Under the pieces are notes generated by a model, which saw only the letters and a list, made by a program, of their open reading frames with translations, did no database searches and was not told where the DNA came from. Positions 1 through 61,915 of a stretch of 61,915 bases of DNA are shown here, piece by piece (positions within the stretch are counted from its first letter, which is position 1; each line of letters begins with the position of its first letter). The DNA lies in the NCBI GenBank assembly GCA_041742075.1, contig JBGSJJ010000011.1, positions 1 through 61,915 of the forward strand, given 5' to 3'. Source of the stretch: Minisyncoccia bacterium. GTDB lineage: Bacteria > Patescibacteriota > Minisyncoccia > Phycocordibacterales > UBA918. Position numbers and translations under genes: made by a program.

Positions 1-139
1 ACCAGACCTTGAACTACTACAACGAGCGAAGACTCCACTCCGCACTCAGGTTGTCGCCACGACAGTTTGCTGCTACACAACAACTCTAGTATTATCAAAA
101 GACTTTAGAAAAGGTGTGCCAAATTTGGGGTACCTTCCA
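1..139 (+). mobile_element. 3' end of an IS3-family insertion sequence (partial, runs off the window start). It carries the last codons of the DDE transposase OrfB (stop 87-89) and the terminal inverted repeat ending at 139.
   Basis: Translation from nt 3 gives QTLNYYNERRLHSALRLSPRQFAATQQL*, which parallels the C-terminus of the complete OrfB at 61122-61898 (INYYNQKRIHSALKLPPRLF). The terminal GGGGTACCTTCCA (127-139) is identical to the last 13 nt of the window. Confidence 0.8.
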
Positions 140-424
140 CTCACCATTGTTACCGGCAACCATAGTGTGGCAGAAATTCTTCATCGCGATTATTTCGATA
201 GACTAGCGAACCAGTACAGCAACGTAACAGTCACCTATGTTATCTCAGACAAAGCGCAGTCTGAGTATCCAACTGGGTATATTCAAGACCACATCGCCGG
301 CTATGATTTTTCTAACGCCGATATCTACATGTGCGGACAAGGAGTAGCTTGTACTGCACTAGAAACAGCAATCAAATCTAGTGATCCAAAAAACTCAAAT
401 TTTTTTGTGGAAGATTTCCACTAG
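140..424 (+). pseudogene. C-terminal fragment of an FNR-like FAD/NAD(P)-binding oxidoreductase, 5'-truncated by the IS3 insertion
   Basis: ORF 116-424 starts inside the IS end. The remainder (LTIVTGNHS...VTYVISD...GYIQDHI...DIYMCGQGVACTALETAI...FVEDFH) matches only the NAD-binding half of ferredoxin-reductase-type proteins. Confidence 0.55.
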
Positions 425-524
425 AAAAGATTTCTGATTTTTCAAAGTTTTCCCATCCTAGACGAGTCGCTCTATGTAGAACAAAATATCGTTGTTTTGA
501 CATTATTCGTGCTAGCACGAGTTG

Positions 525-551
525 GCTGGCAGTCTGGGACGATGTTAGAAC
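525..551 (+). repeat. 27-bp imperfect direct repeat, copy 1 (GCTGGCAGTCTGGGACGATGTTAGAAC)
   Basis: Matches 1295-1321 at 25 of 27 positions. The two copies bracket the two-ORF module 625-1225. Confidence 0.7.
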
Positions 552-624
552 CTATTTAAATATAATAATAGTTGAACCCGAACGTGCTCTATGCACATTC
601 GGGTTCATGAAACTAAATAGTCTA

Positions 625-924
625 TCAGGCGCAACCACTGCGGACTTCATGATCGCGCAAAATCGCAGCATCAGGATCAGGCTGGGTTCGTTTTTGGCCC
701 TCAATCTTTTCATCATACCGAAAGTACCAAGGTTCACTCGCTAACTCCTTGGAAACGTCAGACAATCGGGCAGATAATCCTTCTTTCCCTCGGCGATTGA
801 GATCATCACAAACGGCCTGCGGATCCTTACTACGCGGTCGAAGCCAACATACCATATTGTTCTGGCACGTAACCTTTATAACGTCGCCGTTTATGACAAG
901 AGCTACTTTGGGGTGGATTTTCAT
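625..924 (-). CDS. hypothetical protein (99 aa), visibly GC-richer than the flanks
   Basis: Intact ORF, followed by the hairpin GAACCCGAA...TTCGGGTTC (574-606). No recognisable motif. Confidence 0.45.
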   Translation of the reverse strand: MKIHPKVALVINGDVIKVTCQNNMVCWLRPRSKDPQAVCDDLNRRGKEGLSARLSDVSKELASEPWYFRYDEKIEGQKRTQPDPDAAILRDHEVRSGCA

Positions 925-946
925 TTGACTTACCTCTCCTAAAAGA

Positions 947-1225
947 TCAAAGACCCTCTTTATGGGTACGAGTGGCCCATAATAGGAATTCCGCTATTTC
1001 TCCCAGGCATACCTCTTCAAACAGACAATCATTGGCTGGAAAAAATGCATACTTTCGCCATTGCGGGTACCACTTCACGAGTCCCAACAAGTACCCACCT
1101 CTTTTGGCATTCACCTCCCAGACACAAGTCTTTTTATTGCTGGATTGCTCCGCATTAAAGTCAAAATTGATGTGTGTCCCAATCCAGGAGTCGTCATTTG
1201 ACGACTGAGCTGACATAAGTGGCAT
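947..1225 (-). CDS. hypothetical protein (92 aa)
   Basis: Intact ORF co-oriented with 625-924. No recognisable motif. Confidence 0.45.
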   Translation of the reverse strand: MPLMSAQSSNDDSWIGTHINFDFNAEQSSNKKTCVWEVNAKRGGYLLGLVKWYPQWRKYAFFPANDCLFEEVCLGEIAEFLLWATRTHKEGL

Positions 1226-1294
1226 AGAGTTCCCTCTTGGTACGTTGCATCTTATCTACTTATATCACAAAAACTTCTTTTTGGAAACAATTCT

Positions 1295-1321
1295 GCTGGC
1301 CGTCTGGGACGATATTAGAAC
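1295..1321 (+). repeat. 27-bp imperfect direct repeat, copy 2 (GCTGGCCGTCTGGGACGATATTAGAAC)
   Basis: Pairs with 525-551. Confidence 0.7.
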
Positions 1322-1391
1322 TTTTCTGAGAGTATAGAAATGAAAAGCCACCCAGGTGCAGATGGCTTTCCTGTGTGGCTAAGATTGACTG

Positions 1392-1844
1392 TTAGATTCG
1401 CGATTCGCGAAGCATACGCCAACGGTTGGCGATAAATTGACGAAGCGAGCGGAGGTCATTGCGAAGACCTCGTACGAACGACAGATCCTCAAAGTGACGC
1501 TTCGGGATCGGCAGCTGCTCGAAAGGAATACCGATGCGAGCATAGATGGCGTCGTAGAGGTCAATGAAGTCAGAGACGTCACTGCCCTCGATTGCAATCC
1601 TGTACATACGTCGACTGCCGTTGTCGAGCGTCTCGGTCACCCGAGCCTTGGCTCGTCCCATACTGAAGGTCCCGACGACTCCAGTCTGCTCCAAAATGGG
1701 TTTGGGAATGCTATGAAGGTACATTTCATCTCGGAGGCTCAAGATGTACTTTCCGCCTTCCAGGTCCACCGAGTCAAGAAGGAGGTTGCAGACAACCGGT
1801 CCGTGAGGAATGCCAGTCGAAGCGTTGATCGTCAGAATTTTCAT
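1392..1844 (-). CDS. hypothetical protein (150 aa from the ATG at 1844, MKILTINAS...)
   Basis: The ORF track extends to 1982, but that extension overlaps the tRNA-tail element and its promoter. The ATG at 1844 lies downstream of the TTGACA/TATATT promoter. A terminator hairpin AGCCAC...GTGGCTTTT follows at about 1343-1380. Confidence 0.5.
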   Translation of the reverse strand: MKILTINASTGIPHGPVVCNLLLDSVDLEGGKYILSLRDEMYLHSIPKPILEQTGVVGTFSMGRAKARVTETLDNGSRRMYRIAIEGSDVSDFIDLYDAIYARIGIPFEQLPIPKRHFEDLSFVRGLRNDLRSLRQFIANRWRMLRESRI

Positions 1845-1917
1845 GGAACTTCCCTTTCGGTCTGCCAGGAGTTTATCCTTGGTCAGGACGTAGGCGTGTC
1901 GACATTGACACCCAGTA

Positions 1918-1946
1918 AATATAACATATGTTAACACATATGTCAA
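1918..1946 (-). promoter_or_regulatory. sigma70-like promoter (TTGACA, 17-nt spacer, TATATT) immediately after the duplicated tRNA-Gln tail
   Basis: The minus strand reads cagcaagTTGACAtatgtgttaacatatgtTATATTtac. It points into ORF 1392-1844. Confidence 0.6.
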
Positions 1947-1950
1947 CTTG

Positions 1951-2083
1951 CTGCCGGTCAGGGAATCTCTCTTGTTACACAAGCAGTATACCTTTTGGCT
2001 ATATTTTCGCTACGCTCAATCTAGCTCAAAAGCTTTTCGAGCCCCTGACGCGAGTGACATATTAGTCACTCGCTATCTGGCAG
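1951..2083 (-). repeat. tRNA-tail mimic element, type 1 (Gln copy; candidate structured RNA)
   Basis: The minus strand reads, in order: CTGCCAG (anti-acceptor), hairpin GCGAGTGAC-taatat-GTCACTCGC, GTCAGGG (anti-T-stem), CTCGAAAAG, P2 CTTTTG...CAAAAG, GTATACTG, hairpin CTTG-TGTAA-CAAG, then CCCTGACCGGCAG. That last segment copies the tRNA-Gln 3' end with one change. Confidence 0.8.
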
Positions 2084-2126
2084 CTCTAAAGCAAAAATCC
2101 CCTATTCGGGGATTTTATGCTAAGAG

Positions 2127-2197
2127 CTGCCGATCAGGGACTCGAACCCCAATAGCTGGTACCAGAAACCAGAGTCCTACCATTAGACGAATCGGCA
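2127..2197 (-). tRNA. tRNA-Gln (anticodon CTG)
   Basis: Manual cloverleaf: acceptor TGCCGAT/ATCGGCA, anticodon stem CTGGT/ACCAG, loop TTCTGGT, T-loop TTCGAGT. It is followed by the terminator AAAATCCCC-gaat-AGGGGATTTT (plus-strand 2094-2116). Confidence 0.85.
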
Positions 2198-2452
2198 ATG
2201 TGGATATTTATAGCATACAGCCTTGGTAAAAGGAATTGCTTTTAGCTAAGTTGTCGAAAGAAAATAGTGCCAGCACGCTGGCACTAAATATGACCCGAAT
2301 TCTTCTTCTTTGGTTAAGCTTACCTAGCTCGTCGGAAACGTGTAGTTTCTGTTCATCAGGCCGTTTTTACCTCTTCAGGCAATCCGTAGCTATCCGAGAC
2401 CACTACCAAGTGAGTGCACTCTACAACAGAGTACTACTCGATACAAGTGACA

Positions 2453-3097
2453 CTAAGAGAGATGTCGGTCGTCATCAAACGTAACTACCTGCCAGTTACA
2501 CACTCCCTGTGTAGTCGCTTTTTGGCACTGTATGTGCGTAATACTACTGTTTTCAATTGAGGTAATTTTCAGAAAACGTAGCAGGGCCTTAACGTACGAT
2601 ATTGGCTTACCACTGCAAATATGCTCGACAAAAAAGTTAATAAAAACTGCATGTGAGACAACCACAATCCGGGCATCATCAGGATAGCTTTCGAGTATCG
2701 TTTTAGCTTCACCGATTCTTTCGAGAAGCGCTCGGTATGACTCGCCTCTTTTTTCATCTCGGAAAAAAGTGTTACCGGTCAGAAACCATCGTACGAGATA
2801 CACAATGGATGCCCATGAAAAATAATGTCGGTTATGAATCGACTCAGGACGAATAATTTCTACTACTGCCGGTTCTACTTCTACCACCAGGCCAGTTGCT
2901 TTTGCAATTGCCTCCGCAGTTTGTCTGGTACGAAAAAACGGACTGGTGATGAGGTGGGTCGGTTTATAGGAAACTAATACTTTAGCTACTGTTTCCGCCT
3001 GCTCTTGCCCTCGTTCATTAAGGGCCGAAGATGGTCGTTGGTGGATATGCAAACGATTCCCCTCCGTTTGTCCATGTCGTACAAAATAGATATCCAT
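2453..3097 (-). CDS. histidine phosphatase family protein (phosphoglycerate-mutase-like)
   Basis: N-terminal FVRHGQTEGN (RHG motif), SPFFRTRQTA, C-terminal VVSHAVF. Confidence 0.8.
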   Translation of the reverse strand: MDIYFVRHGQTEGNRLHIHQRPSSALNERGQEQAETVAKVLVSYKPTHLITSPFFRTRQTAEAIAKATGLVVEVEPAVVEIIRPESIHNRHYFSWASIVYLVRWFLTGNTFFRDEKRGESYRALLERIGEAKTILESYPDDARIVVVSHAVFINFFVEHICSGKPISYVKALLRFLKITSIENSSITHIQCQKATTQGVCNWQVVTFDDDRHLS

Positions 3098-3099
3098 AC

Positions 3100-3729
3100 T
3101 TATTCAGCGAAGTGTGCTTGGTCGTTAAAGGTATCAAGAAGCCAACGTTCCTTTTCGTCATTAAACTTTAAAACGGTTATACCGGTGTTAGCAGTATCAA
3201 AGCTATGCATCGAACTAAGCCATGCGTCAGGTGAAAGATTTTCTCCAAGAATCGTGTACATGACCATAAAAATAATCAGTCTGCCGTGCGTAATGGCGAG
3301 CACATCCCCTTCCAGGTCAGACATTGTCGCAAAAAGTTCACGTATACGTACAATGACATCATGAAAATTTTCTTCATCAGAAAAATGCCAGTCTGAGTTG
3401 TGAATATTTTCGTCAGCCAACCGTAGGTAGTTTTGAAACTCTTCACTTTTACGAGGTAGGCCAACAAATTCACTCGGTCGTTTTGTTTCCCTAAGAAGCG
3501 GAGTGTACTCAGGTTCAATTTGAATTTTTTCGAGCAGTGGCTCAACCGTTTGTTTGGTTCGATCATAATCACTGACGAGCAGATGACTAAATGAAAGATG
3601 TTGCAGACGATTCGCCAAAACGATTGCTTGGGCACGACCTGTGTCTGAAAGTTGACTACTTCCGTCTTGAAGTAAGTCACCTACATTTGAATCAGTTTGC
3701 CCATGGCGGACGAGATATACTCTTTTCAT
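3100..3729 (-). CDS. histidine phosphatase family protein (paralog of the neighbouring gene)
   Basis: LVRHGQTDSN, SDYDRTKQT, AITHGRL. Confidence 0.8.
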   Translation of the reverse strand: MKRVYLVRHGQTDSNVGDLLQDGSSQLSDTGRAQAIVLANRLQHLSFSHLLVSDYDRTKQTVEPLLEKIQIEPEYTPLLRETKRPSEFVGLPRKSEEFQNYLRLADENIHNSDWHFSDEENFHDVIVRIRELFATMSDLEGDVLAITHGRLIIFMVMYTILGENLSPDAWLSSMHSFDTANTGITVLKFNDEKERWLLDTFNDQAHFAE

Positions 3730-3734
3730 AGTAA

Positions 3735-4772
3735 TTATTTGTCTCCGAGTAAATCGACTAAGGCAATCTCAAGTGGTAGTTGTGGTAGGCTCATTTTTCC
3801 GGTCTGTTCGGCTGACTCAAGGAGACGAAGTAACATGGCGGAGTTGATAGGTGAAGCTTTTTCTTCAGCTAGCTTTTGTATCTGAGCTTGGTCAGCCTGA
3901 GAAAACGGTGCTAGCAAAAGCTCACTACGCGTTGGTGTATGTCTTAAAAGCATCACGGCGCGAACTCGCTCAAGTAAAAGCTTAATGAGTAGTTTAATGT
4001 CGACATTACTTTGTACTGCCTCCTCAAGTGACTGGAGTGCTGCGCCGAGGTCTTTGCTACCAAGCGCACCTAAAAGTCCTGCTAAACTAGAACTTTTTGG
4101 TGCGCCGATAATCCCCGCTACTTCGTCACTACTCCCGATTGTATCGGTTGAGGCCAAAATAACTTTTTGTAGCACTCCGAGTGCATCACGAAACGAGCCG
4201 TCGGCAGTGATAGCAATCAGGTCGGCTGCGTCAGGCGGCAGCGTAAAACCTTCACTTTTTGCCACGTCTATCACGTGCTCGGCCAGAACCGCTCGCCCGG
4301 GTGAACGAAACCGAAACACCTGACAACGGGAAAGAATAGTATCAAGGAGCTTCTCTTCTTCGGTAGTCGCTAGGATAAACACCACATGTGCTGGTGGTTC
4401 TTCAAGTGTTTTAAGGAGGGCATTAAATGCCTCCTTGGTGAGCATATGCACTTCGTCGATGATGTACACCTTCCGTTCACTTTGGTACGGCAGAGTGTGT
4501 ACCGCTTCACGGAGTTCACGAATATCATCAATCCCCCGATTACTCGCGGCATCAATCTCGTAGATGTCGACATCGCTCGTCCCGATAGCACTCGCAAAAA
4601 TTCGTGCTAACGTAGTTTTACCAGTTCCTCTCGTACCAGAAAACAGGATGGCGTGCGGGATTTTATTTTTCTTTATGGCTCCTTCGAGTACCGAGACAAT
4701 GTGTTCTTGGTTTCGGACCTGTGAGAAGGCACTCGGGCGATATTTTCGATAGAGTGCAGTGTATTCAGTCAT
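3735..4772 (-). CDS. dnaX: DNA polymerase III subunit gamma/tau (short form)
   Basis: Walker A GTRGTGKTT, IIDEVHMLT, sensor SRCQVFRF. Confidence 0.92.
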   Translation of the reverse strand: MTEYTALYRKYRPSAFSQVRNQEHIVSVLEGAIKKNKIPHAILFSGTRGTGKTTLARIFASAIGTSDVDIYEIDAASNRGIDDIRELREAVHTLPYQSERKVYIIDEVHMLTKEAFNALLKTLEEPPAHVVFILATTEEEKLLDTILSRCQVFRFRSPGRAVLAEHVIDVAKSEGFTLPPDAADLIAITADGSFRDALGVLQKVILASTDTIGSSDEVAGIIGAPKSSSLAGLLGALGSKDLGAALQSLEEAVQSNVDIKLLIKLLLERVRAVMLLRHTPTRSELLLAPFSQADQAQIQKLAEEKASPINSAMLLRLLESAEQTGKMSLPQLPLEIALVDLLGDK

Positions 4773-4816
4773 AGCTCAAACAGTATAACAAATCATTTAA
4801 GACCGTCACGTTTCAA

Positions 4817-5668
4817 CTACTTTAGTGTAGCCTGAACGTACTCCCGGAGTTCTTCGATGTCGGTTACCAGGTTTTCACTCCCTAAGACGATGTACCCAAA
4901 AGAGCGTTTATCTCCAGATACCTCTTCTTCAAAAATAACAGCTGCCGTCCTTCCGGCTTCGTGAGTGTACCCATGTTTCCCACCAGCATAGCCAGGGAGG
5001 TCTCTAAGCGGACTATTATTCATCCAGGTAGTTTGTGCGCCTACGTATTTAGTTAGTTTGGTGATATCAATTACATGTGGGTACTCATCATAAATAGCTT
5101 TAAGAATGATTGAAAGCGAACGAGCCGAAGATACGTTTCCGGACGAAAGTCCGGAGGCATCTGTGAAAGCAGTGTCGGCTATGCCGAGGGTAGAAACAAA
5201 TTCGTTCATAGCCGATGGCATATTTTTATTAAGTGTTCTCGCTTGGACTGATGACGCATCATTTGAAGACTCTAGTAAGGCTGGGAAAATAAGTTCGTTT
5301 AGTGTATAGGTATCTCCTACTTTTAGATGACCAGCTAAACCTTCAGTAGCTACGTCTGACTCTTGAATTCTAGTCTCAGTTTTCAAATCTGCTACTTTAT
5401 AGAATATCGTAGTACTGATAAGCTTTGTCACTGACGCAATCGGAAGTACTTTCTCTGACTGAAATGACACTACTTCATTACCACTTTCAAGTTCAAAAAC
5501 ATAGTACGCTGAAGCGCTGACAGTTGGCGCTTCGTGCATCACTTCAATAAGTGAAGCCGACTGGGCTTCCACACTGGTAACCGAAAGCGGGCTCGGTAAA
5601 ACGGCGAGGTAAAAAAATACCGCCAGTAAGCTGGCTCCGAGAGTGCCGATGAGAAGTATTTTGGGCAT
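4817..5668 (-). CDS. serine-type D-Ala-D-Ala carboxypeptidase (PBP5/S11-like)
   Basis: SxxK (ASVTKL), SxN (ESSND) and a KTG-like GKHGYT. The start was moved to MPKILLIG because the terminator hairpin at 5686-5710 overlaps the longer ORF. Confidence 0.8.
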   Translation of the reverse strand: MPKILLIGTLGASLLAVFFYLAVLPSPLSVTSVEAQSASLIEVMHEAPTVSASAYYVFELESGNEVVSFQSEKVLPIASVTKLISTTIFYKVADLKTETRIQESDVATEGLAGHLKVGDTYTLNELIFPALLESSNDASSVQARTLNKNMPSAMNEFVSTLGIADTAFTDASGLSSGNVSSARSLSIILKAIYDEYPHVIDITKLTKYVGAQTTWMNNSPLRDLPGYAGGKHGYTHEAGRTAAVIFEEEVSGDKRSFGYIVLGSENLVTDIEELREYVQATLK

Positions 5669-5735
5669 ATATCTATCATAACAAATGAGGGACGCCAAAG
5701 GCGTCCCTCATTTGCACTACTTGAAGTTCTACCAA

Positions 5736-6221
5736 CTACTTCTTGCTGACTGTCTTTTTTGCAACAGCTTTCGTGACGACTTTTTTCGCTGATGATTTTA
5801 CTACCGCTTTCTTGGCTGATGCTTTTTTAGCAGTTACTTTGGCAACTACTTTTTGTACGGCAGCCGCTTTCACTACTCCGCCTTTCATCAAATCTTGCCA
5901 ATTTGCCATCATCTCATTCTTAAAATCTTTGGCTTCTGCTTTTGATAGTTTTTGAACTTTTGTATAGGTATCAGTAACACCGTTTACAAGAGTACTGAAT
6001 TCCTCTTGAGTGATCTCTTTAGCGTTTTCAAGAGCCTCTAGCACTTCTGCCTTAGCCTTAAGTGACCAACTCTTTACCTTCTTGCGGTTCTTAGCTGCAT
6101 CCTTACTACCATACAGAAAATACGCGCCTGCGGCTGTCACCGCTGCCGCTGTAAGTCCGACTCCAATACTAAGTTTTTGGGCATTTGAAATTTCAACTTT
6201 TTTTGCTGGTTTTTTAGCCAT
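5736..6221 (-). CDS. Lys/Ala-rich protein with an N-terminal TM segment (hypothetical)
   Basis: Low-complexity AKK/KKA repeats at both ends and one hydrophobic helix. Confidence 0.55.
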   Translation of the reverse strand: MAKKPAKKVEISNAQKLSIGVGLTAAAVTAAGAYFLYGSKDAAKNRKKVKSWSLKAKAEVLEALENAKEITQEEFSTLVNGVTDTYTKVQKLSKAEAKDFKNEMMANWQDLMKGGVVKAAAVQKVVAKVTAKKASAKKAVVKSSAKKVVTKAVAKKTVSKK

Positions 6222-6241
6222 ACTATTTAAATTATTAGGAG

Positions 6242-6553
6242 TTAATCATCCTCGTCGGTTTTGGTTGTTCGTTTAGACCGAGCTCTACCTCTTGGAACAA
6301 AGAACCGTATAAGTTGTGAGACGAGACTTCCCTCCATCACGAAGGTTCGAAGTTGTGACACATCTTCAGCAATCATCTCACTTCCTGCTTCGAGCCGGTC
6401 GATAATCGAACGAATTTTTTTCACAATCTTTAGTACTTGATACAAAATCAAGCAGACAAGAATAGTGAGTACGACGATCCCAACACTTGCAATGAAGAAA
6501 AAAATGTTTGCTTGTAGTATCTCGCTCATACGTATTAGTGTACCAAGTATCAC
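6242..6553 (-). CDS. small membrane protein (hypothetical)
   Basis: One strong TM helix (FFFIASVGIVVLTILVCLILY) followed by an amphipathic tail. Confidence 0.55.
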   Translation of the reverse strand: MILGTLIRMSEILQANIFFFIASVGIVVLTILVCLILYQVLKIVKKIRSIIDRLEAGSEMIAEDVSQLRTFVMEGSLVSQLIRFFVPRGRARSKRTTKTDEDD

Positions 6554-6569
6554 AGCTCGTAGGAAACGT

Positions 6570-7613
6570 TTAGTTCAAATATTCGTGTACAATCCGTTCT
6601 ACCTCTCTTGCATCAGGTGCATCCATAAGCGTGGCCCGGAGTTCTGAAGCTCCCGGGAAGCCATTCACATATGCCTTGTAGTGTTTTTTCATTACTGCAA
6701 AATTTTTGTGTGGAAGTACGTCTTCAAAAAGTTTAGTGTGTTCGACCAATACCTTAAGCCGTTCAGGTAAGGAAATTATTTCAATATCGCTCGAGCTTGC
6801 TTCTGCTCCAGTCAGTCTCTCCGGTAAGCGCTTAGTTGGGTGAAAGAGCCAGGGGTTACCAAAAATTGCTCGTCCAAGCATTACTCCATCGGCACCAGTT
6901 TGTTCTGCTTTTGCTTTAGCGTCGTGAAGCGAAAGAGCGTCACCGTTGCCGATGATTCGCGTGGTACTACCAAGCTCATCTCTAAGTGTAACCACGCGCG
7001 CTACCCGTTCCCAACGCGCAGGAACTTTGCTCATCTCTTTTCGAGTGCGGGCATGGATAGTTAGTGCACTTGGGTTTTCAGCGAGTACCTCTGGTATCCA
7101 CTCCTCCACCTGGTCACGGTTATACCCGAGACGCGTCTTTACCGACACGGGGATACCGCCCTCATCACTCTTAGCGCCACGCTTCGCGGCCCGCACGATG
7201 GCCCTAGCAAGCGTAGGATTTTTAATCATCGCCGAGCCACAGCCCTGCTTTTCAATACTCCGGTCAGGGCACCCCATGTTGATATCGATACCGTCAAAAC
7301 CAAGCTCAAGACAAAGTTTGGCGGCTTGCTCCATGTACTCTTCGCTCGCAGAAAAAAGTTGCGCCACAATCGGTCGTTCCTCTTCACTATAGATAAGGTC
7401 AGCCATCAATTTCTGCTTTCCTTCGGGAGTCGCCCGCATGAGGCCATCCGCTGACACGAACTCAGTCCACATGACGTCTGGACCACCAATTGAACCATCA
7501 GCTCTCGTGTGAGCTGAATACTTCGCAATCATCTGCCGAAATGACGCGTCAGTCACGTCCGCCATCGGCGCAAGGACAAAGAATGGTTTTTTAAGCTGTT
7601 GCCAAAAAGACAT
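6570..7613 (-). CDS. dus: tRNA-dihydrouridine synthase
   Basis: LAPMADVTDASFR, DINMGCP, TIHARTR. Confidence 0.9.
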   Translation of the reverse strand: MSFWQQLKKPFFVLAPMADVTDASFRQMIAKYSAHTRADGSIGGPDVMWTEFVSADGLMRATPEGKQKLMADLIYSEEERPIVAQLFSASEEYMEQAAKLCLELGFDGIDINMGCPDRSIEKQGCGSAMIKNPTLARAIVRAAKRGAKSDEGGIPVSVKTRLGYNRDQVEEWIPEVLAENPSALTIHARTRKEMSKVPARWERVARVVTLRDELGSTTRIIGNGDALSLHDAKAKAEQTGADGVMLGRAIFGNPWLFHPTKRLPERLTGAEASSSDIEIISLPERLKVLVEHTKLFEDVLPHKNFAVMKKHYKAYVNGFPGASELRATLMDAPDAREVERIVHEYLN

Positions 7614-7662
7614 AGACGTTGTACTTTACTGGTAGAAGAAGATTCTGGCAAGGAGTAGCATT

Positions 7663-7917
7663 GTGAAAGACGCGAACATGCTCACACCCGAGGAGCTAAG
7701 AGAGAGGGCAAGTCACCGCCCCTTTTCACCGGAAGATAGAGCAATGATGGAGGATGCGGTTCGGAGATTAGCCGAAGTCGAAACGGAACTGGCCACCCTG
7801 AAAGTTGCCTCAGAAAATAAACCTTGGTTTAATTCGATGGAATTAATAGTAGCGGGGTATCTTCTATTTATTGCAATTTTCATGGGCATCTTCATTTGGT
7901 TCATGGTGAGGGCATAG
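7663..7917 (+). CDS. small C-terminally membrane-anchored protein (hypothetical)
   Basis: Coiled N-terminal part and a C-terminal TM helix (ELIVAGYLLFIAIFMGIFIWFMV). Confidence 0.5.
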   Translation: MKDANMLTPEELRERASHRPFSPEDRAMMEDAVRRLAEVETELATLKVASENKPWFNSMELIVAGYLLFIAIFMGIFIWFMVRA

Positions 7918-8017
7918 TAGATTGCTCCTCTACCCAAAAAGTTTCTTGAGCGCCAGGCTAACCGTCTGGTGCTTTTTTTATATACCTACAACAATGCAAA
8001 ATACGAACAGCGAATAC

Positions 8018-8983
8018 CTAGTTTGTACTTTCAGTTGTGGTACTCGCAGTTGTACTCCCCGTCTCACCAGACTGGACAATCGGTTCTTCATTTACAAACA
8101 CTTTGTCTCCAAACCGAAGGTCAATGTATTGAAAATTTCCAGGCTCTAGATGCTCAAACTCGCTCGAACTAAGTATCGTTTTTAAATTGCTATAACTGTC
8201 CGCAAACGACTTCGTCTGCGAAACTTTAATCATTCCACCACCCGCTAGAGTAAACTCAAGGTCATACGTTCCGCGCGAATGCACATGGGTTATGAACAAA
8301 CCAAGCTCACGCTCAACGTCTTCTACAAACACTCTGGCTTCGCGTAAAAAAGTACTCGGGAAAACGGATTGACCAAGCTGTGGTTCAGCTTCATCTTTAA
8401 GAAAACGGAGGAGGGCGTTACCAGACAGTTGCGGTGCTACGCCAAACGCATAGCCAACATTGTCGATAAATAGACACGTCTCATCATTTTTCTCCTGACA
8501 CCAAAGTGCGTATGGTTCAAACTCCGTAAACGTAACAATGAGTGTCCTCCCGTCTCTTAAAAGTGCTACCTCCTTCAGTCGAGGAAAGGTCTTAAGGGTG
8601 GCAATCATGTGCTCTTCTGGGTACAGCCATAAAAACCGCCTGGGAATGAGTCTGAAGTATTCACCAGACATTTCTTCTTCTACTACCTGAGTGACCGCTT
8701 CGTGAGAAATAGTAAACCCACCAACCACTTCCACTCGTTCAAGTTGAAAAGAATTAATCCTCGTGACATACCAGGTCGCCGTCATTAAAAGACCTACACC
8801 AAGTAAAAGTACTCCGCCAAATATCAGTTGTCTCTGTAGTGGTGAAAGTATAAAACGACGCTTTTTTTGCGCTCGGGTTTTGGGAGACGAAATTCTCGGA
8901 CCAACAGCCATAGGTTTGTCTATGGTAGCACATGGAAATATACAAAAGCGGGACGGCCTAAGCCGTCCCGCTTTTGTGGCCAC
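8018..8983 (-). CDS. ftsQ: FtsQ/DivIB-like cell division protein (POTRA domain). The true start may be the internal Met at 8911.
   Basis: TM helix followed by VERVEVVGG...LKEVALLRDGRTLIVTFTEFEPYALWC, a typical POTRA pattern. Confidence 0.7.
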   Translation of the reverse strand: MATKAGRLRPSRFCIFPCATIDKPMAVGPRISSPKTRAQKKRRFILSPLQRQLIFGGVLLLGVGLLMTATWYVTRINSFQLERVEVVGGFTISHEAVTQVVEEEMSGEYFRLIPRRFLWLYPEEHMIATLKTFPRLKEVALLRDGRTLIVTFTEFEPYALWCQEKNDETCLFIDNVGYAFGVAPQLSGNALLRFLKDEAEPQLGQSVFPSTFLREARVFVEDVERELGLFITHVHSRGTYDLEFTLAGGGMIKVSQTKSFADSYSNLKTILSSSEFEHLEPGNFQYIDLRFGDKVFVNEEPIVQSGETGSTTASTTTESTN

Positions 8984-10246
8984 TTAGGCAATCAAGTCTT
9001 TTCCGAAGTATGGGCGAAGTGCTTCCGGCACCACAACCGTACTATCTGCTTGCTGGAAGTTTTCAATCAGTGACACCAAGATACGCGGTGTCGGAATAGC
9101 GGTACAGTTAAGCGAGTGGGCGTAGCGCATCTTCCCTTCAGCGTCTTTATAGCGGATATTGAAACGCCTTGTCTGGAAGTCATGAAAGTACGAAGCAGAA
9201 CTAATTTCTCGATACTTGCCTTCAAGTGGTACCCAAAGTTCGATGTCGTACTTCTTCACCTGACCCTGGCCAATGTCTCCTCCGCAGTTCAGTACGGTGT
9301 GGTACGGAATACCGAGTGATTCAATAAACTCTTCGGTGTTGCGGTTGATTTCTTCATGCAAACGCACTGACGTCTCGTGTGAAGCTTCACAAAGCACCAC
9401 TTGCTCAACTTTGAAAAACTCATGGACGCGGATAAGTCCCTTGGTGTCTTTACCATGACTTCCCGCTTCCCGCCTATAGCAAGGTGAAAACGCTAAGTGC
9501 TTAATCGGAAACGCTGACTCAGGAATGATATCGTCAGCGTAATAGCCCATAGTAGAGACTTCACTGGTACCAATCAGGTAATCATTGTCTTGCGTGTTAT
9601 AAACATCTTCGGCATCATTTGGCAGGTGGCCCGTACCATAGAGGTTACTCTTGCGCACAATAGTGGGACCAAGCATTGGAGAAAAGCCCTTCTTGTCCCA
9701 AAACGCATTGGCGTAGTTCCAGATAGCCCAAGAAAGACGAGCTCCGTCACCGATTAAATAATAGCCTCGGAAGCCGTGCACCTTGGTACCGCGGTCAAAG
9801 TCAACCATCTTGAGTTTGGTCATGAGTTCAACATGGTCCTTCGGCGTGAAGCTGAAGTTTGGCTTCTCTCCCCACACCTTCACCTCTTCGTTATCAGCAT
9901 CACTGTCGCCATCGGGAACCGACATATCAGGAATGTTTGGCACCTGGAGCATCAGCGTCTGCCACTCCTCCATCACTGGCTTTAGTTTTTCCTCATCAGT
10001 TTGGATTTCAGTTTTTAACTGCTGCATTTCCGCAATCAGTTGATGACGAATAGCGCTATCACTCGCTCCGGCAATTTCGGTAGAGACTTTGTTCTGCTCA
10101 GCTTTTTTTGTCTCGAGCGAAGACATGATTTCTCGTCGTTCTTCGTCGAGTGTCATGAGTCGATCAAGGTCAACCTTGATTTTCTTTTTTGTTGCCGCCA
10201 TCTTCACGATGTCGAGATTTTCCCTGATGAATTTGATATCGAGCAT
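8984..10246 (-). CDS. serS: seryl-tRNA synthetase
   Basis: N-terminal coiled-coil arm (MLDIKFIREN...), class II core (FSPCYRREAGSHGKDTKGLIRVHEF, GQGQ). Confidence 0.95.
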   Translation of the reverse strand: MLDIKFIRENLDIVKMAATKKKIKVDLDRLMTLDEERREIMSSLETKKAEQNKVSTEIAGASDSAIRHQLIAEMQQLKTEIQTDEEKLKPVMEEWQTLMLQVPNIPDMSVPDGDSDADNEEVKVWGEKPNFSFTPKDHVELMTKLKMVDFDRGTKVHGFRGYYLIGDGARLSWAIWNYANAFWDKKGFSPMLGPTIVRKSNLYGTGHLPNDAEDVYNTQDNDYLIGTSEVSTMGYYADDIIPESAFPIKHLAFSPCYRREAGSHGKDTKGLIRVHEFFKVEQVVLCEASHETSVRLHEEINRNTEEFIESLGIPYHTVLNCGGDIGQGQVKKYDIELWVPLEGKYREISSASYFHDFQTRRFNIRYKDAEGKMRYAHSLNCTAIPTPRILVSLIENFQQADSTVVVPEALRPYFGKDLIA

Positions 10247-10400
10247 AGTAGGTAAATATTATAGTTATCTATTATACACAAGCCTCTCATACAATCTAGG
10301 TAGTGCAAACACAGAAATTAATTCTACCTATCATTAATGATAGGTAGCAATTTTGTCGATAGTTTCTTTGCCAAGGCCTTAGAAATGATACAATTTCAAA

Positions 10401-11285
10401 ATGACTTATCCTATTTATTCCCTTTCGCCTCGGGAATTTCCGACCTCAGGACTGGGTTTACTGACGGAAATCCCCCAGCCGCCAAAGTCTCTTTATTACC
10501 GTGGAGTACTTCCTCCTTCAGAAATTACCCTACTTACCGTTGTCGGTTCACGGAAGTACAGCACGTACGGTAAGCAAGTAATCGATCACCTCATTGGTGG
10601 ACTTCGCGGATATCCGGTTGGAATTGTCTCTGGTCTAGCGCTTGGCACTGACTCGCTGGCGCACGAAGCTGCACTAGCAAACAATCTATACACCATGGCA
10701 GTTCCCGGCAGTGGCATACAGGACGACACGCTCTACCCAAGAACAAACCACGGACTTGCTAAAAGAATCCTTGAACGAGATGGGTGTCTCTTATCTGAGT
10801 TTCCCCCTGAGACCAAGGCTGCTCTTTGGACCTTCCCGCAGAGAAACCGGATTATGGCAGGTCTCGCACCGGCTACCCTCATTATCGAAGCCAGTGAAAA
10901 GTCGGGCACGCTCATCACCGCCCGGATGGCGACTGACTACAACCGCGAACTACTGGTGGTACCAGGAAATATTTTTTCCAAGAACACCGTCGGTCCACAC
11001 CAATTTTTAAAACTCGGCGCAACGCCTGTTACCAGTGCAGTCGATATCTTATACGCGCTAGGGATTGACCCGGAGAACAACACCAAGAGTAGCCAGGCAA
11101 ACATATATAAAGACCTTAGCCCTGAGGAGCTTTTGGTTATTGAGCTCTTAGTCGAGCCGACCGAAAAGGACGAACTCATTAGAAAGTTGAACCTGCCAGC
11201 GCCGGTTCTAAATGTGCTGTTAATGCAAATGGAAATCAAGGGTTTAATCGCTCAAGAACGAAACCAGTACCGGGCTGTTATTTGA
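10401..11285 (+). CDS. dprA: DNA-processing protein DprA/Smf
   Basis: VVGSRKYSTYG, IVSGLALGTDSLAHEAAL, GTLITA. It sits directly upstream of topA, the usual synteny. Confidence 0.9.
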   Translation: MTYPIYSLSPREFPTSGLGLLTEIPQPPKSLYYRGVLPPSEITLLTVVGSRKYSTYGKQVIDHLIGGLRGYPVGIVSGLALGTDSLAHEAALANNLYTMAVPGSGIQDDTLYPRTNHGLAKRILERDGCLLSEFPPETKAALWTFPQRNRIMAGLAPATLIIEASEKSGTLITARMATDYNRELLVVPGNIFSKNTVGPHQFLKLGATPVTSAVDILYALGIDPENNTKSSQANIYKDLSPEELLVIELLVEPTEKDELIRKLNLPAPVLNVLLMQMEIKGLIAQERNQYRAVI

Positions 11286-11327
11286 CATATATATGTAGAG
11301 GTAGTATTTGTATCAGGACTACTCTCT

Positions 11328-13694
11328 ATGGTAACAAAAGTAAAACAAACTCTGGTAATCGTTGAATCCCCTGCCAAAGCCAAAACAATTGAGAAATACT
11401 TAGGCGCTGGCTATACCGTCACTTCCTCAATTGGGCACGTTCGCGACTTACCGAAAAGCAACAAAGACGCCGTCGACATCGAGGGGGGTTTTATTCCGCG
11501 CTACATTATTTCTCCTGGCAAAGAGAAGGTTATTAAAGAACTTCAAAAAGCGGCCAGCAAAGCTGACGAGGTACTTCTGGCGTCTGACCCGGACCGCGAG
11601 GGAGAAGCGATTGCCTGGCATGTGGCTGAACTCATTAAAGGTGACAATGAGAACCTAAAGCGCATCGTTTTTAACGAAATTACTGAGGGTGCAGTGAAGG
11701 AAGCAATTAAGCATCCGCGCGACCTTGATATAAACCTAAAAGAAGCCCAGGAAGCACGGCGCGTGCTTGATAGACTGGTCGGGTACGACCTGTCTGGTCT
11801 TATTTGGAAAAAAGTCCGCTATGGCCTTTCCGCTGGTCGAGTACAGTCACCAGCTCTTCGTATCGTCATGGAACGTGAACGCGAAATCCGGGCTTTCATT
11901 CCAGAAGACTTCTTCGTCTTAACTGCGCACACTGAAAAAGCCAAACTGGCCATTCCGTTTACCTGCACAGTTGAACCAAAAACAAAAGAAGAAGCTGAGC
12001 GCATCAAGAAAGTCGGAGAAGCCCATCCGTGGGAAGTAACTGAAATAAAAGAAGCAGAAGCCAAGCGCTCTCCTCGCCCTCCGTTCACTACCTCTACTCT
12101 TCAACAAGCCGCCTCAACCCGCCTTGGCTTCTCACCTTCACGCACCATGGGAGCGGCTCAGAAACTCTATGAAGGAGGATTCATTACCTACATGCGAACC
12201 GACTCTACCAACATGAGCGCTGTCGCGCAAAAACAAATTATTGCGCTGATTCATAGTGACTACGGTAAAGAGTACGTAGCACCACGCACCTATAAAACGA
12301 AGAGCAAGTCTGCTCAAGAAGCCCATGAAGCCGTTCGTCCAACCAACTTTGCGAAGCATACTGTCGGCGCCACCGGCGACCAAAAAGCCCTCTATGAACT
12401 CATCTGGGCTCGAGCAGTTTCTTCACAAATGAGCGATGCGCGCACCTTGCGGACGAAGGTGCTCACAAACATAACTGGATCAAAAGAAACTATTCCTGAC
12501 TTTGCGGTAAACGGCGCACGAGTGATGTTTGATGGCTGGCTGAAGGCCGACCCACGAGCGCGTGGTGAAGACACCGAAGTACCTAAGCTCGCCGTTGGCG
12601 ATAGTCTCACGCTGAAAGAAATCGAGCTTGAAGGCAAGCAAACTCAGCCACCAAATCGCTACTCAGAAGCCGGTCTTATTAAAGAACTAGAAAAGCGCGG
12701 AATTGGCCGGCCGTCGACCTACGCGTCTATAATGAAAACTATCACTGACCGCGGGTATGTGCTTAAAGAAGGCCGAACCCTTATCCCGACCGATACCGGT
12801 GACGTCGTGTCTTCGTTTCTTGAAGAACACTTTGCTGACTACATCAGCGACACCTTTACGAGTGAAATGGAAGACGAACTAGACCAGATAGCTGAAGGCA
12901 AGCGTACCTACGAAAAAACCCTACGGGAGTTCTATACGCCATTTCAAAAAGATGTGGCTGGAAAAGAGCACATCGAGAAACTCACCAACTTAGGCGCTGG
13001 ACCAAAAGAGTTCCCTTGCCCCAAGTGTGGGAAAGACATGGTGATTAAGCTCGGCCGGAATGGCAAGTTTCTTTCTTGCGCTACCTTTCCTGACTGCGAT
13101 GGTGCACGACTCATAAACGGTAATGAGCTTACTGCGGGCGAACCGCTTGGAAAACATCCTGACACTGGCGAGGACATCTTTGTTCTTGATGGTCGCTTTG
13201 GACCATACGTACAGCTTGGACCAACCCCTGATAAAGCTGACAAGAAAGCACCCAAGCCAAAACGAGCCACGCTCCCTGCTGGCAAGAAACCTGAAGAGGT
13301 TACCCTGACTGATGCGGTTGAGTACCTACTCCTCCCCCGAGAGCTTGGCGTCCACCCAACTACTGGTGAACCCATTGTCGCAAACACCGGTCGCTTCGGC
13401 CCATACATCGCTCACGCGGGTGATTTCCGCTCACTGAAAGGAGCTGACAATCCATACGAAATTACTTTTGAGAGAGCCATGGCTATCCTCAAAGAACCAA
13501 AACAAGGCCGTAAGGGTGAAAAGCTGGTAAAGGAACTTGGGGTCCACCCAAAGACCAAGAAACTAATCAACGTCTACGAGTCAAAGTCGGGACGCTACCT
13601 TAGGAAAGGCTTTAAGCGTATCTCACTGCCTGACACGGTAAAACTTGAACACTTCACTCTGGAGGATGCGGTTGTACTGCTTGGAGGAAAATAG
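11328..13694 (+). CDS. topA: DNA topoisomerase I
   Basis: TOPRIM start LVIVESPAKAKTIEKYLG, the active-site Tyr region (ITYMRTDS) and C-terminal zinc-ribbon repeats. Confidence 0.95.
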   Translation: MVTKVKQTLVIVESPAKAKTIEKYLGAGYTVTSSIGHVRDLPKSNKDAVDIEGGFIPRYIISPGKEKVIKELQKAASKADEVLLASDPDREGEAIAWHVAELIKGDNENLKRIVFNEITEGAVKEAIKHPRDLDINLKEAQEARRVLDRLVGYDLSGLIWKKVRYGLSAGRVQSPALRIVMEREREIRAFIPEDFFVLTAHTEKAKLAIPFTCTVEPKTKEEAERIKKVGEAHPWEVTEIKEAEAKRSPRPPFTTSTLQQAASTRLGFSPSRTMGAAQKLYEGGFITYMRTDSTNMSAVAQKQIIALIHSDYGKEYVAPRTYKTKSKSAQEAHEAVRPTNFAKHTVGATGDQKALYELIWARAVSSQMSDARTLRTKVLTNITGSKETIPDFAVNGARVMFDGWLKADPRARGEDTEVPKLAVGDSLTLKEIELEGKQTQPPNRYSEAGLIKELEKRGIGRPSTYASIMKTITDRGYVLKEGRTLIPTDTGDVVSSFLEEHFADYISDTFTSEMEDELDQIAEGKRTYEKTLREFYTPFQKDVAGKEHIEKLTNLGAGPKEFPCPKCGKDMVIKLGRNGKFLSCATFPDCDGARLINGNELTAGEPLGKHPDTGEDIFVLDGRFGPYVQLGPTPDKADKKAPKPKRATLPAGKKPEEVTLTDAVEYLLLPRELGVHPTTGEPIVANTGRFGPYIAHAGDFRSLKGADNPYEITFERAMAILKEPKQGRKGEKLVKELGVHPKTKKLINVYESKSGRYLRKGFKRISLPDTVKLEHFTLEDAVVLLGGK

Positions 13695-13725
13695 TATTTC
13701 TCAAATCACATAATGGACGCAAAAA

Positions 13726-13746
13726 GGGTCGCGCGCTGCGCGACCC
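13726..13746. terminator. bidirectional GC hairpin between topA and ORF 13776-13988
   Basis: GGGTCGCGC-gctg-CGCGACCC. Confidence 0.6.
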
Positions 13747-13775
13747 TACCCTTCTCCTCACAATGTATTGAATCC

Positions 13776-13988
13776 TTATCTCCCCATAATGCTAAGCAGT
13801 TCCGAGGGATCTGCCGTGTTTAAGGATTCCATCACCCTTGCAATCACTGCTGGATTAGTGATTTTCCGCACGAGTTTGGGTTCGATCCAACCGCAGATGG
13901 CTTTAGCCATGGCTTTATCTGCGCATGACTCGCCTGGTGCGTAGAGTTGACCGCAGAACTTGCAGGCTACTTCGGTATTATTCGGCAC
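13776..13988 (-). CDS. small Cys-containing hypothetical protein (70 aa, GTG start)
   Basis: An AGGAG box lies 8 nt upstream of the GTG. CKFCG...C motif. Visibly GC-richer than its neighbours. Confidence 0.45.
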   Translation of the reverse strand: MPNNTEVACKFCGQLYAPGESCADKAMAKAICGWIEPKLVRKITNPAVIARVMESLNTADPSELLSIMGR

Positions 13989-14052
13989 GATGGTGGCTCC
14001 TGTTATATGTACTTCATCTCCTTAGATGAACTCAATTTATAGCATATATAAT

Positions 14053-14080
14053 TTGCATTGTAAAAATCCCCACGTACAAT
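14053..14080 (+). promoter_or_regulatory. sigma70-like promoter (TTGCAT, 16-nt spacer, TACAAT) ending 6 nt before the rel start codon
   Basis: TTGCAT 14053-14058, TACAAT 14075-14080, ATG 14087. Confidence 0.45.
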
Positions 14081-14086
14081 GACTTT

Positions 14087-15646
14087 ATGCATACCGCTAA
14101 AGAAATTATTGCTCAGCTCAAGAACCCGAACGAGGCGGATCGGCTCTTGATTGAAAAAGCGTTTGAATTTAGTGCCAGAGCTCATGACGGTCATAAACGC
14201 TACTCCGGAGAACCCTACATGTCGCATGTGGCGGCAGTAGCGTACCAACTGGCTCAGATTGGTATGGGTCCGCGTACCATCGCGGCCGGCTTGCTCCACG
14301 ACACTATTGAAGATACAGACATTACGAGTGAAGACATCATGCGCGAGTTTGGTGAAGAGATACTTTTCCTCGTTGAAGGTGTTACCAAACTGAGTTCTGT
14401 TCGTTACTACGGTAGTGATAGACATAACGAAAGTTTGCGAAAGTTGTTTGTCGCTACCAGCCAAGATATCCGTGTGGTTATTATCAAACTGGTTGACCGC
14501 CTGCACAACATTCAAACATTGGAGTTCGTTCCTAGAGAAAAGCAACTGCGAATCGCCCGCGAAACCCTGGAGATTTACGTACCGGTAGCACACCGTCTTG
14601 GTATTGGGCGGATTCGAAAAGAACTCGAGGACTTGGCCTTTCCCTATGTGTACCCGGAAGAGTTCAAACGAGTCCGGACTCTCCTTGACCAGAAATCAGA
14701 AAAGCTGGAACACATCTTAGAGAAGGAACGCAAAACTGTTCAAAAGCGACTCGCTGAGTCTGGACTCCTGACCTTCAATACTTCTTATCGCGTCAAAGGT
14801 TATTACAGTCTGTACCAGAAGCTCAAACGAAGAGAGTGGGATATCGAAAACGTGTATGACCTACTGGCGATGCGAATAGTTGTCGATTCGGTTGAAAACT
14901 GTTATCGAACTTTGGGAATTATTCATGAAATGTGGCGACCGCTCCCAAAACGAGTAAAAGACTACATTGCATTTCCTAAACCAAACGGTTACCAATCACT
15001 TCACACCACAGTAACCACCCCCCATGGCACGATAATGGAGATTCAGATTCGTACCAAAAAAATGCACCAGGAAGCTGAGTTCGGTGTGGCTTCGCACATT
15101 ATCTATAAAGATGACCCCGAAGCGGAAACCCCCCAAAGTAAGGGTTCATGGTTTAGCAACCTCGTTCCGTCTCTTTTCCGTCCATTTGCCCGACCAGAGA
15201 TTGTTCCTGATAAGGAAATTAAAGTAACTCGTGATAAACCGCACCAAGAAAAAATTCCGTTATGGATCAATCAGATTGGCGAGATGTACACCAGTGAAAA
15301 AGCGTCAGGACAAGAGTTTGTCGATGATATGCGCAAAGATTTCTTTAGTAACCGGATCTTTGTTTTTACACCGGTTGGTGATGTGGTTGACCTACCGGTA
15401 GGAGCAACTCCGATTGATTTTGCCTACGCGATTCACTCTGAAATTGGCGACCACATAGCTGGTGTGAAGGTCAACAAAAAATTGGTTCAGCTTGATACTG
15501 AGCTGCAAAATGGTGACATTGTAGAAGTTGAAACCAAGAAGAATGCGCACCCGTCACCCAAGTGGCTCCAAATAGCCAAGACTTCGATTGCGAGAAGAAA
15601 AATAAAAGCTACTCTCCAAGAGCGTGACGTACAGAATGGAAAATAA
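14087..15646 (+). CDS. rel: RelA/SpoT homolog (HD hydrolase, (p)ppGpp synthetase and TGS domains; no ACT region)
   Basis: HD motif LLHDTIEDT, synthetase block YDLLAMRIVV...GYQSLHTTV, TGS GDVVDLPVGATPIDFAYAIHSEIG. Confidence 0.9.
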   Translation: MHTAKEIIAQLKNPNEADRLLIEKAFEFSARAHDGHKRYSGEPYMSHVAAVAYQLAQIGMGPRTIAAGLLHDTIEDTDITSEDIMREFGEEILFLVEGVTKLSSVRYYGSDRHNESLRKLFVATSQDIRVVIIKLVDRLHNIQTLEFVPREKQLRIARETLEIYVPVAHRLGIGRIRKELEDLAFPYVYPEEFKRVRTLLDQKSEKLEHILEKERKTVQKRLAESGLLTFNTSYRVKGYYSLYQKLKRREWDIENVYDLLAMRIVVDSVENCYRTLGIIHEMWRPLPKRVKDYIAFPKPNGYQSLHTTVTTPHGTIMEIQIRTKKMHQEAEFGVASHIIYKDDPEAETPQSKGSWFSNLVPSLFRPFARPEIVPDKEIKVTRDKPHQEKIPLWINQIGEMYTSEKASGQEFVDDMRKDFFSNRIFVFTPVGDVVDLPVGATPIDFAYAIHSEIGDHIAGVKVNKKLVQLDTELQNGDIVEVETKKNAHPSPKWLQIAKTSIARRKIKATLQERDVQNGK

Positions 15647-15679
15647 CAATCGCCGACCCATGGGTCGGCGATTATTATT

Positions 15680-17035
15680 TTAGAGATTAAAGTTTCTCAT
15701 TGAATACAACGAATCATCATCCTCACTTTTCTTTGGTGGTGGCGGTGGTGGTACTTGCACTACCTCAGGTTGTGGGTTAATTGTATGTGGTACCTGCGGG
15801 ACCTGCGGTTTGTATTCCCACTGCTGTTCTTCTTCAACCAGTTGATAGCGACTTTGGTCATAAACGGGAGTTGCTAAAGATGCAGTTTCTTCATTGACTC
15901 GCATCTCAGCTACATAATCGCTCACTGGAATAGCGTGGTGTACAGTTTCTTCGGCCTTATCTTCTAAGTCGGCTGACAAACTAGCCACTTCAGCACTATA
16001 GACTACCGCGTCTTCAATTGACTCAGAAACTGCCTGCTCTACTTCGAGTACTGTCTCGATGTCTGTCCTTGGTAGTTCCTCCTGAGAATCTACCTGTTCT
16101 ACTTCAGGCACAGCCTCAAGTGGTGTTGCGGAAACCAGCCTCTCTACTACTACCGCACTGCTTTCCTCTCCTTCCTCAGTACCGGCCAAATGAAAATCAG
16201 TAATTTTACCTTGCGACTTTACGATAGCGAGTAGTTTGTTCAAATCCTCCTCTGAGAAGTAATCAATAGTGAGTTTACCGCCAAAGTCTGTTTTAGAAAT
16301 CTGTACACGGGTACCAAGACTATCGGTAAACTCTCGCTCAATTTCAATCAAGTGCGGGTCTGTACCAAGCCAGTCATGTTTTCGTACTTTGTCAGTCGCA
16401 ATCTTGCGCGCAATCCGCTCTACTTCACGAACTGAAAGTTTTTTAAGAAGAATCTCTCGATAGACAACATCTTGTTCTTCTGGACGTTCTTTAAGCATGA
16501 GAAGCGTACGCGCATGACCTTCACTGATGTCTCCGACTCGAAGTGAAGATAGCATATACTCAGGCAAGCCAAGCAAGCGGATAGTGTTTGAAACATACTC
16601 TCTAGAACGGCCAACTTTTTTTGCCACTTCAGCATGCGAGAGTTCAAACACCTCAGCAAGTTGTTGAAACGCTAGCGCCCGATCAACAGCATTAAGGTCT
16701 TCACGCTGGAGGTTTTCAATAATTGCCAGTTCAAGTTTTTCTTGCTCGGTATCCTCGCCAGAGCGAATAATAACCGGCACTTGTTCAAGTCCAGCCAGTT
16801 TTGACGCACGCAGACGTCGTTCTCCGGCAATTAATTCGTACTCTGTACGGAAAGAACCATCATCTCGCGGAATTTCTTTACGAGTTACGGTAAGTGGTTG
16901 CAAAATACCGTACATGCGAATCGACTCTGACAACTCTTTAAGCTTGTCTTCGTTAAATTCGCGCCGTGGTTGATACGGATTAGGAACAATTTTTTCTACT
17001 TCCACCCAAAAAATGGAATCACCTTGAAATGACAT
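15680..17035 (-). CDS. parB: ParB/Spo0J-like partition protein with a long acidic, Pro-rich C-terminal extension
   Basis: PNPYQPRREF, LIAGERRLRASKLAG, an HTH region, then roughly 170 aa of low-complexity sequence ending PPPPPPKKSEDDD. Confidence 0.85.
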   Translation of the reverse strand: MSFQGDSIFWVEVEKIVPNPYQPRREFNEDKLKELSESIRMYGILQPLTVTRKEIPRDDGSFRTEYELIAGERRLRASKLAGLEQVPVIIRSGEDTEQEKLELAIIENLQREDLNAVDRALAFQQLAEVFELSHAEVAKKVGRSREYVSNTIRLLGLPEYMLSSLRVGDISEGHARTLLMLKERPEEQDVVYREILLKKLSVREVERIARKIATDKVRKHDWLGTDPHLIEIEREFTDSLGTRVQISKTDFGGKLTIDYFSEEDLNKLLAIVKSQGKITDFHLAGTEEGEESSAVVVERLVSATPLEAVPEVEQVDSQEELPRTDIETVLEVEQAVSESIEDAVVYSAEVASLSADLEDKAEETVHHAIPVSDYVAEMRVNEETASLATPVYDQSRYQLVEEEQQWEYKPQVPQVPHTINPQPEVVQVPPPPPPKKSEDDDSLYSMRNFNL

Positions 17036-17155
17036 ATACGAAAATACCTCCGAGCGGTTACCTCTTTACGATGCTCGTTTCTGTCATTCTAGCACAACCC
17101 TCTTAGACCCTCTGTTTATAACTTTGTCATTTTCTGCTACACTCTTCCTGGCATT

Positions 17156-17237
17156 GCCTCGGTGGCGGAATTGGTATACGCGCACGACTCAAAATCGTGT
17201 ATCGCAAGGTGTGAGGGTTCGACCCCCTCCCGAGGCA
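17156..17237 (+). tRNA. tRNA-Leu (anticodon CAA), class II with a long variable arm
   Basis: Acceptor GCCTCGG/CCGAGGC, anticodon stem CACGA/TCGTG, loop CTCAAAA, T-arm GAGGG-TTCGACC-CCCTC. Confidence 0.9.
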
Positions 17238-17246
17238 CAAAATTCA

Positions 17247-17275
17247 GAGTCAGACTTTTGTCTGGCTTTTAATTT
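17247..17275 (+). terminator. Rho-independent terminator after tRNA-Leu(CAA)
   Basis: AGTCAGAC-tttt-GTCTGGCT followed by TTTTAATTTT. Confidence 0.65.
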
Positions 17276-17279
17276 TGTT

Positions 17280-17377
17280 GGAGGGGGTTGAAAACCTTTT
17301 GAGATAGATTTGACTGAAAGGAAAATATATCCAAAAGGTGTACTGAAGTAGTAAACTTCGACCCCCTCCCGAGGCAC
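17280..17377 (+). repeat. tRNA-tail mimic element, type 1 (Leu-CAA copy 1)
   Basis: GGAGGGGGTTGAA (antisense of the T-loop/T-stem), P2 CCTTTTG...CAAAAGG, GTGTACTGA, hairpin GAAGT-agtaa-ACTTC, then TTCGACCCCCTCCCGAGGCACAAA. The last segment is 24 nt identical to the tRNA 3' end. Confidence 0.85.
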
Positions 17378-17440
17378 AAATTGACAAGTCGTAATTAATG
17401 GTGAATCGGGAGGCACAGCTTTTTTGCTAAAAAAAGCGTT

Positions 17441-17520
17441 GTGCGGGGTCGAAGCCGTTGCCAGTTGCCTGCAACGTCAACGGGTACTGAAACTGTAAGT
17501 TTCGACCCCCTCCCGAGGCT
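17441..17520 (+). repeat. tRNA-tail mimic element, type 1 (Leu-CAA copy 2, short core)
   Basis: GTGC-GGGGTCGAA, P2 CCGTTG...CAACGG, GTACTGA, hairpin GAAAC-TGTAA-GTTTC, then the tail CGACCCCCTCCCGAGGCT (one mismatch to the tRNA). Confidence 0.8.
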
Positions 17521-17600
17521 CAAAATTTAAAGTCGGACTTCTAATTGCACTTTAGTGAAAATACTTTACACTTTGACCTGAACTGAACAGGAGAATAAGT

Positions 17601-17774
17601 ATGTCTGAACCACTGACCCAAGAACAAGCTGAAACTGCCCTTGTGAGAGCTCGTAACGCACTTCGCGATTCTGGTCTTGAAGGAGATGATCTCAGGCTTG
17701 CTCTGGACGCACTGAACCTTTGGACATTCGCACTGGAAAAGCTAACAAGGGGTATTCCAGTGTCAAAAAAATAG
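17601..17774 (+). CDS. small helical hypothetical protein (57 aa; below the ORF-track cutoff)
   Basis: ATG preceded by AGGAGAATAAGT. Translates MSEPLTQEQAETALVRARNALRDSGLEGDDLRLALDALNLWTFALEKLTRGIPVSKK*. Visibly GC-richer. Confidence 0.4.
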   Translation: MSEPLTQEQAETALVRARNALRDSGLEGDDLRLALDALNLWTFALEKLTRGIPVSKK

Positions 17775-17900
17775 TAAAAGTGGGATATGTTTTTAAGCTC
17801 GCGTCGACCACAAGTCGACGCCTTTTCATATTATTTAATTAAAGGTATTGTAAGAGTATCGCCAAAACCAGCACACGGAACATGGAAGGATACCGTACAC

Positions 17901-18599
17901 ATGAACGCTCTTCTTAAACTACTCATTAGAGAAGGTCAGTTTCATACCGGTAAACATTTTGTTTACACTAGTGGGCGTCATGGTGAAGTGTATGTAAATT
18001 TGCGTTTTTTGGATACTCCAAACTTCGAAAATGACATTAGACTTCATAGCTACTCGCTTTTATTGCAGGCACTCAAGGCCATGAAACCAGACTTCACTCG
18101 ACCAATTGTCGTAGTTGGTGTTGAAACTCTTGGTGCTAAAATGGCCAGGTACAGCGTTGAGGAATACAATCGAAGACACAGCACTCGCATTCGCTTCGCT
18201 GTGCTTGAAGCAAACAAACACGAAGACGGTTCAAAATCATTTGTTTGGTCAAGCAAGAATCCAGCTATCAATCACCTACTTCAAGAAGACACGCAGGTGA
18301 TTTGGATGGACGACCTACTCAATACTGCTTCGACATTAAAGCGCACGAGGCAAATCATCGAAACCTTCGCGCCAATCATGACTGTCGCAGTATTGTTTGA
18401 CCGGAGAAGCTTCAGCGTAGAATCACTCCATGTACCATTCACGGTATCGCTTATCAAACGCCCGATTGAAACATTTGACCCTGAAGTAAACCCTTGCCCG
18501 TTCTGTAGAGCAAGTATTCCAGTTGTCACAAACCTAGGTCATGGTGCCAATTGGAAGAAATCCAATCCTGCCTACAAGGGTGGATTTGAAGAAGTTTAA
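17901..18599 (+). CDS. phosphoribosyltransferase-family protein (OPRTase-like)
   Basis: FVYTSGRHGEVYVN and the PRPP loop VIWMDDLLNTASTL. The start was set at MNALLKLL rather than the longer ORF. Confidence 0.65.
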   Translation: MNALLKLLIREGQFHTGKHFVYTSGRHGEVYVNLRFLDTPNFENDIRLHSYSLLLQALKAMKPDFTRPIVVVGVETLGAKMARYSVEEYNRRHSTRIRFAVLEANKHEDGSKSFVWSSKNPAINHLLQEDTQVIWMDDLLNTASTLKRTRQIIETFAPIMTVAVLFDRRSFSVESLHVPFTVSLIKRPIETFDPEVNPCPFCRASIPVVTNLGHGANWKKSNPAYKGGFEEV

Positions 18600-18676
18600 T
18601 CAGCGTTTTTACCCAGCGAATCAATTTGGATTCGCTGGGCTTTTCATTTATGTATAATTATTGGTACACTCGCACT

Positions 18677-19579
18677 ATGACTGAAGAAGAAAAGCTCAAT
18701 ATCGTAGTGATTGTCGGACCGACCGGGTCAGGTAAAACTGCGCTTTCACTGATGATTGCTGGAAAGTATAACGGTGAGGTTATTTCAGCTGACTCCAGAC
18801 AGGTCTACCGTGGACTGGATATTGGAACCGAGAAAATTACTGAAGAAGAAAAGCTCGGTATCCCGCATCACCTTATCAGCATTATTCCCCTCGAGCAGGT
18901 CTATACTGCTGTCGACTTCAAACATGACGCCGAAAGAGCTATTGCTGAAATGGCAAGTCGAGGAAAGTTGCCGGTGATAGCTGGAGGAACTTTTTTCTAC
19001 ATTGATACACTTCTTGGCCGTGTCAGTACACCACCTGTAGCAATAGACGCTTCAATGCGTGCCATCCTTGAAGAGTGGTCTACCGAAGAACTATTTGCTG
19101 AACTCCTAAAGCGTGACCCGCGTCGCGCTCTCACTATTGACAAAAATAACCCACGAAGACTCATACGTGCCCTCGAAATTACTGAAACAATGGGTACTGT
19201 TCCCGAGACAATACTAAAAGAGTGTCCCTATAATGTGCTTATGCTCGGAATTAAAACTAAACCAACAGAATTACGAGAACGACTCCAGGCACGGGCAGAA
19301 AGAGCTATAGACCGAGGTTTGATAGAAGAGACGAAGCAGTTACTTGCTCAGGGTGCGAGCGCAGAGCGTCTGAGAGAGATTGGTCTTGAGTATCGACTCG
19401 TCCTCGATTATCTAGACGGCACAATGACAAAACAAGAACTCATACAAAAGTGTACAGAGAAAAACTGGCAATATGCGAAGCGACAACGTATGTGGCTCAA
19501 GCGCGATACTTCAATAGTTTGGGTAAACATCAACGATACGGAATCAATTCTCAAAATCGTACAAAACTTCCTCAATTGA
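18677..19579 (+). CDS. miaA: tRNA dimethylallyltransferase
   Basis: P-loop VIVGPTGSGKT, SADSRQVYRGLDIGT, GGTFFY. Confidence 0.92.
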   Translation: MTEEEKLNIVVIVGPTGSGKTALSLMIAGKYNGEVISADSRQVYRGLDIGTEKITEEEKLGIPHHLISIIPLEQVYTAVDFKHDAERAIAEMASRGKLPVIAGGTFFYIDTLLGRVSTPPVAIDASMRAILEEWSTEELFAELLKRDPRRALTIDKNNPRRLIRALEITETMGTVPETILKECPYNVLMLGIKTKPTELRERLQARAERAIDRGLIEETKQLLAQGASAERLREIGLEYRLVLDYLDGTMTKQELIQKCTEKNWQYAKRQRMWLKRDTSIVWVNINDTESILKIVQNFLN

Positions 19580-19636
19580 CCAAATGCCCTCTTTCGCCTA
19601 CTATTACTGCCACGCATATTAAGCGTGAAGCAAATT

Positions 19637-19792
19637 GGACCTATAGTTCAGTGGTAAGAGATGTTCTGAAGAACACTCTTTCTGTCATCGTTCGCTCGGT
19701 CATGTGAGAGTAAACTCTCCCCGACCCTCGCTCACTCGACAGGAGAATGCCTAGGTTTCAAATACAAGATATAGTGATGTAATAAAAATTCA
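19637..19792 (+). repeat. tRNA-like 5' mimic upstream of tRNA-Trp (a copy of the acceptor 5' strand and D-arm, followed by hairpins). Not a functional tRNA.
   Basis: GGACCTATAGTTCAGTGGTAAGAGA versus GGGCCTATAGTTCAGTGGTAGAATG of tRNA-Trp. The would-be anticodon arm is TGTTC-tgaa-GAACA (4-nt loop). Also present: hairpin GAGAG-taaa-CTCTC, long-range TTCTGTC/GACAGGA pairing, and TAGGTTT able to pair with the 5' strand. Confidence 0.6.
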
Positions 19793-19863
19793 GGGCCTAT
19801 AGTTCAGTGGTAGAATGCCGGTTTCCAAAACCGTTGACCGAGGTTCGAATCCTCGTGGGCCCG
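19793..19863 (+). tRNA. tRNA-Trp (anticodon CCA)
   Basis: Acceptor GGGCCTA/TGGGCCC, loop TTCCAAA, T-arm CGAGG-TTCGAAT-CCTCG. Confidence 0.9.
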
Positions 19864-19875
19864 CAAAATGAAAAG

Positions 19876-19906
19876 GCCAAAGCGTTTACATAGCTTTGGT
19901 TTTTTC
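19876..19906 (+). terminator. Rho-independent terminator after tRNA-Trp
   Basis: CCAAAGC-gtttacata-GCTTTGG followed by TTTTTT. Confidence 0.7.
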
Positions 19907-19912
19907 TTATTT

Positions 19913-20023
19913 TGCGAGGTCCACGAGGATTCGAAAAGCTTTTGAGATAGATTTGACTGAAAGGAAAATATATCCAAAAGGTATACTGGTCATGTAATGA
20001 CCGAAACTCCTCGTGGGCCCGCA
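19913..20023 (+). repeat. tRNA-tail mimic element, type 1 (Trp copy)
   Basis: TGCGAGGTCCACGAGGA is a near-complete antisense of the tRNA-Trp 3' end. It is followed by TTCGAAAAG, a core 44 nt identical to the Leu-CAA copy, TATACTG, hairpin GGTCA-TGTAA-TGACC, then TCCTCGTGGGCCCGCA (identical to the tRNA tail). Confidence 0.85.
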
Positions 20024-20096
20024 GTAGCAAACAAAACAAACCAGAAGCGCGAGCTTCTGGTTTGTTTTGTTTAGAACGAGCACTTCTGCTCGTTCG

Positions 20097-20278
20097 GCTA
20101 CTGCGGGAGCCGGAGCGGTGTGAGCTTGCGAACCGCGAGGCGGGGTCGCGAGCGCGAGTGGCGACGAGCGACTTGTGACCGCAAGGGAGGTCCACGAGGA
20201 TTCGAAAAGGTTAACTAATATTTTGTGACGCAGGAGCAAAAATATTGATAACCTGTACTGATACTGTAAGAATCGAAA
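20097..20278 (+). repeat. Variant tail-mimic element: inverted copy of the preceding tail, a GC-rich junction module and a type 1-like core, but no 3' tail
   Basis: GCTACTGCGGG (20097-20107) is the reverse complement of CCCGCAGTAGC (20018-20028). It is followed by AGCCGGAGCGGTGTGAGCTTGCGAACCGCGAGGCGGGG, then GGTCCACGAGGATTCGAAAAGG, P2 GGTTA...TAACC and TGTACTGA...TGTAA. Confidence 0.65.
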
Positions 20279-20287
20279 TACTAAATT

Positions 20288-21553
20288 TTAGCTACCATAA
20301 ATCGAGAAGTGTGGGGCTGATATCCAATCACCTAAAACTTTGATATCAGCAGGATTAACTCCGCCAGCTACCAGCTGGTCACGTTGACCACTTGTTACTA
20401 CTTCATACACAGGACGAAGGCCATTCGCTCGAGCAGCATTAATGACTGTAAGTACTTCTTGAGCGTTCATCCCACCCGCCTTACTATAGTCAACGCACGT
20501 TCCATTCATATGGCACTGACTTTTGTGTACCCGTGACGGAGGCATCGCTTCTGTTACCCGCGAACCGATTACCCCAGCTGACACAATATCGGAATGAAAG
20601 GCATTAAATCTACCAACCAAATCGGGAGCAATTGAACAGCTATTTGAATTTGAGCAGGGTACGTTAAGTGGTACACAGGTGCCACCACTGCAACCCTGAC
20701 TCTGAATAGGGTCTTCATCAGTACCACCACCTGGGTCAGTGGTACAGAAGCCACCAATGGTAGAATTCCCTGTCGGCGGAGTCCAAACTCCTCTCATAAA
20801 TCTACAAGTCTCAACGGCTCCGCTACAATCAGCTACCGCGTCAATTCCGCCACCAGCAAGACACGTAATCGGTACTTGATTTGGTCGTCCCACTGCCCCT
20901 TCACGAATACACGTTACCTGGTTATTTTCTGAGATGTCGGCATCGAGGCGACCTCGAATACACGCTTCTACTGCCGGCTGACAGTCAAAGGAGTTAGTCA
21001 AAATAACAAAGAGACATTGAGTGGTCTGATTCAGTTGACCGACTGGCCCTTCTTCAAAGTTAAACCCAAGGTCTTCAAGCGTTGCTCGAGTATTATTAAA
21101 GTCAATTCCATTCCTGTCACTCTCGACTGGTTCCGGTCGATAGATCTCCCCACACTCAACTGGTTCCCAAACACCATAATCACTTCCCGTTAAAGCTTTC
21201 ATGATAGTGTCAACAATTGTCCACGCAGCGACCAGTAGTATCAATCCAATCATGGCATTAACAAAATACGTCTTGGCGTTTTCATACGCCGACTGGTTCC
21301 CGGCTGAAGTCACGAGACCAAAACCAGCATACGCCAACACCATCACAATGAGCAGAATCGAAATGGTAACAATCCAGTCAACGATGACGTCAAACAACTC
21401 GACAAATAAACAAAAATTACAATCTGTTCCACTACAGGTCACTAAGCCGGCAGGTCCGCTGTCTTGCCCAAACGCTATACTTGGAAATAAAAATAGAAAA
21501 AAAACTAACACTGAAGGGATTTTCATAAGATTGTATAATTTTATAAAATTCAT
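20288..21553 (-). CDS. secreted/membrane fusion protein: pilin-like (VirB2/TrbC-like) N-terminal domain, Cys-rich linker and a LAS/M15-like zinc peptidase C-terminal domain
   Basis: Signal peptide, CSGTDCNFC, two TM helices and YGVWEPVEC. The C-terminal HMNGTCVD (H-x6-D) and APHF resemble VanY/M15 D,D-peptidases. Confidence 0.6.
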   Translation of the reverse strand: MNFIKLYNLMKIPSVLVFFLFLFPSIAFGQDSGPAGLVTCSGTDCNFCLFVELFDVIVDWIVTISILLIVMVLAYAGFGLVTSAGNQSAYENAKTYFVNAMIGLILLVAAWTIVDTIMKALTGSDYGVWEPVECGEIYRPEPVESDRNGIDFNNTRATLEDLGFNFEEGPVGQLNQTTQCLFVILTNSFDCQPAVEACIRGRLDADISENNQVTCIREGAVGRPNQVPITCLAGGGIDAVADCSGAVETCRFMRGVWTPPTGNSTIGGFCTTDPGGGTDEDPIQSQGCSGGTCVPLNVPCSNSNSCSIAPDLVGRFNAFHSDIVSAGVIGSRVTEAMPPSRVHKSQCHMNGTCVDYSKAGGMNAQEVLTVINAARANGLRPVYEVVTSGQRDQLVAGGVNPADIKVLGDWISAPHFSIYGS

Positions 21554-21580
21554 AAAAAATATTTATTTTAATCTAAATCG

Positions 21581-22093
21581 TCACGGTTGCTTGCAAAACG
21601 TTAGATCAAATCTTCTACCTTGATAATCAGGATTCACTGAGTATGGCACACCTATATATACATTAAGCTTGCAGGCGTCGACATCTGAAATCTGAAGTAG
21701 TTGCGAAAAGTACCGGCTTGCCAACTCATGATTTAAAGCTATTGGCTCATTTTCAATAGCGATTGAAAATGAGTTATCTATCTCTGAATAAAGAAGTGAA
21801 AATGGAGCATCTGGGTCCCCTACCTCTCCTCTAAGGTGATAAAAGCCTTCTCCAGGTTTTGTAACTTCAGGCAGTGTGCGTATATCAAAGATTTCTATCA
21901 CTCCCGCATCGGTAGGTATAAGGGTTGTGTATGGATCTTCACTTTCTGGACGTTCTACAGTACCAAGATCTTCTAGATCTGTATACCCTGAATTTTTATC
22001 TTTCTGAGAAGTATCCATAAAATATTGAAAAATAATTGTTCCTAAAACAAGAACGGTGATAGTACCAAGAGCTAAGATTAGTATTTTTTGCAT
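21581..22093 (-). CDS. membrane-anchored hypothetical protein
   Basis: MQKILILALGTITVLVLGTIIF anchor. The start was set at the internal Met so it does not overlap the upstream gene. Confidence 0.5.
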   Translation of the reverse strand: MQKILILALGTITVLVLGTIIFQYFMDTSQKDKNSGYTDLEDLGTVERPESEDPYTTLIPTDAGVIEIFDIRTLPEVTKPGEGFYHLRGEVGDPDAPFSLLYSEIDNSFSIAIENEPIALNHELASRYFSQLLQISDVDACKLNVYIGVPYSVNPDYQGRRFDLTFCKQP

Positions 22094-22101
22094 ATTTAAT
22101 A

Positions 22102-23229
22102 CTATTGTAACCCACAACCAGCCGCTGTTGACCATGGTCTCCAGCTATTTCCGGCCTCACGATAAATACGAGCTCCGTTTCGAATGTTACAGGCATGATT
22201 TTGTGCAGCTTCAGCACACTGCTGGTACAAGGCTTCGTTTATTACCACAGCGTCATAGTTACGACCAGAAAAAGCGTCGAGACAACGCATTGTAGCTGGG
22301 TAGCCGGGACAGTCTCGGAGTTCATGTACCGTGAGATTGATCTGCATTGGTCCAAAAGAGAAGGCTCTTCCGTCTACTCGCATTACGTCTGTTCTACTCA
22401 CTCCTGAAGCACCGCACGAACTTTCTGCTTCAATAATACACTGAGCATTACCAGTGTTGCTTCCAAAAAATGGTCCAATAACAGAAGTACTGCAAGCCCC
22501 ACCCGCTGATCGATCAGGGGGCCGTCTTCGGTCTGAAGGAAGTACTGAAACATCATTGGTTATAACACACTCAAACTGTCCAAGACCTTCGCCTGCTCTA
22601 ATTTGCCCCCCTTCCGCACGACACCAGTCAATACAGCCACCCGGAACAGCTGTAACTTCATCTGGACAATCTATCACATCAAAACCTCCCGCAATAAGCC
22701 TGTCTCTTGGCGTAACGCGAAGTTCATCGATAATCCAACCGCAATTAAGTCTTTCAAATTCAGGCGGTGGTAAGTCAGGATTGGTACAAGAAACCAAGTC
22801 AATACCCTGTCTATCACTTTCAAACTCCTGAGGTTCATAAGCACTCTGGTCAACACACTCAACACTATTCCACACGCCATACTCTCCCTCCCTGAGCAAA
22901 CCTTTCAAGACAGTATCAACAATAAGCCAAGCCGCGAGTGCAATTACAATCCCGAGCGCAAGGTTTGAAATAGTTTTCTTAATAAACGTTAAACCATTAT
23001 CATTACCCATTGAAGTAACCGAAACCAGTCCAGCGTACACAATTGCCACCCCAGCCAAAATAGCGAGCATACTAATGAGCCACGTCATCACGTTGCTAAT
23101 GAGTGGAATAATGTGACAGGTCTGACACGCTTCCTCACCGGGATTTCCACATGGCACGAGATTAGCTGAGAAAACAGACTCTGGGACAAGAGCACACGCT
23201 ACTAAAAATATGAACGCGATATACCGCAT
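22102..23229 (-). CDS. secreted/membrane fusion protein: pilin-like N-terminal domain and a lytic-transglycosylase (SLT/lysozyme-like) C-terminal domain
   Basis: Signal peptide, CGNPGEEACQTC, two TM helices and YGVWNSVEC. The C-terminal IIEAESSCGASG...SFGPMQINL matches the E-S...G-x-MQ pattern of family-1 lytic transglycosylases. Confidence 0.6.
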   Translation of the reverse strand: MRYIAFIFLVACALVPESVFSANLVPCGNPGEEACQTCHIIPLISNVMTWLISMLAILAGVAIVYAGLVSVTSMGNDNGLTFIKKTISNLALGIVIALAAWLIVDTVLKGLLREGEYGVWNSVECVDQSAYEPQEFESDRQGIDLVSCTNPDLPPPEFERLNCGWIIDELRVTPRDRLIAGGFDVIDCPDEVTAVPGGCIDWCRAEGGQIRAGEGLGQFECVITNDVSVLPSDRRRPPDRSAGGACSTSVIGPFFGSNTGNAQCIIEAESSCGASGVSRTDVMRVDGRAFSFGPMQINLTVHELRDCPGYPATMRCLDAFSGRNYDAVVINEALYQQCAEAAQNHACNIRNGARIYREAGNSWRPWSTAAGCGLQ

Positions 23230-23294
23230 ATATTATAGTAATGGTAGCACAGACCCATCTACCCTTTTCTTACTGCCGTGAATATGGTAGCTTT

Positions 23295-23545
23295 ATGCGC
23301 ATGCTCGGGTGGCAGAGTAGAAACAAATAGTTTTCTTTCTACTTGTAAATGACGAGCGATCTGAGTTTACAAAGCAGTGAGTCATAAACTCAAAACAACA
23401 TATAAAGTACAACTTAATAACTATGCGTCGATGGCAGATTTAAAGTAAACTGCTTTACTTTAAATCAAAAGCTGAGCATAATGCGAGTTTACGAGCTAGT
23501 GCGAAATAAACTCAAATGTACAATGTCTACAATTGAATAATAACA
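23295..23545 (+). repeat. Two tandem units of about 125 bp upstream of tRNA-Tyr, each beginning with a copy of the tRNA 5' end
   Basis: Unit A starts ATGCGCATGCTCGGGTGGCAGAG and unit B starts ATGCGTCGATGGCAGA; the tRNA context is ATGCGTCGATGGCGGA. Both units carry a variable first hairpin, then GAGTTTA...TAAACTC, then AAA..TACAA..AATAA. Confidence 0.7.
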
Positions 23546-23547
23546 AT

Positions 23548-23631
23548 GCGTCGATGGCGGAGTGGTCAATCGCAACAGACTGTAAATCTGTCGGACATCG
23601 TCCTACGAAGGTTCGAATCCTTCTCGGCGCA
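23548..23631 (+). tRNA. tRNA-Tyr (anticodon GTA), class II
   Basis: Acceptor GCGTCGA/TCGGCGC, stem ACAGA/TCTGT, loop CTGTAAA, long variable arm, T-arm GAAGG-TTCGAAT-CCTTC. The terminator ATACCC...GGGGTATTTT follows. Confidence 0.9.
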
Positions 23632-23728
23632 CTTTTTAAAATACCCTTATTTATAGGGGTATTTTGTTGAGACAGAACAACTGGTTAGAACCTTTGCTAT
23701 ATTTAATCTTTTGGACTAAGATTTGGAC

Positions 23729-24382
23729 ATGAAAAGTGATTACCAAGAAAAACTCACCTCCCTATCCTCTCACGTTTCTAAAACTCTATTAAAATGGCAG
23801 GGTTTTAAAAAAAGAAGAAACGCATTCAATCGAAAATTGGACGGCGGAATAGTCCAAATAATAAGTTTCCAAGCTGGCAGTTACGAGCCATTTGCTATAG
23901 ACGTCCCAAACATGAACTACTTCCCTAACAGTTTATATGGAAAGTTTACAATCAACTTAGGAATATACATTGATGATTTACAAATTTTCATGCATGGTAA
24001 GAAACCAAAAGATTTTGTAAACGAATACGATTGCCAATTGAGAACGAGAGCTTCACACTTAGTTACCTCAACAGATGAATGGATTTCAATTGATAAAGAT
24101 TTCGATAAATTATCGAAAGAAACTACTAATCTAATTGAAAAATATGCACTACCTTTTCTAGATAGGTTTAATTCAAGAGAAAAAATAGAAGAATATTTTA
24201 AAACTGAAGGGACTACATTAACTAATATCCCTTTGGCATATTTAGCAATAATGTGCCATAAAGATGGTAACAATGAAGCAAGTTCTTCCTACATGAAAAA
24301 ACACATCGACTCAATCGTAAATCATGAAGGTCACAAAGAATATATGTTTGCGTTGGCTAAAAAACTTGGTCTGGATATTTAA
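23729..24382 (+). CDS. hypothetical protein (217 aa), AT-rich; the N-terminus resembles DUF4304-type proteins
   Basis: LLKWQGFKKRRNAFNRKLDGGIVQIISFQ follows the GFKK-x-GN-x-F-x-R...I-x-FQ pattern I recall for DUF4304 (from memory, unverified). The ORF is bracketed by GGTTAGAAC (23683-23691) and GTTCTAACC (24424-24432). Confidence 0.5.
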   Translation: MKSDYQEKLTSLSSHVSKTLLKWQGFKKRRNAFNRKLDGGIVQIISFQAGSYEPFAIDVPNMNYFPNSLYGKFTINLGIYIDDLQIFMHGKKPKDFVNEYDCQLRTRASHLVTSTDEWISIDKDFDKLSKETTNLIEKYALPFLDRFNSREKIEEYFKTEGTTLTNIPLAYLAIMCHKDGNNEASSSYMKKHIDSIVNHEGHKEYMFALAKKLGLDI

Positions 24383-24440
24383 CAAAATTTGGTAGAAAAC
24401 AGTAATCTGACTTAATAATCGCAGTTCTAACCTCTAGCAG

Positions 24441-24490
24441 TCCTGTGCACTTTTTAAAAACGAGCATCCACATTTGTGGGTGCCGTTTTT
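24441..24490 (+). repeat. Degenerate copy of the tRNA-Tyr tail plus downstream TTTTTAAAA and a terminator hairpin
   Basis: TCCTGTGCACTTTTTAAAAA compares with TCCTTCTCGGCGCACTTTTTAAAA at the tRNA, followed by GCATCCACA-ttt-GTGGGTGC and TTTTT. Confidence 0.6.
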
Positions 24491-24494
24491 ATTA

Positions 24495-24630
24495 GTGTGC
24501 CGAGAGTGAGTGACTCAATGTCACTCACGTAAAGATTCGAAAACCTTGCCTACTATTTTATGACGTTAGGAAATAAAATAGTGACAAGGTGTACTGAAGC
24601 TGTAAGCTTCGAAACTCCTTCTCGGCGCAC
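24495..24630 (+). repeat. tRNA-tail mimic element, type 1 (Tyr copy)
   Basis: GTGTGCCGAGA (anti-acceptor), hairpin GTGAGTGAC-tcaat-GTCACTCAC, GATTCGAAAA, P2 ACCTTG...CAAGGT, GTGTACTGA, hairpin GAAGC-TGTAA-GCTTC, then CGAAACTCCTTCTCGGCGCAC. Confidence 0.85.
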
Positions 24631-24635
24631 ATAAC

Positions 24636-24664
24636 TTGACAATACACTAGAAATGGTGTATTGT
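24636..24664 (+). promoter_or_regulatory. sigma70-like promoter (TTGACA, 17-nt spacer, TATTGT) 6 nt after the duplicated tail
   Basis: TTGACA 24636-24641, TATTGT 24659-24664. It points at ORF 24847-25236. Confidence 0.55.
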
Positions 24665-24846
24665 TTTGCATAAATCTAATCAGTATGGAGTCTGCTATGA
24701 GGTATCCCAGATAGCGGCTTCGGCTGCTTATTTTGTTCTTTTTCTTTCAAAAATCAAACCGCAACCCGCTCCCTATCAAATTCGTGATGGACCGCGTTCG
24801 GCCATAACCGCCGACCACCCATAACGAAGAAAGCTAGGAGCACAAC

Positions 24847-25236
24847 ATGAAGAAGCGTAACGAACATGGTCTGACTCAAAGTCAGGTTCGCAGGTTAGCG
24901 AATATTCTTTTGGAACTCCAGGGTGCACTCGAATCAGTGCGCAATGGGAACGGAACAACCGCCGACGTAGAGCAGTGGAAGAAACCCCTGTTCGAAAGAA
25001 CATCAGCGATTCTGGGTGAAAACCTAACGCGATACCATCAGACCATTGCCGCCCTCAGGCGACATGGAATCGTGGACGAGTTTCAGGAAGAAGCTGACCG
25101 AGAGGAAGCCGTGAAGCGTGATTTCAGGATGAGGCGTGCCGAACGATTCGGTCTCCCCTACGACTCCAAAGATAGCGCTTTCCTGGATAGGTACGAAGCG
25201 GAAGCAAATTGGCTCGACCAGTACGGTTCAAGCTAA
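24847..25236 (+). CDS. hypothetical protein (129 aa), visibly GC-richer
   Basis: Intact ORF with AGGAG 6 nt upstream. A hairpin and T-run follow at about 25271-25300. Confidence 0.5.
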   Translation: MKKRNEHGLTQSQVRRLANILLELQGALESVRNGNGTTADVEQWKKPLFERTSAILGENLTRYHQTIAALRRHGIVDEFQEEADREEAVKRDFRMRRAERFGLPYDSKDSAFLDRYEAEANWLDQYGSS

Positions 25237-25329
25237 TCGTAACCTCAATTATCAACAAGTCGTCACTCAAACGGAAAAGACCGTTTGGAGGGACGGCTTT
25301 TTCTATTGCCTCCTCACCACACAAAAGTG

Positions 25330-25354
25330 TCGAACCAGCTCCATCCCGGCGCAC
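25330..25354 (+). repeat. Further copy of the tRNA-Tyr tail (TCGAACCAGCTCCATCCCGGCGCAC) followed by TTTTAAAAAA and a terminator
   Basis: Same tail + TTTTAAAA + hairpin organisation as at 23612-23675 and 24441-24490. Confidence 0.6.
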
Positions 25355-25514
25355 TTTTAAAAAATGACCTTGTTTTGCAAGGACATTTTTCTTAGGAAAA
25401 GATAGAGTTCAAAAAATACTATATCCGTGCCATTTTTCTATAAATATTAAAGACTTGATCTTCTTGGATCCTTGTGTATAATTTGGATATCACGACGAAG
25501 AGGGTTCCGAACGG

Positions 25515-26040
25515 TTAATTGCCTAAGGAGCCCTTTTCTTTTGCTATCTTTTTTCTTACATCTAAATAGGACAGATCTGCAAAAAATTCAGCGCCCAATA
25601 CTTTATACAAAGACGACGCATAGCGTTGATTCGGAAACAATATTTTCTCCAGCTTATTCTCTTCCAGAAGAAAATCGACAAGCATTTTATAATCACCATC
25701 TCCAGACACAAGAACGATTTTAGCAAACGTGTCATCCTTATATACTTTTTTCATTATCGAAAAGATAATGTCAGAATCAACATTACCTTTCTTTTTACCA
25801 ATCATAGCTGAATTATGTTGGCGAAATACTAGAATAAATCCAGCCGACTGGATCTCTTCGTATAATTCTTGAGACCTTTCACTAATCTTGGACGTAACCG
25901 AGGAAATAGTATGCCTGATCAACATCGTACTTCTCCCTAAGGAAAACCCTAAATCTTGCCAAATCAACCTTCCACGAAGGTTCTCTCTTAGTGGTTCCCA
26001 TAAATAGATTCTGTCCGTCAACGTAAGTGAGATTTTTCAT
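25515..26040 (-). pseudogene. NYN/LabA-like (PIN-like) domain gene split by a 1-nt frameshift near 25885
   Basis: The N-terminal part lies in ORF 25882-26136 (MKNLTYVDGQNLF...YYFLGYVQD*). The C-terminal part lies in ORF 25515-26021 (...SQELYEEIQSAGFILVF...VLVSGDGDYKMLVDFL). Confidence 0.6.
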
Positions 26041-26059
26041 TGTAAAATTATACCAAACA

Positions 26060-26264
26060 AAGGTTCGAACCTTCTCCAATCTATACAGATTCCTTACAGG
26101 AACTGTCCACTCATTGGACCTTATGTTTCGCTTCACTTACAAAAGTTCCTCAATGAGTCTTGCGACAAGCTCCCAGCTTGTCTCACTATTCAGGTTGTAT
26201 GATATTTTTGCAAAATATCGACAACTTCTTGCGACAGTTTCCCAAACTGTCTCACCCGGCGCAC
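26060..26264 (+). repeat. tRNA-Tyr T-arm copy, two tandem type 2 modules and an acceptor-tail copy
   Basis: AAGGTTCGAACCTTCTCC; then CCTTACAGGAACTGT, P2 ACTCATTG...CAATGAGT, CTTGCGA, hairpin CAAGCT-ccc-AGCTTG and TCTCA; then hairpin TTGTATGATATTTT/AAAATATCGACAA, CTTGCGA, hairpin CAGTTT-ccc-AAACTG, TCTCA and CCCGGCGCAC. Confidence 0.75.
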
Positions 26265-26267
26265 TAC

Positions 26268-26298
26268 TTGACAAACTCCTTAAATAGTGTATTATAAT
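26268..26298 (+). promoter_or_regulatory. sigma70-like promoter (TTGACA ... TATTATAAT) 4 nt after the duplicated tail
   Basis: TTGACA 26268-26273. TATTAT 26290-26295 overlaps TATAAT 26293-26298. It points at the glycoside hydrolase gene. Confidence 0.55.
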
Positions 26299-26364
26299 GA
26301 AAATTCCTTCTGCCGTGAAATATTTGTCCTCACACAACGTCTTCGAACGGAATTGGTAATAACT

Positions 26365-27393
26365 ATGTCAAAATCGCTTAAAATCACCCTTTTTATCGTG
26401 CTTCTCTCAGCTTTAATAGCGGGGTCATTTTTTGTATGGATTAATTCCCTTAAAGCCGAACCGGGCGATATTGTCTGGGGAGTCACCTTCTCAGACAGCC
26501 AAGCCGAGTACCTAGGACTTAATGCAGACGAAACCTACTCGGCAATCATTAACGATCTTGGGGCTAAGCAGATTAAACTCCATGTCAACTGGAACGCAAC
26601 CGAACCAGAAGCTGGCGTACTTGATTTCAAGACTCTTGATAGACGCGTAAAAGAAGCCGAGGCAAACGATGTGAAGCTTATTATCGTTATTGGTATGAAA
26701 ACTGGGCGTTGGCCAGAATGCCACACTCCAGAGTGGTTTATGGATGTTCCTACAGACGAGCGTCAGGATATAGTGATTCAATATGTGCGCACCATAGTGG
26801 GAAGGTACCACGACTCTAAAGCAATTGAATACTGGCAAATCGAAAACGAACCGTTTCTTCAGTTCGGTACCTGTCCAAAGTGGTATTACGACCAAGGCAC
26901 AACTATGCTTGAAGCGGAAGTTGCTGCGGTACGTTCACTTGACCCAGCTCGTAAGATAATTGTTTCTGAGTCTGGTGAGCTTTCGACCTGGACCAAGGCA
27001 GCGGGTATTGCTGACGTAGTCGGAGTGACTATGTATCGTAGCAGTTGGGACGCTACAGAAAAAACGTTCGGTATCAATCCTTACACTTTCCTCGCGCCAG
27101 AATTTTACTCAGCCAAGTCAGCCTTCATTGAAAATACCTACGGCAAGCCGGTCTTTAGTATAGAACTGCAGGCAGAGCCCTGGGCTTCTCGTGGCCTGGC
27201 TGACGCCAGTCTGGCAGAACAAGACCAATCGATGAACGTCGAACTTTTCAAAGAGAATATCGAATTTGCGAGGGAAGCCGGACTTGATGCCTACTATTTT
27301 TGGGGAGCAGAGTGGTGGTACTGGATGAAGGTAAAACACAACCAACCAGAAATCTGGAACCATGCACAAGAATTGTTTACAGAGCAAAACTAG
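26365..27393 (+). CDS. membrane-anchored clan GH-A (GH5-like) glycoside hydrolase
   Basis: N-terminal TM anchor (MSKSLKITLFIVLLSALIAG), acid/base motif WQIENEP, and a later ELQAEPW. Confidence 0.65.
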   Translation: MSKSLKITLFIVLLSALIAGSFFVWINSLKAEPGDIVWGVTFSDSQAEYLGLNADETYSAIINDLGAKQIKLHVNWNATEPEAGVLDFKTLDRRVKEAEANDVKLIIVIGMKTGRWPECHTPEWFMDVPTDERQDIVIQYVRTIVGRYHDSKAIEYWQIENEPFLQFGTCPKWYYDQGTTMLEAEVAAVRSLDPARKIIVSESGELSTWTKAAGIADVVGVTMYRSSWDATEKTFGINPYTFLAPEFYSAKSAFIENTYGKPVFSIELQAEPWASRGLADASLAEQDQSMNVELFKENIEFAREAGLDAYYFWGAEWWYWMKVKHNQPEIWNHAQELFTEQN

Positions 27394-27468
27394 CAGAAAG
27401 TTTTAAAATCACTCAAATAGTTTTAAAAAATACACTTGGTCAAAACCAAGTGTATTTTAGTAACAGTA

Positions 27469-28056
27469 CTAATTCCTTAGGGCACGGAGTGCCTCCCCCC
27501 ACTTCACCAGTTGTTTTGCCATGGACTGCGCTTTTTCAGAATACTTGGCAAACATTGCTTCTGGATCAGTTCCGCCAAAATACATCGGGAAATAATCACT
27601 TCCTTCAAAGTGAATCGCTTCACGTATTGGCGCCATTTGGAGCTCAATTGCGTTTAGTCGCAATTGCTCGACTGCTCGAGCGCCACCCACACTACCGTAC
27701 GCTACAAACGCAATCGGCTTATTGCCCCACTCTTGATAGACCCAATCCAAGGCATTTTTAAGCACTGCTGAAGTCCCTCGGTTGTATTCCGGAGTAACAA
27801 CGACGAACGCTTCGCCCTCAGCAATTTTTTTAGTAAAGCGGGCTACCGCGTCATTAGTATATGGTTCTTGTTTAAAGCTCGGACTAACGGAGCTGTCAAA
27901 AAACGGCATTTCATAATCGCGTAAATCGAGCACCTCTACCTCAACGTTGTCGTGCTTTTTAAATTCTTCCGCAATCCACGTAGCGGCTTTGTCGCTAAAC
28001 CTCCCTTCGCGGGTACTTCCGGCTATAACTTTGATCACTAATTTTTTACTTTCCAT
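27469..28056 (-). CDS. NAD(P)H-dependent FMN reductase family protein
   Basis: VIAGSTREGRFSDK, VVVTPEYNRGTSAVLKNALDW. Confidence 0.85.
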   Translation of the reverse strand: MESKKLVIKVIAGSTREGRFSDKAATWIAEEFKKHDNVEVEVLDLRDYEMPFFDSSVSPSFKQEPYTNDAVARFTKKIAEGEAFVVVTPEYNRGTSAVLKNALDWVYQEWGNKPIAFVAYGSVGGARAVEQLRLNAIELQMAPIREAIHFEGSDYFPMYFGGTDPEAMFAKYSEKAQSMAKQLVKWGEALRALRN

Positions 28057-28098
28057 ATATTCAAAAACAAATTTTACTAAGACATACATGGTACCATT

Positions 28099-28162
28099 TA
28101 CTACTTTACAAAGTAAAGTAGTAACATATTAGAGAACAGTTACTTTACATTGTACAGTAACT
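28099..28162. promoter_or_regulatory. Candidate HxlR operator(s): two palindromes sharing TACTTTAC half-sites in the divergent promoter region
   Basis: TACTACTTTAC-aaa-GTAAAGTAGTA (28099-28123) and AGTTACT-n11-AGTAACT (28138-28162). Confidence 0.5.
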
Positions 28163-28187
28163 AATTTAATGCTAGGCTACACAAATC

Positions 28188-28487
28188 ATGCCAAGGAAAA
28201 CTACCCACAAGACGTGTGCGATTGCTAAAACTGTCTCACTCCTCTCTGACAGCTGGACGATGCTCATTATGCGTGCCTTAACAGAAAGTCCGAAGAGATT
28301 TTGTGAACTTGAGCGCTGGCTCGATGGCATCTCGACCCGTACCCTTACCCTCAAGCTAAAAAAACTGCAAGCTGACGGCATGCTTAAAAAGTCGAAAGAC
28401 GGTGTGTACTCAGCAACGAAAAAAGGAATGGGGTTACAGATTATCGAGGAAGCCATGATTAAGTACAGTACTCTGTATTTACGATAG
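28188..28487 (+). CDS. HxlR-family winged-helix transcriptional regulator
   Basis: CAIAKTVSLLSDSWTMLIMRAL...PKRFCELERWLDGISTRTLTLKLKKLQADGML. Confidence 0.85.
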   Translation: MPRKTTHKTCAIAKTVSLLSDSWTMLIMRALTESPKRFCELERWLDGISTRTLTLKLKKLQADGMLKKSKDGVYSATKKGMGLQIIEEAMIKYSTLYLR

Positions 28488-28585
28488 TTTAAAACATATC
28501 CTAAAATGTTTTGACGAATTGTCAGAAGCCAGATTATACCGTAGGCTAGTAGTTAGGAAGTTGTACCCCGAAGAGGAACCGGCCC

Positions 28586-29101
28586 ATGCGTACTCTCTTG
28601 ACGTACCTTACACTCTGCTTTTCTCTTGCATGGAGCGTCGCTTATGCCAGAACCCGTGAGGAAGACTGTGTCTTAAAGCTGGGCAGTGATATCCAGTCTC
28701 TCTCATCTAGACCTCAGATAGAAGGGTTCATAGAACGGCACATTGATTTCATGTACATTGTAAAGGAAGCCTACCGCAGAAATGCCAGTGCTAGTCAACC
28801 TGGTTGGGACTCACTGCCCAAAAGCCGGCAAAAGCTGTACAAAGAAGCCGCCATTGTTGAGATTGCCTCTGACATCATTCCGAGCCTGCAGGGTCAGAAT
28901 ATCGGCTCAATTAACCGGCTCACCACTTCAAATGGTAAAGCTGGGGGTCGGACAACGAAACGTGTATCAGGCCTAGTTGGCCGGACCGAAACAATTGTCG
29001 TACTATGGCCAAACGAATGCCGAATCGTGGATGCGAAATATAGTGAGTTTTCAGTTATAGGCAACATACAAGACAGGTTTGCTGGAATTAGATTTGACTG
29101 A
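28586..29101 (+). CDS. secreted hypothetical protein (171 aa), visibly GC-richer
   Basis: Signal peptide MRTLLTYLTLCFSLAWSVAYA. A TTGACG ... TATAC promoter-like site lies at about 28521-28550, and the terminator at 29108-29138 follows. Confidence 0.5.
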   Translation: MRTLLTYLTLCFSLAWSVAYARTREEDCVLKLGSDIQSLSSRPQIEGFIERHIDFMYIVKEAYRRNASASQPGWDSLPKSRQKLYKEAAIVEIASDIIPSLQGQNIGSINRLTTSNGKAGGRTTKRVSGLVGRTETIVVLWPNECRIVDAKYSEFSVIGNIQDRFAGIRFD

Positions 29102-29107
29102 ACCGCT

Positions 29108-29138
29108 GGCCGGAGCTTTGCTCCGGCCTCTTTTTTTT
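29108..29138 (+). terminator. Rho-independent terminator
   Basis: GGCCGGAGC-tttg-CTCCGGCC followed by TCTTTTTTTT. Confidence 0.8.
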
Positions 29139-29170
29139 AAAGAACCAAAACTGCTATACTGGCGGTACCT

Positions 29171-30733
29171 ATGGAAAAATACATCCGACCTATTCTATTC
29201 ACCACTGTTTTTCTTACTGGCGCTGGGGTACTGATTATGGAAGTCTCGGCAGTCCGTATGTTGGCCCCCTACTTTGGTTCGTCGCTCTATGTGCTGTCTA
29301 GTGTCCTCACGGTAGTTCTGTTTGCTTTAGCGCTTGGCTACTACTACGGCGGAAAGTTGTCTGACCGCTTTCCGTACCACCTTCCGTTATACGTGCTAAT
29401 TACGCTCGGGGGTCTTTCGTTACTTCTCATGACAGTCGTGGCTTCTTATACACTCCCAAACACAGCTGTCATGATGCCTCTTCTCCTCGGCCCACTTATG
29501 TACTCGATTGTGTTCTTCTTTCTTCCAGCTTTTTTACTTGGAATCGATTCCCCGTTTGTGATAAAACTTCTTTCACAAGAAACTACTGAAGCGGAGTCAG
29601 GGAGCGTCGTGGGGGCAACTTTTTTTTGGAGCACAGCCGGAAGCATTAGCGGTAGTCTCCTTTCAGGGTTTTTTCTCATCCCTACATTTGGACTCATTAT
29701 GACCATGACCATGACAGGTATAGTGATTGTTGCACTTGGTATTGGTGGCGGACTCGTACTGAGGACCATACTGCGTAAGCGAAAAAACTACGATCAGAGA
29801 AATGAGCTCCGGATGAAACCATTTATCCTTGGTGTGATTACACTACTCATCATCGTCACCTATCTTTTATTTACAAACCCCGCTTATGCCGATTCACTGT
29901 ACGCTAAAGACGGGTACTATGCCCACATCAATATATTTGACGGTAGTTACTTCGGCCAGACAGTGCGTTTCTTAAAGCAAGATACCAACAATTCCTCAGC
30001 AATATATCTCGAAAGTGACGAGTTGGTATATCCCTACACCCAGTTTAGCCACGTGTATAAGGAACTATTCCCCGAGCCAAAAAACTTTTTAATGCTGGCC
30101 GGTGGTGCCTACACTATTCCGCGAGCTCTCAACCAAGCCATGCCTGAACTCGAGATTGACGTCGTAGAAATTGAACCAGAGCTATTTGAACTGGCACATA
30201 CCTATTTTAAACTTCCGATTACTGACAAAATCCAAAACCACACCATGGACTCCCGTTCCTACTTAGCTCGAACAGACAGAACGTATGATTATATTTTTGT
30301 GGATACATTCTCAAGCGGTCACTTCGTACCACCACACTTAGTTACCAAAGAATTTTTGGAGCTCATGAAAGCGAGGCTTTCACCAAACGGTATTGTGGTA
30401 ATGAATTTTATCGCTTCTCGCCCAGTTGCTACCGAACGCTCACTGACTGGTTCGTTTACCAAAACCGTAGCCAGTGTGTTCTCTAATTTCTCTATCTATA
30501 CGATGCGTCGTGAAATACCCGAACAGCCCCAAAACCTCATGTATGTCATGAGAAATGGAGATGAATCTCTTGAACTGAGCGCAAGTAGTAGTGTACGCAT
30601 CAAAAACAGACAGGTACTGCTCTCAACTTTAAAACTTGACCCTAACTCACTTGTATCAACGTCAGACATTGTTTTTACTGATGACCACGCACCAGTAGAA
30701 ACGCTCCTGTTAAAGGAGCGTTTCCGGTTCTAA
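29171..30733 (+). CDS. fused polytopic membrane domain and spermidine-synthase-like aminopropyltransferase/methyltransferase
   Basis: About 6-8 N-terminal TM helices, then LMLAGGAYTIPRAL and YDYIFVDTFSS. Confidence 0.75.
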   Translation: MEKYIRPILFTTVFLTGAGVLIMEVSAVRMLAPYFGSSLYVLSSVLTVVLFALALGYYYGGKLSDRFPYHLPLYVLITLGGLSLLLMTVVASYTLPNTAVMMPLLLGPLMYSIVFFFLPAFLLGIDSPFVIKLLSQETTEAESGSVVGATFFWSTAGSISGSLLSGFFLIPTFGLIMTMTMTGIVIVALGIGGGLVLRTILRKRKNYDQRNELRMKPFILGVITLLIIVTYLLFTNPAYADSLYAKDGYYAHINIFDGSYFGQTVRFLKQDTNNSSAIYLESDELVYPYTQFSHVYKELFPEPKNFLMLAGGAYTIPRALNQAMPELEIDVVEIEPELFELAHTYFKLPITDKIQNHTMDSRSYLARTDRTYDYIFVDTFSSGHFVPPHLVTKEFLELMKARLSPNGIVVMNFIASRPVATERSLTGSFTKTVASVFSNFSIYTMRREIPEQPQNLMYVMRNGDESLELSASSSVRIKNRQVLLSTLKLDPNSLVSTSDIVFTDDHAPVETLLLKERFRF

Positions 30734-30754
30734 GTATGAATGAGAGGTGACTAC

Positions 30755-33475
30755 CTAGACTGAGACTGGGGTAGCTCTCTTTGTGCGAGTAATTTGAGCA
30801 GTTGCTTCCGTCTTCTTTTTTCGTGGAGTACGGGTACGTTCGATATCGAACTCAAGTTCACCTTTTTTAAGAGTGACCCGAACCACTCCACCCTGAAGCA
30901 TACCTTCCTGTACCATTTGAGAAGCAATCGGAGTCAAAATTTTGCTCTGAATAACTCGCTTGAGTGGTCGTGCTCCAAACTTAGGGTCGTACCCTTCAGT
31001 AGCCAGATACGCGTAGACTTCTTCGCTTACCGTAAGCTTAATATCTTTACCAGCTAGACGCTTAGCTACTTCTGCTACTTGGATCTCAACAATGTTTCGA
31101 ATAGTCTCCGGTGAAAGAATATCGAAGATGATTGTTTCATCGAGACGATTAAGAAACTCTGGCCGGAAATACAGCTTAAGACTTTCCATTACTTTATCTT
31201 TTGCTTGCACATACTGAGCTTTTTCACCTTTGTCTCTTGTAAAGCCAAAGTTCGACATACGGTCAATATGCTCAGCACCAATGTTTGACGTCATAATGAT
31301 GACGGTATTCTTGAAGTTTACCTTGCGTCCTTTGGCGTCAGTTAAGTGACCTGAGTCGAGTACCTGCAGAAGCACATTGAAGACTTCCGGATGAGCTTTT
31401 TCGATTTCATCGAGCAAGATAACTGCGTACGGTCGGTGACGGATTTTTTCCGTAATCGAACCTGCTTCTTCGTGACCAACGTAGCCTGGCGGAGCACCCA
31501 AGATTTTTGAAACCGAGTGCTTCTCCATAAATTCTGACATGTCGATTCGTACCAGGGCGTCTGTGTCATCAAACATGAATTCAGCCAGCGCTTTAGAAAG
31601 CTCAGTCTTACCAACGCCGGTTGGGCCGAGAAAGAGGAATGAGCCAATCGGTCGATTTGGGTCGGCAATTCCAGCTCTCGAACGTTTTACCGCGTCAGAC
31701 ACTAGCTTCACAGCGTGTTCTTGTCCAACCACTTTTTTATGCAGTTCTTCTTCCATCCGTGACAGCTTCTGTGCCTCTGCTTCGAGCATGCGCGAGACAG
31801 GTATACCAGTCCACCTTGAAACTACTGCGGCAATGTCTTCTTCAGTTACCTCTTCTTTAAGGAGACGACGACTACGTTGTAGTTTTTTGAGCTTTTGTTG
31901 CCGATCAAGAAGTTCGCGCTCTACCGCTGGGATAGTGTCGTAACGGATTTCTGCGGCTCTCGTGAGGTCAGCCATCGCTTCTGCACTTTCTGCTTCGAGC
32001 CTGAGTGTTTCAAGCTCTTTCTTGCGCGCACGTATTTCACCAAGCGCTACACGTTCATTGTTCCATTTCGTTTCAATGGCGGCTGTCTGTTCGCGCAACT
32101 CACCAATCTCTTTATCAATTTCTTTTAGTCGAACCGTGAGTTTGCGCTTAAGTAGCGGTTCAGCTACCACAGAGTCTTTTCGAAGTGCTTCGCGCTCTAT
32201 CTCAAGCCGACGTACACTCCGGTCTGACGCCACGAGTTCTTCTGGCTTGTTTTCAAGCGCAATCCGAAGTGCAGAGGCAGCTTCGTCGATTAGGTCAACT
32301 GCTTTGTCAGGCAAAAAACGATCACTAATGTAGCGACTTGAAAACTGCACCGCCGACACAATAGCGTCGTCAGTAATCCGAACACCATGAAAGAGTTCAT
32401 ACTTTTCGGCAATACCGCGCAAAATAGCGATAGCATCTGCTTCGTTCGGCTCCTGGACGTAGACTGGTTGGAAACGCCGAGTGAGTGCTGGGTCACGCTC
32501 AATATACTTTTGGTATTCTTTGAGTGTGGTGGCACCGATAATTCTTATTTCGCCACGAGCAAGGGCCGGCTTCAACATATTTGAAGCGTCCATGGAGCCT
32601 TCCGCTGCACCAGCTCCGACGATTGTGTGAAGCTCGTCGATAAACAAAATAATGTTTCCTTGTGCGGATTCAACTTCTTTCATCACTGCTTTGAGTCGTT
32701 CTTCAAACTCACCACGAAACTTTGTCCCAGCTACCAAGAGACCGAGGTCAAGGGTCAGAATTTCTTTTTCCTTAATTGACTCTGGTACATTCCCTTGACT
32801 AATCATTTGTGCGAGACCTTCAGCGATAGCTGTCTTACCGACACCAGCCTCGCCAATGAGGACTGGGTTGTTTTTGGTTCGCCTGGATAAAATCTGAATC
32901 ACTCGAGACACTTCGACGTCACGACCAATTACTGGATCGAGGTTATTTTCTTGAGCCAGTTTGGTTAAGTTACGAGTGTACTTTGAAAGAGCGCGGAATT
33001 TTTTTGGTTGCTGAGCATCAGAAACATTGTTTTCTCGAATGTCCGCGACCGCTTTCATGACCTGGTCACGGTCAACACCAGCTCGTCTCAAGGCTTCAGT
33101 GGCTGGCCCGGCCGATTCGATTCCAGCAACAAACAAGTGCTCAACACCCACGTATGAGTCACCAAGCTCAGTAGCAATTTGTCCTGACCGTTCGAGGGCC
33201 TTAGCAAGCTCAGGCGTAAGGTAAAGTTGGTAGGACTGAGAAACTGAAGATTGCATTTCTGGTGTTTCCAGTGATTCAAGCAAGACGTCGGTAAGCGCAA
33301 TAATGTCGATATCGAGTTGATCGAGAATAGAAATAACCGCACTCTCGTCTTGCATCGTAAGAGCGGTCAGCAAGTGAACTGGACTGACGTGATTCTGCCC
33401 ACGCTCAATCGCCAGCTCATGTGCTTTTCGAATGGCTTCTTTGGCACGTGAGGTAAAATTATTGAAGTTAGGCAT
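30755..33475 (-). CDS. clpB: ATP-dependent chaperone ClpB
   Basis: Two AAA+ modules (GEAGVGKTA and GPTGVGKTE), a middle coiled-coil, and the Clp N-domain beginning [15 protein letters not shown]. Confidence 0.95.
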
Positions 33476-33594
33476 AAAGTAATTCCTGTTTCCAGATTCT
33501 AGTAATAACTCTAGTATAAAGCACGGGCGGGTTAAAAGGCGTTCGGACAACTGTTTACTCTATACGTTCTTTATATATTGCAACTAAACAAAGC

Positions 33595-34806
33595 TTAAGT
33601 CAAGAATGGTGTTGTCGATCGAACTTTTTCTATATGCTGTTGTAGTTTTGAAACAAAAACAGCAATTTCTTCTTTAGTGGTTTCTTTTCCCAACGTAATT
33701 CGAAGTGTAGTTTCCGCTCGTTTTGTGTCACCAGTAATGGTTCGTACGACCACACTTCCGCCACCACTACCGCTACTACAAGCACTTTTCGTTGCTACGG
33801 CAACACCCCACGCGTCAAGGGAAATAACCGCAAACTCTGCATCGACTCCTTTGATAGAAATGTTGATGTTGTTGGCGACTCGATGGCTCTGACTACCGTT
33901 TAACACCACGTCCGGAAGCGCGAGAAGAAGGGTAAGACAGTAGTCACGTAAGCCAGAAACTCGTATCGCCAGTTCAGTATGCTCATTTTGCGCATGTACG
34001 ATAGCTTCAACTGCCCCCACTACACCGGGAGTGTTTTCCGTTCCGGAGCGAAGACCAAACTCCTGTCCTCCGCCATACAGATAGGGCGAAAGTGTCACGC
34101 CGTGACGAAACGCCAGTACGCCGACTCCTTTGGGACCATAACACTTCCCCGCATCAAGCGACATAATATCCACCTGCATCGAAGGTAGCTGGCACGGAAG
34201 CCAAAGAGGAGCTTGCGCGGCGTCAGTGTGCACCACAATTTTGACTCCCTGCTCTACTTCAAAAGCCCGAACTACTCTGGAAAGTGCTCCAATGTCTTGC
34301 ACTACCCCGATTTCACTATTAACGTACGCGACACTGACTAACTTAGTTTTTTTAGACAGTAGTTCAGGAAGGGATTTAAGAATTAATCTTCCTTCAGAGT
34401 CAACCGGGATCATTTTAATTACTACCCCTTTCGCTTGCAGTGCCAAAAGTGGCTCCATGATGGAAGCGTGCTCAATTTCCGTGGTGATGACTTCTATGTC
34501 TTCGTATAAAGCACCAGCCTCACGACAGGCGTCAACGACTCCAAACAAAGCAAGATTATTGCTTTCAGTACCACTGCCGGTAAACACAATTCCAGACGAC
34601 CGAATCCCCAATGTCCGAGCGAGCCGAGTCCGGGCACCTTCAACCACTCTCTTAGCCGTTGCACCTTCTGTATGTATTGCACTCGGGTTGGCAAACTGGT
34701 TGCTCCAGAATGGCTCCATCGCTTGCTTCACCCGTTCGTCAAGCGGGGTGGCTGAAGCATAGTCCAAATATATGCGCTTTTTCTTCGGTTTTAGAAACTC
34801 AAACAT
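33595..34806 (-). CDS. cysteine desulfurase (NifS/IscS-like class V aminotransferase)
   Basis: IEHASIMEP, PLP-lysine context SLDAGKCYGPKGVG, C-terminal active-site region ATKSACSSG. Confidence 0.85.
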   Translation of the reverse strand: MFEFLKPKKKRIYLDYASATPLDERVKQAMEPFWSNQFANPSAIHTEGATAKRVVEGARTRLARTLGIRSSGIVFTGSGTESNNLALFGVVDACREAGALYEDIEVITTEIEHASIMEPLLALQAKGVVIKMIPVDSEGRLILKSLPELLSKKTKLVSVAYVNSEIGVVQDIGALSRVVRAFEVEQGVKIVVHTDAAQAPLWLPCQLPSMQVDIMSLDAGKCYGPKGVGVLAFRHGVTLSPYLYGGGQEFGLRSGTENTPGVVGAVEAIVHAQNEHTELAIRVSGLRDYCLTLLLALPDVVLNGSQSHRVANNINISIKGVDAEFAVISLDAWGVAVATKSACSSGSGGGSVVVRTITGDTKRAETTLRITLGKETTKEEIAVFVSKLQQHIEKVRSTTPFLT

Positions 34807-34972
34807 AGCTCAATATTCTCTCATCCTAGCATCCACTCCCACTTGCGTCACGGGTTCGGTTTGGTTAGGCCTACCTTTCCAAAGACAGTGAATTGTGGTA
34901 TTGTTTTCGGCACACATTACTGCCGGAACTACGGCTTTTTTGATTACCAGACCTTATACTCACAATCCTTAA

Positions 34973-36469
34973 ATGGCAAAGAAAATCTCCCTAAAAACTG
35001 ACTTCGTAAAACGACCACCGGTAGTGGTGGTGATGGGTCATATTGACCACGGAAAGTCGACGCTCCTTGACTACATTCGAAAAACTAACGTCGTTGGTGG
35101 CGAAGCCGGTGGTATTACCCAGCACCTCTCTGCCTACGTAGTTGAACATAAGACAAAAGACGGTGCTGATGAACGTATTACCTTTCTCGACACCCCAGGA
35201 CATGCTGCCTTTCAGCAAATGCGCCTCCGCGGAGCTGATGTAGCTGATATCGCCATCTTAATTGTTTCAGCTGAAGACGGTGTGAAACCTCAGACGCTTG
35301 AGGCACTCGAGTGTATTAAGTCTGCAAAAATTCCTTACATTGTTGCGATAAACAAAATCGATAAGTCGGGAGCTGACATCGTCCGTACCCAAACGAGTTT
35401 GATTGAAAACGAGATCTATATTGAAGGTATGGGTGGCGATATTCCATGGGTAGGTGTGTCAGCTAAAACTGGTGTCGGTATCTCTGACCTACTCGACCTC
35501 GTGGTACTTGCTTCTGACCTGGCCGAACTAACCGCCGATAGAAATGCCCCAGCGGAAGGCACGGTGATTGAAGGGTACTTAGACGGAAAACGCGGAACTA
35601 CCGCCACGCTCATTATCCAAAACGGTACTCTCAAGAGTGGAAGTTTTGTCGTAACAGGTCGCGCGTTTGCACCGGTCCGTATCATGGAAGACTTTGCCGG
35701 ACGAAGTATTAAAGAAGCCCATGTCTCAGAACCAGTAGCAGTAGTTGGTTTTAGTAGTACACCTAAGGTCGGTGAGCGGTTTGTAACTGTCGGTAGCAAA
35801 AAAGAGGCTGAGGTACTCGTCTCAGCGGTTGAAGGAAAAGTTGGTAATGAGTTCAAACGAACCACCCTACCTTTGGTACCAATTCTGATTAAAGCTGACA
35901 TGCTCGGTACCCTTGATGCGATTACGCATCAACTCGATACTTTTGAGTCTGACCGTATTTCCGTCCGGATAACCGAAGCGACAGTTGGCGACATTACGGT
36001 AACTGATGTCCAAAATGTAAGCGCTACTAAAAACGCTATCATTGTCGGTTTCAACGTAAAGGTTGAACGCGCCGCTCAAGAGCTAGCCGATAGACTCGGT
36101 GTAGAAATTGAGACCTTTAGTATTATTTATGAACTCGCTGACTGGCTTGAAACAGCGCTTAAGAACCGCACCCCTAAACTTGAAGAGGAAGTAAAAACAG
36201 GTACCGCTAAGATTCTCAAAGCCTTCAGTGTGCAAAAAAATACCCACGTACTGGGCGGTCGGGTTGAAGAAGGTACCCTTAAACTTAAGCAACTGGTACG
36301 AATCCTTCGTCGCGATATTGAGGTAGGTAAAGGAACACTCATCAACCTTCAGCAACTGAAGTCCGACGTCAGCGCAGTTAGTGAAGGCGAGTTTGGTATG
36401 CAGATCACGACCAGGGTAGATATCGCTCCAGGAGACCTGATTGAAACCTACGACACCATCATTACCTAA
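34973..36469 (+). CDS. infB: translation initiation factor IF-2 (short form lacking the N-terminal region)
   Basis: GTPase motifs GHIDHGKST, DTPGH, NKID. Confidence 0.93.
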   Translation: MAKKISLKTDFVKRPPVVVVMGHIDHGKSTLLDYIRKTNVVGGEAGGITQHLSAYVVEHKTKDGADERITFLDTPGHAAFQQMRLRGADVADIAILIVSAEDGVKPQTLEALECIKSAKIPYIVAINKIDKSGADIVRTQTSLIENEIYIEGMGGDIPWVGVSAKTGVGISDLLDLVVLASDLAELTADRNAPAEGTVIEGYLDGKRGTTATLIIQNGTLKSGSFVVTGRAFAPVRIMEDFAGRSIKEAHVSEPVAVVGFSSTPKVGERFVTVGSKKEAEVLVSAVEGKVGNEFKRTTLPLVPILIKADMLGTLDAITHQLDTFESDRISVRITEATVGDITVTDVQNVSATKNAIIVGFNVKVERAAQELADRLGVEIETFSIIYELADWLETALKNRTPKLEEEVKTGTAKILKAFSVQKNTHVLGGRVEEGTLKLKQLVRILRRDIEVGKGTLINLQQLKSDVSAVSEGEFGMQITTRVDIAPGDLIETYDTIIT

Positions 36470-36473
36470 CTAT

Positions 36474-36836
36474 ATGTCTGACCGTCAATTAAAAGTCCAG
36501 CAGGAACTTCAATCGCATATCGCGACCTTTATTCAACATGAGGCCAACACCAATCCCCTCATTACCGTGACTCATGTCGACATCTCACCGGAGTTTAAAA
36601 ACGCAACCGTGTATTTCACGACTATTCCAGCCGAAAAAGAAAATGACGCCCTCATCTTTCTCAAGCGTGAAGGAACAGCGCTTCGTACCTACGTAAAAAA
36701 CCACATGCGTATAAAACAAATCCCCCACTTCTCTTTTTCTGTAGACTATGGTGAACGTCACCGTCAACACATCGACGAGCTTGTACGTGAGACCGGCACC
36801 CCAGCCAGCGAGTATTTCGCTGAACCTGAAAAATAG
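36474..36836 (+). CDS. rbfA: ribosome-binding factor A
   Basis: Directly follows infB. VTHVDISPEFKNATVYF pattern. Confidence 0.8.
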   Translation: MSDRQLKVQQELQSHIATFIQHEANTNPLITVTHVDISPEFKNATVYFTTIPAEKENDALIFLKREGTALRTYVKNHMRIKQIPHFSFSVDYGERHRQHIDELVRETGTPASEYFAEPEK

Positions 36837-36902
36837 CTCAATCGGGCTTCGATTCCCTTTGACCAAAATAAAAGGCCTGACATAAAGTCTGGCCAATCAT
36901 TT

Positions 36903-36989
36903 TGGTGCCGGGAGCGGGAATCGAACCCGCACGGCCGTGAGGCCACAAAATTTTAAGTCTTGCGTGGCTACCAATTACACCATCCCGGC
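36903..36989 (-). tRNA. tRNA-Leu (anticodon TAA), class II, CCA encoded
   Basis: The minus strand reads GCCGGGA...CAAGA-CTTAAAA-TTTTG...GCGGG-TTCGATT-CCCGC-TCCCGGC-A-CCA. Confidence 0.9.
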
Positions 36990-37062
36990 AACGTCGCAAA
37001 TAATAGCACAAATGCTTGGTAATGTAAGGCGAAAATGATACAGTATTAAGCGCCTATTTAAT

Positions 37063-37134
37063 GGCCGGGTGGCGAAGTGGTAACGCAGCGGTTTGCAAAA
37101 CCGACATGCGCGGGTTCAATTCCCGCCCCGGCCT
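37063..37134 (+). tRNA. tRNA-Cys (anticodon GCA)
   Basis: Acceptor GGCCGGG/CCCGGCC, loop TTGCAAA, T-arm GCGGG-TTCAATT-CCCGC. Confidence 0.9.
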
Positions 37135-37154
37135 CAGCAACGAAGTTGATGAAT

Positions 37155-37254
37155 GGCGGGAATTGAAGACCTTGCGAGACAAGTTTGACTGAAAGGAAAA
37201 CATGTCCACAAGGTGTACTGAAACTGTAAGTTTCAATTCCCGCCCCGGCCTCAG
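37155..37254 (+). repeat. tRNA-tail mimic element, type 1 (Cys copy; minimal, no intervening terminator)
   Basis: GGCGGGAATTGAA (exact antisense of TTCAATTCCCGCC), P2 ACCTTG...CAAGGT, GTGTACTGA, hairpin GAAAC-TGTAA-GTTTC, then TTCAATTCCCGCCCCGGCCTCAG. The last segment is 23 nt identical to 37115-37137. Confidence 0.85.
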
Positions 37255-37325
37255 GGATTGATGTTTACGACAGTGCAATTTTAAACTTGTATTTTAGCGC
37301 ATATCTTGTACACTTTGCGCTACAT

Positions 37326-37398
37326 CCACCCTTAGCTCAGATGGTAGAGCAGCTCCCTCTTAAGGAGACGGTCCAAGGTTCGATCCCTTGAGGGTGGA
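37326..37398 (+). tRNA. tRNA-Lys (anticodon CTT)
   Basis: Acceptor CCACCCT/AGGGTGG, D-arm GCTC/GAGC, loop CTCTTAA, T-arm CAAGG-TTCGATC-CCTTG. The terminator TTAACCCTGGAC-ataa-GTCCAGGGTTAA follows. Confidence 0.85.
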
Positions 37399-37529
37399 CA
37401 TCGGTATACTAAAATTAACCCTGGACATAAGTCCAGGGTTAATTTAAATGACGACAAATAAGCCTGGGTTTCAACTAATGAAAATAATATTGAACTGTGA
37501 TACACTCTTTCGGCACACACATTTTAATT

Positions 37530-37611
37530 GCGCGGGTGGTGAAATTGGTATACACGTTAGTCTTAGGAACTAATGGGGCAACCCGTGGAGGTTCAAGTCC
37601 TCTCCCGCGCA
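37530..37611 (+). tRNA. tRNA-Leu (anticodon TAG), class II
   Basis: Acceptor GCGCGGG/CCCGCGC, stem TTAGT/ACTAA, loop CTTAGGA, T-arm GGAGG-TTCAAGT-CCTCT. Confidence 0.9.
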
Positions 37612-37650
37612 CAAAGTAAAAGCTAGGCCTTGTGTCTAGCTTTTTGCTTT

Positions 37651-37852
37651 GTGCGTGAGCTTGCGTGGGGTGGACTTGAAAACCTTGTGTGACAGATTCG
37701 ACCAGAGGAGAATATGTCCACAAGGTGTACTGAACCTGTAAGGTTCAAGTCCTCTTCTTACAGAAGCTGTATACCTTATCAGTATTCCTCGCTTCGCTCA
37801 GAATACTAGATAAGGTCTTGCAAAGTGCTCCCAGCACTTTTCACCCGCGCAC
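37651..37852 (+). repeat. tRNA-tail mimic element, type 1 (Leu-TAG copy 1), with its tail split by a nested type 2 module
   Basis: GTGCG-TGAGCTTGCG-TGGGGTGGACTTGAA, P2 ACCTTGTG...CACAAGGT, GTACTGA, hairpin GAACC-TGTAA-GGTTC, CAAGTCCTCT, then an 88-nt insert, then CCCGCGCAC. Confidence 0.85.
37756..37843 (+). repeat. type 2 module nested between the T-stem copy and the acceptor copy of the duplicated Leu-TAG tail
   Basis: TCTTACAGAAGCTGTAT, P2 ACCTTATCAGTATT...AATACTAGATAAGGT, CTTGCAA, hairpin AGTGCT-ccc-AGCACT, TTTCA. Same 88-nt length and same first 22 nt as 45644-45731. Confidence 0.8.
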
Positions 37853-37880
37853 AAAATAAAACGCCTTCGGGCGTTTTATT

Positions 37881-38025
37881 GTGCGCGGAGCAAACGATAG
37901 TTTGCGGAGAGGACTTGAAAAGATGGAGTATATCGCACGGAGTGAAATAGTCTGGGAGACTATTTCATCGAGTACGATACGACATCTGTACCGCTCCTGT
38001 AAGGAGAAAGATTCCTCTCCCACAC
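37881..38025 (+). repeat. tRNA-tail mimic element, type 1 (Leu-TAG copy 2, divergent core, degenerate tail)
   Basis: GTGCGCGG, hairpin GCAAAC-gata-GTTTGC, GGAGAGGACTTGAAAA (exact antisense of the tRNA 3' end), P2 GATG...CATC, TGTACCG, hairpin CTCC-TGTAA-GGAG, then ATTCCTCTCCCACAC. Confidence 0.7.
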
Positions 38026-38060
38026 AAAATTAAAAGCCAGGCTTTGTGTCTTTTAATTTT

Positions 38061-38078
38061 GTGCGTGAGCTTGCGTGG
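38061..38078 (+). repeat. Truncated 5' piece of another Leu-TAG element (GTGCGTGAGCTTGCGTGG)
   Basis: Identical to 37651-37668. It is cut off by the 3' end of trhO. Confidence 0.6.
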
Positions 38079-38085
38079 TGATGAT

Positions 38086-39117
38086 TTATGAGCTCTTCAA
38101 GCGATGTTTCTTAAACTGAGCTGGGCGGAAATACTGATTATAGGTACGGGCATACCATTTCTTAAACCGTGCTGGCAAAAAGTCTGAAAGTAGACACCAA
38201 TACGAACAATACCCCTGCTTCTGTCTAATACACGAATCACACCCGAGGAACAAGACATGACAGACTTTGTTTTTGCAGTGGTAATGCGTGTCACTTTTTG
38301 CCGTATGGCAGAGGTGGCAGTTTGAAATAATTTCCTCACCAATTCGTTCTCCAAGCCGTTCGTCAAACACAAAGTTCTTCCCTAGAAATTTATTTGGAAG
38401 CCCCTCACGCTCCACCTGATGCTTGTAGTCGATAATTCCTCCTCGCAAATGGCGAACATCAGTATAGCCATTATGCTTAAGCCATGCGCTCGCCTTTTCA
38501 CAGCGAATACCACCAGTGCAATACAGCGCTATTTTTTTATTTTTATGAACGCGAAGTAGTTCAGGTGCCACCATGAGTTCTTCCCGAAACGTATCAACTT
38601 GAGGCAGGATAGCGCCATCAAAATGTCCAATTTCACTTTCATAGGCGTTGCGCATATCAACCACAATCGCATCCGGATCGGCTATGTACTCATTCATCTC
38701 ACGAGCCGTAAGATATGCTCCAGTGTTAGTCACGTCAAACGAAGCATCGTCAAGCCCGTCAGCCACAATCTTATCCTTCACCTTTACCGTGAGCTTATAG
38801 AACGAACTACTATCCCCTTCTTCAACCGCGATTTTATACGGAATACCCTGAAACTCTGGGATGTTTTTTATGAACGCATCAAACTGATCAAACAGATAGG
38901 CCGGCACATTCATTTGGGCATTGATACCTTCACAAGCAACATAGATACGCCCCAAACAACCAAGCGCATGCAGGCGTTCAAATAGTCTGTCCCGCATCGC
39001 TTCTGGGTCAGCAATCTCAACATATTTATAAAACGACAAGGTACGCCGTGGAATACCGTCACTCTGTACTGACTGACGTTTTTCGTCTCGCGGGCGCATG
39101 TCCTTTACTATAGCCAT
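38086..39117 (-). CDS. trhO: rhodanese-domain tRNA uridine(34) hydroxylase (UPF0176/YceA family)
   Basis: SFYKYVEIADPEAMRD...GRIYVACEGINAQ, rhodanese active-site loop YCTGGIRCEKA, C-terminal Cys cluster. Confidence 0.85.
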   Translation of the reverse strand: MAIVKDMRPRDEKRQSVQSDGIPRRTLSFYKYVEIADPEAMRDRLFERLHALGCLGRIYVACEGINAQMNVPAYLFDQFDAFIKNIPEFQGIPYKIAVEEGDSSSFYKLTVKVKDKIVADGLDDASFDVTNTGAYLTAREMNEYIADPDAIVVDMRNAYESEIGHFDGAILPQVDTFREELMVAPELLRVHKNKKIALYCTGGIRCEKASAWLKHNGYTDVRHLRGGIIDYKHQVEREGLPNKFLGKNFVFDERLGERIGEEIISNCHLCHTAKSDTHYHCKNKVCHVLFLGCDSCIRQKQGYCSYWCLLSDFLPARFKKWYARTYNQYFRPAQFKKHRLKSS

Positions 39118-39236
39118 ATTTCGTGGTGGGTATGATACCGCAGGGCCGGTTGCTACGCAACCGGCCCTGCGTACCTAAGTATCTAAAAATCCTTTATTTA
39201 AAGCCTCAAATATAGCCTAAAACACGCGTTCCTCTA

Positions 39237-39265
39237 TTGACTTATAAGGTGTTTTATGCTATTAT
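39237..39265 (+). promoter_or_regulatory. consensus-like sigma70 promoter (TTGACT, 17-nt spacer, TATTAT)
   Basis: TTGACT 39237-39242, TATTAT 39260-39265. It lies upstream of the GC-rich two-gene island. Confidence 0.6.
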
Positions 39266-39345
39266 AGTAATTGGAATGGGCGACTCATCGCTCAATAGTT
39301 TGCGGAAGCCTTCGTGGCTCCGCCCTGACAACAAAAGGACAACAC

Positions 39346-40137
39346 ATGGCCAAGTTTAATCTCGGCAACATGCTCGACATCATGAGCGTGTTTCACATGC
39401 TGGCTGACGGGCTGAAAGCCCTCCAAGGCAACGAACCTGCTTCTGAGGCAAAGCCGACCATCAAGGCGCTCTATGGCATCTTTGGCAAGGGCGACGAGCA
39501 AGCAGTGATGCAAATCCTGCTTGCCATGCCTTTGGCAAGTCAAGAACGCTTCGTCGACTTCTGTGGGTGGTTGTTTACACCCGCCCCTGGCGACGCAATA
39601 GAGTGGATTGAATCGCTCTTCTACCGGAACAGCTTCTTCACCTTCATTGCCCGAAAACACCAACTCGGGGAATCGGTCAAGATCGGTGACGACGTCACCG
39701 TGAGCGACCTCGAAGTACCGAATCTCAAGATAAAGAATACCAGAAACGTCGGTGTCTTCTCTCATCCCGAATCGGACGGCAAGAAGCTCGCTGACAACAT
39801 CTTGGCTCGCCTCCAGGCGAGCCTCGACAAGCATGGTGGAGACAAGGAACCGGCGTATAGGGAAGTGTATGCGTACCTGAAGACATCACCTGTTCCCTGC
39901 AGTAAGGTCGGCGAAACCGACTGGACACAGTGGATGGAAGACACCTACGGCTGGAGCAAAGCTCAAGCCGAAGCCTTCCGGGCCTTAGCCATCCCCTTCT
40001 ACCACGCCAAAGTAAACCCAAAACTCGAGCAGATGCAAACCTCGATTGCCGGTTTCGCCCAGGCCCGTCGCGAACGCGACAAGAAGGTGGGCGGGCTTCG
40101 TGCCTTCATCCGAAATATCAGCCGTCTCGGCGTCTAG
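39346..40137 (+). CDS. hypothetical protein (263 aa from MAKFNLGNML), GC-rich island gene 1
   Basis: Intact ORF. Long antisense ORFs across it are typical of high GC content. No recognisable motif. Confidence 0.55.
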   Translation: MAKFNLGNMLDIMSVFHMLADGLKALQGNEPASEAKPTIKALYGIFGKGDEQAVMQILLAMPLASQERFVDFCGWLFTPAPGDAIEWIESLFYRNSFFTFIARKHQLGESVKIGDDVTVSDLEVPNLKIKNTRNVGVFSHPESDGKKLADNILARLQASLDKHGGDKEPAYREVYAYLKTSPVPCSKVGETDWTQWMEDTYGWSKAQAEAFRALAIPFYHAKVNPKLEQMQTSIAGFAQARRERDKKVGGLRAFIRNISRLGV

Positions 40138-40156
40138 TCAAAGAAAGGGCTAAAAG

Positions 40157-41041
40157 ATGCTCAGCATCAAACAGACCGGAGTCGACGCGGTTTCCATCGT
40201 CGACAGCATCACTGAGGAAATCCACCAAAGGCTGGTCATCCTGATTCTCCAGATCGGCGGTTTGTTCCTGGGGATCTGGGGACTGAACGCTGTCGGCATG
40301 ATGCGTCTGAACTGGTTTTTCTTCTTCGCTATCTTAATTCTCTACCTAACGGCACTCTCTTCTCCGCGGAAACTCTTCGCGGTGATGGGTGTCGGGGTGG
40401 CGCTGCAAGGTGTGAGCCTGAGTGTGAAGGACATTCTTTCCGGCGCGGCAACGGGCCTGAAAGTGTACTACAGCATCATCTTGCATGTCCTCCTCTACCT
40501 CCTCACGATCACGGCGTTCTTCGCATCGTGGTCGTTTGAGAACAATCCGACCGCGGTATTCCCGTTCGTCGCTGGAGGAGTCATTATCTTCCTCGCTGCT
40601 GGCCGCATGAACGGTTCAGGACAGCTTGGAACGATGATTGCGCTCGCCCTTGGTGTCGTTATTGTCGGAAGCTCCCTCTGGTCGACCTGGTCAGACGCCG
40701 GCGCCAGTCAGCGTCAGTCGGTCAGTCAGTCTGAGGGTCCGGTCAGCTACGCCGAACCGCCCATGTTGCTCGAGGTCTGCACGGAGGGTAAAACGCCAGC
40801 GACGGGAAGAATCAGCGTCTTCAAGCCGCTCAAGCCTCCCTTCCCGGGGTCCTGGGTGCTCACCAACAACAACAACGTTGGCGACGTCAAAATCTGGGTT
40901 GAGGTGGCAAAGGATCAATTCGTCCTCCAGACCGAGCGTGACATTGCGGTCAGCTACGACTCCGTGTATGCGTGCGCAGAGAGCGTGAAGGCACGGTACA
41001 CCGGCTTCGTCTGGACGCCGGCTCGGACCATCACGAATTGA
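40157..41041 (+). CDS. polytopic membrane protein with a soluble C-terminal domain (hypothetical), GC-rich island gene 2
   Basis: About 6 TM helices. The terminator AAGCCCGAC...GTCGGGCTTTTT at 41107-41145 follows. Confidence 0.55.
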   Translation: MLSIKQTGVDAVSIVDSITEEIHQRLVILILQIGGLFLGIWGLNAVGMMRLNWFFFFAILILYLTALSSPRKLFAVMGVGVALQGVSLSVKDILSGAATGLKVYYSIILHVLLYLLTITAFFASWSFENNPTAVFPFVAGGVIIFLAAGRMNGSGQLGTMIALALGVVIVGSSLWSTWSDAGASQRQSVSQSEGPVSYAEPPMLLEVCTEGKTPATGRISVFKPLKPPFPGSWVLTNNNNVGDVKIWVEVAKDQFVLQTERDIAVSYDSVYACAESVKARYTGFVWTPARTITN

Positions 41042-41156
41042 CCGCGGACCATGTTCCTACAACCAACGTTGGCAGACACAGAAGCTGCCAACCAATCCAA
41101 CAACTCAAGCCCGACCTCATGCTATGCATGAGTGTCGGGCTTTTTATATTAAAAGA

Positions 41157-41504
41157 CTATACGGTTACGGTAAGACCAAACGTGCCAGCGGCAATACGCA
41201 GAATGGCGATAGCGGAAAGCATAATCACCATACCAATCACACCATAAAGCATATGGCGTTGCCCTTGTGAGCGGTCACTATAGCTACTGGCACCTTTAAT
41301 GTATTCAAACACGCCAAACATAAACACCGCAAAAGCGATTCCGAGCATTAGGGTAATCAGTGGGAAAACCAAGTTTGCTTCAAGACGCCCAACAAACTCT
41401 TGGGAAGCAGCGCGCGCTCTATCTTCGGCACTTTCAGCCAGCAAAAGAGAAGGGTACAAGAAGATTGTGAGCAAAAGTAATCGTAGGTGTTTCATAAATA
41501 TCAT
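41157..41504 (-). CDS. pilin-like small membrane protein (signal peptide and two TM helices; VirB2/TrbC-like architecture), divergent member
   Basis: Same architecture as the five paralogs downstream of it: signal peptide, TM, charged loop (KGASSYSDRSQGQRH), TM. Confidence 0.55.
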   Translation of the reverse strand: MIFMKHLRLLLLTIFLYPSLLLAESAEDRARAASQEFVGRLEANLVFPLITLMLGIAFAVFMFGVFEYIKGASSYSDRSQGQRHMLYGVIGMVIMLSAIAILRIAAGTFGLTVTV

Positions 41505-41561
41505 TAGCTAGTCCTTTAATTGTACTACACAGGAGATTTATAGTGACTCTTGTACACAAGT

Positions 41562-41921
41562 TTAGAAACCGGTAGTAGGGCCTTCTCCAAGGGAAGATAC
41601 AAATGAATCCAATATAAAATTAACAACACCCCAGATGGCTACTATGAGGACCAAACCAAGTACCCCCCACACCATAAGCGCCTTACCACTCTCCCGTGCC
41701 TCTTGATTGTCTGCGCCCGCAATAAAGTACCGAAAAATACCATAACAAAACACAAACACAGCCAGAGCAAATACGAGTGGTAGCAGGGTACTAGAAATAA
41801 AATCAGTAGCGCTCAAAAAAACCCGATTCAAACCTCCGAGATTATTAGCAGTTTGAGCAAAAGCGAGACTTGGAACAAGCAACGTAACTGTACCAAAAAG
41901 ACTACGTGGGATATGCTTCAT
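41562..41921 (-). CDS. pilin-like small membrane protein (paralog)
   Basis: AFAQTANNLGGLN...LLPLVFALAVFVFCYGIFRYFIAGADNQEARESGKALMVWGVLGLVLIVAIWGVVNFI. Confidence 0.65.
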   Translation of the reverse strand: MKHIPRSLFGTVTLLVPSLAFAQTANNLGGLNRVFLSATDFISSTLLPLVFALAVFVFCYGIFRYFIAGADNQEARESGKALMVWGVLGLVLIVAIWGVVNFILDSFVSSLGEGPTTGF

Positions 41922-42057
41922 ATATTATACCTACATTAAAGCATAGTCTAAGCAGACTGTAACAAACAATCTGAACACAACTTAAAACTCTTCTGCGAAA
42001 GCAGAAGAGTTTTAAGTAACAATTTTAGCCGGAAGGCGAAAGAGTTATAGTTTATAA

Positions 42058-42447
42058 CTATGCACCTGGAACAGTTGGAAGGTTTACACCTTGCCCATCG
42101 AGAGCAGTACCGCCTGTTGCGCCACTTAAGATATCGATCACGAGGTTTACAATACCCCATACCGCTACAATGAGTACTAGACCGAGGATACCCCAGATCA
42201 TGAGACTCTTGCCACTCTCTCGAGCTGCTTCGTCTCCACCACCAAGGATGAAGTACTTGAAGATACCGTATACGAATACGAGTAGAGCGAGTGCAAAAAC
42301 AAGTGGTAGAAGTGTGCTTGAAACAAAGTCTGTAATCGCAAGGAAAAAGTTGTTAAGACCACCAAGATCATCTGCTGTTTGGGCAAACGCAAATACTGGG
42401 AATAAGAAGACTGCTACAGGTGCTAAATAAGAAAATGATTTTTTCAT
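42058..42447 (-). CDS. pilin-like small membrane protein (paralog)
   Basis: AFAQTADDLGGLN...LLPLVFALALLVFVYGIFKYFILGGGDEAARESGKSLMIWGILGLVLIVAVWGIVNLVI. Confidence 0.65.
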   Translation of the reverse strand: MKKSFSYLAPVAVFLFPVFAFAQTADDLGGLNNFFLAITDFVSSTLLPLVFALALLVFVYGIFKYFILGGGDEAARESGKSLMIWGILGLVLIVAVWGIVNLVIDILSGATGGTALDGQGVNLPTVPGA

Positions 42448-42575
42448 AAACTAAATAAATATTAATAATTCCGACTTACTGGTAATGATAGCACCAAATT
42501 TTACGTAAACAAAGGCTCATTACACTGACTGTGTATAAGCTGTAATGGAGATTACAGGGAAAAGTGGGCTTGAAA

Positions 42576-42965
42576 CTAGACTGGCATCGCAGGCACATTT
42601 ACCGTGTTGTCAAACGGAGTAGCGCCGGTAGAGCTGTCAAGAACACTGATCACGAGGTTTACAATCCCCCATACTGCCACTATAAGTACCAAACCAAGGA
42701 TACCCCAGATCATGAGACTCTTGCCACTCTCTCGATCATCTTCGTTGGCGCCACCAAGGATAAAGTACTTGAAAATGCCGTAGACAAAGGCTACGAGAGC
42801 AATCGCAAACAGAAATGGCAATATGGTACTACCAAGAAAAGCGGTGATATTAAGGAAAAACGTGTTGAGTCCACCAAAAGCGGCAGCATCGCCTTGAGCA
42901 GCAAACACCATAAGGGGTGAAAGAATTGAAGCAATAACAGCTAAATGTAAAAATGTTTTTTTCAT
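42576..42965 (-). CDS. pilin-like small membrane protein (paralog)
   Basis: Start set at MKKTFLHLAVIAS. Contains ...ILPFLFAIALVAFVYGIFKYFILGGANEDDRESGKSLMIWGILGLVLIVAVWGIVNLVI. Confidence 0.65.
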   Translation of the reverse strand: MKKTFLHLAVIASILSPLMVFAAQGDAAAFGGLNTFFLNITAFLGSTILPFLFAIALVAFVYGIFKYFILGGANEDDRESGKSLMIWGILGLVLIVAVWGIVNLVISVLDSSTGATPFDNTVNVPAMPV

Positions 42966-42991
42966 ATAAGTATAATTATGGTAATCGTTGC

Positions 42992-43246
42992 CTAGTAAAA
43001 GAGACTCGACCGCAAGAGTTGCACCAGTCCCCAAAAGCCAAACATAACCACAAGACCAATAATAGTCGCTAAGAGCACCTGCTTCCCTTCTGAGACTTTT
43101 TTCTCGTCTCCACCATGGATAATCCAGATATTGATGATTTGCCATACTGCAAAAGCAAACGTAACGGCAAAGATAAGATACACGAGTGAATTCATTATCT
43201 CTAAGAAACGAGCGACGAGTCCAGCAAAGGTAGTTGGGGTTGGCAT
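42992..43246 (-). CDS. pilin-like two-TM protein without an obvious signal peptide
   Basis: LVYLIFAVTFAFAVWQIINIWIIHGGDEKKVSEGKQVLLATIIGLVVMFGFWGLVQLL. Confidence 0.55.
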   Translation of the reverse strand: MPTPTTFAGLVARFLEIMNSLVYLIFAVTFAFAVWQIINIWIIHGGDEKKVSEGKQVLLATIIGLVVMFGFWGLVQLLRSSLFY

Positions 43247-43254
43247 ATACGTAC

Positions 43255-43611
43255 TTAGCCTGTCATGGCGGTTATAAGGTTACTCACGATAGTAATTATA
43301 CCGTAGGCACCAAGTATGAGTAATCCCCCGATGATGGCGTAGAGCAAGGCTCTGTTAGCCTGGGTGATAGTCTGTTCATTACCGCGAGCCGTTACGTACA
43401 AAAAGCCAGCGTAAATAATGAAAAAAACAATAATCGGTGTTGCAAAGACGATGACGATCGCAATAAGCGCCATGAAGAAGTCTTGAATGTTGGTGGCGAT
43501 AAGCGGACTCTCTATCTGCACGGCGTAGACATGAGACGCTAGCGTAAGAGCTGTTAAAAGAATGCTAAGTTTTGTATACAGCCTCACAAAATTGTTTTTA
43601 AGCAGTAGCAT
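43255..43611 (-). CDS. pilin-like small membrane protein (divergent paralog)
   Basis: Signal peptide, then IVFATPIIVFFIIYAGFLYVTARGNEQTITQANRALLYAIIGGLLILGAYGIITIV. Confidence 0.55.
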   Translation of the reverse strand: MLLLKNNFVRLYTKLSILLTALTLASHVYAVQIESPLIATNIQDFFMALIAIVIVFATPIIVFFIIYAGFLYVTARGNEQTITQANRALLYAIIGGLLILGAYGIITIVSNLITAMTG

Positions 43612-43617
43612 ATAATT

Positions 43618-44922
43618 TTAATAGTTTAATCTCAAACGGGAATCAGCATCATTAGCAGCGTCGTTTACATTGGTTCGGTTAGAGACAACATCCTCAACCA
43701 TAATTGAAAAAATATCGTCACTCGTAGCAGAGTTTGGATCAAGCCAGGTTCTTGAAATTATAGCTGACTCAAAAGTAATTTGTTCATATTGATTCAAGTC
43801 ACCTCGAGAGAGAGAATCTCGCCTTGCTGGGGTTAAGCCAAGAGAAGTTGATAAGACACCACCAGTTTGACTATCTGTGAGTATCTGACTCACCGCTAAT
43901 GCGCCGGCTTTATTAGTCGATGCACGAGGAATCGCGAAGCCTATCAAGTCACCATAGGTTCGTCTCACCGTCGCGTTGCTTCCTTGTGGAACTAAGGCGA
44001 CATCGAAGTTTAGATTAGGGTTTTTAGCAGCAATGTTTTTAACTTCTGAACCAAAACCAAAATACATGGCTAAATCTCCGGCAATAAAGGCACTTTGGTC
44101 GTTTGGAAGTGATCGATTCCACGAGTACAGTGGGCTGTTTGAGTTACTAAAACTGGTATAAAACTGAAGTGAGGTGGCTAGTGGGGTCGCCTGTTCGTCA
44201 ACTAAAGAACGGTTAAGTTTGACTTCATAGCGGTTTCGGTCTTCGCGCACCATGGCGCTCCCAGACTGCAACATGAGTGAAACTAAAACGGCTTTGGCAT
44301 TTTCCACATTGCGATACTCACCAAAGGCGACAGCGCTTTTTTCGATAGTTCGTCTACTATCACGCACGGTTAATGTAGGCACAATGGTCGAAACCATAGT
44401 CTCCCAGGTCTGAGGTGGTTGAATGATACCTTTGTTTGAAAAGGTGTCTCGATTCCAATACATAATCAGTGGGTCAATTGCGAGCGGGAGCATATACACC
44501 CCATCACTTAGGAGTACAATATCTGAAATATCGACATAGGTGTCTTTAAACGTTCGAACAGGTATAGTTTCGTACGGGATTGGCTGGAGCTTATTTCGAT
44601 GACGCACCAATTTATCAACACTCACAAGGAGTAAGTCTGGTGACTGACCTTCAGCGAGCGCATTTACAAAATCATCGTCAATTGTCCGTTCGTCTTTCTT
44701 TACGTAATCAATCACCCCTAAGGCTGGATTGGTGTCGAGCAGTTCTGTTACCACCTTATCAAACACCACATCATCATAAATACCCCAAATAACCACTTTG
44801 TCACCGTAAGCCTGTTCAGCTTTATCATTGGAAGATTCATACCCATTAAGGAGGATAATCGCCAACACTGCCAAAAAGCCGAAGATGGAGAGGAGAACGA
44901 CTTGAAAGGGTCTAATATTCAT
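43618..44922 (-). CDS. membrane-anchored extracellular protein, possibly solute-binding-protein-like
   Basis: N-terminal anchor and a roughly 400-aa periplasmic-type domain. The assignment rests only on size and general pattern. Confidence 0.4.
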   Translation of the reverse strand: MNIRPFQVVLLSIFGFLAVLAIILLNGYESSNDKAEQAYGDKVVIWGIYDDVVFDKVVTELLDTNPALGVIDYVKKDERTIDDDFVNALAEGQSPDLLLVSVDKLVRHRNKLQPIPYETIPVRTFKDTYVDISDIVLLSDGVYMLPLAIDPLIMYWNRDTFSNKGIIQPPQTWETMVSTIVPTLTVRDSRRTIEKSAVAFGEYRNVENAKAVLVSLMLQSGSAMVREDRNRYEVKLNRSLVDEQATPLATSLQFYTSFSNSNSPLYSWNRSLPNDQSAFIAGDLAMYFGFGSEVKNIAAKNPNLNFDVALVPQGSNATVRRTYGDLIGFAIPRASTNKAGALAVSQILTDSQTGGVLSTSLGLTPARRDSLSRGDLNQYEQITFESAIISRTWLDPNSATSDDIFSIMVEDVVSNRTNVNDAANDADSRLRLNY

Positions 44923-44927
44923 ATCTA

Positions 44928-45479
44928 TTACTTGCGGAATGCCATACCATAGTGGTGGTCACCAGAGTCAAAAGTACGTTCAAACACAAAGCCGGTGGAT
45001 TCAACATAGGCTCGAGCGTCACGTTCAGTCACTATCTGTTCAAACTGTGGGCCAAGTCCCCCAAACGAATCAGTCCAGTCGATAAGGAAAAACTTCCCAC
45101 CAACTCGGAGCGTTCGGTAGACTTCTCGTAGTGCTGTACCTTTGTCGTCAAACTGAAACAGTGTGTTCACCATCACTCCCGCGTCTAGTGACCCGTCAGG
45201 AATCGGGAGTCCGCCCTCTGCTTCAATATCGCACCACTTGGGATCAATATTTAAAAGACCTTTCCGTCTGGCTGAATCGCCAATTTTTTCAACTAATTCT
45301 TTTTGAATTTCACACGCCACCACTCGCCCACTAGGACCAACAACGCGAGCAAGTATTTCGGAAAAAAAACCAGCGCCAGCACCGAAGTCTGCCACCACAT
45401 CACCCTCACGCAAGTGAAAATGCGACGCCACTACCGCTGGTTCTACAAAACGTCCTTGCATTTGAAGTGCGTTGCTCAT
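44928..45479 (-). CDS. class I SAM-dependent methyltransferase
   Basis: VVADFGAGAGFFSEIL motif I. The start was set at MSNALQMQ; the ORF track extends to 45572. Confidence 0.8.
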   Translation of the reverse strand: MSNALQMQGRFVEPAVVASHFHLREGDVVADFGAGAGFFSEILARVVGPSGRVVACEIQKELVEKIGDSARRKGLLNIDPKWCDIEAEGGLPIPDGSLDAGVMVNTLFQFDDKGTALREVYRTLRVGGKFFLIDWTDSFGGLGPQFEQIVTERDARAYVESTGFVFERTFDSGDHHYGMAFRK

Positions 45480-45643
45480 TTCTTTAAGTATACCTTGTCT
45501 GTTCGTAAAAAAACTGCACCGGGTGTGTAAAGAGCTTTGCTTATATAGTTTGCCCGACACGGATAGTGCCAAGCTCCCGCAGGACGCAAACGCGGTTCCT
45601 CCCTAGGCATATTTTCCTAAGCAAGACGCCAAGCGCCATTTCT

Positions 45644-45731
45644 TCTTACAGAAGCTGTATACCTTGTCAGTATTTTTCATTCTTCAAAATACTAGGCAAG
45701 GTCTTGCGAAGTGACATTGAATCACTTCTCA
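45644..45731 (+). repeat. type 2 module, orphan copy with no tRNA nearby
   Basis: TCTTACAGAAGCTGTAT, P2 ACCTTGTCAGTATT...AATACTAGGCAAGGT, CTTGCGA, hairpin AGTGA-cattgaa-TCACT, TCTCA, then CCCTGGTGGG. Confidence 0.75.
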
Positions 45732-45955
45732 CCCTGGTGGGTTGTGTAAATCACAGAGCGAAGCGACGCGCTGTGCGTATGAAAATCATAGTCACTTTGT
45801 TCCTTGATTTACACAATGATTTTCATACATAGAAAATTCTATTCCTAATGGATTTTCTATGCAGCTATTTATTATTTCCCTTTGTCCAGCGATTTTCTCT
45901 GGGGAGAAAAAATCGGGACATAAGTTCGCAATAGTCGCTACGCTCCTTTGCTTAC

Positions 45956-48427
45956 TTAAAAGAAGACAATCGAGGCAATTGAGTCCCCTGGTCGCATCTT
46001 CATCACCTTAACCCCTTGCGTGTCTCTACCAAGCGATGGTACGTCAGTAAGCGAAAGTTTAATTACCTGCCCCTTCTTACTCATGACGACGAGTTCTCCT
46101 TCTGCTTTATCTTCTTTGGTAACCACGGCTACTCCCACCACCTTACCAGTTTTGCTCGTCACCTTGGCGGTTTTAATACCAGAACCACCACGATTTTGGG
46201 TCTTATATTCTGAGGCTGGCGTTGTCTTACCAAAACCATTTTCCATCACCACGAGAATTTCACGACCAGAGTCACCTGGTGTAAGAATATCGGCTGACAC
46301 AATATGGTCACCCTTCTTAATCTTCATACCCGTTACCCCAGCAGCCGTACGGCCCATTTCACGAACATCATCTGAGCTAAATCTGATTGCCTGACCGTTG
46401 TAGGTAACGAGTGAAATTTCGTCTTTTTTACCGACAAAGCGAGCAGCTATCAAAGCATCGTTATCTTTAAGGGTAATTGCGATTAAGCCACTCCGACGGA
46501 CATCTTTAAATGCTCCAGCATCAGATTTTTTAACGACACCATTTTTGGTTACCATTAACAGGCTCCACTGCCCTACCCAGTCTTCTTTGCGAACGGCCAA
46601 AACCGAAGTGACTCGTTCTTCTCCAGTGAGAGAGAGGAAATTCATAATTGACTTTCCTTTGGTCGCTCGCCTCCCTTCAGGAATTTCATACATTTTGCAC
46701 TGATACACCTTACCTTTGTCAGTAAAGAAGAGAAGATCACTATGGGCTGAGGTGGTAAGAAGGGTTGTTACCACGTCCTCCTCCTTGGTATTTAAGTCAA
46801 CCACGCCAACTCCACCACGTTTCTGGGTTTTGTACTCAGCTGGGTTCGTCCGCTTGACGTATCCTCCGGCCGTTAAAACGAGCACGCTCTCTTCGTCAGC
46901 AATCAAGTCTTCAGCTGACATGTTTTTCACTCCGCCTTTGACAATCTTAGTCCGCCGATCGTCACCAAAACGCTCTGCTGCCTCAGCGAGTTCTTTTTTC
47001 ACAATTGACATCATTTTCTTCGCACTGCTCAGAATTGCTTCAAGCTCCTTGATGAGCGCTTGTACTTCTTTGAGTTCGTCCTCAATCTTCTTGCGTTCAA
47101 GGCCAGCGAGTTTCTGGAGACGCATATCAAGAATTGCCTGCGCTTGGATGGCGGAGAATTTAAATTCTTTCATTAAGGCAGCGTGAGCGGTTGGCACATC
47201 TTTAGCCGCCCTGATGAGCTTGATTATCTTATCGATATGATCAAGGGCTTTCTTGAGACCAAGCAAAATATGTTCACGGTCTTTTGCTTTCGTGAGGTCG
47301 TACTGTGTTCGACGCTTCACTACCTCAGCTCGATGCTTAATGTACTCTTCTAAAATCGCCTTAAGCGAAAGAGTTTGTGGTACACCATTTACCAGGGCCA
47401 CCATGTTGTAGTGGAAGGTATCTTCGAGCTGGGTATGCTTGTAGAGTTTATTTAAAACGGTTTGTGGGTTAGCACCACTTTTTAGTTCGATTACTACGCG
47501 AATGTCCGAAGTCGATTCGTCACGCATTTCACGAATACCTTCAATCTTTTTTTCACGAACCAAGTTGGCAATTTTCTCTTGCATGTCAGCCTTGTTCACG
47601 CGGAACGGAATAGAGGTAATCACGATAGCGTAGTTACCTTTCTTGTCTTCAATAATCTCCGCTTCACCGCGCACCACAACCCCTCCCCGGCCGTTGGCGT
47701 AGGCGTGGGCAATTGCTTTACGGTCAAACGCCACACCGCCCATCGGGAAGTCTGGCCCTTTTACAAAATTAAGGAGATCATCAGTTGTCGCTTTTGGATT
47801 GTCAATCAAATGCGCAATCGCGTCCGCGAGCTCACGCAAATTGTGCGGAGGGATATTGGTCGCCATCCCGACCGCAATTCCGAGCGTACCCATGAGAAGT
47901 AAGTTAGGGAGTCCCGCTGGCAGTACTTCTGGTTCTTTCTTTGTACCATCGAAGTTAGGTCGCCAATTGACCGTATCTTTCTCGAGGTCACGGAGCATTT
48001 CTTCGGCAATCTTCGACATCTTGGCTTCGGTGTATCGATACGCCGCCGCTGAGTCACCATCGATAGAACCAAAGTTACCTTGTCCAAGAATAAGCGGGTA
48101 GCGGGTCGAAAACTGCTGAGCAAGCTTTACCATTGACTCATACACCGCCGCGTCGCCGTGGGGGTGAAAACTTCCGAGCACATCTCCCACTACCGTTGCT
48201 GACTTTTTAAACTTTGCACTTGAGGTAAGTCCATTGAGACGCATTGAGTAGAGAATTCTTCGGTGCACCGGCTTTAAGCCATCGCGAACGTCAGGCAAGG
48301 CGCGCGAAGTAATCACGCTCATAGCGTAATCAAGATAGGCCGTCTCCATTTCAGAGGTAATACTCTGAGGCACGATGCGATTCCCTTCGTGTGGTGCAGC
48401 TTCCGGAATGATAGTCTTTTTCGGCAT
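45956..48427 (-). CDS. gyrA: DNA gyrase subunit A
   Basis: [12 protein letters not shown], active-site region [13 protein letters not shown]-terminal beta-pinwheel repeats. Confidence 0.96.
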
Positions 48428-48541
48428 ACGATTGCTTGGCTCTAACGATTAATAGTGGCGCTAGTATAGCATAAAACACTCTCTTAGTTCACCTAGCGTG
48501 CCCTAGTAAGGTAGTTTAAAGAGGTAGCGTGGTGGACGTTT

Positions 48542-49057
48542 TTACTGAGTACTGGTGGCTTTGGAGCTGGTTCCAATCAAGACCACTCTCGGTACAAACG
48601 GCGGAGTAACTGTTGCAGTAGCGCTGGCGCTTGTTTCGGTACTTGAAGACATCTCTTGTATTTCATACCCATCTTCATAATACTCTTCATAGTACTCTTC
48701 TTCGTAAGGCTCTGGTTCTGTTTCAATCATAGAACTAAAATCAAGTGTATTTGCGTCAGTTGTGGTCGCCACCACTTCAGTTGTCGTGGCAGTTTCTTCT
48801 GTTTTAGGTAGTTCTTCTGCTATATCAGACACTGTCGCTGTTAGATTTTCGCGCACATTTCTAATCACTCGAGCGAAGTTTCCTTCAGGCTCAGTCAGGT
48901 CAGTGACAGCTCCTTCTGAAATACGACTAACTTTACCTGGAATAAATGCCAACCAGCACACAGCGAGCACCGCGGTCACACCAAAGGCGTACCAAAAAGC
49001 GTAGTTCACTCGAACTGACTTTGGTCGCGCGCGCATTTTTTCGTGATACTTATGCAT
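48542..49057 (-). CDS. membrane-anchored acidic/Thr-rich hypothetical protein
   Basis: One TM helix and low-complexity EEYYEEYYEDGYE. Confidence 0.5.
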   Translation of the reverse strand: MHKYHEKMRARPKSVRVNYAFWYAFGVTAVLAVCWLAFIPGKVSRISEGAVTDLTEPEGNFARVIRNVRENLTATVSDIAEELPKTEETATTTEVVATTTDANTLDFSSMIETEPEPYEEEYYEEYYEDGYEIQEMSSSTETSASATATVTPPFVPRVVLIGTSSKATSTQ

Positions 49058-49102
49058 ACCTCATTTGACCAAGAGCCGGCTTGTCTCGGCGGATCTTTTT
49101 AC

Positions 49103-49723
49103 TTAGACAGACAGAACCGCCACTTCACCCTCCATCACACTGACGTCTTTTTTCTTAAGGGTGAGCTTATCAACCGGCTTTACGTCTTCTACCCCCTCTT
49201 CTTTCAAGAACGCTTTAAGGGCAGTTGCATCATAGTGCATCGGGATCACCAGCTTCGCTTCGAGCTTCACTGCCAACTTAGAAGCTTGCGGTACCTCAAG
49301 CACGTCACCACCCCCAATTGGCACAAACAGAATATCTATGTCACCCAGTTCACCAAGAATCTTAGGATCAATCTCTGGAGTACTCACGGCTCCGAGAAAG
49401 ATAATATTCATATCCTCTAGGCGCACTTGGTAAATAGTATTGAAGTGGGTTTTTTTATCGTAGATAGTTTCTACCCCAAAGCCTCGCACCGTCACGGTGC
49501 CGATTTCGTATTCACCAGGACCGGAGACCACAAATGGTTCTTTACTACCAAGCGCCACCTGCTCAGCCCCATTGAAGTCGGGATGGTTCATGGTAATAAA
49601 GGCAACATCTGAACCAAACTTCACAACTGGTAATTTTGATTGTTTTGAAATGGGATTAAAAGCCAGCGTAACGTCACCAAACGTGATTTTGAAACACTGC
49701 CCCCCGTGATGCGTAATAACCAT
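49103..49723 (-). CDS. metallo-beta-lactamase-fold hydrolase (UPF0173-like)
   Basis: MVITHHGGQCFKITFGDVTLAFNPIS start and about 200 aa, typical of the family. Confidence 0.7.
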   Translation of the reverse strand: MVITHHGGQCFKITFGDVTLAFNPISKQSKLPVVKFGSDVAFITMNHPDFNGAEQVALGSKEPFVVSGPGEYEIGTVTVRGFGVETIYDKKTHFNTIYQVRLEDMNIIFLGAVSTPEIDPKILGELGDIDILFVPIGGGDVLEVPQASKLAVKLEAKLVIPMHYDATALKAFLKEEGVEDVKPVDKLTLKKKDVSVMEGEVAVLSV

Positions 49724-49801
49724 AGTAATGAGAGTATAGCAGACTTAAGAAGTAGCGAGAAACCGGCCAGTCCTATGTCTGACTTCTTAGTCTGGGACAC
49801 T

Positions 49802-49829
49802 TTGACTTTTACCTTGTTTTTGGTATAGT
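49802..49829 (+). promoter_or_regulatory. sigma70-like promoter (TTGACT, 16-nt spacer, TATAGT) upstream of rpsA, giving a leader of about 120 nt
   Basis: TTGACT 49802-49807, TATAGT 49824-49829. Confidence 0.5.
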
Positions 49830-49953
49830 TCCCCCACCTATAAAGGTATTAATAGCTTCCTAGCGGCACACGTTAACCCCGGACTCAAGCACATGGCTAT
49901 GAGAGATGGTTGTCCGGACGCGTGTCGTCGGAAATAAACATATATAGAGAAGT

Positions 49954-51060
49954 ATGTCAGAGACAGAAACAGTTGCTACCGCAACTGAGCAAAAAGGCGT
50001 GATGGGTGGATTCCTCGCGGAAACCCCTGCGTCGCCAAAGGAGGGTGATTTAGTAGAAGGTGTTGTAAGTGCAATCGGTCGCGCTCGCGTGTATGTAGAC
50101 CTCCACCCATTTGGATCAGGTCTTATCTTCGGACGTGAGTACATGAACGCTCGCGATATTCTTCGCAAAGTATACGTCGGCGACACTATCGCTGCCAAAA
50201 TCGTTGACACGAAGAACGAAGACGGGTACTTCGAGCTCTCACTTAAAGAAGCTCGCCAAGCCCTCATCTGGGCTGATGCAGAATCAGCCGTGAAGAAGCA
50301 AAGTGTGCTTTCACTCGTGGTTAAAGAAGCCAACAAAGGTGGTCTTATCATTGAGTGGCAAGGCATCCAAGGCTTCCTCCCAGCTTCACAGCTTTCAGCC
50401 GAAAACTACCCACGAGTTGCCGACGGTGACAAGGACAAGATTCTGGTTGAACTCAACAACTTAGTGGGCAAGCACCTCAGTGTGGTCATCATCACTGCTG
50501 ACCCGAAAGAAGGTAAGCTTATCTTCTCTGAAAAGGGACCACAAGAAAAAGAGGATAAGGAAGAGAAAGTAAGTCGCTACGAAGTTGGAAATGTACTCCA
50601 AGGCGAAGTGACCGGCGCAGTAGACTTCGGTGTCTTTGTGAAGATTGAAGACGGCCTTGAAGGACTCGTACACATTTCTGAACTTGACTGGGGTCTCGTG
50701 GAAGACACTCGTGCCCTCTTCAAGGTAGGAGATAAGGTAAAGGTAAAAGTAATTGAAGTGAAAGACGACAAGATTTCTCTTTCTATCAAGCAACTCCGTG
50801 AAAACCCATGGACAACGGCGTCAAGTAAGTACAAGAAGGATGACGTCGTAAACGCAGTAGTGATTAAGTACAACAAACACGGTGCTCTCGCTTCTATCGA
50901 GGAAGGTGTGGCTGGTTTGGTACACATCTCTGAGTTTGCGAGTGAAGAAGAACTGAAGAACACCCTACCACTTGGTAGTGTGCACAAGTTTAAGATTTCT
51001 CTCTTTGAACCAAAAGATCAACGCATGACGCTCCTCTTTAAGGATGCTCAAGTAGCGTAA
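49954..51060 (+). CDS. rpsA: 30S ribosomal protein S1 (four S1 domains)
   Basis: Repeated G-x-V...GVFV...GL.H.SE patterns (GEVTGAVDFGVFVKIEDGLEGLVHISEL and others). Confidence 0.9.
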   Translation: MSETETVATATEQKGVMGGFLAETPASPKEGDLVEGVVSAIGRARVYVDLHPFGSGLIFGREYMNARDILRKVYVGDTIAAKIVDTKNEDGYFELSLKEARQALIWADAESAVKKQSVLSLVVKEANKGGLIIEWQGIQGFLPASQLSAENYPRVADGDKDKILVELNNLVGKHLSVVIITADPKEGKLIFSEKGPQEKEDKEEKVSRYEVGNVLQGEVTGAVDFGVFVKIEDGLEGLVHISELDWGLVEDTRALFKVGDKVKVKVIEVKDDKISLSIKQLRENPWTTASSKYKKDDVVNAVVIKYNKHGALASIEEGVAGLVHISEFASEEELKNTLPLGSVHKFKISLFEPKDQRMTLLFKDAQVA

Positions 51061-51242
51061 AGCTCGGTAAAAATCGCAATCTACTTCGTTGGACTACGAA
51101 AAAGGACCCTCACTGGACACATTCGTCCCGTTCGGGTCTTTTTTCTTATCCTCCTCGTATATCATCGATTTTTAACAAGCTTTAATGATAATGATAGATT
51201 TTATGAAATCGGTGGTGTTTTAGTATGCAGACAGGAGTTTTA

Positions 51243-51271
51243 TTGACTTTTTGCTTTAAATATGTTATTAT
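51243..51271 (+). promoter_or_regulatory. consensus-like sigma70 promoter (TTGACT, 17-nt spacer, TATTAT)
   Basis: TTGACT 51243-51248, TATTAT 51266-51271. Confidence 0.6.
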
Positions 51272-51299
51272 ACTTGTGAGTGTTCTCAAGGAGAAAGTC

Positions 51300-51464
51300 G
51301 TGAATAAAATCATCGCCTTCATCATCGTCGCCGTAATCGCCGTCGTGCTGTGTGCCTTATCCCTCATCGGTCTGCCGGTCTGGCTCGTCGTCATCGTCGG
51401 TGCCGTCTTATCCATCATCGGACTCGTTGTCTTCGACGTCCTTACCAGCAACCCGCACCGCTAA
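51300..51464 (+). CDS. small two-TM membrane protein (54 aa, GTG start), visibly GC-richer
   Basis: AGGAGA lies 5 nt before the GTG. VNKIIAFIIVAVIAVVLCALSLIGLPVWLVVIVGAVLSIIGLVVF. Confidence 0.5.
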   Translation: MNKIIAFIIVAVIAVVLCALSLIGLPVWLVVIVGAVLSIIGLVVFDVLTSNPHR

Positions 51465-51476
51465 GGAGACCCAAGC

Positions 51477-51803
51477 ATGAAACACCCTCACCCGGGTTCC
51501 GCGCTTCTCTACAAGATGATCCTGCTTGCCGCAGTCGGAATGATTCTCATCGGCATCTTTGGCGAAGTTGCATTGCTAGAATGGCCGCTCGTTGCCGCAG
51601 GAAGCTGTCTTATCGCCACCTGTGCCTGGGCCATCGGCGACCACCGCTACAAGTTGCAGAGTCACCGACTCTCACTTGTTAACCTAGAATTAAACGAACA
51701 GCTTCGCCGAGAAGGATACTTACCGTTTAATATATTCAAAAAAATGGACACTATGGATACGGAAGAAGAGGATGAATACAGCAGACTCCTGATTAAACGA
51801 TGA
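51477..51803 (+). CDS. small membrane protein (108 aa), visibly GC-richer
   Basis: AAGGAGA lies upstream. Two TM helices and an acidic tail. Confidence 0.5.
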   Translation: MKHPHPGSALLYKMILLAAVGMILIGIFGEVALLEWPLVAAGSCLIATCAWAIGDHRYKLQSHRLSLVNLELNEQLRREGYLPFNIFKKMDTMDTEEEDEYSRLLIKR

Positions 51804-51818
51804 GGGCTCATTTAAACC

Positions 51819-52409
51819 TCAATTAAACCGGTTCATCGCCACCTCCCGCCCTTCCGCGAGAAGTACACCAAGAACCAGAACCACCTCAGACGCCACAGCC
51901 TCAAGCTCGTGGCGTTCTTTTTTTGTAAACGGGGCGAGGACAAAGTTGCCGAGACGGTCACCACTCGGGCGACGCACGTCACCTTTTTCCCACGGCCACT
52001 GCGTGGTCTGAGCCACACCAATACGTACACGCACAAAATCTTTGGTACCCAGACTCGCAATGATGGACTTAATCCCATTGTGTCCTCCATCTCCCCTGCC
52101 GAACGAGACTTTCACTTCACCAAGCAGTATATCTACGTCGTCATAGAGCACTACTAACTGGTCTGCCTCACTTTTTGGAACTAGCTTTGTAACGGCGCTC
52201 CCCGAGTGATTCATAAAGGTATCAGGATACAGACACATGACTTCGACTCCACCGACTACTCCCGTACTCAGGCGCCCGCTATATTCAGCTGACGTATGTG
52301 GCGAGGGCAACCCTTCTCTTGTAATAAACGCATCGAGCATCAACCACCCGACGTTGTGTCGTGTATCGGCGTATTTGTCTCCCGGATTTCCGAGTCCAAC
52401 GATGTACAT
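51819..52409 (-). CDS. pth: peptidyl-tRNA hydrolase
   Basis: IVGLGNPGDKYADTRHNVGW, GHNGIKS. Confidence 0.92.
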   Translation of the reverse strand: MYIVGLGNPGDKYADTRHNVGWLMLDAFITREGLPSPHTSAEYSGRLSTGVVGGVEVMCLYPDTFMNHSGSAVTKLVPKSEADQLVVLYDDVDILLGEVKVSFGRGDGGHNGIKSIIASLGTKDFVRVRIGVAQTTQWPWEKGDVRRPSGDRLGNFVLAPFTKKERHELEAVASEVVLVLGVLLAEGREVAMNRFN

Positions 52410-52551
52410 CATAAATGTATTGTACACGATGAGTTGTCACTCGCACCTCTAAAACTTTGTTTCCTTTGCCCTAAAGGAACGAAAAATCAGTAAGTTTGTT
52501 TTTATATGGAACTTCACTTATACTAGTGAATATTATTTGCTCCCTCTGCAT

Positions 52552-53196
52552 ATGTCTATCACTGAATTAGAAGAAAATGACGCGCCACACGCACCAGAAA
52601 CAAACGTGAAAGCACGGTCTCTTCACCCCATTCTTGAGATTATTCAGTTTGCGCTTATTGCACTCGTGATTGTGATTCCAATCCGAATGTTTATTGCCCA
52701 ACCATTTATCGTGTCCGGCGCCTCTATGGAAGACACCTTCCACACTGGCGAATACCTGATTGTCGATCAAGTCACGTACAAGTTCAATGAGCCAACTCGA
52801 GGCGATGTGATTGTTTTTCGTTACCCACGTGACCCATCTAAATACTTTATCAAGCGTGTTATTGGTACCCCAGGAGACACTGTGGCTATCGACGGCAACA
52901 TAGTGACTATTTTCAACGAAACGTACCCAGATGGTCTCGTACTCGATGAAAGCTATATCAAGTCCATGGAGCCAAATACTGAGCTCAAAGAGACGCTCGG
53001 CGACCGGGAGTACTTTGTGATGGGTGACAATCGTGACCAAAGCTCTGACTCCAGGGTTTGGGGTGTACTCCAGGAAGAAAACATCATTGGCCGTGCTTTG
53101 GTACGACTCTTCCCGGTAAATGAAGCTGGAGTATTCCCTGGGTTTGTTCGGTTCACTGAGACAGGCGAAGCACGGGCGGGCATTATTACTGAGTAA
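52552..53196 (+). CDS. lepB: signal peptidase I
   Basis: SGASMEDTF (catalytic Ser), KRVIG (Lys box), GDNRDQSSDSR. Confidence 0.92.
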   Translation: MSITELEENDAPHAPETNVKARSLHPILEIIQFALIALVIVIPIRMFIAQPFIVSGASMEDTFHTGEYLIVDQVTYKFNEPTRGDVIVFRYPRDPSKYFIKRVIGTPGDTVAIDGNIVTIFNETYPDGLVLDESYIKSMEPNTELKETLGDREYFVMGDNRDQSSDSRVWGVLQEENIIGRALVRLFPVNEAGVFPGFVRFTETGEARAGIITE

Positions 53197-53207
53197 CCTC
53201 TATTTGT

Positions 53208-54380
53208 ATGGATATTCAAGTCACACAATTCTTAAAGCAGGGTATCTCGACTGCTGAGCACTTTGGTTTTCGAAATATTGAGACTTTGAAGAAACATCCA
53301 GACTGCCTCGCCTGTCCTAAAAAACTTGAGCACACTGTCTCCGCTAACTCAAAAAAGACCGACGCCCTTCATGGCATCCTCGCCGGTGGTACCCAGCAGT
53401 TCTGTGACGCGAAGCTTCACGGTATTACTGAACCCGTCTTGTTTTACTCTATAGAACAAGTACCAAGAACCGGTGAGGCTGCACTTGCTCTTCATATCTA
53501 TAACGTCGAACGGAGTATTGCTGAAGCCATCCTCATCCAGACTATGCGCTCACTAACCCTTGACCTCGGTATTCAAGATCACACCGTTCGTATTAACTCC
53601 CTTGGTGACCGAGACTCATCAGTCCGCTATGTACGCGAGCTCACCAACTACCTGAAGAAGCGTATGGATGAGATGCCAGAAACTGCCCGTGAACTGATGA
53701 AGGAGCACGTCCTCTATGCCCTCATGCACCTCATCGAAAAAGAACACGACCTGGCCTACCGCTCACCGAACCCACTTGAATACTTAAGCGATGGTAGTCG
53801 AAAACACTTTAGAGAAATTATCGAGTTTTTGGACATGAGTGAAATTGCGTATGAAATTGATCCAAAGCTCATCGGTCACCACGAATGCTACAGTGACGCT
53901 CTGTTTGCTATTGACCTCTTAACCGAAGATGGGGCTCGAGACCTTGAAACACCACTCCAAATCCGTGGTGGTCGCTATAGCGAGTTTGTACAGAGAAACA
54001 CCAAGCGCATCATTCCAGCAGCGGGAGCAGTTGCTATCTTGAAAAACAAAAAGGCACCGGTTCGACTCCCCCGCTCGCCTGAGCATAAGCCAGCCGTCTA
54101 TGTGGTACAACTTGGCTTTGGACCAAAGGTGCGCACCCTGCAACTTATCGACACACTCAGAAAGGCAAACATTCAGGTCTTCCAGAACCTGGCGAGCGAC
54201 TCACTGTCGACTCAACTTCGCGCTGCGGAGGCGCTCGGAGTGAAATACACGATTATTATGGGTCAAAAGGAATACGTCGATAAAACAGTCATTCTGCGTG
54301 ACATGGCCGCCCGTAACCAAGAGCATGTTTCACTGAGCGAACTGCCGGGCAAGCTGAAGCGAATGGCGGTAGCCGTCTAA
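53208..54380 (+). CDS. histidyl-tRNA-synthetase-like protein with a divergent catalytic core
   Basis: HisRS-type RGGRYSEF (compare GGGRYD) and a class IIa anticodon-binding-like C-terminus (VYVVQLG...KYTIIMGQKE). I could not find the usual motif-2 fRyErPQ.GR.ReF. Confidence 0.6.
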   Translation: MDIQVTQFLKQGISTAEHFGFRNIETLKKHPDCLACPKKLEHTVSANSKKTDALHGILAGGTQQFCDAKLHGITEPVLFYSIEQVPRTGEAALALHIYNVERSIAEAILIQTMRSLTLDLGIQDHTVRINSLGDRDSSVRYVRELTNYLKKRMDEMPETARELMKEHVLYALMHLIEKEHDLAYRSPNPLEYLSDGSRKHFREIIEFLDMSEIAYEIDPKLIGHHECYSDALFAIDLLTEDGARDLETPLQIRGGRYSEFVQRNTKRIIPAAGAVAILKNKKAPVRLPRSPEHKPAVYVVQLGFGPKVRTLQLIDTLRKANIQVFQNLASDSLSTQLRAAEALGVKYTIIMGQKEYVDKTVILRDMAARNQEHVSLSELPGKLKRMAVAV

Positions 54381-54428
54381 GACTACCCTTGCAGTACAAC
54401 CTTGTCCGTGCTATTCTTGCGCCCACAT

Positions 54429-54674
54429 ATGGCAACAAACGTACAAGTTGAGAAAAACCAAAATGAGAGTAGTGCGAACGTAATCCGTCGCTTTACCAAG
54501 CGTATGCAAAACGCTGGTGTAATCCCACGAGTACGAAAAATCCGCTACCATGCCCGCGTGAAAAGTGAGAACGTTCGCCGAGGCGCTAAGCTCAAAAAAC
54601 TGGTCAAAAAGGTTGAGTACGAGAAACAACTCAAGCTCGGAAAAGTCCAAGAACGACAACCGAGACGACGTTAA
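54429..54674 (+). CDS. rpsU: 30S ribosomal protein S21
   Basis: MATNVQVEKNQNESSANVIRRFTKRMQNAGV...RYHARVKSE. The terminator AAACAAATCCATCCCC...GGGGATGGATTTGTTT follows. Confidence 0.85.
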   Translation: MATNVQVEKNQNESSANVIRRFTKRMQNAGVIPRVRKIRYHARVKSENVRRGAKLKKLVKKVEYEKQLKLGKVQERQPRRR

Positions 54675-54744
54675 GAGAAACAAATCCATCCCCAAACACT
54701 GTTTGGGGATGGATTTGTTTTGGATGCTATACTTTCCAGTATCT

Positions 54745-55125
54745 ATGCAAACATTTACCCAATCCAGTACCGTGACCGGGGTTCCGGTACTTCCCTTTGA
54801 AGCAATGAAGAACACTATCTTAGGTAAGCGCTATGAACTTACTCTGAACTTTGTCGGAAGCACGCGAGCTCGTACCTTAAACCAAACCTCTCGCGGTAAA
54901 GACTACGTGCCAAACGTACTCTCATTTCCACTCACTGAAGCCTGTGGCGAAATCTATATTTGTCCACAAAAAGCCAACCAAGAAGCTAAAAGCTTTGGCA
55001 TGACTCCAACCGGACACCTCGGCTACCTCTACGTCCACGGCTTACTTCACCTCAAAGGCCTCGACCACGGCGCGGAGATGGAAACCCTCGAAAAGAAGTA
55101 CTCAAAGCAGTTCAAGCTCAGCTAA
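54745..55125 (+). CDS. ybeY: rRNA maturation RNase YbeY
   Basis: Zinc motif HGLLHLKGLDHG. Confidence 0.88.
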   Translation: MQTFTQSSTVTGVPVLPFEAMKNTILGKRYELTLNFVGSTRARTLNQTSRGKDYVPNVLSFPLTEACGEIYICPQKANQEAKSFGMTPTGHLGYLYVHGLLHLKGLDHGAEMETLEKKYSKQFKLS

Positions 55126-55147
55126 GTCAGCGTGGTACTATACTGGT

Positions 55148-56317
55148 ATGAAGGAACGTATTATTACGGGTATTGACGTCGGCACGTACCACATCAAAGT
55201 GGTCGTGGTGAAAGTTCCTGGTGAAAAAGATACTCGTATTTTGCCTCAAATCATTGGCACGGGCTACGCGGAAAGTCGCGGTCTTCGAAATGGCTACATT
55301 GTAAATGGACCAGATGTCACGAGAGCTATCCGCACTGCGGTTGGACAGGCTGAAAAAGCGTCTGGTCTAGAAATTAAAAAAGCCTACGTCAGTATTGGTG
55401 GAGTAGGTATTGATGAAGTCACCTCTAAAGGTGAGGTAATTACCTCACGCGCCGACTCTGAGATTACCTCAATTGATATTGACAAAGCCACTGTCGACAG
55501 TGAGGAAAGAATCATTGAACACATCCCGAACCGCAAAGTCCTCCACGCCATCCCGCTTAGCTACGCGATTGATGGCGTACCAGTCCTCGGCAGACCAAAC
55601 GGTATGCGTGGCACGAAGCTCGAAGTCCAAACACTTTTCATCACCACGATTGAACAGCACCTCAATGAACTGGTGAACTCAATCGAAAGCGCCGGCATAG
55701 GGGTTGAAGACATTATGGCCTCACCGATTGCAGCGAGCTTCGTGATGCTCACCAAGGCCCAGAAGCGAGCTGGGTGTGTCCTCGCGAACATCGGAGCGGA
55801 AACCGTCTCAATCGCGGTATTTGAGAACGGTACCCCTATCTCAGTCAAAGTCTTCCCTATCGGTTCAAACGATGTCACGAACGACATTGCGCTTGGACTT
55901 AAGATTCCCCTTGAAGAAGCCGAGAAGATTAAGCGCGGTGCCATGACTGGTGTGGTCTACACGAAAAAAAAGCTCGATGAAATCATTGCCGCTCGCCTCA
56001 CCGATATCTTTGAACTGATTGACCTCCACCTTAAGCGCATAAGGCGTGATGGCATGCTTCCAGCCGGTATCATCATTACAGGTGGTGGTTCAGCGATTGC
56101 TTCGATTCAAGACATAGCCAAAGCCACCCTGCGCCTCCCGGCCCGTATAACGACCCTTGACCCTGGCCAAAACGGCAAGATTCGTGACGCTTCCTGGGCT
56201 GTCGCGTACGGCCTATGCATGTGGGGAGCGAGCGATGAAGTCGACGAATCCGCTATCGGCATGGCTAAGAAAACCAAGAACAACATTCTCTCTTGGCTTT
56301 CTCAATTTCTTCCTTAA
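55148..56317 (+). CDS. ftsA: cell division protein FtsA
   Basis: Actin-fold start ITGIDVGTYHIKVVV, GGGSA, and a position directly upstream of ftsZ. Confidence 0.92.
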   Translation: MKERIITGIDVGTYHIKVVVVKVPGEKDTRILPQIIGTGYAESRGLRNGYIVNGPDVTRAIRTAVGQAEKASGLEIKKAYVSIGGVGIDEVTSKGEVITSRADSEITSIDIDKATVDSEERIIEHIPNRKVLHAIPLSYAIDGVPVLGRPNGMRGTKLEVQTLFITTIEQHLNELVNSIESAGIGVEDIMASPIAASFVMLTKAQKRAGCVLANIGAETVSIAVFENGTPISVKVFPIGSNDVTNDIALGLKIPLEEAEKIKRGAMTGVVYTKKKLDEIIAARLTDIFELIDLHLKRIRRDGMLPAGIIITGGGSAIASIQDIAKATLRLPARITTLDPGQNGKIRDASWAVAYGLCMWGASDEVDESAIGMAKKTKNNILSWLSQFLP

Positions 56318-56490
56318 TTAAGACTAACGTACCTTCGTTAAAAACATAAACCACTGATTCGTCAATCACACGAAACCGAGTGATGTCAATATCGTGACAG
56401 ACCCGAAACACACGTGTATGATGTGCCTACTTACTAGTTTCCATACCTAGGGATGGGTTTGGAGGTAATTGTTTAACAGAAATATTTCGT

Positions 56491-57735
56491 ATGGAACAAA
56501 TTAAAACAGACGTTGAATCCTTTGCACGTATTCGTGTCATCGGTGTTGGAGGTTCAGGAAACAATGCAGTCAACCACATGGTCTCTTCAAAGATTAAGGG
56601 CGTTGAGTTTATTGCTATAAACAGTGACGCACAAGACCTACACCACTCACTCGCGAAGAAAAAGATTCACGTTGGCAAAAACCTCACTCGTGGTCTTGGT
56701 GCCGGCGGTAACCCAGACATGGGCCGCAGAGCAGCTGAAGAAACTCGTGAAGAGATTGCGAACTCACTCAAAGGCTCAGACATGATCTTCATCACTGGTG
56801 GTATGGGTGGTGGTACTGGTACTGGTGCTGCACCGGTCGTCGCTAAGATAGCGAGAGACAGTGGCGCCCTCACTGTGGGTGTTGTAACAAAGCCTTTCCT
56901 CTTTGAGGGTCAGGAACGAATGCGCCTCGCTCTCCAAGGTATTGAAGAACTGAAGAAAGAAGTAGACGCACTCATCACCATCCCAAATGATCGACTCCTC
57001 GCTATCGTGGACAAGGAAACAACTGTCCGTAGTGCCTTCGGCATGTGTGACGACATCTTGAAGCAAGCAGTTGAAGGTATTTCAGACCTCATCACGATGC
57101 CTGGTATCATCAACGTCGACTTCGCCGACATCAGAAGTGTCATGGAAAACGCTGGTTCAGCGCTCATGGGTATTGGTCTCTCAACTGGTGAGAAGCGAGC
57201 CGAAGAAGCAGCCCGCGCTGCCATCAATTCCCCACTCCTTGAAGTATCTATAACTGGAGCTAAGGGTGTCCTCTTCGCTATCGCTGGTGGAGATGACCTC
57301 GGTATGCTTGAAATCCAAGACGCTGCTCGGGTGATAACTGAAACCATCGACCCACACGCCAAGGTTATCTTTGGAGCAATCAAGGACGACAAACTTAAGA
57401 AGAATGAAATCAAGGTCACTGTCATCGCTACCGGCTTCCCTGAACCAGGCGGTGGCGGAAGTGGTCATAGCAATACGATTGTTCGTACTCCCCCTTCATT
57501 CCAAAGTCACGTGAGTGAACCAAAGGAAGAAGAAGACACTCGTGGAAGAATCTTCAACTCACTTTCAAACCCTCGCAAGAAGGAAGAAGAAGCCACTGAG
57601 GCACAAAATAAACCTCCTCTCTCTAAAATCTCTGACATCAAGCAGGAGTCAAAGCCTGTCGATGCCATCGACGAAGAGGATGATGATGATTGGGGCGCGG
57701 TTCCTGCATTTCTTCGTCGTTCAAAATTAAAATAA
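56491..57735 (+). CDS. ftsZ: cell division protein FtsZ
   Basis: [10 protein letters not shown], tubulin signature [15 protein letters not shown]-terminal peptide [12 protein letters not shown]. Confidence 0.97.
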
Positions 57736-57763
57736 TTTTGAACGCGAAGATGCAGGAACCGCG
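57695..57763. repeat. Inverted repeat of about 30 bp formed by the last 11 codons and stop of ftsZ together with the sequence immediately downstream
   Basis: Left arm 57695-57728 is GCGCGGTTCCTGCATTTCTTCGTCGTTCAAAATT. Right arm 57734-57763 is AATTTTGAACGCGAAGATGCAGGAACCGCG. The reverse complements match except for 3 bulged nt. Confidence 0.8.
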
Positions 57764-57815
57764 AGCCGGAGCGATGTGAGGTGCTATTACTAATGCACCG
57801 AACCAGCGAGGCCGG
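57764..57815 (+). repeat. GC-rich module shared with the tRNA-Trp locus (20108-20145)
   Basis: AGCCGGAGCGATGTGAG...CGAACCAGCGAGGCCGGG versus AGCCGGAGCGGTGTGAG...CGAACCGCGAGGCGGGG. Confidence 0.65.
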
Positions 57816-58002
57816 GCAGGAGGTTCTTAACGAACGAAGTGAGTTTAGAAACCTGACGCCGGTGCCAGCCTATCGAATCCCTACCTTCCTTTGAAGTTAA
57901 AATGAATATACAAAACACCGCACCCTCCTCGGGTGCGTTGTTTTGTACTACTGCCTGCGGTACAATATCGTACCTATTAAATAACCCGTAGAGCAAAAAC
58001 GT

Positions 58003-58923
58003 ATGTACGAACTTATAATCATCGGAGGTGGACCAGCGGGTGTTTCAGCCGGAGTATACTCAGCCCGAAAGCAACTGAAAACACTTTTTGTCACTAAGGA
58101 ATGGGGTGGCCAGAGTACGGTTTCGCCTGACATTCAAAACTGGATTGGTACACCAAGTATTGATGGACTAAAGCTAGCGAGCGACCTCAAAGCTCACCTA
58201 CATGCCTACGCAGATGGATACCTCGATACCAAAGACAACACCATGGTCACTCGGATTGAAAAGACTGACACTGGCTTTACCGTCACGCTCGAAAGTGGTG
58301 AGGTACACGAAACAAAAGCGGTCCTTATCACCAGTGGCTCAAAACGCCGTCAGCTACCAGCCCCGGGAGCCGATGTGTTTGAACACAAAGGACTGACCTA
58401 CTGTGCTAGTTGTGACGGACCGCTTTTTGCCGGGCAAGATGTTGCGGTGATTGGTGGAGGAAACGCCGGTTTTGAAACCGCTGCTCAACTCCTCGCATAC
58501 ACCAAAAGCGTCACCTTACTCCAACACGGACCTGCCTATAAAGCTGACCCAGTAACAGTCGAGAAAGTACTTGCCCACCCAAACATGCGCGGTATTTTGA
58601 ACGCCGACGTTGCTGAAGTCCAAGGTGAGACGTTTGTAAACGGCCTTACCTACCGCGATCAAGAGAGTGCAATCATTAGCCTCCCTGTTACCGGTATCTT
58701 TGTAGAAATCGGTATGATGCCAAATACAGACTTCCTCGCAGGTGTAGTGCCACTTGATGACTACAAGCGAGTCGTCATTGACCCATGGACCCAAAAAACT
58801 GAAACACCAGGTATTTGGGCCGCTGGTGATTGTACCAACGTAAAATACCACCAAAACAACATTGCCGCCGGTGATGCGGTCCGCGCCCTTGAAGACATCT
58901 ACCTCACCCTCCGCGCTCGCTAA
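58003..58923 (+). CDS. trxB: thioredoxin-disulfide reductase
   Basis: IIIGGGPAGVSAGVY, redox-active CASCDG, GGGNAGFE. Confidence 0.92.
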   Translation: MYELIIIGGGPAGVSAGVYSARKQLKTLFVTKEWGGQSTVSPDIQNWIGTPSIDGLKLASDLKAHLHAYADGYLDTKDNTMVTRIEKTDTGFTVTLESGEVHETKAVLITSGSKRRQLPAPGADVFEHKGLTYCASCDGPLFAGQDVAVIGGGNAGFETAAQLLAYTKSVTLLQHGPAYKADPVTVEKVLAHPNMRGILNADVAEVQGETFVNGLTYRDQESAIISLPVTGIFVEIGMMPNTDFLAGVVPLDDYKRVVIDPWTQKTETPGIWAAGDCTNVKYHQNNIAAGDAVRALEDIYLTLRAR

Positions 58924-58928
58924 ACACA

Positions 58929-59537
58929 ATGAAATCAACTCCTACAAAAAAATATTACGACAAAAATGCTTTCTTGTGGATTAACAACAAAACCAACTCG
59001 TTTCATCACGAGGAGCAACTTACAAAACTGTTTTCTCTTTTACCCAAGAAGGCGAACGTCATCGATATTGGTTGCGCAGGTGGAATACTTGTTCCGGTGT
59101 TTCTTGGTATCGGTCGTCATCTTTCCTATGTTGGAATAGATATCAGCAACTCTTTTATCAAGGTAGCTGCGCGACGCTACCCGCAATTACATTTTTCACT
59201 TGGTGACATTACTGAGAAAAAATCACTCCCTAAGAAAAAGTTTGATGGCTTTGTAGCTGCCGCCGTCATAATGCACGCCTCAGAAAATGAAATCGACACT
59301 ACACTTGATAATATTGAGTCAATTGTTAAGCCTGGTGGTTTCGGTTTTATAACCCTACCCACCTCTCACCCCAGCGGACCAAAAGCAGATAGTGACCCGA
59401 GGCACTTCACGCTACTTTCTCCTGCCGAGCAAAGACAACTATTTAAAAAACATAACTGGACGATTATCTCAAGAGGCACGATAGACGGTACCTATGTAGA
59501 AAAGGCCTGGCAGTGGTACATTGTGGAGTTGCCATAG
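58929..59537 (+). CDS. class I SAM-dependent methyltransferase
   Basis: VIDIGCAGGIL motif I. The terminator ACACAAACGCGCCG...CGGCGCGTTTGTGT at 59567-59600 follows. Confidence 0.8.
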   Translation: MKSTPTKKYYDKNAFLWINNKTNSFHHEEQLTKLFSLLPKKANVIDIGCAGGILVPVFLGIGRHLSYVGIDISNSFIKVAARRYPQLHFSLGDITEKKSLPKKKFDGFVAAAVIMHASENEIDTTLDNIESIVKPGGFGFITLPTSHPSGPKADSDPRHFTLLSPAEQRQLFKKHNWTIISRGTIDGTYVEKAWQWYIVELP

Positions 59538-59980
59538 CTGAATACACAAAATCAAAATCCATATACACACAAACGCGCCGAGGTATCGGCGCGTTTGTGT
59601 ATTTGTACAACGTAGAGCTTTTTTTAAGTTTGCACGCCTTTGTTGCCTACCACAGCAACTAAGTATGTAATTCACCACCGTGCAAACCTAGTACTAAGGT
59701 TCTCATATCTAAATAATACGTCAACAAAATCAAAAAACGTTATTTTAAGCCACTACTGTGCATAACCTGTGGAGATGTCTGTTGAGAAGTCTGTCTATAA
59801 GTCGGTGCATATACCCCCTTATAGCGTGATTGACAAAAGTCAGCTAGTTCTAGACAATTTTGCCCATTTTTATAGTTGTAGATGATTCTTTTGTACGTGC
59901 ACTCTGCCCTAGCTTTTTTCAGCTTATTTGGTACTATATGGCGCACTGCTTACAGCAGACACTGATTTTAAGTCAGAGCC

Positions 59981-60052
59981 GGTCCCATCGTCTAGCGGCT
60001 AGGACACTTGGTTTTCATCCAAGAAACCGGAGTTCGATTCTCCGTGGGATCA
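59981..60052 (+). tRNA. tRNA-Glu (anticodon TTC)
   Basis: GGTCCCA-TC-GTCT-AGCGGCTA-GGAC-A-CTTGG-TTTTCAT-CCAAG-AAAC-CGGAG-TTCGATT-CTCCG-TGGGATC-A. Confidence 0.9.
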
Positions 60053-60789
60053 CAAACAGCAACAAATCGGTTCTCAAAGGCTTCAAATCCTTTTTTAACC
60101 TTGTATTGCAACACATCTTGAGCGACATAAAGTTCTGAAAAGATAACTCGAATGATTTTCTCCTTTTCGTTTGGTTTTGCGAAATCATAAACAAGTACAA
60201 CATCTTTTATGAGTTCTGAAAGTTTCTCTATATCTTTCATTGTCTCTCGCATAGCAACGTCAGATACATCTTCACCATCTTTGAGTGCAGATAATTCTGT
60301 TTCGAGCTTCTCTTCTTCAGCAACGTATTCCTCTGGCGTATACACTCCTGATTTCAAGAGAGGGATTTTATTTGTACGAAGGTAACCTAGGTCCTCACGT
60401 ATCTTTTTCTTCTTTCGTTCCATTTGGTCAAAACCTTTTTGACGCTTTTCTTCAAGTAGTGCGATCTCAGTACCAGCACGTGCATCCATTTCGGCAATTT
60501 CATCTTCAGTAAAATAAAGATTTGACAGTAACCCTTTCACTTCTTTATCAATAAAAGCAAAGTTAAAGTTTTTGAATGTATTCTCACAGCCACTAATACA
60601 ACGGGCATTGTAATATTGAATACCTTTCTTCGGATATGGCGTGTACACACGACTACAGTGAGCACACCGAATAATGCCTCGAAGTGGCAGGTCGAGCTTT
60701 TCGGTATAATGAATGCTCACTTTCTTTTTTTTGAGGACTGCCTGTACATCATCAAACAACTCTTGGGTCACCAATGGCTCGTGACTGAT
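59992..60789 (-). pseudogene. large serine recombinase, C-terminal part only (recombinase domain tail, zinc ribbon, coiled coil). The N-terminal catalytic domain was removed by the IS3 insertion.
   Basis: The reading frame is open up to the IS boundary (ISHEPLVTQELFDDVQ...). It contains CAHC...C..GC zinc-ribbon cysteines and a long charged coiled-coil. The 3' end reads into tRNA-Glu. Confidence 0.7.
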
Positions 60790-60852
60790 TGAAAGGTACC
60801 CCTTTCTTAAGACAACAATTCTAAGTATTATAACTAAGCAAATACAAAGAAT

Positions 60853-61128
60853 ATGGCAAAACAGGGCTACCGAATTTCAACCGAAATAAAAGAAGAAATC
60901 ATCAAAAAGATAAAGCACGAAGGTTTAAGTGTGATGGACGCCGCCAAACAATACGGCATCAGTGATAAAACCATCTATAACTGGCTTGGTACCAAAGCGC
61001 GGGGTACGGTGAGTATCCTTGAACACAACAAAGTGAAGAAAGAAAACGAGCAGTTAAAACAGATCATCGGTGACCTCACCATCAAAATGTCCATGGACGC
61101 AAAAAAAGGGCTCTCCAAGGTTTGGTAA
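60853..61128 (+). CDS. IS3-family transposase OrfA (HTH and leucine zipper)
   Basis: MAKQGYRISTEIKEEIIKKIKHEGLSVMDAAKQYGISDKTIYNW. Confidence 0.85.
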   Translation: MAKQGYRISTEIKEEIIKKIKHEGLSVMDAAKQYGISDKTIYNWLGTKARGTVSILEHNKVKKENEQLKQIIGDLTIKMSMDAKKGLSKVW

Positions 61129-61898
61129 TTGGTTTCTCAAGAACACACCAGTACTATCACCATAGACAGCCAGCCAAGGACTGGGCGACCAAGCAGCTCA
61201 TAGAGATGGCTCTGCGTGATCACCCCAGCTATGGCCACAAACGTCTGGCACTCCACCTCAAACTAAACAAGAAACGTATCCTGCGAGTGATGCAGCTATT
61301 CGGTATTAAACCATACCGCCGGATCACTCCTAAACTCTATAAAAAGCCTAAGGACAGCGTCTTTCCTAACCTTCTAATGACGGAAACACCCCTTGGTCCC
61401 GGTGATATCTATGCGAGTGATTTCACCTATCTGAAGTACTACGGACGCTGGGTGTATGTGGCCACAATACTTGATGTGTTCACGCGGGAGATTGTGGGTG
61501 TCTCGGTATTAACGACTCACCACACCCAGCTGGTATTAAACGCGCTTGGTGCAGCCGTACTCAATCGTCCACCGCCTCGGATCATCCACTCTGATCAAGG
61601 GAGTGAGTATACTTCAGCAGACTATACTAACTTGGTGCAGTCTCTCAAGATTAAGCAGTCTATGAGTGCGCCGGGGTGCCCTTGGGAGAATGGGTACCAG
61701 GAGTCCTTTTATAAAGGCTTCAAACTTGATCTAGGTGACCCTAATCGGTTTGAGACACTTGGTGAACTAGTGGCAGCGGTGTATCAAACGATTAATTACT
61801 ATAATCAAAAGCGGATACACTCAGCCCTGAAACTACCACCGCGGTTGTTTAAAGAGCAGTTTGAGGTATCATTAATGGACTTAGAAAAGGTGTCTTAA
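61101..61898 (+). CDS. IS3-family transposase OrfB (DDE/rve core), expressed by a -1 frameshift at A AAA AAA G (61101-61108)
   Basis: DFTYLKY...HSDQGSEYTS...ENGYQESFYKGFK (D, D, E spacing). The -1 frame from 61101 reads KKRALQGLVIGFSRTH. Confidence 0.85.
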   Translation, partial: KKRALQGLVIGFSRTHQYYHHRQPAKDWATKQLIEMALRDHPSYGHKRLALHLKLNKKRILRVMQLFGIKPYRRITPKLYKKPKDSVFPNLLMTETPLGPGDIYASDFTYLKYYGRWVYVATILDVFTREIVGVSVLTTHHTQLVLNALGAAVLNRPPPRIIHSDQGSEYTSADYTNLVQSLKIKQSMSAPGCPWENGYQESFYKGFKLDLGDPNRFETLGELVAAVYQTINYYNQKRIHSALKLPPRLFKEQFEVSLMDLEKVS

Positions 61899-61915
61899 TT
61901 TTGGGGTACCTTCCA

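Follow-up and report, generated by a model that had tools for sequence, protein, structure and literature searches.

The genomes of Patescibacteria are tiny, and few mobile elements have been recognised in them; for this reason the gain and loss of genes in these bacteria are poorly understood. In an uncultivated bacterium of the Patescibacteria (CPR), the end of a tRNA-Tyr gene is repeated downstream over about 2.7 kb with different genes in between, which raises the question of how such an array could have come about. The whole stretch of DNA analysed, referred to here as the window, comprises 61.9 kb (62 kb); related loci used for comparison are given L-numbers (L038, L067, L103 and L120-L141). 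The initial annotation had described five copies of the tRNA tail and a unit of tail, T-run and hairpin that occurs three times. Both statements were confirmed. A repeat search detected four further copies of the tRNA-Tyr 3' tail downstream of the gene, that is five in register including the tRNA itself, and the three units were found at the positions given below.

23548-23632, + strand: tRNA-Tyr(GTA), called by ARAGORN (Rfam 61.4 bits)
23612-23632, + strand: 3' end of tRNA-Tyr, the anchor and attB-type arm (T-loop to discriminator plus C)
23618-23641 (tRNA itself), 24443-24462 (degenerate), 24616-24639, 25340-25363 and 26257-26276: tail copies in register (repeat search)
23625-23665, 24443-24490 and 25347-25395: unit of tail, T-run and hairpin
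24464-24483 and 25368-25382: predicted terminators between units (terminator scan)

The tRNA-Tyr gene does not encode CCA. On the + strand of the window there are five exact matches to the 8-mer CGGCGCAC, four within the 2.7-kb array (at 23625, 24623, 25347 and 26257) and one elsewhere. Tails 2 and 4 are not simply degenerate copies; they represent tail-like ends of about 29 nt with a T-loop-like motif. In the repeat search, the segments between the tails showed no similarity to one another. Outward from tRNA-Tyr, the array consists of a DUF4304 cassette, an ORF-less unit of terminator and structured element, the ORF2 cassette, and a unit with an NYN gene and a small-RNA-like region. Up to about 7 kb to the left and right, the array is flanked by pilin-like, GH, FMN reductase, HxlR, MFS/spermine synthase and ClpB genes.

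The unit next to the tRNA is composed as follows.

23633-23670, + strand: TTTTTAAAA and hairpin with arms 23638-23650 and 23653-23665 (inverted repeat)
23729-24382, + strand: cargo gene 1, DUF4304 protein of 217 aa (Pfam, E = 7e-19)
24415-24450, + strand: 3' end of the DUF4304 cassette, ..GCAGTTCTAACCTCTAGCAGTCCTGTGCAC, an attP-type arm

The segment 23633-23670, which we interpret as the beginning of the DUF4304 cassette, now terminates tRNA-Tyr; its direct repeat GCACTTTTTAAAA recurs at 24447-24459 and is common to both junctions of this cassette. No convincing promoter was called upstream of the DUF4304 gene by the promoter scan. At the 3' end of the cassette, the distance from the T-loop-like motif to the last base is 25 nt. 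The last 30 nt (31/32) also form the end of an unrelated cassette with a 42-aa ORF in L139, and the similarity ends at GCAC. A DUF4304 homologue in L141 is 63% identical, and there, too, a tail-like arm follows.

The ORF2 cassette comprises the following features.

24631-25354, + strand: whole ORF2 cassette (homology limits, promoter and terminator scan)
24636-24664, + strand: promoter-like site (10/12 matches)
24713-24728, + strand: terminator-like hairpin in a conserved leader
24847-25236, + strand: ORF2, 129 aa, helical in the AF2 model
25281-25296, + strand: terminator (terminator scan)
25327-25354, + strand: attP-type tail-like end

This entire unit is kept in three other genomes, with protein identities of 84% (L138), 71% (L139) and 66% (L140). 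Its homology is bounded on both sides, beginning just past one "...GCAC" and ending at the next. Judged by these limits, the ORF2 unit is a discrete module in four genomes. The proposal of an array of separately acquired units is supported in this respect: cassette homology begins and ends exactly at "...GCAC", and the content varies in relatives.

Farther out, the NYN/small-RNA unit and the gene behind the array were annotated.

25355-25395, both strands: TTTTAAAAAA and bidirectional terminator (stem 25368-25382, called on both strands)
25455-25545, + strand: promoter-like site (25455-25482) and conserved small-RNA-like region, convergent with the NYN gene
25515-26040, - strand: NYN-domain gene, frameshift-split (25515-26021 and 25882-26040; Pfam NYN, E = 3.9e-9)
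26268-26295, + strand: promoter-like site (TTGACA, 16-nt spacer, TATTAT; 11/12 matches)
26365-27393, + strand: glycoside hydrolase gene, GH10/GH42-like (Pfam)

The frameshifted NYN gene on the opposite strand was thus found as initially described, with two frames over 25515-26040; in near-identical contigs its gene calls vary, with 96 + 52 aa in L120 versus 136 aa in L121. The small-RNA-like region gives a weak Rfam match to ctRNA_p42d at 25499-25544 (26.1 bits, below the gathering score). It also adjoins an NYN homologue in L103, where the unit lies beside a structured element at tRNA-Glu. Of the two promoters suggested before, at 24636-24664 and 26268-26298, both coincide with promoter-like sites of our scan, the second of which (26268-26295) precedes the glycoside hydrolase gene.

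With respect to the cargo genes, Pfam identified DUF4304 and NYN families, whereas the ORF2 protein matched no family. Measured against 52 background genes, the GC content is atypical in two of the three: the DUF4304 gene (32.6% GC, z = -3.8) lies lower than all 52 and the NYN gene is also low (36.7%, z = -2.7), but ORF2 (51.8%, z = +1.4) is within the background range. A codon-usage likelihood measure separated none of the cargo genes from the background.

The ORF-less unit contains a structured element, and a second, inverted element lies at the right end of the array.

24451-24494, + strand: TTTTTAAAA and terminator (stem 24464-24483), first part of the ORF-less unit
24495-24630, + strand: structured element ("type 1"; fold and covariance model)
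24495-24506, + strand: inverted tail of "type 1"
24507-24528, + strand: inserted hairpin of "type 1"
24608-24630, + strand: direct tail copy of "type 1"
26057-26077, + strand: T-arm part of tail copy 5, ACAAAGGTTCGAACCTTCTCC (repeat families)
26078-26254, - strand: inverted structured element ("type 2 modules") and a second partial copy (covariance model R1 at 26088-26184, 46.7 bits, E = 1e-8)
26255-26264, + strand: acceptor part of tail copy 5, CCCGGCGCAC (repeat search)

The core of "type 1" is made up of the helices P2 and P3, the junction GTGTACTG and a TGTAA loop. The element folds with -59.8 kcal/mol (z = -8.0) and is matched by covariance model R1 at 24517-24611 with 65 bits (E = 9e-13). 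In its closing helix, the end of the upstream gene is present twice, once inverted and once direct. This helix matches the stacked acceptor and T-stem helix of the tRNA concerned, the UGUAA loop of P3 is T-loop-like, and P2 and P3 covary. Model R1 detects 12 copies in the window, and the element is present in at least 118 genome-contig stretches, nearly all of them from CPR. It follows tRNAs of every isotype as well as some protein genes; in the copies behind rplK and fusA, the helix is made from the end of the coding sequence and not from tRNA sequence. The order tail, terminator, inverted tail, core, tail is also seen at tRNA-Tyr of L125, L137 and L140. Rfam gave nothing meaningful over 24495-24630 or 26088-26184 at E up to 5, and only tRNAs reach the Rfam gathering score in the window. 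The element represents a Patescibacteria-wide family, undescribed before and absent from Rfam. The tail copy in "type 1", formerly taken for an insertion scar, is a built-in part of this CPR-wide element and not itself a locus-specific scar.

The view of "type 2" as a separate module had to be abandoned, as R1 on the - strand identifies it as an inverted copy of "type 1"; the modules at 26158-26186 and 26227-26255 are the reverse complement of the 5' hairpin in "class b" copies of the element. The inverted element is nested within tail copy 5 and separates the T-arm part of this copy from the acceptor part, and the ACAAAGGTTCGAACCTTCTCC part extends farther 5' into the tRNA sequence than every other copy. 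The same nesting of an inverted element is found at 37752-37842 (- strand), behind tRNA-Leu(TAG). Strong folding was found for the element as DNA as well as RNA. The motif strand is more stably folded than its complement in 118 of 128 copies, an asymmetry that fits G-U pairs in RNA; since folding is strand-specific, the element is probably active as an RNA. With a spacing of +0 to +2, its tail resembles attB, and thus the origin of the element is not explained by the mechanism proposed below for the cassettes.

Comparison with relatives revealed that the locus is neither invariant nor syntenic, relatives with the identical tail having no element or only the structured element. Three of 14 metagenome loci with the identical 23-nt tRNA-Tyr tail carry the structured element only, and most of the others just a terminator and unrelated genes. 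At tRNA-Tyr, L137, L125 and L127 possess the structured element only, and in L130 and others nothing is found past the terminator. L140 has tRNA-Tyr, structured element and ORF2 cassette without the DUF4304 cassette, and in L138 and L139 the ORF2 cassette adjoins other units. No excised circle or empty site was detected for this strain, and the near-identical contigs L120-L123 all show the same order. In the related loci, a downstream tail copy accompanies 61 of 184 tRNAs, and an upstream copy 2 of 184. GCAC is common to all junctions; some also share the next bases, namely TTTTTAAAA in the window and GCGT in L139, whose cassette junctions have GCACGCGT in common.

The spacing within the cassette ends is informative with regard to the recombination system. 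Each of the ten ORF-cassette ends measured has a distance of 25 nt between the T-loop-like motif and the last base, as compared to 20 nt in tRNA-Tyr genes. For the right ends of larger tRNA-Glu islands, the distance amounts to 25 nt in L038 and 24 nt in L067 (an end of +4, not +5), versus 20 nt in their tRNAs. In the sites of large serine integrases, the distal binding motif, which is that of the zinc-ribbon domain, is shifted 5 bp outward in attP versus attB, as described for the LI integrase and others (PMC3783163). The cassette ends thus have the attP-versus-attB geometry of large serine integrases. Moreover, integrases of this type abut tRNA 3' ends in relatives: in L126, a tRNA-Tyr whose tail is identical is abutted and overlapped by a large serine integrase of 542 aa (phrog_95, E = 1e-63), and in L067 one abuts tRNA-Glu. 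No integrase is located in or beside the array; the 62-kb window has only a serine integrase fragment, which abuts tRNA-Glu at 59992-60774. IntI-type or other tyrosine recombinases were found neither near the array nor in the window ORFs scanned, among the matches listed (25 of 92 families in one scan). The system differs from those of large serine integrases in that the cassettes contain no integrase and that one site is used repeatedly, which is not normal there.

We consider it fairly probable that the array is the product of a tRNA-anchored accretion, in which mini-cassettes lacking an integrase were joined by site-specific recombination at the tRNA end, likely by a serine integrase acting in trans. 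The DNA downstream of tRNA-Tyr would be an integration hot spot, where conservative site-specific recombination, crossing over at the last encoded tRNA bases behind ...GCAC, would have added integrase-less cassettes of 0.2-0.9 kb one by one. Every gene cassette carries a terminator, joined in the ORF2 cassette by a promoter-like site, and has a tail-like recombination arm at its 3' end; insertion would leave the intact tRNA on the left and the arm of the incoming cassette on the right. For the recombinase step, we infer that a large serine integrase provided in trans is the most likely enzyme. At this locus, the ORF2 cassette seems to have used the tail copy of the structured element as a second landing site. 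To our knowledge, serine integrases do not normally reuse an attL site, and serial insertion therefore needs each cassette start to restore an attB-like right half; TTTTTAAAA at the cassette start is a plausible candidate for this regenerated half.

The initial annotation had likened the locus to an integron anchored on a tRNA. A true integron-like system would employ folded single-strand hairpin sites (attC analogues) and a dedicated recombinase, with the tRNA tail as attI and the structured element as the folded site. As in integrons, small, mostly single-gene cassettes with a conserved recombination site at each 3' end form an array, and their order and content vary among relatives while the end sites are conserved, so this part of the comparison stands. 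Integration of folded hairpin sites is known for the attP of CTX phage and for integron attC, and the order tail, cargo, inverted tail, core, tail would be its expected product, with the DUF4304 gene exactly between tRNA tail and inverted tail. The structured element, and only this element, resembles these sites in that inverted and direct target copies flank a short spacer and form a hairpin, in the integrated order target, cargo, inverted target, spacer, target; its strong folding as DNA as well as RNA would agree with such a role. However, its spacer is a highly conserved, covarying three-helix core with an RNA-like strand bias that fits G-U pairs, and no cognate recombinase is known for it. 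The ORF-cassette 3' ends have no attC-like fold (DUF4304 and ORF2 ends, both strands, z = +1.2, +1.5, -1.5 and -1.2 versus shuffles), and in this comparison the ORF-less structured element alone folds (z about -7). No IntI lies beside the array or, among the matches listed, in the window ORFs scanned, and the anchor is a tRNA 3' end. Integron cassettes are promoterless and depend on a common Pc, whereas here promoter-like sites are present in the ORF2 cassette (24636-24664) and the small-RNA-like region of the NYN unit (25455-25482), and all three units end at terminators. Furthermore, a tail remnant and second terminator (24415-24494) separate the DUF4304 gene from the inverted tail, likewise in L038 and L067, and the DUF4304 gene is therefore a separate insertion. 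Taken together, we regard an integron-like system as unlikely.

Short direct repeats of a tRNA 3' end also occur behind the tRNA-Tyr gene of E. coli tyrT, for which local duplication has been proposed. Local duplication and unequal homologous recombination could likewise have made the tail copies here without any insertion of foreign DNA, in agreement with the undistinctive codon usage of the cargo. The E. coli repeats, associated with rtT RNA, are tandem copies of one unit of about 178 bp, whereas the segments between the tails of the array are unrelated genes; Rfam RtT gave no match, neither at the gathering score nor with E relaxed to 5. Cassettes and cassette ends of the array recur in other genomes beside other neighbours, and the ends stand apart as a sequence class in which the spacing is constantly 5 nt longer than in the tRNA tail. 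The comparative data already largely refute local duplication, which we consider highly improbable. A role at the RNA level would mean that tail copies and structured element punctuate transcripts as tRNA-like signals for processing or stability, being substrates of RNase P, RNase Z or the CCA-adding enzyme, with the array maintained by selection. The mimicry of the acceptor and T-stem helix by the closing helix, the T-loop-like loop of P3 and the strand-specific, covarying structure point in this direction. Yet a 5' partner strand is missing for tail copies 2 and 4, which do not fold, the units are separated by terminators and promoters, and the rplK and fusA copies take the end of a coding sequence as helix; different cargo in cassettes with identical ends is also left unexplained. 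We regard an origin of the whole array in such signals as unlikely.

With accretion of cassettes at the tRNA end as the preferred reading, the closest known systems are tandem tRNA islands (Islander; Prochlorococcus tycheposons). These islands share with the array an intact tRNA at one end, partial tRNA copies that part successive units, newer ones pushing older ones outward, and degenerate remnants, and they involve tyrosine or large serine recombinases (10.1101/2020.12.28.424599; PMC4383910). Here, displaced partial 3' copies likewise bound the inserts as direct repeats behind an intact tRNA, and their presence varies in relatives with the same tRNA; an integrase gene inside the element, beside the tRNA, is not found. 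The units of the array are much smaller (0.2-0.9 kb, with a single gene at most) and devoid of integrase and replication genes, the boundary lies at the very end of the tRNA and not inside it, the host belongs to CPR, and one unit is a non-coding structured element.

Overall, the locus presents a concrete route of gene gain in Patescibacteria, in which single-gene units of less than 1 kb without an integrase are stacked at a tRNA 3' end. The resemblance of their end geometry to attP arms of serine integrases leads to testable predictions regarding the enzyme, the place of crossover and circular intermediates. The analysis also exposes an abundant structured element, absent from Rfam, that copies the end of the gene it follows across the phylum. 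Whether this element could be a specificity component of the recombination, either as a folded site or as an RNA presenting both strands of the local gene end, is a speculative idea to which we assign a small probability. If true, each tRNA 3' end would be marked by the same conserved scaffold as a place where integrase-less cassettes can land, and a whole phylum of bacteria with reduced genomes would possess a tRNA-anchored counterpart of integrons or of bridge-RNA-guided recombination.

The window carries the core genes dnaX, dus, serS, dprA, miaA, parB, ftsA, ftsZ, clpB, infB and rbfA, and its nearest DNA matches are Candidatus Saccharibacteria genomes (~65-79% identity); as judged from its sequence, it belongs to the chromosome of a Patescibacteria (CPR) bacterium. 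The features of the tRNA-Tyr locus are listed below, including the repeats of the last ~20 bases of the tRNA gene that a repeat search located 3' of it.

Features of the tRNA-Tyr locus
23548-23632, +, tRNA-Tyr(GTA) (ARAGORN; Rfam)
23729-24382, +, cargo gene DUF4304, 32.6% GC
24443-24462, tail copy, degenerate
24464-24483, terminator
24616-24639, tail copy
24636-24664, +, promoter-like TTGACA site
24847-25236, +, cargo ORF2, orphan, 129 aa, 51.8% GC
25340-25363, tail copy
25368-25382, terminator
25515-26040, -, cargo NYN gene, frameshifted, 36.7% GC
26257-26276, tail copy
26268-26295, +, promoter-like TTGACA site

The initial annotation had described tail copies, terminators, promoters and ORFs at this locus, and this description is borne out. 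The exact 8-mer CGGCGCAC has five occurrences on the + strand of the 61.9-kb window, and this 2.7 kb contains four of them. If the tRNA's own tail is counted, three of the five copies run into TTTT(T)AAAA plus a hairpin, and terminators were called at two of these hairpins; the remaining two copies are followed by the promoter-like sites. With regard to the claim that the cargo genes differ in composition, the GC content bears it out: compared with 52 background genes (mean 46.6%, sd 3.6), DUF4304 lies below all of them, and DUF4304 and ORF2 depart from the mean in opposite directions. Codon usage is not distinctive, however, as a likelihood measure set none of the three cargo genes apart from the background.

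In PADLOC and PHROGs searches, NYN had only a marginal match, to HEC-09, and neither ORF2 nor the DUF4304 protein had any. Among 5.8 billion proteins, just six are homologous to ORF2, which is unrelated to the ORF behind tRNA-Gln; the AF2 model of ORF2 is helical (pLDDT 74) and has no significant structural match in the PDB. A leader of ~180 nt is conserved between the cassette promoter and ORF2 (window 24665-24846; L138 5215-5413; L139 30-208; L140 1440-1615; L-numbers designate contigs of relatives or of near-identical strains). Within it, a hairpin with a T-run at 24713-24738 resembles an intrinsic terminator, and the leader may represent an attenuator or a small RNA. The NYN gene is convergent with a conserved, promoter-bearing small-RNA-like region (25455-25545, +), for which Rfam gives a weak, sub-threshold match to ctRNA_p42d. 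Gene and region recur as a pair beside a structured element at tRNA-Glu in the Saccharibacteria contig L103 and may constitute a toxin / antisense-RNA module. As a result of the NYN frameshift, gene calls differ between the near-identical contigs L120 and L121.

An identical 23-nt tRNA-Tyr tail is present in fourteen metagenome contigs. In L137, L125 and L127 the tRNA is followed by a palindromic terminator, an inverted tail copy, the core of the structured element, a direct tail copy and then a promoter, and in L130 and most of the remaining contigs by a terminator only and then unrelated genes. The window, L137 and L125 have upstream pilin-like genes in common. In L140, tRNA-Tyr is followed by the terminator, a structured element (nested) and then the ORF2 cassette, the DUF4304 gene being absent, and in L139 the ORF2 cassette is followed by a different small cassette with a 42-aa ORF. 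L138 has three tail-like ends, which bound in succession a segment of 4.8 kb, the ORF2 cassette, and terminator, inverted tail, core and tail with a 128-aa ORF, ahead of clpB. A DUF4304 gene (63% identical) followed by a tail-like end was found in L141. In the alignments, homology of the ORF2 cassette starts a few bases past one ...GCAC, at the promoter, and stops exactly at the next ...GCAC. Similarly, the last 30 nt (31/32) of the DUF4304 cassette (GCAGTTCTAACCTCTAGCAGTCCTGTGCAC, to window position 24450) are those of the L139 42-aa-ORF cassette, and this similarity halts at GCAC. Units and ends shared among differing neighbours, with limits at GCAC, thus show the units to be modular, bounded at the last encoded base of the tRNA, and shuffled among relatives.

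Between the array and clpB, L138 (6050-6650) contains a single 128-aa ORF, whereas the window (26300-30750) contains genes for GH, FMN reductase, HxlR, a 171-aa ORF and an MFS/spermine-synthase gene, with clpB beyond. Given this difference, the variable region may reach ~4.5 kb further than initially annotated. With respect to strain-level variation, exact-protein look-ups gave near-identical contigs only, in which cassette order is unchanged. The short-read contigs L120-L123 (Logan assemblies of the same strain) break near the terminator 5' of the structured element, between DUF4304 and ORF2. Breaks caused by repeats during assembly would fit this pattern, and such arrays are therefore probably under-represented in metagenome assemblies.

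In the array and its vicinity no recombinase was found, and the matches listed for the window ORFs scanned include none of the tyrosine type. In relatives, large serine integrases are located at tRNA 3' ends: in L126 the tRNA-Tyr tail, identical to that of the window, is overlapped by one of 542 aa (phrog_95, E = 1e-63), and in L067 a 5.4-kb island begins with one of 525 aa, which adjoins tRNA-Glu. In the window, the stretch 59981-61898 is a decayed island at tRNA-Glu, in which an IS3-family element cuts an integrase.

Features of the tRNA-Glu island
59992-60774, -, C-terminal large serine integrase fragment overlapping the tRNA-Glu 3' end
60853-61128, HTH_Tnp_1 of the IS3-family element
61122-61898, rve of the IS3-family element

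The distance from the T-loop-like motif (TCGAA or TCTAA) to the terminal base is 25 nt in all ten ORF-cassette ends (example: ...CCTGTGCAC; the start of that cassette reads TTTTTAAAATACCC) and 20 nt in tRNA-Tyr genes. The right ends of the islands have 25 nt (L038) and 24 nt (L067), their tRNA-Glu genes 20 nt. By this spacing, the ORF-cassette ends form a class of their own. A hallmark of large serine integrases is that the distal zinc-ribbon-domain motif lies 5 bp further out in attP than in attB (PMC3783163). Accordingly, the cassette ends would be left arms of attP type and the tRNA tail a left arm of attB type, with the crossover at or beside GCAC. Direct repeats flank the DUF4304 cassette (GCACTTTTTAAAA) and the L139 cassette (GCACGCGT), which suggests that each arriving cassette would re-create an attB-like site and permit repeated insertion. 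The spacing in structured-element tails is attB-like (+0 to +2), and the ORF2 cassette comes directly after such a tail, followed by TTTTAAAAAA and a terminator. This is the order expected if the cassette landed in the tail copy of the structured element and not in the tRNA itself.

Overall, it appears moderately probable that the array arose by serine-integrase-type accretion of integrase-less mini-cassettes at the tRNA-Tyr 3' end. The observations of the initial annotation and part of their interpretation stand, but its reading as an integron-like array does not hold in the strict sense. Functionally it is integron-like, in that its cassettes are small, their 3' sites conserved and their order variable. 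However, no IntI is among the matches listed for the window ORFs scanned, the ORF-cassette ends do not fold, the ORF2 cassette and the small-RNA-like region of the NYN unit have their own promoter-like sites, and terminators lie between all units. Among described systems, tandem islands at tRNA genes come closest (tycheposons are one example); in these, partial tRNA copies lie between successive integrations and older units are displaced outward (10.1101/2020.12.28.424599). In contrast to these, the units here are much smaller and lack an integrase.

One and the same arrangement of tail, terminator, inverted tail, core and tail stands behind six of the nine window tRNAs (Gln, Leu-CAA, Trp, Tyr, Cys, Leu-TAG), and in each copy the tail is that of its own tRNA. 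The core comprises a long hairpin, P2 (CCTTTTGAG...CCAAAAGG), a junction of sequence GTRTACTG and a short hairpin, P3, whose loop is YGTAA, and the closing helix is composed of the inverted and the direct copy of the upstream tRNA's tail. A covariance model (R1) with 70 copies as input found twelve copies in the window.

Structured-element copies found by R1
Copy 1, 1969-2060 (-)
Copy 2, 17268-17360
Copy 3, 17429-17504
Copy 4, 19911-20003
Copy 5, 20182-20275
Copy 6, 24517-24611
Copy 7, 26088-26184 (-)
Copy 8, 37143-37235
Copy 9, 37656-37747
Copy 10, 37752-37842 (-)
Copy 11, 37895-38008
Copy 12, 45640-45728 (-)

Two distinct modules, type 1 and type 2, had been proposed initially. The type 2 modules correspond to the inverted copies 7 and 10, and their hairpin reads TCTTGC-stem-CTCCCAG-stem-TCAC, the reverse complement of GGTGAG-stem-..GGGA-stem-GCAAGA, which forms the 5' hairpin in many forward copies; both types are thus one element in opposite orientations. 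At tRNA-Tyr, the inverted copy sits within the fifth tail copy and separates its T-arm and acceptor parts. In the Tyr and Gln elements, a short conserved hairpin (GAGTGACTNAATGTCACTC; 24507-24528 and 2042-2065, -) interrupts the arm formed by the inverted tail, where acceptor and T-stem parts meet; it is also the 5' hairpin of copy 12 (45709-45729, -). Nested insertions in the opposite arm were found at the equivalent junction.

Folding z-scores of the element range from -4.3 to -8.0. Among the 70 sequences, each pair of P3 has 17-36 double compensatory changes, and one P2 pair alternates between T-A and G-C in perfect step (54 vs 16). When the motif strand was compared with its complement, it was the more stably folded of the two in 118 of 128 copies (mean difference 4 kcal/mol). 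This bias is a signature of G-U pairs and points to a single-stranded structure, so that the element probably acts as RNA. The closing helix P1 was set aside as a general feature: true partners pair better than mismatched ones (mean -17.7 vs -14.4 kcal/mol, p = 3e-8), but the control is weak because T-loop-like sequence is common to all copies.

A 24-nt core pattern matches at least 118 stretches of genome contigs, nearly all from Patescibacteria and from many classes. For 74 of the 130 copies there is a same-strand tRNA, irrespective of isotype, no more than 1.5 kb upstream, and in most cases 90-130 nt away. Tail copies near tRNAs are found downstream in 61 of 184 cases and upstream in two. 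Copies also occur behind protein genes, where the tail comprises the last codons and stop codon of rplK or fusA; copy 12 in the window is of this type. At the 5' side of related loci, an upstream copy of the first 14 nt of the tRNA is present in 16 of 184 cases and a downstream copy in none, a mirror image of the tail copies at the 3' side. The first 14 nt of tRNA-Tyr together with ~60 nt upstream are duplicated 123 nt upstream (23363-23438 vs 23485-23561; upstream copy at 23415-23438), and a tRNA-Trp 5'-end copy lies 156 nt upstream (about 19630-19660 vs 19793).

The order of tail, cargo or terminator, inverted tail, core and tail is the one that integration through a folded hairpin site would leave; the element also resembles a mimic of the tRNA acceptor and T-stem helix. 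ORF cassettes move without the element, however, and its folding is RNA-like. In a survey of its neighbourhood, clustering of the ORFs within 3 kb of 130 copies yielded only housekeeping genes (EF-G, NusG, L11, RbfA and ParB among them) and no partner protein. Other candidates were rejected. By-eye sequence comparison showed junctions unlike the hammerhead core, disfavoring a hammerhead or small ribozyme, and TIGR-Tas arrays are unrelated 36-nt dual-spacer RNAs. Retro-copying of mature tRNA was rejected because the copies lack CCA and instead include the nucleotide that follows the discriminator, together with flanking bases.

The element is absent from Rfam: both with the gathering score as cut-off and with E values up to 5, matches were limited to tRNAs and sub-threshold noise. 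The literature searched contains no earlier account of it in CPR, although this coverage is incomplete and hence no proof of novelty. The cassette array at tRNA-Tyr is interleaved with forward and inverted copies of a so far undescribed, CPR-wide structured element, which is the more novel part of the locus.

Follow-up and report, generated by a model that had tools for sequence, protein, structure and literature searches.

The tRNA-Cys gene in the 61,915-nucleotide stretch of DNA analyzed here (all of which is referred to as the window) is intact, and is followed by an insert of 117 bases that ends in a second copy of the gene's own 3' end. What kind of element is this insert? The original prediction had described a 23-nt duplication around some 94 nt, with a 17-nt linker and a 13-nt perfect reverse complement at the start of the core, and without cargo, terminator or ORF; all of this was borne out. 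Exactly two copies of the 23-mer TTCAATTCCCGCCCCGGCCTCAG occur in the whole window (Table 1), with none elsewhere even at 3 mismatches, and shuffled sequence gave 0 matches, with 0 expected. The first copy spans from the T-loop to 2 nt beyond the tRNA end called by ARAGORN, and the interval between the copies is 94 nt (37138-37231). The arm behind the linker, GGCGGGAATTGAA, matches the reverse complement of the repeat's first 13 nt at every position. Beyond the exact repeat the similarity is weaker, with TTGATG a few nt beyond the CAG of each copy. No ORF of at least 80 aa lies inside the insert and no terminator-like or promoter-like site was predicted within it; as the linker has no terminator, the unit can be co-transcribed with tRNA-Cys. 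Its folding energy is -40.3 kcal/mol (z = -4.68 compared with shuffles). A rhodanese-family gene flanks the locus, and an exact-protein lookup with it matched nothing but a contig 100% identical to the window.

Table 1. Features of the tRNA-Cys unit and the other family copies in the window.
Feature	Coordinates	Strand	Remarks
tRNA-Cys(GCA), intact, host gene of the unit	37063..37135	+	ARAGORN; Rfam tRNA 65.4 bits
Direct repeat copy 1	37115..37137	+	Exact 23-mer; T-loop, T-stem 3' strand, acceptor 3' strand, discriminator and following bases (…TCAG)
Linker, 17 nt	37138..37154	+	Without terminator
P1 5' arm GGCGGGAATTGAA	37155..37167	+	P1 covariation in alignment A1; final AA is part of conserved junction AAGACC
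P2 hairpin, "type 1" variant	37169..37214	+	Conserved ACC…GGU closing pairs
Junction J2/3 GTACTG	37215..37220	+	Near-invariant family-wide
P3, 4-bp stem AAAC/GTTT with invariant loop TGTAA	37221..37233	+	Covariation across 106 copies
Direct repeat copy 2	37232..37254	+	Bases 37234-37244 are the P1 3' arm
Copy downstream of tRNA-Gln	1950..2049	-	Model R1, 81 bits
Copy A downstream of tRNA-Leu(CAA)	17280..17377	+	93.7 bits; 21-nt exact tRNA 3' duplication
Copy B at tRNA-Leu(CAA)	17443..17521	+	52.2 bits; P2 differs
Copy A downstream of tRNA-Trp	19921..20022	+	86.7 bits
Copy B at tRNA-Trp	20192..20279	+	55.6 bits; without 3' duplication
Copy about 0.9 kb downstream of tRNA-Tyr	24529..24630	+	90.3 bits
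Degenerate b-class copy	26090..26257	-	Two GTGAG-hairpin-CGCAAGA modules; 28.3 bits
Unit A at tRNA-Leu(TAG)	37669..37852	+	3' duplication split by 88-nt insert 37756-37843; missing from L231
Core-only permuted copy, reverse orientation	37756..37843	-	Model R1 positions 17-86, 46.5 bits
Unit B at tRNA-Leu(TAG)	37906..38025	+	Orthologous to the only unit of L231 at tRNA-Leu(TAG); P3 compensatory change
tRNA-independent "b-class" copy	45642..45734	-	GGGTGAG, hairpin, CGCAAGACC, P2, AGGT ATACAG, P3; 47.1 bits

The insert had been predicted to belong to a repeated family, and it does. Covariance model R1 matched the tRNA-Cys unit at 37150-37257 (89.6 bits) and identified at least 13 family units in the window, at 6 of its 9 tRNAs. 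In other Patescibacteria genomes the model gave 103 matches at E <= 0.001, in 100 loci. The core pattern was found at 120 or more loci in GTDB genomes, with a perfect P3 stem in 93 of 122 matches, and nearly all perfect-P3 matches there were titled Patescibacteria or unclassified bacterium. At the gathering threshold Rfam 15 recognized only tRNAs in the window, Rfam scans by E-value (up to 10 or up to 1) of the locus and eight related loci placed nothing on the units, and no description of such elements was found in the literature. The tRNA-Cys insert thus belongs to a family of small folded elements that is widespread in the ultra-small Patescibacteria/CPR and apparently undescribed.

The conserved part of the family is a three-way junction of helices P1, P2 and P3. 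P1 is locus-specific, and at tRNAs it forms between the antisense arm and the copied segment from the T-loop to the 3' end; P2 is a variable hairpin and P3 a 4-bp stem with a UGUAA loop, whilst the junction nucleotides AAGACC and GUACUG are near-invariant. Across alignment A1, 80% of cells are paired compared with 62.6% in shuffles, and double changes are seen in 243 cells compared with 89, the observed value being reached by 0 of 500 shuffles. Each position of the P3 stem shows all four Watson-Crick pair types among the 106 copies, and P2 of the tRNA-Cys unit shows compensatory changes relative to the tRNA-Cys copy of locus L224 (compared by eye). The antisense match that had first drawn attention to the insert is exact, but it is the 5' strand of P1 within this covariation-supported junction rather than a free guide. 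Each cassette ends in a conserved module of approximately 65-90 nt which folds on the tRNA-sense strand, and most units are just 100-170 nt long. A permuted topology also occurs, in which P1 is capped as a hairpin (GGUGAG-hairpin-CGCAAGACC).

A same-strand tRNA is found within the 350 nt upstream of 54 of 99 copies, and 2 have an opposite-strand tRNA alone. In 22 of 33 well-matched copies the tRNA homology runs from the T-loop to at most 5 nt from the tRNA end, and in L110 the antisense arm tracks even an atypical T-loop. The duplication is usually 21-24 nt, but ranges from approximately 15 to approximately 100 nt (tRNA end, terminator and 5' arm together) and is absent in some copies; what had been called an unusually long target duplication is indeed a duplicated tRNA 3' segment, but not the fixed-length product of a staggered cut. 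The tRNA setting holds for many copies, but the core is also found away from any tRNA, in permuted form, and at the tips of long palindromes. These tRNA-independent copies are flanked by perfect, locus-specific inverted repeats of 16-30 bp that are often terminator-like. At least one further, unrelated core, the recurring "family II", has the same arm-core-duplication layout, and locus L226 has yet another core; the same layout with unrelated cores ties the architecture to insertion at tRNA ends and not to one particular RNA.

A search for empty alleles and for new sites in relatives had been proposed as a check, and both were found. The closest relative, L231, carries an identical tRNA-Cys, ending ...CCTCAG, with the site empty, and the sites of L225, L228 and L232 are likewise empty, with synteny conserved. 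Conversely, L231 has a filled tRNA-Lys and four tandem units at tRNA-Leu(TAA), units that the window lacks, and the sequence past its tRNA-Lys duplication matches that directly after the tRNA-Lys of the window. At tRNA-Leu(TAG), L231 has unit B only, so unit A of the window is an extra, tRNA-proximal segment; it is the duplication of this unit A that holds the core-only copy, at its T-stem/acceptor boundary. Mosaic arrays were seen at this tRNA and in L090 and L022. Cargo can reach approximately 5 kb, as in the 5.2-kb copper-resistance island of L093; L022 is a further example of cargo, and in the window a DUF4304 ORF (23723-24382) lies as cargo between tRNA-Tyr and its copy.

Genes for a linked enzyme were sought around the copies. 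All-against-all clustering of 436 neighboring ORFs within 2.5 kb gave housekeeping synteny only, and Pfam assigned only housekeeping families (for example IF-2, ParB, MiaA and methyltransferases), with no transposase or integrase, to the 150 ORFs within 3.5 kb. Among approximately 50 ORFs of the window there was no recombinase, transposase or reverse transcriptase. The sole locus with recombinase genes is L141, where two large serine recombinases lie beside a neighboring, different tRNA.

The family with its covarying fold and tRNA specificity, the filled and empty sites, the extra proximal unit, the arrays, cargo and nesting, and the lack of a linked enzyme are best accommodated, in our tentative view, if the tRNA-Cys insert is taken as a minimal representative, without cargo, of a Patescibacteria-wide set of non-autonomous integrative cassettes, whose folded end mimics the tRNA target and whose enzyme is encoded elsewhere. 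As P1 pairs the copied T-loop-to-3'-end segment with a built-in complement, the folded end presents a duplex replica of its own target. We infer that the fold is a recombination site, either as single-stranded DNA or RNA-assisted, for a trans-acting site-specific recombinase. Such an enzyme, encoded elsewhere in the genome, would join the folded end to the T-loop/3'-end segment of the tRNA, in a step akin to integron attC x attI or CTX-phage attP x dif recombination. The tRNA would regain its 3' end from the cassette that enters, which often brings a terminator, and the original 3' end would be moved downstream to become the second repeat. New cassettes would enter beside the tRNA, pushing older ones distally, and homologous recombination between conserved segments could then shuffle, amplify or delete units. 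The recombinase-driven central step is conjecture, and the recombinase putative.

Known systems share parts of this scheme. Integron attC sites and the CTX-phage attP are folded single-strand recombination sites whose enzyme acts in trans. They resemble the present units in that structure is conserved more than sequence, the folded duplex mimics or partners the target, the enzyme (XerCD for the attP hairpin) comes in trans and arrays occur. In contrast to them, the target here is the T-loop-to-3'-end part of a tRNA rather than attI or dif, and the fold is a three-way junction with invariant unpaired nucleotides. The units are not attC sites themselves: on inspection no RYYYAAC/GTTRRRY was present, the arms ending ...TCGAA|GACC and beginning TTCGA..., with C as fourth base and a partner strand that does not read RYYYAAC, and neither an IntI integrase nor an attI site was seen in the window or the loci. 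P4-type islands and the tycheposons of Prochlorococcus (bioRxiv 10.1101/2020.12.28.424599) likewise insert at tRNA 3' ends, restore the gene with element-borne sequence, leave a direct repeat, form tandem arrays and carry variable cargo. As in such islands, a direct repeat of the tRNA 3' part flanks the insert and the tRNA is intact; unlike them, no tyrosine or serine recombinase is encoded by the element, none of more than 100 copies has an integrase in it or nearby, and there is a conserved three-way junction with a target-complementary arm. Upstream of the distal repeat lies the variable P3 stem instead of a T-stem-like arm, so there is no classical symmetric core site for a tyrosine integrase.

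Several observations weigh against the cassette reading. Variable repeat length and mosaic arrays are explained as well by homologous recombination, and empty sites could have arisen by deletion between direct repeats at loci that had once been filled. How a core lineage comes by an arm that matches a new tRNA can be accounted for only tentatively, by compensatory evolution or by template switching in the hairpin. An RNA-level function would account at least equally well for the near-invariant nucleotides of junction and loop, for the permuted variant and for a duplication that stops at the mature tRNA 3' end.

The units may also be read as primarily a structured non-coding RNA, perhaps a new self-cleaving ribozyme or a protein-binding RNA, a serious rival that we consider somewhat less likely than the cassette. 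Read-through from the tRNA or a neighboring gene would produce it, with the flanking helices as processing handles (tRNA-like arms for RNase P/RNase Z at tRNA loci, long perfect stems for RNase III elsewhere) and copy number changing by ordinary repeat recombination. Such read-through suits the tRNA-Cys unit, which no terminator precedes, but most units are immediately preceded by a strong intrinsic terminator, which leaves no space for a promoter. The duplication mostly ends at the mature tRNA 3' end and in many units an added 5' strand pairs with the acceptor 3' strand to give a tRNA-like outline (as in L141), whereas the outer arms of 16-30 bp are perfectly Watson-Crick, resembling recent DNA-level copying. 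Conserved nucleotides at the junction and in the loop, next to covarying stems, speak for an RNA, as does the L231 loop variant GGUAC, which retains a GUA that could pair with the junction UAC. In 50 of 59 units folding is more favorable for the sense than for the antisense strand, and G-U pairs are more numerous, although this energy difference indicates strand only, and in the ungapped alignment G-T pairs in the aligned helices are barely above A-C mismatches. Orientation is unbiased, with 12 tRNA-independent copies on the same strand as flanking genes and 9 on the opposite strand, and one copy is antisense to a tRNA operon. Dozens of dispensable, strain-variable copies would not be needed by a reduced genome, and the cargo-bearing copies and the other cores in the same architecture are left unexplained.

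Circular permutation is known for the hammerhead and twister ribozymes, and the permuted units recall it. Those ribozymes, where found in repetitive elements, also share the three-way junction, conserved junction nucleotides and many dispersed copies. However, the units match no known ribozyme family, and no Rfam ribozyme model hits them. By inspection of A1, the junction strands (AAG / GUACUG / none) differ in length and sequence from the CUGANGA/GAAA cores with NUH site of the hammerhead.

A further reading, which we hold to be doubtful, makes the three-way junction itself a new functional nucleic acid that recognizes tRNA genes. One form would be a catalytic RNA (a naturally permuted self-cleaving or ligating ribozyme), another a guide-bearing RNA or single-stranded-DNA scaffold whose target-complementary arm programs an unlinked recombinase. 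The IS110 bridge RNA and the IS200/IS605 omega RNA are guide RNAs encoded at element ends. The units are like them in providing an end-encoded structured RNA with target-matching sequence, but differ in that no recombinase or TnpB/IscB gene stands alongside, and the target match is paired within the fold, neither displayed by a loop nor left as a free 3' guide.

Less probable still is a non-autonomous transposon moved by an unlinked, hairpin-recognizing transposase (HUH, IS200/IS605-like or IS1397-like), with the core alone mobile, landing at palindrome tips, and the arms growing later by template switching. The core-only matches (model R1 positions 17-86), one of them reversed inside another unit of the window, would suit this, as would the tRNA-independent copies between their inverted repeats, a copy nested after P3 of another unit (L103), the recurrent breakpoints at the arm/P2 boundary (L022 and L090) and the lack of a fixed target-site duplication. 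However, a transposase is present in none of the neighborhoods, insertion of the HUH or IS200 type should leave no direct duplication of a tRNA 3' end, and the tRNA stays intact, which is not the outcome of a simple insertion into the T-loop. An IS200/IS605-derived element with omega RNA in particular does not fit, given the direct duplication and the failure to find TnpA/TnpB nearby.

The insert had originally been likened to a MITE. In so far as this denotes a small insertion that lacks cargo and is bounded by duplicated tRNA 3' sequence it stands, but the label does not, because the arms differ from locus to locus, being copies of the local tRNA 3' end or local palindrome and not conserved terminal inverted repeats. 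The absence of a fixed-length target-site duplication, and of an autonomous relative or recurrent transposase family among the clustered and Pfam-scanned neighboring ORFs, also led us to reject it. REP/BIME, Correia and IS1397-type elements, the last of which insert into hairpin loops, are bacterial MITEs or palindromic elements. MITEs and these elements are likewise small, non-coding, multi-copy, intergenic and strain-variable, and some sit in hairpins or terminators; they differ from the present family in its target-derived arms, the lack of a fixed duplication and the lack of a known parent transposon.

Direct repeats of tRNA 3' ends are the classical footprint of integrase-mediated islands, and the serine recombinases of locus L141 recall this. 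That the units are inert scars (attR remnants of integrase-moved prophages or islands, or chance local duplications, with no function of their own) is nonetheless effectively refuted by the covariation of a core conserved in more than 100 copies across different Patescibacteria lineages, by the model R1 matches and by the rarity of the core in viral contigs, where 96 core-pattern matches in IMG/VR included a perfect P3 in just 3, one of them real (L141), so that a phage origin is rejected. The lack of a nearby integrase also speaks against scars, which moreover leave the 13-nt antisense arm and its counterparts at other tRNAs unexplained.

For a tiny Patescibacteria genome, at least 13 copies in one window are a considerable outlay or parasitic burden. 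The family remodels tRNA loci among close relatives, with copper resistance as one example of the cargo it can bring, and is likely to be a main route of strain-level variation where few mobile elements are recognizable. A folded target replica that lacks a linked enzyme would be an addition to the few folded-site recombination systems; an RNA-based mode of action would make the family a new ribozyme or guide class; and a junction that itself recognized tRNA genes would amount to a mobile element that is programmable, free of protein genes and specific to ultra-small bacteria. Model R1 provides an annotation tool for Patescibacteria genomes, and in the Saccharibacteria, which have recently become tractable, the elements might be used to mark strains or as sites for integration.

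Two further identities for the tRNA-Cys insert were rejected. In a tRNA-primed retro-copy (PBS-like) the duplicate would not be expected to carry the genomic flank …TCAG instead of TCCA, and in other copies the homology runs into downstream DNA. An archaeal-type or group I intron in the T-loop was dismissed as the tRNA is complete without the insert, which is also too small for group I. Genuine group-I-like inserts (S-element-like AAGATATAGTCC) were observed in L110 and L090, and are quite unlike the units described here.

The exact 23-nt repeat TTCAATTCCCGCCCCGGCCTCAG was found twice at the tRNA-Cys(GCA) gene, as originally predicted; it had no further match elsewhere at up to 3 mismatches, and shuffles gave none. 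The copies were separated by 94 nt, consisting of a 17-nt linker and then the core, whose start (GGCGGGAATTGAA) is perfectly reverse-complementary to the repeat's first 13 nt. The claimed lack of cargo signals was also borne out, as the insert contained no ORF of at least 80 aa and no predicted terminator. No predicted promoter was found in it. Folded as RNA, the unit reached -40.3 kcal/mol (z = -4.68 vs shuffles).

Orthologous loci were collected from a metagenome scan with a tRNA-Cys 25-mer and from contigs encoding close homologues of the flanking rhodanese-family gene, and their synteny was confirmed through IF-2, RbfA, the tRNAs and the rhodanese-family gene. In the window, whose flanking protein served as the reference, tRNA-Cys is filled (it carries the element), tRNA-Lys is empty, tRNA-Leu(TAA) has an arm-only remnant and tRNA-Leu(TAG) has a proximal unit A and a distal unit B. 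In the closest relative, L231 (flanking protein 87% identity), an identical tRNA-Cys is empty, with ...CCTCAG running directly into GAAACAATC..., tRNA-Lys is filled, tRNA-Leu(TAA) is followed by four identical tandem full units and tRNA-Leu(TAG) by unit B only. All four tRNAs are empty in L232 (82% identity); in L233 (77% identity) tRNA-Cys is not on the contig, tRNA-Lys is empty, tRNA-Leu(TAA) is filled and tRNA-Leu(TAG) has a different core, that of family II (see below). As L231 has only unit B at tRNA-Leu(TAG), unit A of the window is an extra tRNA-proximal segment. The sequence behind the L231 tRNA-Lys duplication matches that directly behind the window tRNA-Lys, showing that the original flank stays with the distal copy. 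Among other tRNA-Cys loci, L225 and L228 were empty and L224 and L229 filled, with L225 and L229 coming from one metagenome and sharing the same tRNA allele; L221/L223 had the family II core and L226 another, different core. The original prediction had proposed looking in relatives for empty alleles and copies at new sites, and the outcome favours insertion/deletion polymorphism, new-site copies included. It is established that close relatives have gained and lost the elements at the 3' ends of their tRNAs.

Window units were located by reading downstream of every tRNA and by a conserved-motif search. Six tRNAs had related units: one each at tRNA-Gln, tRNA-Tyr and tRNA-Cys, and two each at tRNA-Leu(CAA), tRNA-Trp and tRNA-Leu(TAG). 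The 5' arm of each complements the T-loop and T-stem of its own tRNA, and most end in a 3' copy of that tRNA's end, which tRNA-Trp unit B lacks. All share one plan: the P1 5' arm, a junction (G)AAGACC or AAAAGC, the variable hairpin P2, AGGU, then G/A-UACUG, P3 (a 4-bp stem with loop UGUAA) and the P1 3' arm, which is the tRNA copy. R1, a covariance model built from 45 units, recovered all tRNA-linked window units plus three further copies not adjoining a tRNA.

Coordinates of the features discussed (window unless another locus is named)
Feature	Position	Strand	Remarks
tRNA-Cys(GCA)	37063-37135		
23-nt repeat, two copies	37115-37137; 37232-37254		
Linker	37138-37154		
Core start	37155-37167		GGCGGGAATTGAA
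tRNA-Leu(TAA)	36903-36989		
Arm-only remnant	36836-36860	-	downstream of tRNA-Leu(TAA)
Stretch directly behind tRNA-Leu(TAG)	37613-37668		
Core-only permuted copy	37756-37843	-	R1; reversed, within duplicated segment of tRNA-Leu(TAG) unit A
Second 'terminator + 5' part'	38026-38078	+	distal end of tRNA-Leu(TAG) array
Non-tRNA-adjacent copy	45642-45734	-	R1; gyrA-methyltransferase spacer
Non-tRNA-adjacent copy	26090-26257	-	R1; upstream of NYN-domain gene; degenerate, two GTGAG-hairpin modules
Family II copy	~20096-20179	+	
Five T4SS-pilin/TrbC-like paralogues	41157-43611	-	
Two larger paralogues	20288-23229	-	
TTGACA hexamers	~24635-24645; ~17381-17390		
TTGACA hexamer	~1935-1945	-	
L093 copper-resistance island	700-5600		
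L110 intron-like insert	~6080-6430		
L090 intron-like insert	~5050-5330	-	
L141 features	4576-5877; 9015-10370; 4313-4434		

The core-only copy is inserted exactly at the T-stem/acceptor boundary of unit A's tRNA-Leu(TAG) duplication and has the hairpin loop CUGGGAG; its J2/3-P3 sequence, TATACAGCTTCTGTAAGAAG, recurs in the distant copy in the gyrA-methyltransferase spacer. The remnant at tRNA-Leu(TAA) consists of AAAGGGAATCGAA and the start of a P2, and breaks off where the neighbouring RbfA-like ORF ends. The second 'terminator + 5' part' (…GTGCGTGAGCTTGCGTGG) repeats the stretch directly behind tRNA-Leu(TAG) and has no core after it.

The three-way-junction fold is real. In the alignment of units (A1), 80.0% of cells across the three helices were standard pairs (62.6% shuffled), both sides had changed in 243 cells (89 shuffled) and the covariation score was 0.458 (0.161 shuffled); no shuffle out of 500 came up to these values, and every slid control was far lower. 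All four Watson-Crick pair types occurred at each of the 4 positions of P3, and the unpaired AA.A of J1/2, UAC.G of J2/3 and loop UGUAA were invariant or nearly so. Compensatory changes were seen by eye between the orthologous tRNA-Cys P2 hairpins of the window and L224, and in P3 of tRNA-Leu(TAG) unit B (CTCC/GGAG in the window, CCCC/GGGG in L231). The tRNA-sense strand folded better than its complement in 50/59 units (means -33.1 vs -29.7 kcal/mol, p = 3e-8), which fixes the strand but would look the same for RNA or single-stranded DNA; simple tallies of G-T and A-C did not tell the two apart either. In the L231 units at tRNA-Lys and tRNA-Leu(TAA) the P3 loop is GGUAC, not UGUAA, a change that adds a possible fourth pair; the retained GUA complements the UAC of the junction GUACUG, which hints at a loop-junction tertiary pairing. 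In several loci (L047, L048, L049, L056, L064, L065, L067, L098, L108, L119, L003 and L030) the fold becomes four-way, as the duplication contains a further small hairpin (a(a)GCGUAMUCGCgGUCC) that separates its T-loop remnant from the 3' strand of the T-stem.

A same-strand tRNA lay within 350 nt upstream in 54 of the 99 copies having enough upstream sequence; 2 had a nearby tRNA on the opposite strand only, and 43 had none nearby. The tRNA homology starts either within the T-loop (about -21 to -24) or at the 3' strand of the T-stem; it stops no more than 5 nt from the tRNA 3' end in 22/33 well-matched cases, with a tail to +60. The antisense arm follows the individual tRNA, including the unusual T-loop GTCAGCA of L110. 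Fuller units (L141) add a terminator, a 5' strand complementing the 3' strand of the acceptor plus the next one or two bases, and a hairpin whose loop is often CUGGGAG. Across all fetched loci, an antisense arm lay downstream of 76/186 tRNAs, followed by the GUACUG core (48 tRNAs), by a different core and a duplication (16) or by nothing recognisable (12). At least one unrelated core recurs among the different cores: family II, GAA-AGRCGGAG...GGGGUCGCG-hairpin-AUYYGUGAC, shares the arm-core-duplication architecture behind tRNAs and occurs in the window and at L020, L065, L086, L109, L221/L223, L222 and L233. The tRNA genes of L110 and L090 that bear the three-way-junction element at their 3' ends are themselves interrupted by group I intron-like inserts (S-element-like AAGATATAGTCC, by eye), with a LAGLIDADG-looking ORF near that of L110.

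The tRNA-independent form reads GGUGAG, hairpin, CGCAAGACC, P2, AGGU-GUACUG, P3. With a hairpin in place of P1, it is probably a circular permutation of the tRNA-linked form, judging from the alignments. Behind many such copies lies the family II 3' hairpin, and many are flanked by perfect locus-specific inverted repeats of 16-30 bp, often terminator-like. In species-representative genomes, the pattern AGGTRTACTGNNNNTGTAA matched at least 120 loci, and P3 was perfect in 93 of the 122 matches listed; nearly all of these were titled Saccharibacteria, Paceibacterota/Parcubacteria, Nomurabacteria, Kaiserbacteria, Zambryskibacteria, Minisyncoccia, a Patescibacteria group or unclassified bacterium. 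As a negative control, the same pattern gave 96 matches in 2.9 million viral contigs, but P3 was perfect in just 3 and a single match proved genuine, which argues against a phage origin. R1 gave 103 hits at E <= 0.001 in 100 of the loci. No Rfam 15 family matched the units at any threshold, and no description of the family was found in the literature searched. The family is established as specific to Patescibacteria; its members are small, fold into a conserved three-way junction and have arms derived from the target.

Elements sometimes carry cargo, as is established by several loci. A DUF4304 ORF lies between tRNA-Tyr and its unit, which are 0.9 kb apart, L022 holds 1.3 kb of cargo, and in L093 a 5.2-kb copper-resistance island (CopA-type P-type ATPase with HMA domain, CsoR-like repressor, cupredoxin, DsbD-like protein) separates tRNA-Ser from the core; this copper set looks like an island without an integrase. 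Inserted cores have a copy of 'tRNA end + terminator + 5' arm' on either side in L022, L090, L224, L229 and the window tRNA-Leu(TAG) array. Units within one array have identical J2/3-P3-duplication segments and different P2 hairpins; the arrays are mosaics from recombination between conserved segments. In L103 a unit is nested directly behind P3 of another, with a 19-nt repeat.

When 436 neighbouring ORFs were clustered and 150 of them Pfam-scanned, only housekeeping families and no linked enzyme emerged, and recombinases, transposases and reverse transcriptases were absent among the ~50 window ORFs scanned. Apart from two large serine recombinases in L141, an IMG/VR contig, where they lie beside a different tRNA bearing an arm-only remnant, no recombinases were seen. 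That the elements have no enzyme gene of their own is established. In L141 the serine recombinases, a ParB-like gene, a small RelA/SpoT-like gene and a type III restriction-modification-like pair adjoin tRNA-Ser, whose remnant is accompanied by a foreign tRNA 3' fragment ending CCA; the contig also has an Rfam LOOT RNA match (56.3 bits).

As the likeliest of several mechanisms, we tentatively propose that the elements may be non-autonomous integrative cassettes, in which a recombinase supplied in trans would act on the folded cassette end, a duplex copy of the tRNA T-loop/3'-end target. Restoration of the tRNA, the distal copy followed by the original flank, the extra unit adjoining the tRNA, the cassette-like arrays and the use of the same architecture by other cores support this proposal. 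The closest analogies to the folded end are integron attC and CTX-phage attP; attC core motifs are absent. In its working the element would be closest to a tRNA-targeting integrative cassette whose folded site resembles that of attC or CTX. It differs from integrase islands and tycheposons in having no integrase. The MITE likeness suggested originally did not stand, as the arms are not conserved terminal repeats, the target duplication is not fixed and there is no known parent transposon. The main rival, somewhat less likely, is that the module is mainly a structured RNA that undergoes processing, perhaps a ribozyme. Such an RNA is favoured by the junction nucleotides being invariant, by the existence of a permuted form and by a boundary coinciding with the mature tRNA end, but most units have terminators upstream, long arms are perfect and tRNA-independent copies have no orientation bias relative to neighbouring genes (12 same-strand vs 9 opposite, crude ORF calls). 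The cassette and RNA readings are compatible, not mutually exclusive. It is unlikely that the fold represents a truly novel nucleic acid with a catalytic or guide function, and quite improbable that the element is a transposon seeking hairpin tips and moved by an unlinked enzyme. By their defining features, the element does not belong with IS200/IS605 derivatives, tRNA-primed retro-copies or any Rfam family, including all ribozyme classes, and inert integration scars are effectively excluded.

The window is otherwise ordinary cellular Patescibacteria DNA, encoding TopA, GyrA, ClpB, a short IF-2, DprA, FtsZ/FtsA and many T4SS-pilin paralogues. Five T4SS-pilin/TrbC-like paralogues lie in a row, and two larger ones adjoin the tRNA-Trp array. 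A TTGACA -35-like hexamer often lies within ~10 nt behind the duplicated tRNA end, both in the window and in many other loci (L031, L042, L056, L081, L109); at the tRNA-Gln unit it is part of a near-perfect TTGACA-17-TATATT promoter-like pair facing the next gene.

Follow-up and report, generated by a model that had tools for sequence, protein, structure and literature searches.

Small modular elements anchored on the tRNA 3' tail form a tandem array behind tRNA-Leu(TAG) in a Minisyncoccia genome

What are the repeated units that lie between tRNA-Leu(TAG) and trhO in this genome, and how did copies of the tail of the tRNA come to be in them? The window analysed here is the whole stretch of 61,915 nucleotides from a Minisyncoccia bacterium. 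By sequence inspection and self-comparison, there are three units 3' of the tRNA, each a hairpin spacer followed by an element. The same three units had been recognized in the initial annotation, and their coordinates are unchanged or move by 1-2 nt. The last ~22 nt of the tRNA, from T54 at 37592 through the discriminator at 37611 plus the following CA, is the stretch copied downstream in both orientations. The layout is as follows.

37530-37612, plus strand: tRNA-Leu(TAG), discriminator at 37611 (ARAGORN; Rfam tRNA, 57.6 bits)
37613-37649, plus strand: spacer 1, a terminator-like hairpin with its stem at 37618-37644 (terminator scan; inverted repeat I11)
37650-37755, plus strand: element E1, type 1 (covariance model R1, 77.3 bits, E = 2.5e-16)
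37650-37655, plus strand: E1 anti-acceptor, TGTGCG
37656-37665, plus strand: E1 P1a remnant, TGAGCTTGCG
37666-37680, plus strand: E1 anti-T arm
37683-37725, plus strand: E1 P2
37726-37731, plus strand: E1 J23, TGTACT
37732-37746, plus strand: E1 P3
37744-37755, plus strand: T-part of the E1 tail copy
37756-37843, minus strand: nested "type 2" core (covariance model match at 37753-37819, minus strand, E = 0.004)
37844-37855, plus strand: acceptor part of the E1 tail copy and shared flank, CCCGCGCACAAA (24-nt direct repeat with the tRNA after removal of the insert)
37856-37878, plus strand: spacer 2 hairpin, AAAACGCCTTCGGGCGTTTT (sequence; comparison with the relative L121)
37879-38027, plus strand: element E2 (covariance model, 22.2 bits, E = 0.003; fold z = -5.0)
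38028-38059, plus strand: spacer 3 hairpin, 88% identical to spacer 1 (direct repeat D3)
38060-38078, plus strand: E3 stub, equal to the first 19 nt of E1 (BLAST)

The spacers had been called terminators. That fits spacer 1, which passes a simple terminator scan and whose stem is lengthened where the tRNA tail CGCACAAAG pairs with TTTGTGCG at the start of the element. Spacers 2 and 3 fail the scan and are hairpins in an A-tract/hairpin/T-tract arrangement. In L121, the spacer 2 hairpin sits directly 3' of the tRNA. E1, the insert and E2 are all above chance: a covariance model from other loci finds each of them (E = 2.5e-16, 0.004 and 0.003, respectively), and the array elements fold with z-scores of -5 to -7 against shuffles.

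E1 is present as first described, except that it starts at 37650 and not 37651. Its tail copy AGGTTCAAGTCCTCT (37741-37755) is an exact 15-nt match to tRNA-Leu(TAG), and it resumes as CCCGCGCACAAA at 37844. The 88 nt in between (37756-37843) are, as had been proposed, a discrete module that splits the copied tail at the T-stem/acceptor (65/66) junction. Removing them in silico leaves a perfect 24-nt copy of the tRNA tail and flank, and E1 then folds at -52 kcal/mol (z = -5.9). The insertion is accompanied by neither target duplication nor deletion, and microhomology (TCT / CCC) leaves either end uncertain by 3 nt. On the minus strand the order is GGGTGA, the P1a hairpin, GCAAGACC, P2, AAGGTATACAG and P3 CTTCTGTAAGAAG. 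Hairpins near both ends and no duplication invite comparison with IS200/IS605-type PATE and REP/RAYT elements; no TnpA/RAYT is encoded within the window.

The antisense arms of E2 are exact, with 10 nt (TTGTGCGCGG) and 14 nt (GGAGAGGACTTGAA) separated by the P1a hairpin AGCAAACGATAGTTTGC at 37889-37905. The perfect antisense split by a hairpin and the decayed tail thus stand as first reported, with blocks of 10 + 14 nt instead of 8 + 16 and a span of 37879-38027. E2 also has a long P2, a J23 of CTGTACC and a P3, and its tail has decayed to ...CCTCTCCCACACA. The third unit does begin identically to E1, but the match is 21 nt at 100% by BLAST (38058-38078 to 37648-37668), where 18 nt had been given, and it ends 7 nt before the trhO stop codon (38086-38088). 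E2 is the ortholog of the sole element behind tRNA-Leu(TAG) in L121. E2 would be the old, shared unit of the array, and the E1 unit lies between the tRNA and E2. The type 2 core would have entered, or been carried in, the E1 tail copy, and E3 would be a truncated relic.

The region is a tandem array of small modular elements that are anchored on the tRNA 3' tail and occur throughout Patescibacteria. An exact 20-base motif of the family is found at at least 119 loci, against ~1 expected by chance, and all are in Patescibacteria (CPR) or unclassified MAGs, except for one MAG labelled Patiriisocius. A same-strand tRNA lies upstream in the locus for 85 of 122 motif matches, and in 81 of these cases the distance to the motif is 1-340 nt. 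Between them, the tRNAs represent 18 amino acids; a separate survey of tail copies adds tRNA-Asn as a 19th. A downstream sense copy of nt 60-73 follows 59 of 182 surveyed tRNAs, and an upstream copy precedes none of the 182. tmRNA genes were considered as further targets, but the loci examined contain none. Rfam 15 at gathering score finds only tRNAs in the window, and permissive searches found nothing credible at E <= 10 over 37400-38200 or at E <= 1 over eight other loci. A full-text literature search found no description of these elements. Neither Rfam nor the literature searched yielded a counterpart for elements that copy a tRNA tail in both orientations.

A full element consists of a 5' arm antisense to the local tRNA tail, the small hairpin P1a, a three-way-junction core and a 3' arm. 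The 5' arm is complementary to the last ~20 nt of the neighbouring tRNA and is usually split at 65/66 by P1a. The core has J12 (GAARAC), a covarying P2, J23 (GUGUACU), and a P3 that has a UGUAA loop and stacks directly on P1. The 3' arm directly repeats 21-24 nt of the tRNA, beginning at T54 and ending 1-4 nt beyond the discriminator. Covariation is strong: 94.7% of cells are paired versus 75% in shuffles, double changes occur in 16 of 18 pairs (matched by 0 of 500 shuffles), and slid controls collapse. The sense strand folds better than the reverse complement in 83 of 94 elements (p = 3e-13), and P1 contains 36 G.U against 9 A.C, so the tRNA-sense strand is the strand selected to fold. The junction nucleotides are near-invariant across deep CPR lineages. 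The arms are often imperfect (70-90% complementary) and the tail copies are perfect, which argues that the arms are not re-templated at each event. P3 was considered as an anticodon-loop mimic and set aside because the pair closing its 5-nt loop covaries. Hammerhead and other small ribozymes and box C/D were rejected because the junction strands (GAARAC / GUGUACU / 0 nt) misfit on inspection and Rfam gave no match. A group II intron was rejected because the 5' GTGCG is the reverse complement of the tail of this tRNA and is absent at other tRNAs.

The window holds several more type 1 elements.

1948-2066, minus strand: behind tRNA-Gln(CTG), same strand as the tRNA (covariance model, 57 bits)
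17263-17379, plus strand: first of two behind tRNA-Leu(CAA) (covariance model, 96.6 bits)
17424-17523, plus strand: second behind tRNA-Leu(CAA) (covariance model, 57.6 bits)
19906-20022, plus strand: first of two behind tRNA-Trp (covariance model, 84.8 bits)
20177-20294, plus strand: second behind tRNA-Trp (covariance model, 50.0 bits); its 5' arm holds a GC-rich module of ~75 nt, and its tail has decayed
24512-24632, plus strand: element with a tRNA-Tyr tail copy (covariance model, 96 bits; Pfam; sequence)
37138-37254, plus strand: behind tRNA-Cys, the Cys tail being directly repeated over 23 nt (covariance model, 91.9 bits)

The Leu(CAA) and Trp elements have the very same 42-nt P2 despite their differing arms. 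In each of the tandem pairs, the tRNA-proximal copy is better preserved than the distal one, as judged by covariance model score: 96.6 versus 57.6 bits at Leu(CAA), 84.8 versus 50.0 at Trp and 77.3 versus 22.2 at Leu(TAG).

Relatives for a strain comparison were found through TrhO homologues; an exact TrhO look-up gave the same sequence only. The units are gained, lost and amplified between close relatives in clean events bounded by direct repeats. Filled and empty sites are paired between the window and L121 at tRNA-Cys (empty in L121), tRNA-Lys and tRNA-Leu(TAG), with direct repeats of 23, 22 and 24 nt that begin at T54, and native flank follows the distal copy. A second relative, L122, is empty behind tRNA-Leu(TAG) and has no elements behind any of its three tRNAs. 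L121 itself has 3.6 identical 167-nt units behind tRNA-Leu(TAA). ORFs occur between the tRNA and the element-plus-tail at the Tyr locus of the window, where a DUF4304 ORF lies in the 0.9 kb between tRNA-Tyr and the element, and at four other loci (L023, L028, L031 and L040); the cargo includes DUF4304, DUF6671, a Zn ribbon, an IucA/C-like protein, hydrolases and unknowns. The units themselves are 120-240 nt, and no integrase was found in any cargo examined. One further locus, L087, has three Tyr-type arrays between unrelated accessory genes.

We tentatively read the elements as non-autonomous, attC-like recombination modules anchored on the tRNA T-loop and tail, a reading to which we give a little less than an even chance. 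Their action would resemble that of integron attC sites or of the attP that CTX phage forms by folding a single strand. Once single-stranded, the two arms would pair into a duplex copy of the tRNA gene tail, and a putative recombinase supplied in trans would exchange strands at the G53/T54 border of the T-loop. Through this exchange the module, carrying cargo ORFs or none, would come to lie beside the tRNA, and a tail duplication would be left behind. The direct repeats would then drive loss and tandem amplification.

The likeness to attC includes an imperfect inverted repeat that forms a strand-specific hairpin with bulges and a variable centre (here the P1 arms and the bulged P1a). Like integron cassettes, the units are arrayed beside a fixed site, often lack ORFs or carry 1-3 promoterless ones, and join the fixed site at G/TT. 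The differences are that there is no IntI, attI or Pc, and the arrays begin at tRNA genes. The R boxes RYYYAAC / GTTRRRY are absent, the junction being N/TTCRAN in the T-loop with C rather than a purine at position 4. The stem copies ~20 nt of the local tRNA tail and so differs at every locus, a 21-24-nt direct repeat is created, and the centre is a conserved three-way junction. The attP of CTX-type phages, which are IMEX exploiting XerCD, resembles the elements in that a hairpin of one strand rebuilds a duplex mimicking the chromosomal target; here, however, the target is a tRNA tail and not dif, and there is no phage genome.

A direct repeat from the T-loop to the end of the tRNA is also the classical mark of tRNA-targeted integration by islands and prophages with tyrosine or serine integrases, in which the distal copy likewise keeps the native flank and a single tRNA can collect several inserts. 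Tandem accretion and cargo ORFs would likewise be expected if the units were attL/attR scars of classical integrase-carrying islands or prophages, later decayed, with the core representing the arm region of one widespread attP, and L090 has a gene for a large serine recombinase next to a tRNA-Ala that is accompanied by an Ala-tailed element. We nevertheless consider this very improbable. Such islands use one or a few tRNA species, and here one core serves 18-19. The inserts are miniature (~120-170 nt), carry an antisense copy of the tail and lack an integrase; genes in the window are housekeeping only, with no recombinase, integrase or tyrosine recombinase among them. The covariation, strand bias and antisense arms would have no role in a classical att site. 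Finally, the motif has 0 matches in 2.9 million viral contigs, on which ground a viral origin was rejected as well.

Several points weigh on our preferred reading of the elements as recombination modules, among them the imperfect arms beside perfect tail copies and the absence of the integron R boxes. A site read by a protein would have to fit 18-19 tail sequences, unless the conserved T-loop alone is read. All of the presence/absence differences might have arisen as losses, by deletion between the direct repeats, from elements that are ancient and inherited vertically. The near-invariant junction nucleotides are more typical of a functional RNA, and this leads to the main rival, in which the tRNA 3' trailer contains each element as a functional structured RNA. 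When transcription reads through, the element's antisense arm could pair either with the tRNA's own tail, as an extended terminator hairpin, or with the downstream tail copy, as a P1 closed by the three-way junction. Such an RNA could be a switch, a processing signal or an acceptor/T-stem minihelix mimic affecting 3' maturation or stability of the tRNA, and the copy-number dynamics would be a by-product of the direct repeats. Besides the covariation and the G.U bias on the tRNA-sense strand, it would account for the orientation of full type 1 elements, which share the strand of the cognate tRNA whenever it is adjacent (L090 is one inverted case). It would also suit the retention of the anti-acceptor arm at 12 of 21 elements in which the cis tail has decayed; the retained arm is still complementary to the real tRNA tail and fits pairing with it.

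Sequence conservation is in line with the same RNA explanation. E2 is 90% identical to its ortholog in L121, far above neutral spacers and above trhO (76.8% in the same genome pair), and over the first ~140 nt the figure is ~96%. This suggests constraint beyond that of selfish DNA. P1 reproduces the cognate acceptor and T-stem pairs together with the discriminator, at which the tail copy stops, and CCA is enriched after the copy in about 12 elements whose tRNA gene lacks it, a likeness to the tRNA-like minihelices of tmRNA (TLD), viral TLS and mascRNA. This CCA could be a sign of reverse-transcribed mature tRNA, but a distal copy that is itself the native end of the gene would explain it equally well. 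Unlike those minihelices, however, P1 continues 2-3 bp past the discriminator, its T-loop is paired with the 5' arm so that there is no elbow, and there are no D or anticodon equivalents; it is not a faithful top half of a tRNA. About three quarters of the elements are preceded by a terminator-like hairpin with a T-tract, close relatives differ in whether orthologous tRNAs carry an element, all three tRNAs of L122 lack one, and the arrays hold decaying distal copies and stubs cut by genes. At two loci (L028 and L123), unrelated cores lie between arms of the same kind. With the opposite-strand copies described next, these observations make a trailer RNA unlikely in our estimation, though we take it seriously.

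The nested insert had been taken for a second type of element. It is not: its core is the type 1 three-way junction, read on the opposite strand. We keep the label type 2 for such copies, which are without an anti-T arm and sense tail of their own. Two more are in the window.

26076-26264, minus strand: type 2 core with a tandem P1a module, upstream of an NYN-domain gene (covariance model, 22.1 bits; flanks; Pfam)
45641-45738, minus strand: type 2 core between gyrA and a methyltransferase gene (covariance model, 26.9 bits)

The nested insert is 77% identical to the copy at 45641-45738, with the last 33 nt near-identical. Its placement at 65/66 had suggested recognition of tRNA-tail sequence or structure by type 2. 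The placement does recur. In a relative (L124), a degenerate tRNA-Leu(TAG) tail is interrupted at 65/66 by a type 2 core on the opposite strand (TCAAGTCAT / core / CACCGGCAC). The window copy upstream of the NYN-domain gene, taken here as 26089-26264, has the flanks GTGCGCCG and GAGAAGGTTCGAACC, which together make up the tRNA-Tyr tail in antisense, divided no more than ~2 nt from 65/66; the joint probability by chance is estimated at ~1e-4 or less. Recognisable tail flanks are absent, however, at the copy at 45641-45738 and at L019, L049, L085 and L097. These tail-less copies lie between ordinary genes. Active recognition of the tail by type 2 is therefore not demonstrated. No conserved gene was found beside type 2 copies, the neighbours being ftsZ, rplK, RNase Y, gyrA and others. 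Where flanks exist, they may be arms belonging to the element rather than to the target. Since P1a occupies the equivalent junction of the antisense arm in type 1, 65/66 is a general boundary between modules.

Split antisense arms flanking P1a, or flanking a whole core in type 2, raise a further alternative, in which an RNA (or ssDNA) uses the arms as guides to steer a trans-encoded enzyme to the tRNA tail. The antisense halves around the hairpin would define a crossover or cleavage point at 65/66, as in IS110 bridge RNAs, TIGR-Tas or box C/D. Modules do sit inserted at the junction that the two halves define, the core is constant like a scaffold while the arms vary, and split-guide systems exist, including a CPR-specific TasR clade (PMC12045711). 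But here one strand pairs with both halves, which abut on the target, whereas bridge RNA and tigRNA guides pair with opposite strands and lie beside a DEDD/Nop-domain protein; no such gene or other candidate is in the window or beside the elements. The border of the direct repeat is at T54 and not at 65/66, and a type 1 guide would be occupied by the tail in cis. We therefore think a guide function improbable. TIGR-Tas arrays combine dual spacers of 8-12 nt with box C/D motifs and a Tas gene next to them (PMC12045711), and on those three features the present arrays were judged different from them.

The elements also share with REP/BIME, MITEs and pdif modules that they are short, non-coding hairpin elements that are abundant between genes, often after genes or terminators, and dynamic in copy number; alternating site orientation is a further likeness to pdif. 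In contrast to all of these, the terminal repeats match the local tRNA and are not conserved between copies, and the core is conserved across phylum-level lineages. As MITEs they fail, in that the arms differ with the tRNA and the duplication is 21-24 nt, fixed in position from T54, versus 2-10 bp in MITEs.

If the elements are recombination modules, then tRNA genes would be a general docking platform for small cassettes in a large radiation of tiny genomes, with site specificity written in nucleic acid, as a copy of the target, and not in a dedicated integrase. The principle of integron attC and CTX attP would extend to a programmable, target-mimicking site, and much unannotated intergenic DNA behind CPR tRNA genes would be explained. 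A recombinase or RNA-binding partner conserved across Patescibacteria would be expected. More broadly, and with distinctly less confidence, we can imagine that Patescibacteria possess an unrecognised nucleic-acid-templated recombination platform. The T-loop and tail of every tRNA gene would be an attachment site, miniature cassettes with no recombinase of their own would be captured, stacked, inverted and lost via hairpins bearing the tail in both orientations, and the three-way junction would be a handle for the putative trans enzyme, or else the transcript would regulate the adjacent tRNA. If instead the elements are trailer RNAs, nearly every tRNA would be coupled to a structured RNA of a new class. 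On the practical side, the tail copies and stubs can mislead tRNA, pseudogene and genomic-island callers.

Three units, each a hairpin spacer followed by an element, lie 3' of tRNA-Leu(TAG), and the array folds much more stably than its shuffles (z −5 to −7).

Features of the array behind tRNA-Leu(TAG)
37530-37612: tRNA-Leu(TAG)
37613-37649: hairpin spacer of unit 1, the only one of the three spacers to pass a simple terminator scan
37650 onwards: element of unit 1 (E1)
37741-37755: exact tRNA-tail repeat at the 3' end of E1, AGGTTCAAGTCCTCT, continuing as CCCGCGCACAAA from 37844
37756-37843: module inserted in that tail; 3 nt are ambiguous at either border (TCT, CCC)
37879-38027: unit 2 (E2), with two blocks of exact antisense (10 nt and 14 nt), a 17-nt hairpin between them and a decayed tail
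up to 7 nt before the trhO stop: unit 3 (E3), a stub of 19-21 nt with the same sequence as the beginning of unit 1

The initial annotation read the unit 1 tail copy as interrupted by a module, and excising 37756-37843 does restore a perfect 24-nt copy of tail and flank, with neither duplication nor deletion. Its decayed unit 2 tail and its third-unit stub are likewise present in the sequence. The small hairpin splitting the unit 2 antisense is there as well, but not the block sizes of 8 and 16 nt assigned to it.

A full element (type 1) opens with an anti-acceptor segment of 7-10 nt, absent from some copies, followed by a small hairpin, P1a (frequently GAGC...GCG), and an anti-T segment complementary to the 3' strand of the T-stem and the T-loop. 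The core then runs from junction strand J12 (GAARAC) through a long covarying hairpin, P2, and junction strand J23 (GUGUACU) to P3 (GAANN-UGUAA-NNUUC), which stacks on helix P1 without a linker. The 3' end repeats the local tRNA, starting at T54 in the T-loop and running to the discriminator plus 1-4 nt; in many elements an insertion of 2 nt or 14 nt (AAGCGTACTCGCGG) separates positions 59 and 60 of this repeat. The type 2 module, initially taken for a second kind of element, reads GGGTGAG, P1a, CGCAAGACC, P2, AAGGTRTACWG, P3, and has neither anti-T arm nor sense tail. This is the type 1 core on the opposite strand, so the two types are one family.

The same architecture recurs in the window behind five further tRNAs, invariably on the tRNA's own strand: tRNA-Leu(CAA) and tRNA-Trp (two copies each), tRNA-Tyr, tRNA-Cys and, on the minus strand, tRNA-Gln. 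Scanning with a covariance model, filters off, gives nine full copies and three limited to the core, each of these three on the minus strand (37753-37819, 45641-45705 and 26089-26161), and at least one copy stands behind six of the nine window tRNAs. In every window array the proximal copy outscores the distal one under the model. The 42-nt P2 is identical between the Leu(CAA) and Trp elements despite their differing arms, which indicates that cores were copied or converted between loci recently. Behind tRNA-Leu(TAA) there is only a post-terminator stub (36838-36875, minus strand), TGGTCAAAGGGAATCGAAGCC, corresponding to the anti-T arm and J12 and abutting the end of rbfA.

The fold is under selection. 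Over 136 model hits, in an alignment fitted to the covariance model itself, standard pairs fill 94.7% of cells against 75.2% in shuffles, and both partners vary in 16 of 18 pairs. None of 500 shuffles reaches any observed covariation measure, and the signal collapses when partners are slid by 1-3 columns. An independent MAFFT/RNAalifold run recovers the same helices, with compensation in 11 of the 18 pairs. Of 94 elements, 83 fold better as the tRNA-sense strand than as the reverse complement (Wilcoxon p = 3e-13), and in P1 G.U outnumbers A.C by 36 to 9. This shows that one strand, the tRNA-sense strand, is selected to fold, which fits RNA and single-stranded DNA alike.

Four syntenic relatives, obtained through TrhO homologues, bear on the history of these sites. 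In locus L121, whose TrhO is 87% identical to that of the window in amino acids (76.8% in nucleotides), tRNA-Leu(TAG) is followed by spacer 2 and E2 only, so E2 is the common, older unit; the E1 unit that separates this tRNA from E2 in the window is absent. L121 has an element at tRNA-Lys where the window has none, the window has one at tRNA-Cys where L121 has none, and at tRNA-Leu(TAA) L121 has 3.6 identical 167-nt units against the stub in the window. Each filled site equals the empty one plus the insert and a 22-24-nt direct repeat that starts at T54, with the native flank resuming after the distal copy; with four relatives, gain and loss are indistinguishable. L122 has a bare terminator behind tRNA-Leu(TAG), L123 has a different core between matching arms, and L124 has a degenerate tail with a type 2 core inside.

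The direct repeats are fixed in position, units are gained or lost cleanly, proximal copies are the better preserved, cargo is optional, cores are interchangeable, folding is strand-specific, the elements sit behind terminators and there is no local recombinase. Together these facts fit best with non-autonomous recombination modules whose site is the tRNA T-loop and tail. The module hairpin would reproduce the target duplex and, by analogy, may act like the attC sites of integrons or the folded CTX phage attP. Unlike integrons, these modules have neither R box nor intI, and they differ from classical islands in lacking an integrase and in their target range. The main rival is that the elements are a functional trailer RNA. 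It draws on near-invariant junction nucleotides, on arms that have stayed complementary to the real tRNA, and on how well E2 is conserved: about 96% over 140 nt, compared with 76.8% in trhO and about 47% in neutral spacers. The recombination and trailer RNA readings are not exclusive of each other.

The optional cargo consists of 1-3.4 kb of ORFs between tRNA and tail copy at five loci, none of which encodes a recombinase there: DUF4304 at tRNA-Tyr in the window, small membrane ORFs in L028, DUF6671 and a Zn ribbon in L031, IucA/C-like proteins and hydrolases in L040, and unknown ORFs in L023. The window plus strand has three directly oriented occurrences of the tRNA-Tyr tail (in the tRNA itself, at 24612-24632, and split around a type 2 core at 26076-26264), which enclose two ORF-containing segments. 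The window encodes no integrase, transposase or reverse transcriptase and otherwise carries housekeeping genes. L087 has three Tyr-type arrays amid unrelated accessory genes, without a tRNA gene.

The initial annotation also suggested that type 2 recognises the sequence or structure of the tRNA tail. An antisense tail split at or within about 2 nt of the T-stem/acceptor junction (65/66) does flank three copies: 37756-37843 (Leu-TAG), its counterpart in L124, and 26089-26264 (Tyr). In the Tyr copy the core directly adjoins a tail 8-mer (null 0.023), and 17 of 18 positions match downstream (null <0.007). No tail flanks the copy at 45641 or several copies from other genomes, and tail-less copies adjoin ftsZ, rplK, RNase Y and gyrA. 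Type 1 elements have P1a at the corresponding point of their antisense arm, which makes 65/66 a general boundary between two palindromic modules. One comprises the acceptor part, spacer hairpin and anti-acceptor, the other the anti-T, core and T part. One count supports this view: of 21 elements with a decayed acceptor copy of their own, 12 still have the anti-acceptor arm, with no more than 1 mismatch in 8.

Across 185,579 species genomes, an exact motif of 20 specified bases taken from the core has at least 119 matching stretches, with about 1 expected by chance; in 2.9 million viral contigs it has none. Named records among the matches listed are all Patescibacteria or unclassified MAGs, bar one MAG labelled Patiriisocius. 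A same-strand tRNA lies upstream within the locus for 85 of 122 motif matches, 81 of them 1-340 nt before the motif; these tRNAs, to which the respective 3' arms correspond, represent 18 amino acids. A tail-copy survey adds tRNA-Asn as a nineteenth. Among the 182 tRNAs surveyed, in loci chosen by motif and so with fractions biased upward, a sense copy of nt 60-73 (at most 1 mismatch) lies downstream of 59 and upstream of none; antisense copies are also downstream only. No Rfam family matches, and we found no description of such an element in the literature.

Several further features accompany these loci. Most tRNA genes across them lack an encoded CCA, CAA coming next, and about a dozen element tail copies have CCA where the adjacent tRNA gene has none. 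GAGC-NNN-GCGA recurs in P1a, the P2 apex and spacers such as GTGAACGAAGTGAACG (L003, L023, L027, L029 and L054 among others; window 37656-37665 and 37802-37812); it includes GCGAAGC, a DNA mini-hairpin of very high stability. Tail and antitail arms of this kind also have other, unrelated GC-rich modules (GGAGCCGG...GGGGTCGCGA...GTGAC) between or within them (window 20098-20186; L028 5960-6030; L123 4690-4790), so the arms host several core families. Upstream of tRNA-Tyr, an approximately 122-nt tandem duplication (23363-23563) includes a second copy of the stretch immediately 5' of the gene and of its first ~13 nt (atgcgtcgatggc at 23424 and 23546). The DUF4304 ORF between tRNA-Tyr and its element has a hairpin of its own; its segment (23633-24460), with a 13-nt direct repeat, GCACTTTTTAAAA, at the borders, resembles a distinct cassette inserted at the tRNA-Tyr end. 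In L090 (2600-4825) a tRNA-Ala-tailed element, inverted relative to tRNA-Ala, sits upstream of that gene and is adjoined by a large serine recombinase ORF that runs into tRNA-Ala antisense. A group I intron (Rfam, 76 bits) directly precedes the element in L059 (2539-2777, minus strand), presumably inside the adjacent tRNA gene. Three direct repeats of about 230 nt at 41610-42877 (period about 520 nt) are tandem T4SS-pilin paralogues. A 35-nt imperfect palindrome, TTAGAAAAGGTGTGCCAAATTTGGGGTACCTTCCA, found at both window ends (105-139 and 61881-61915, 89% identity), may be another repeat family.
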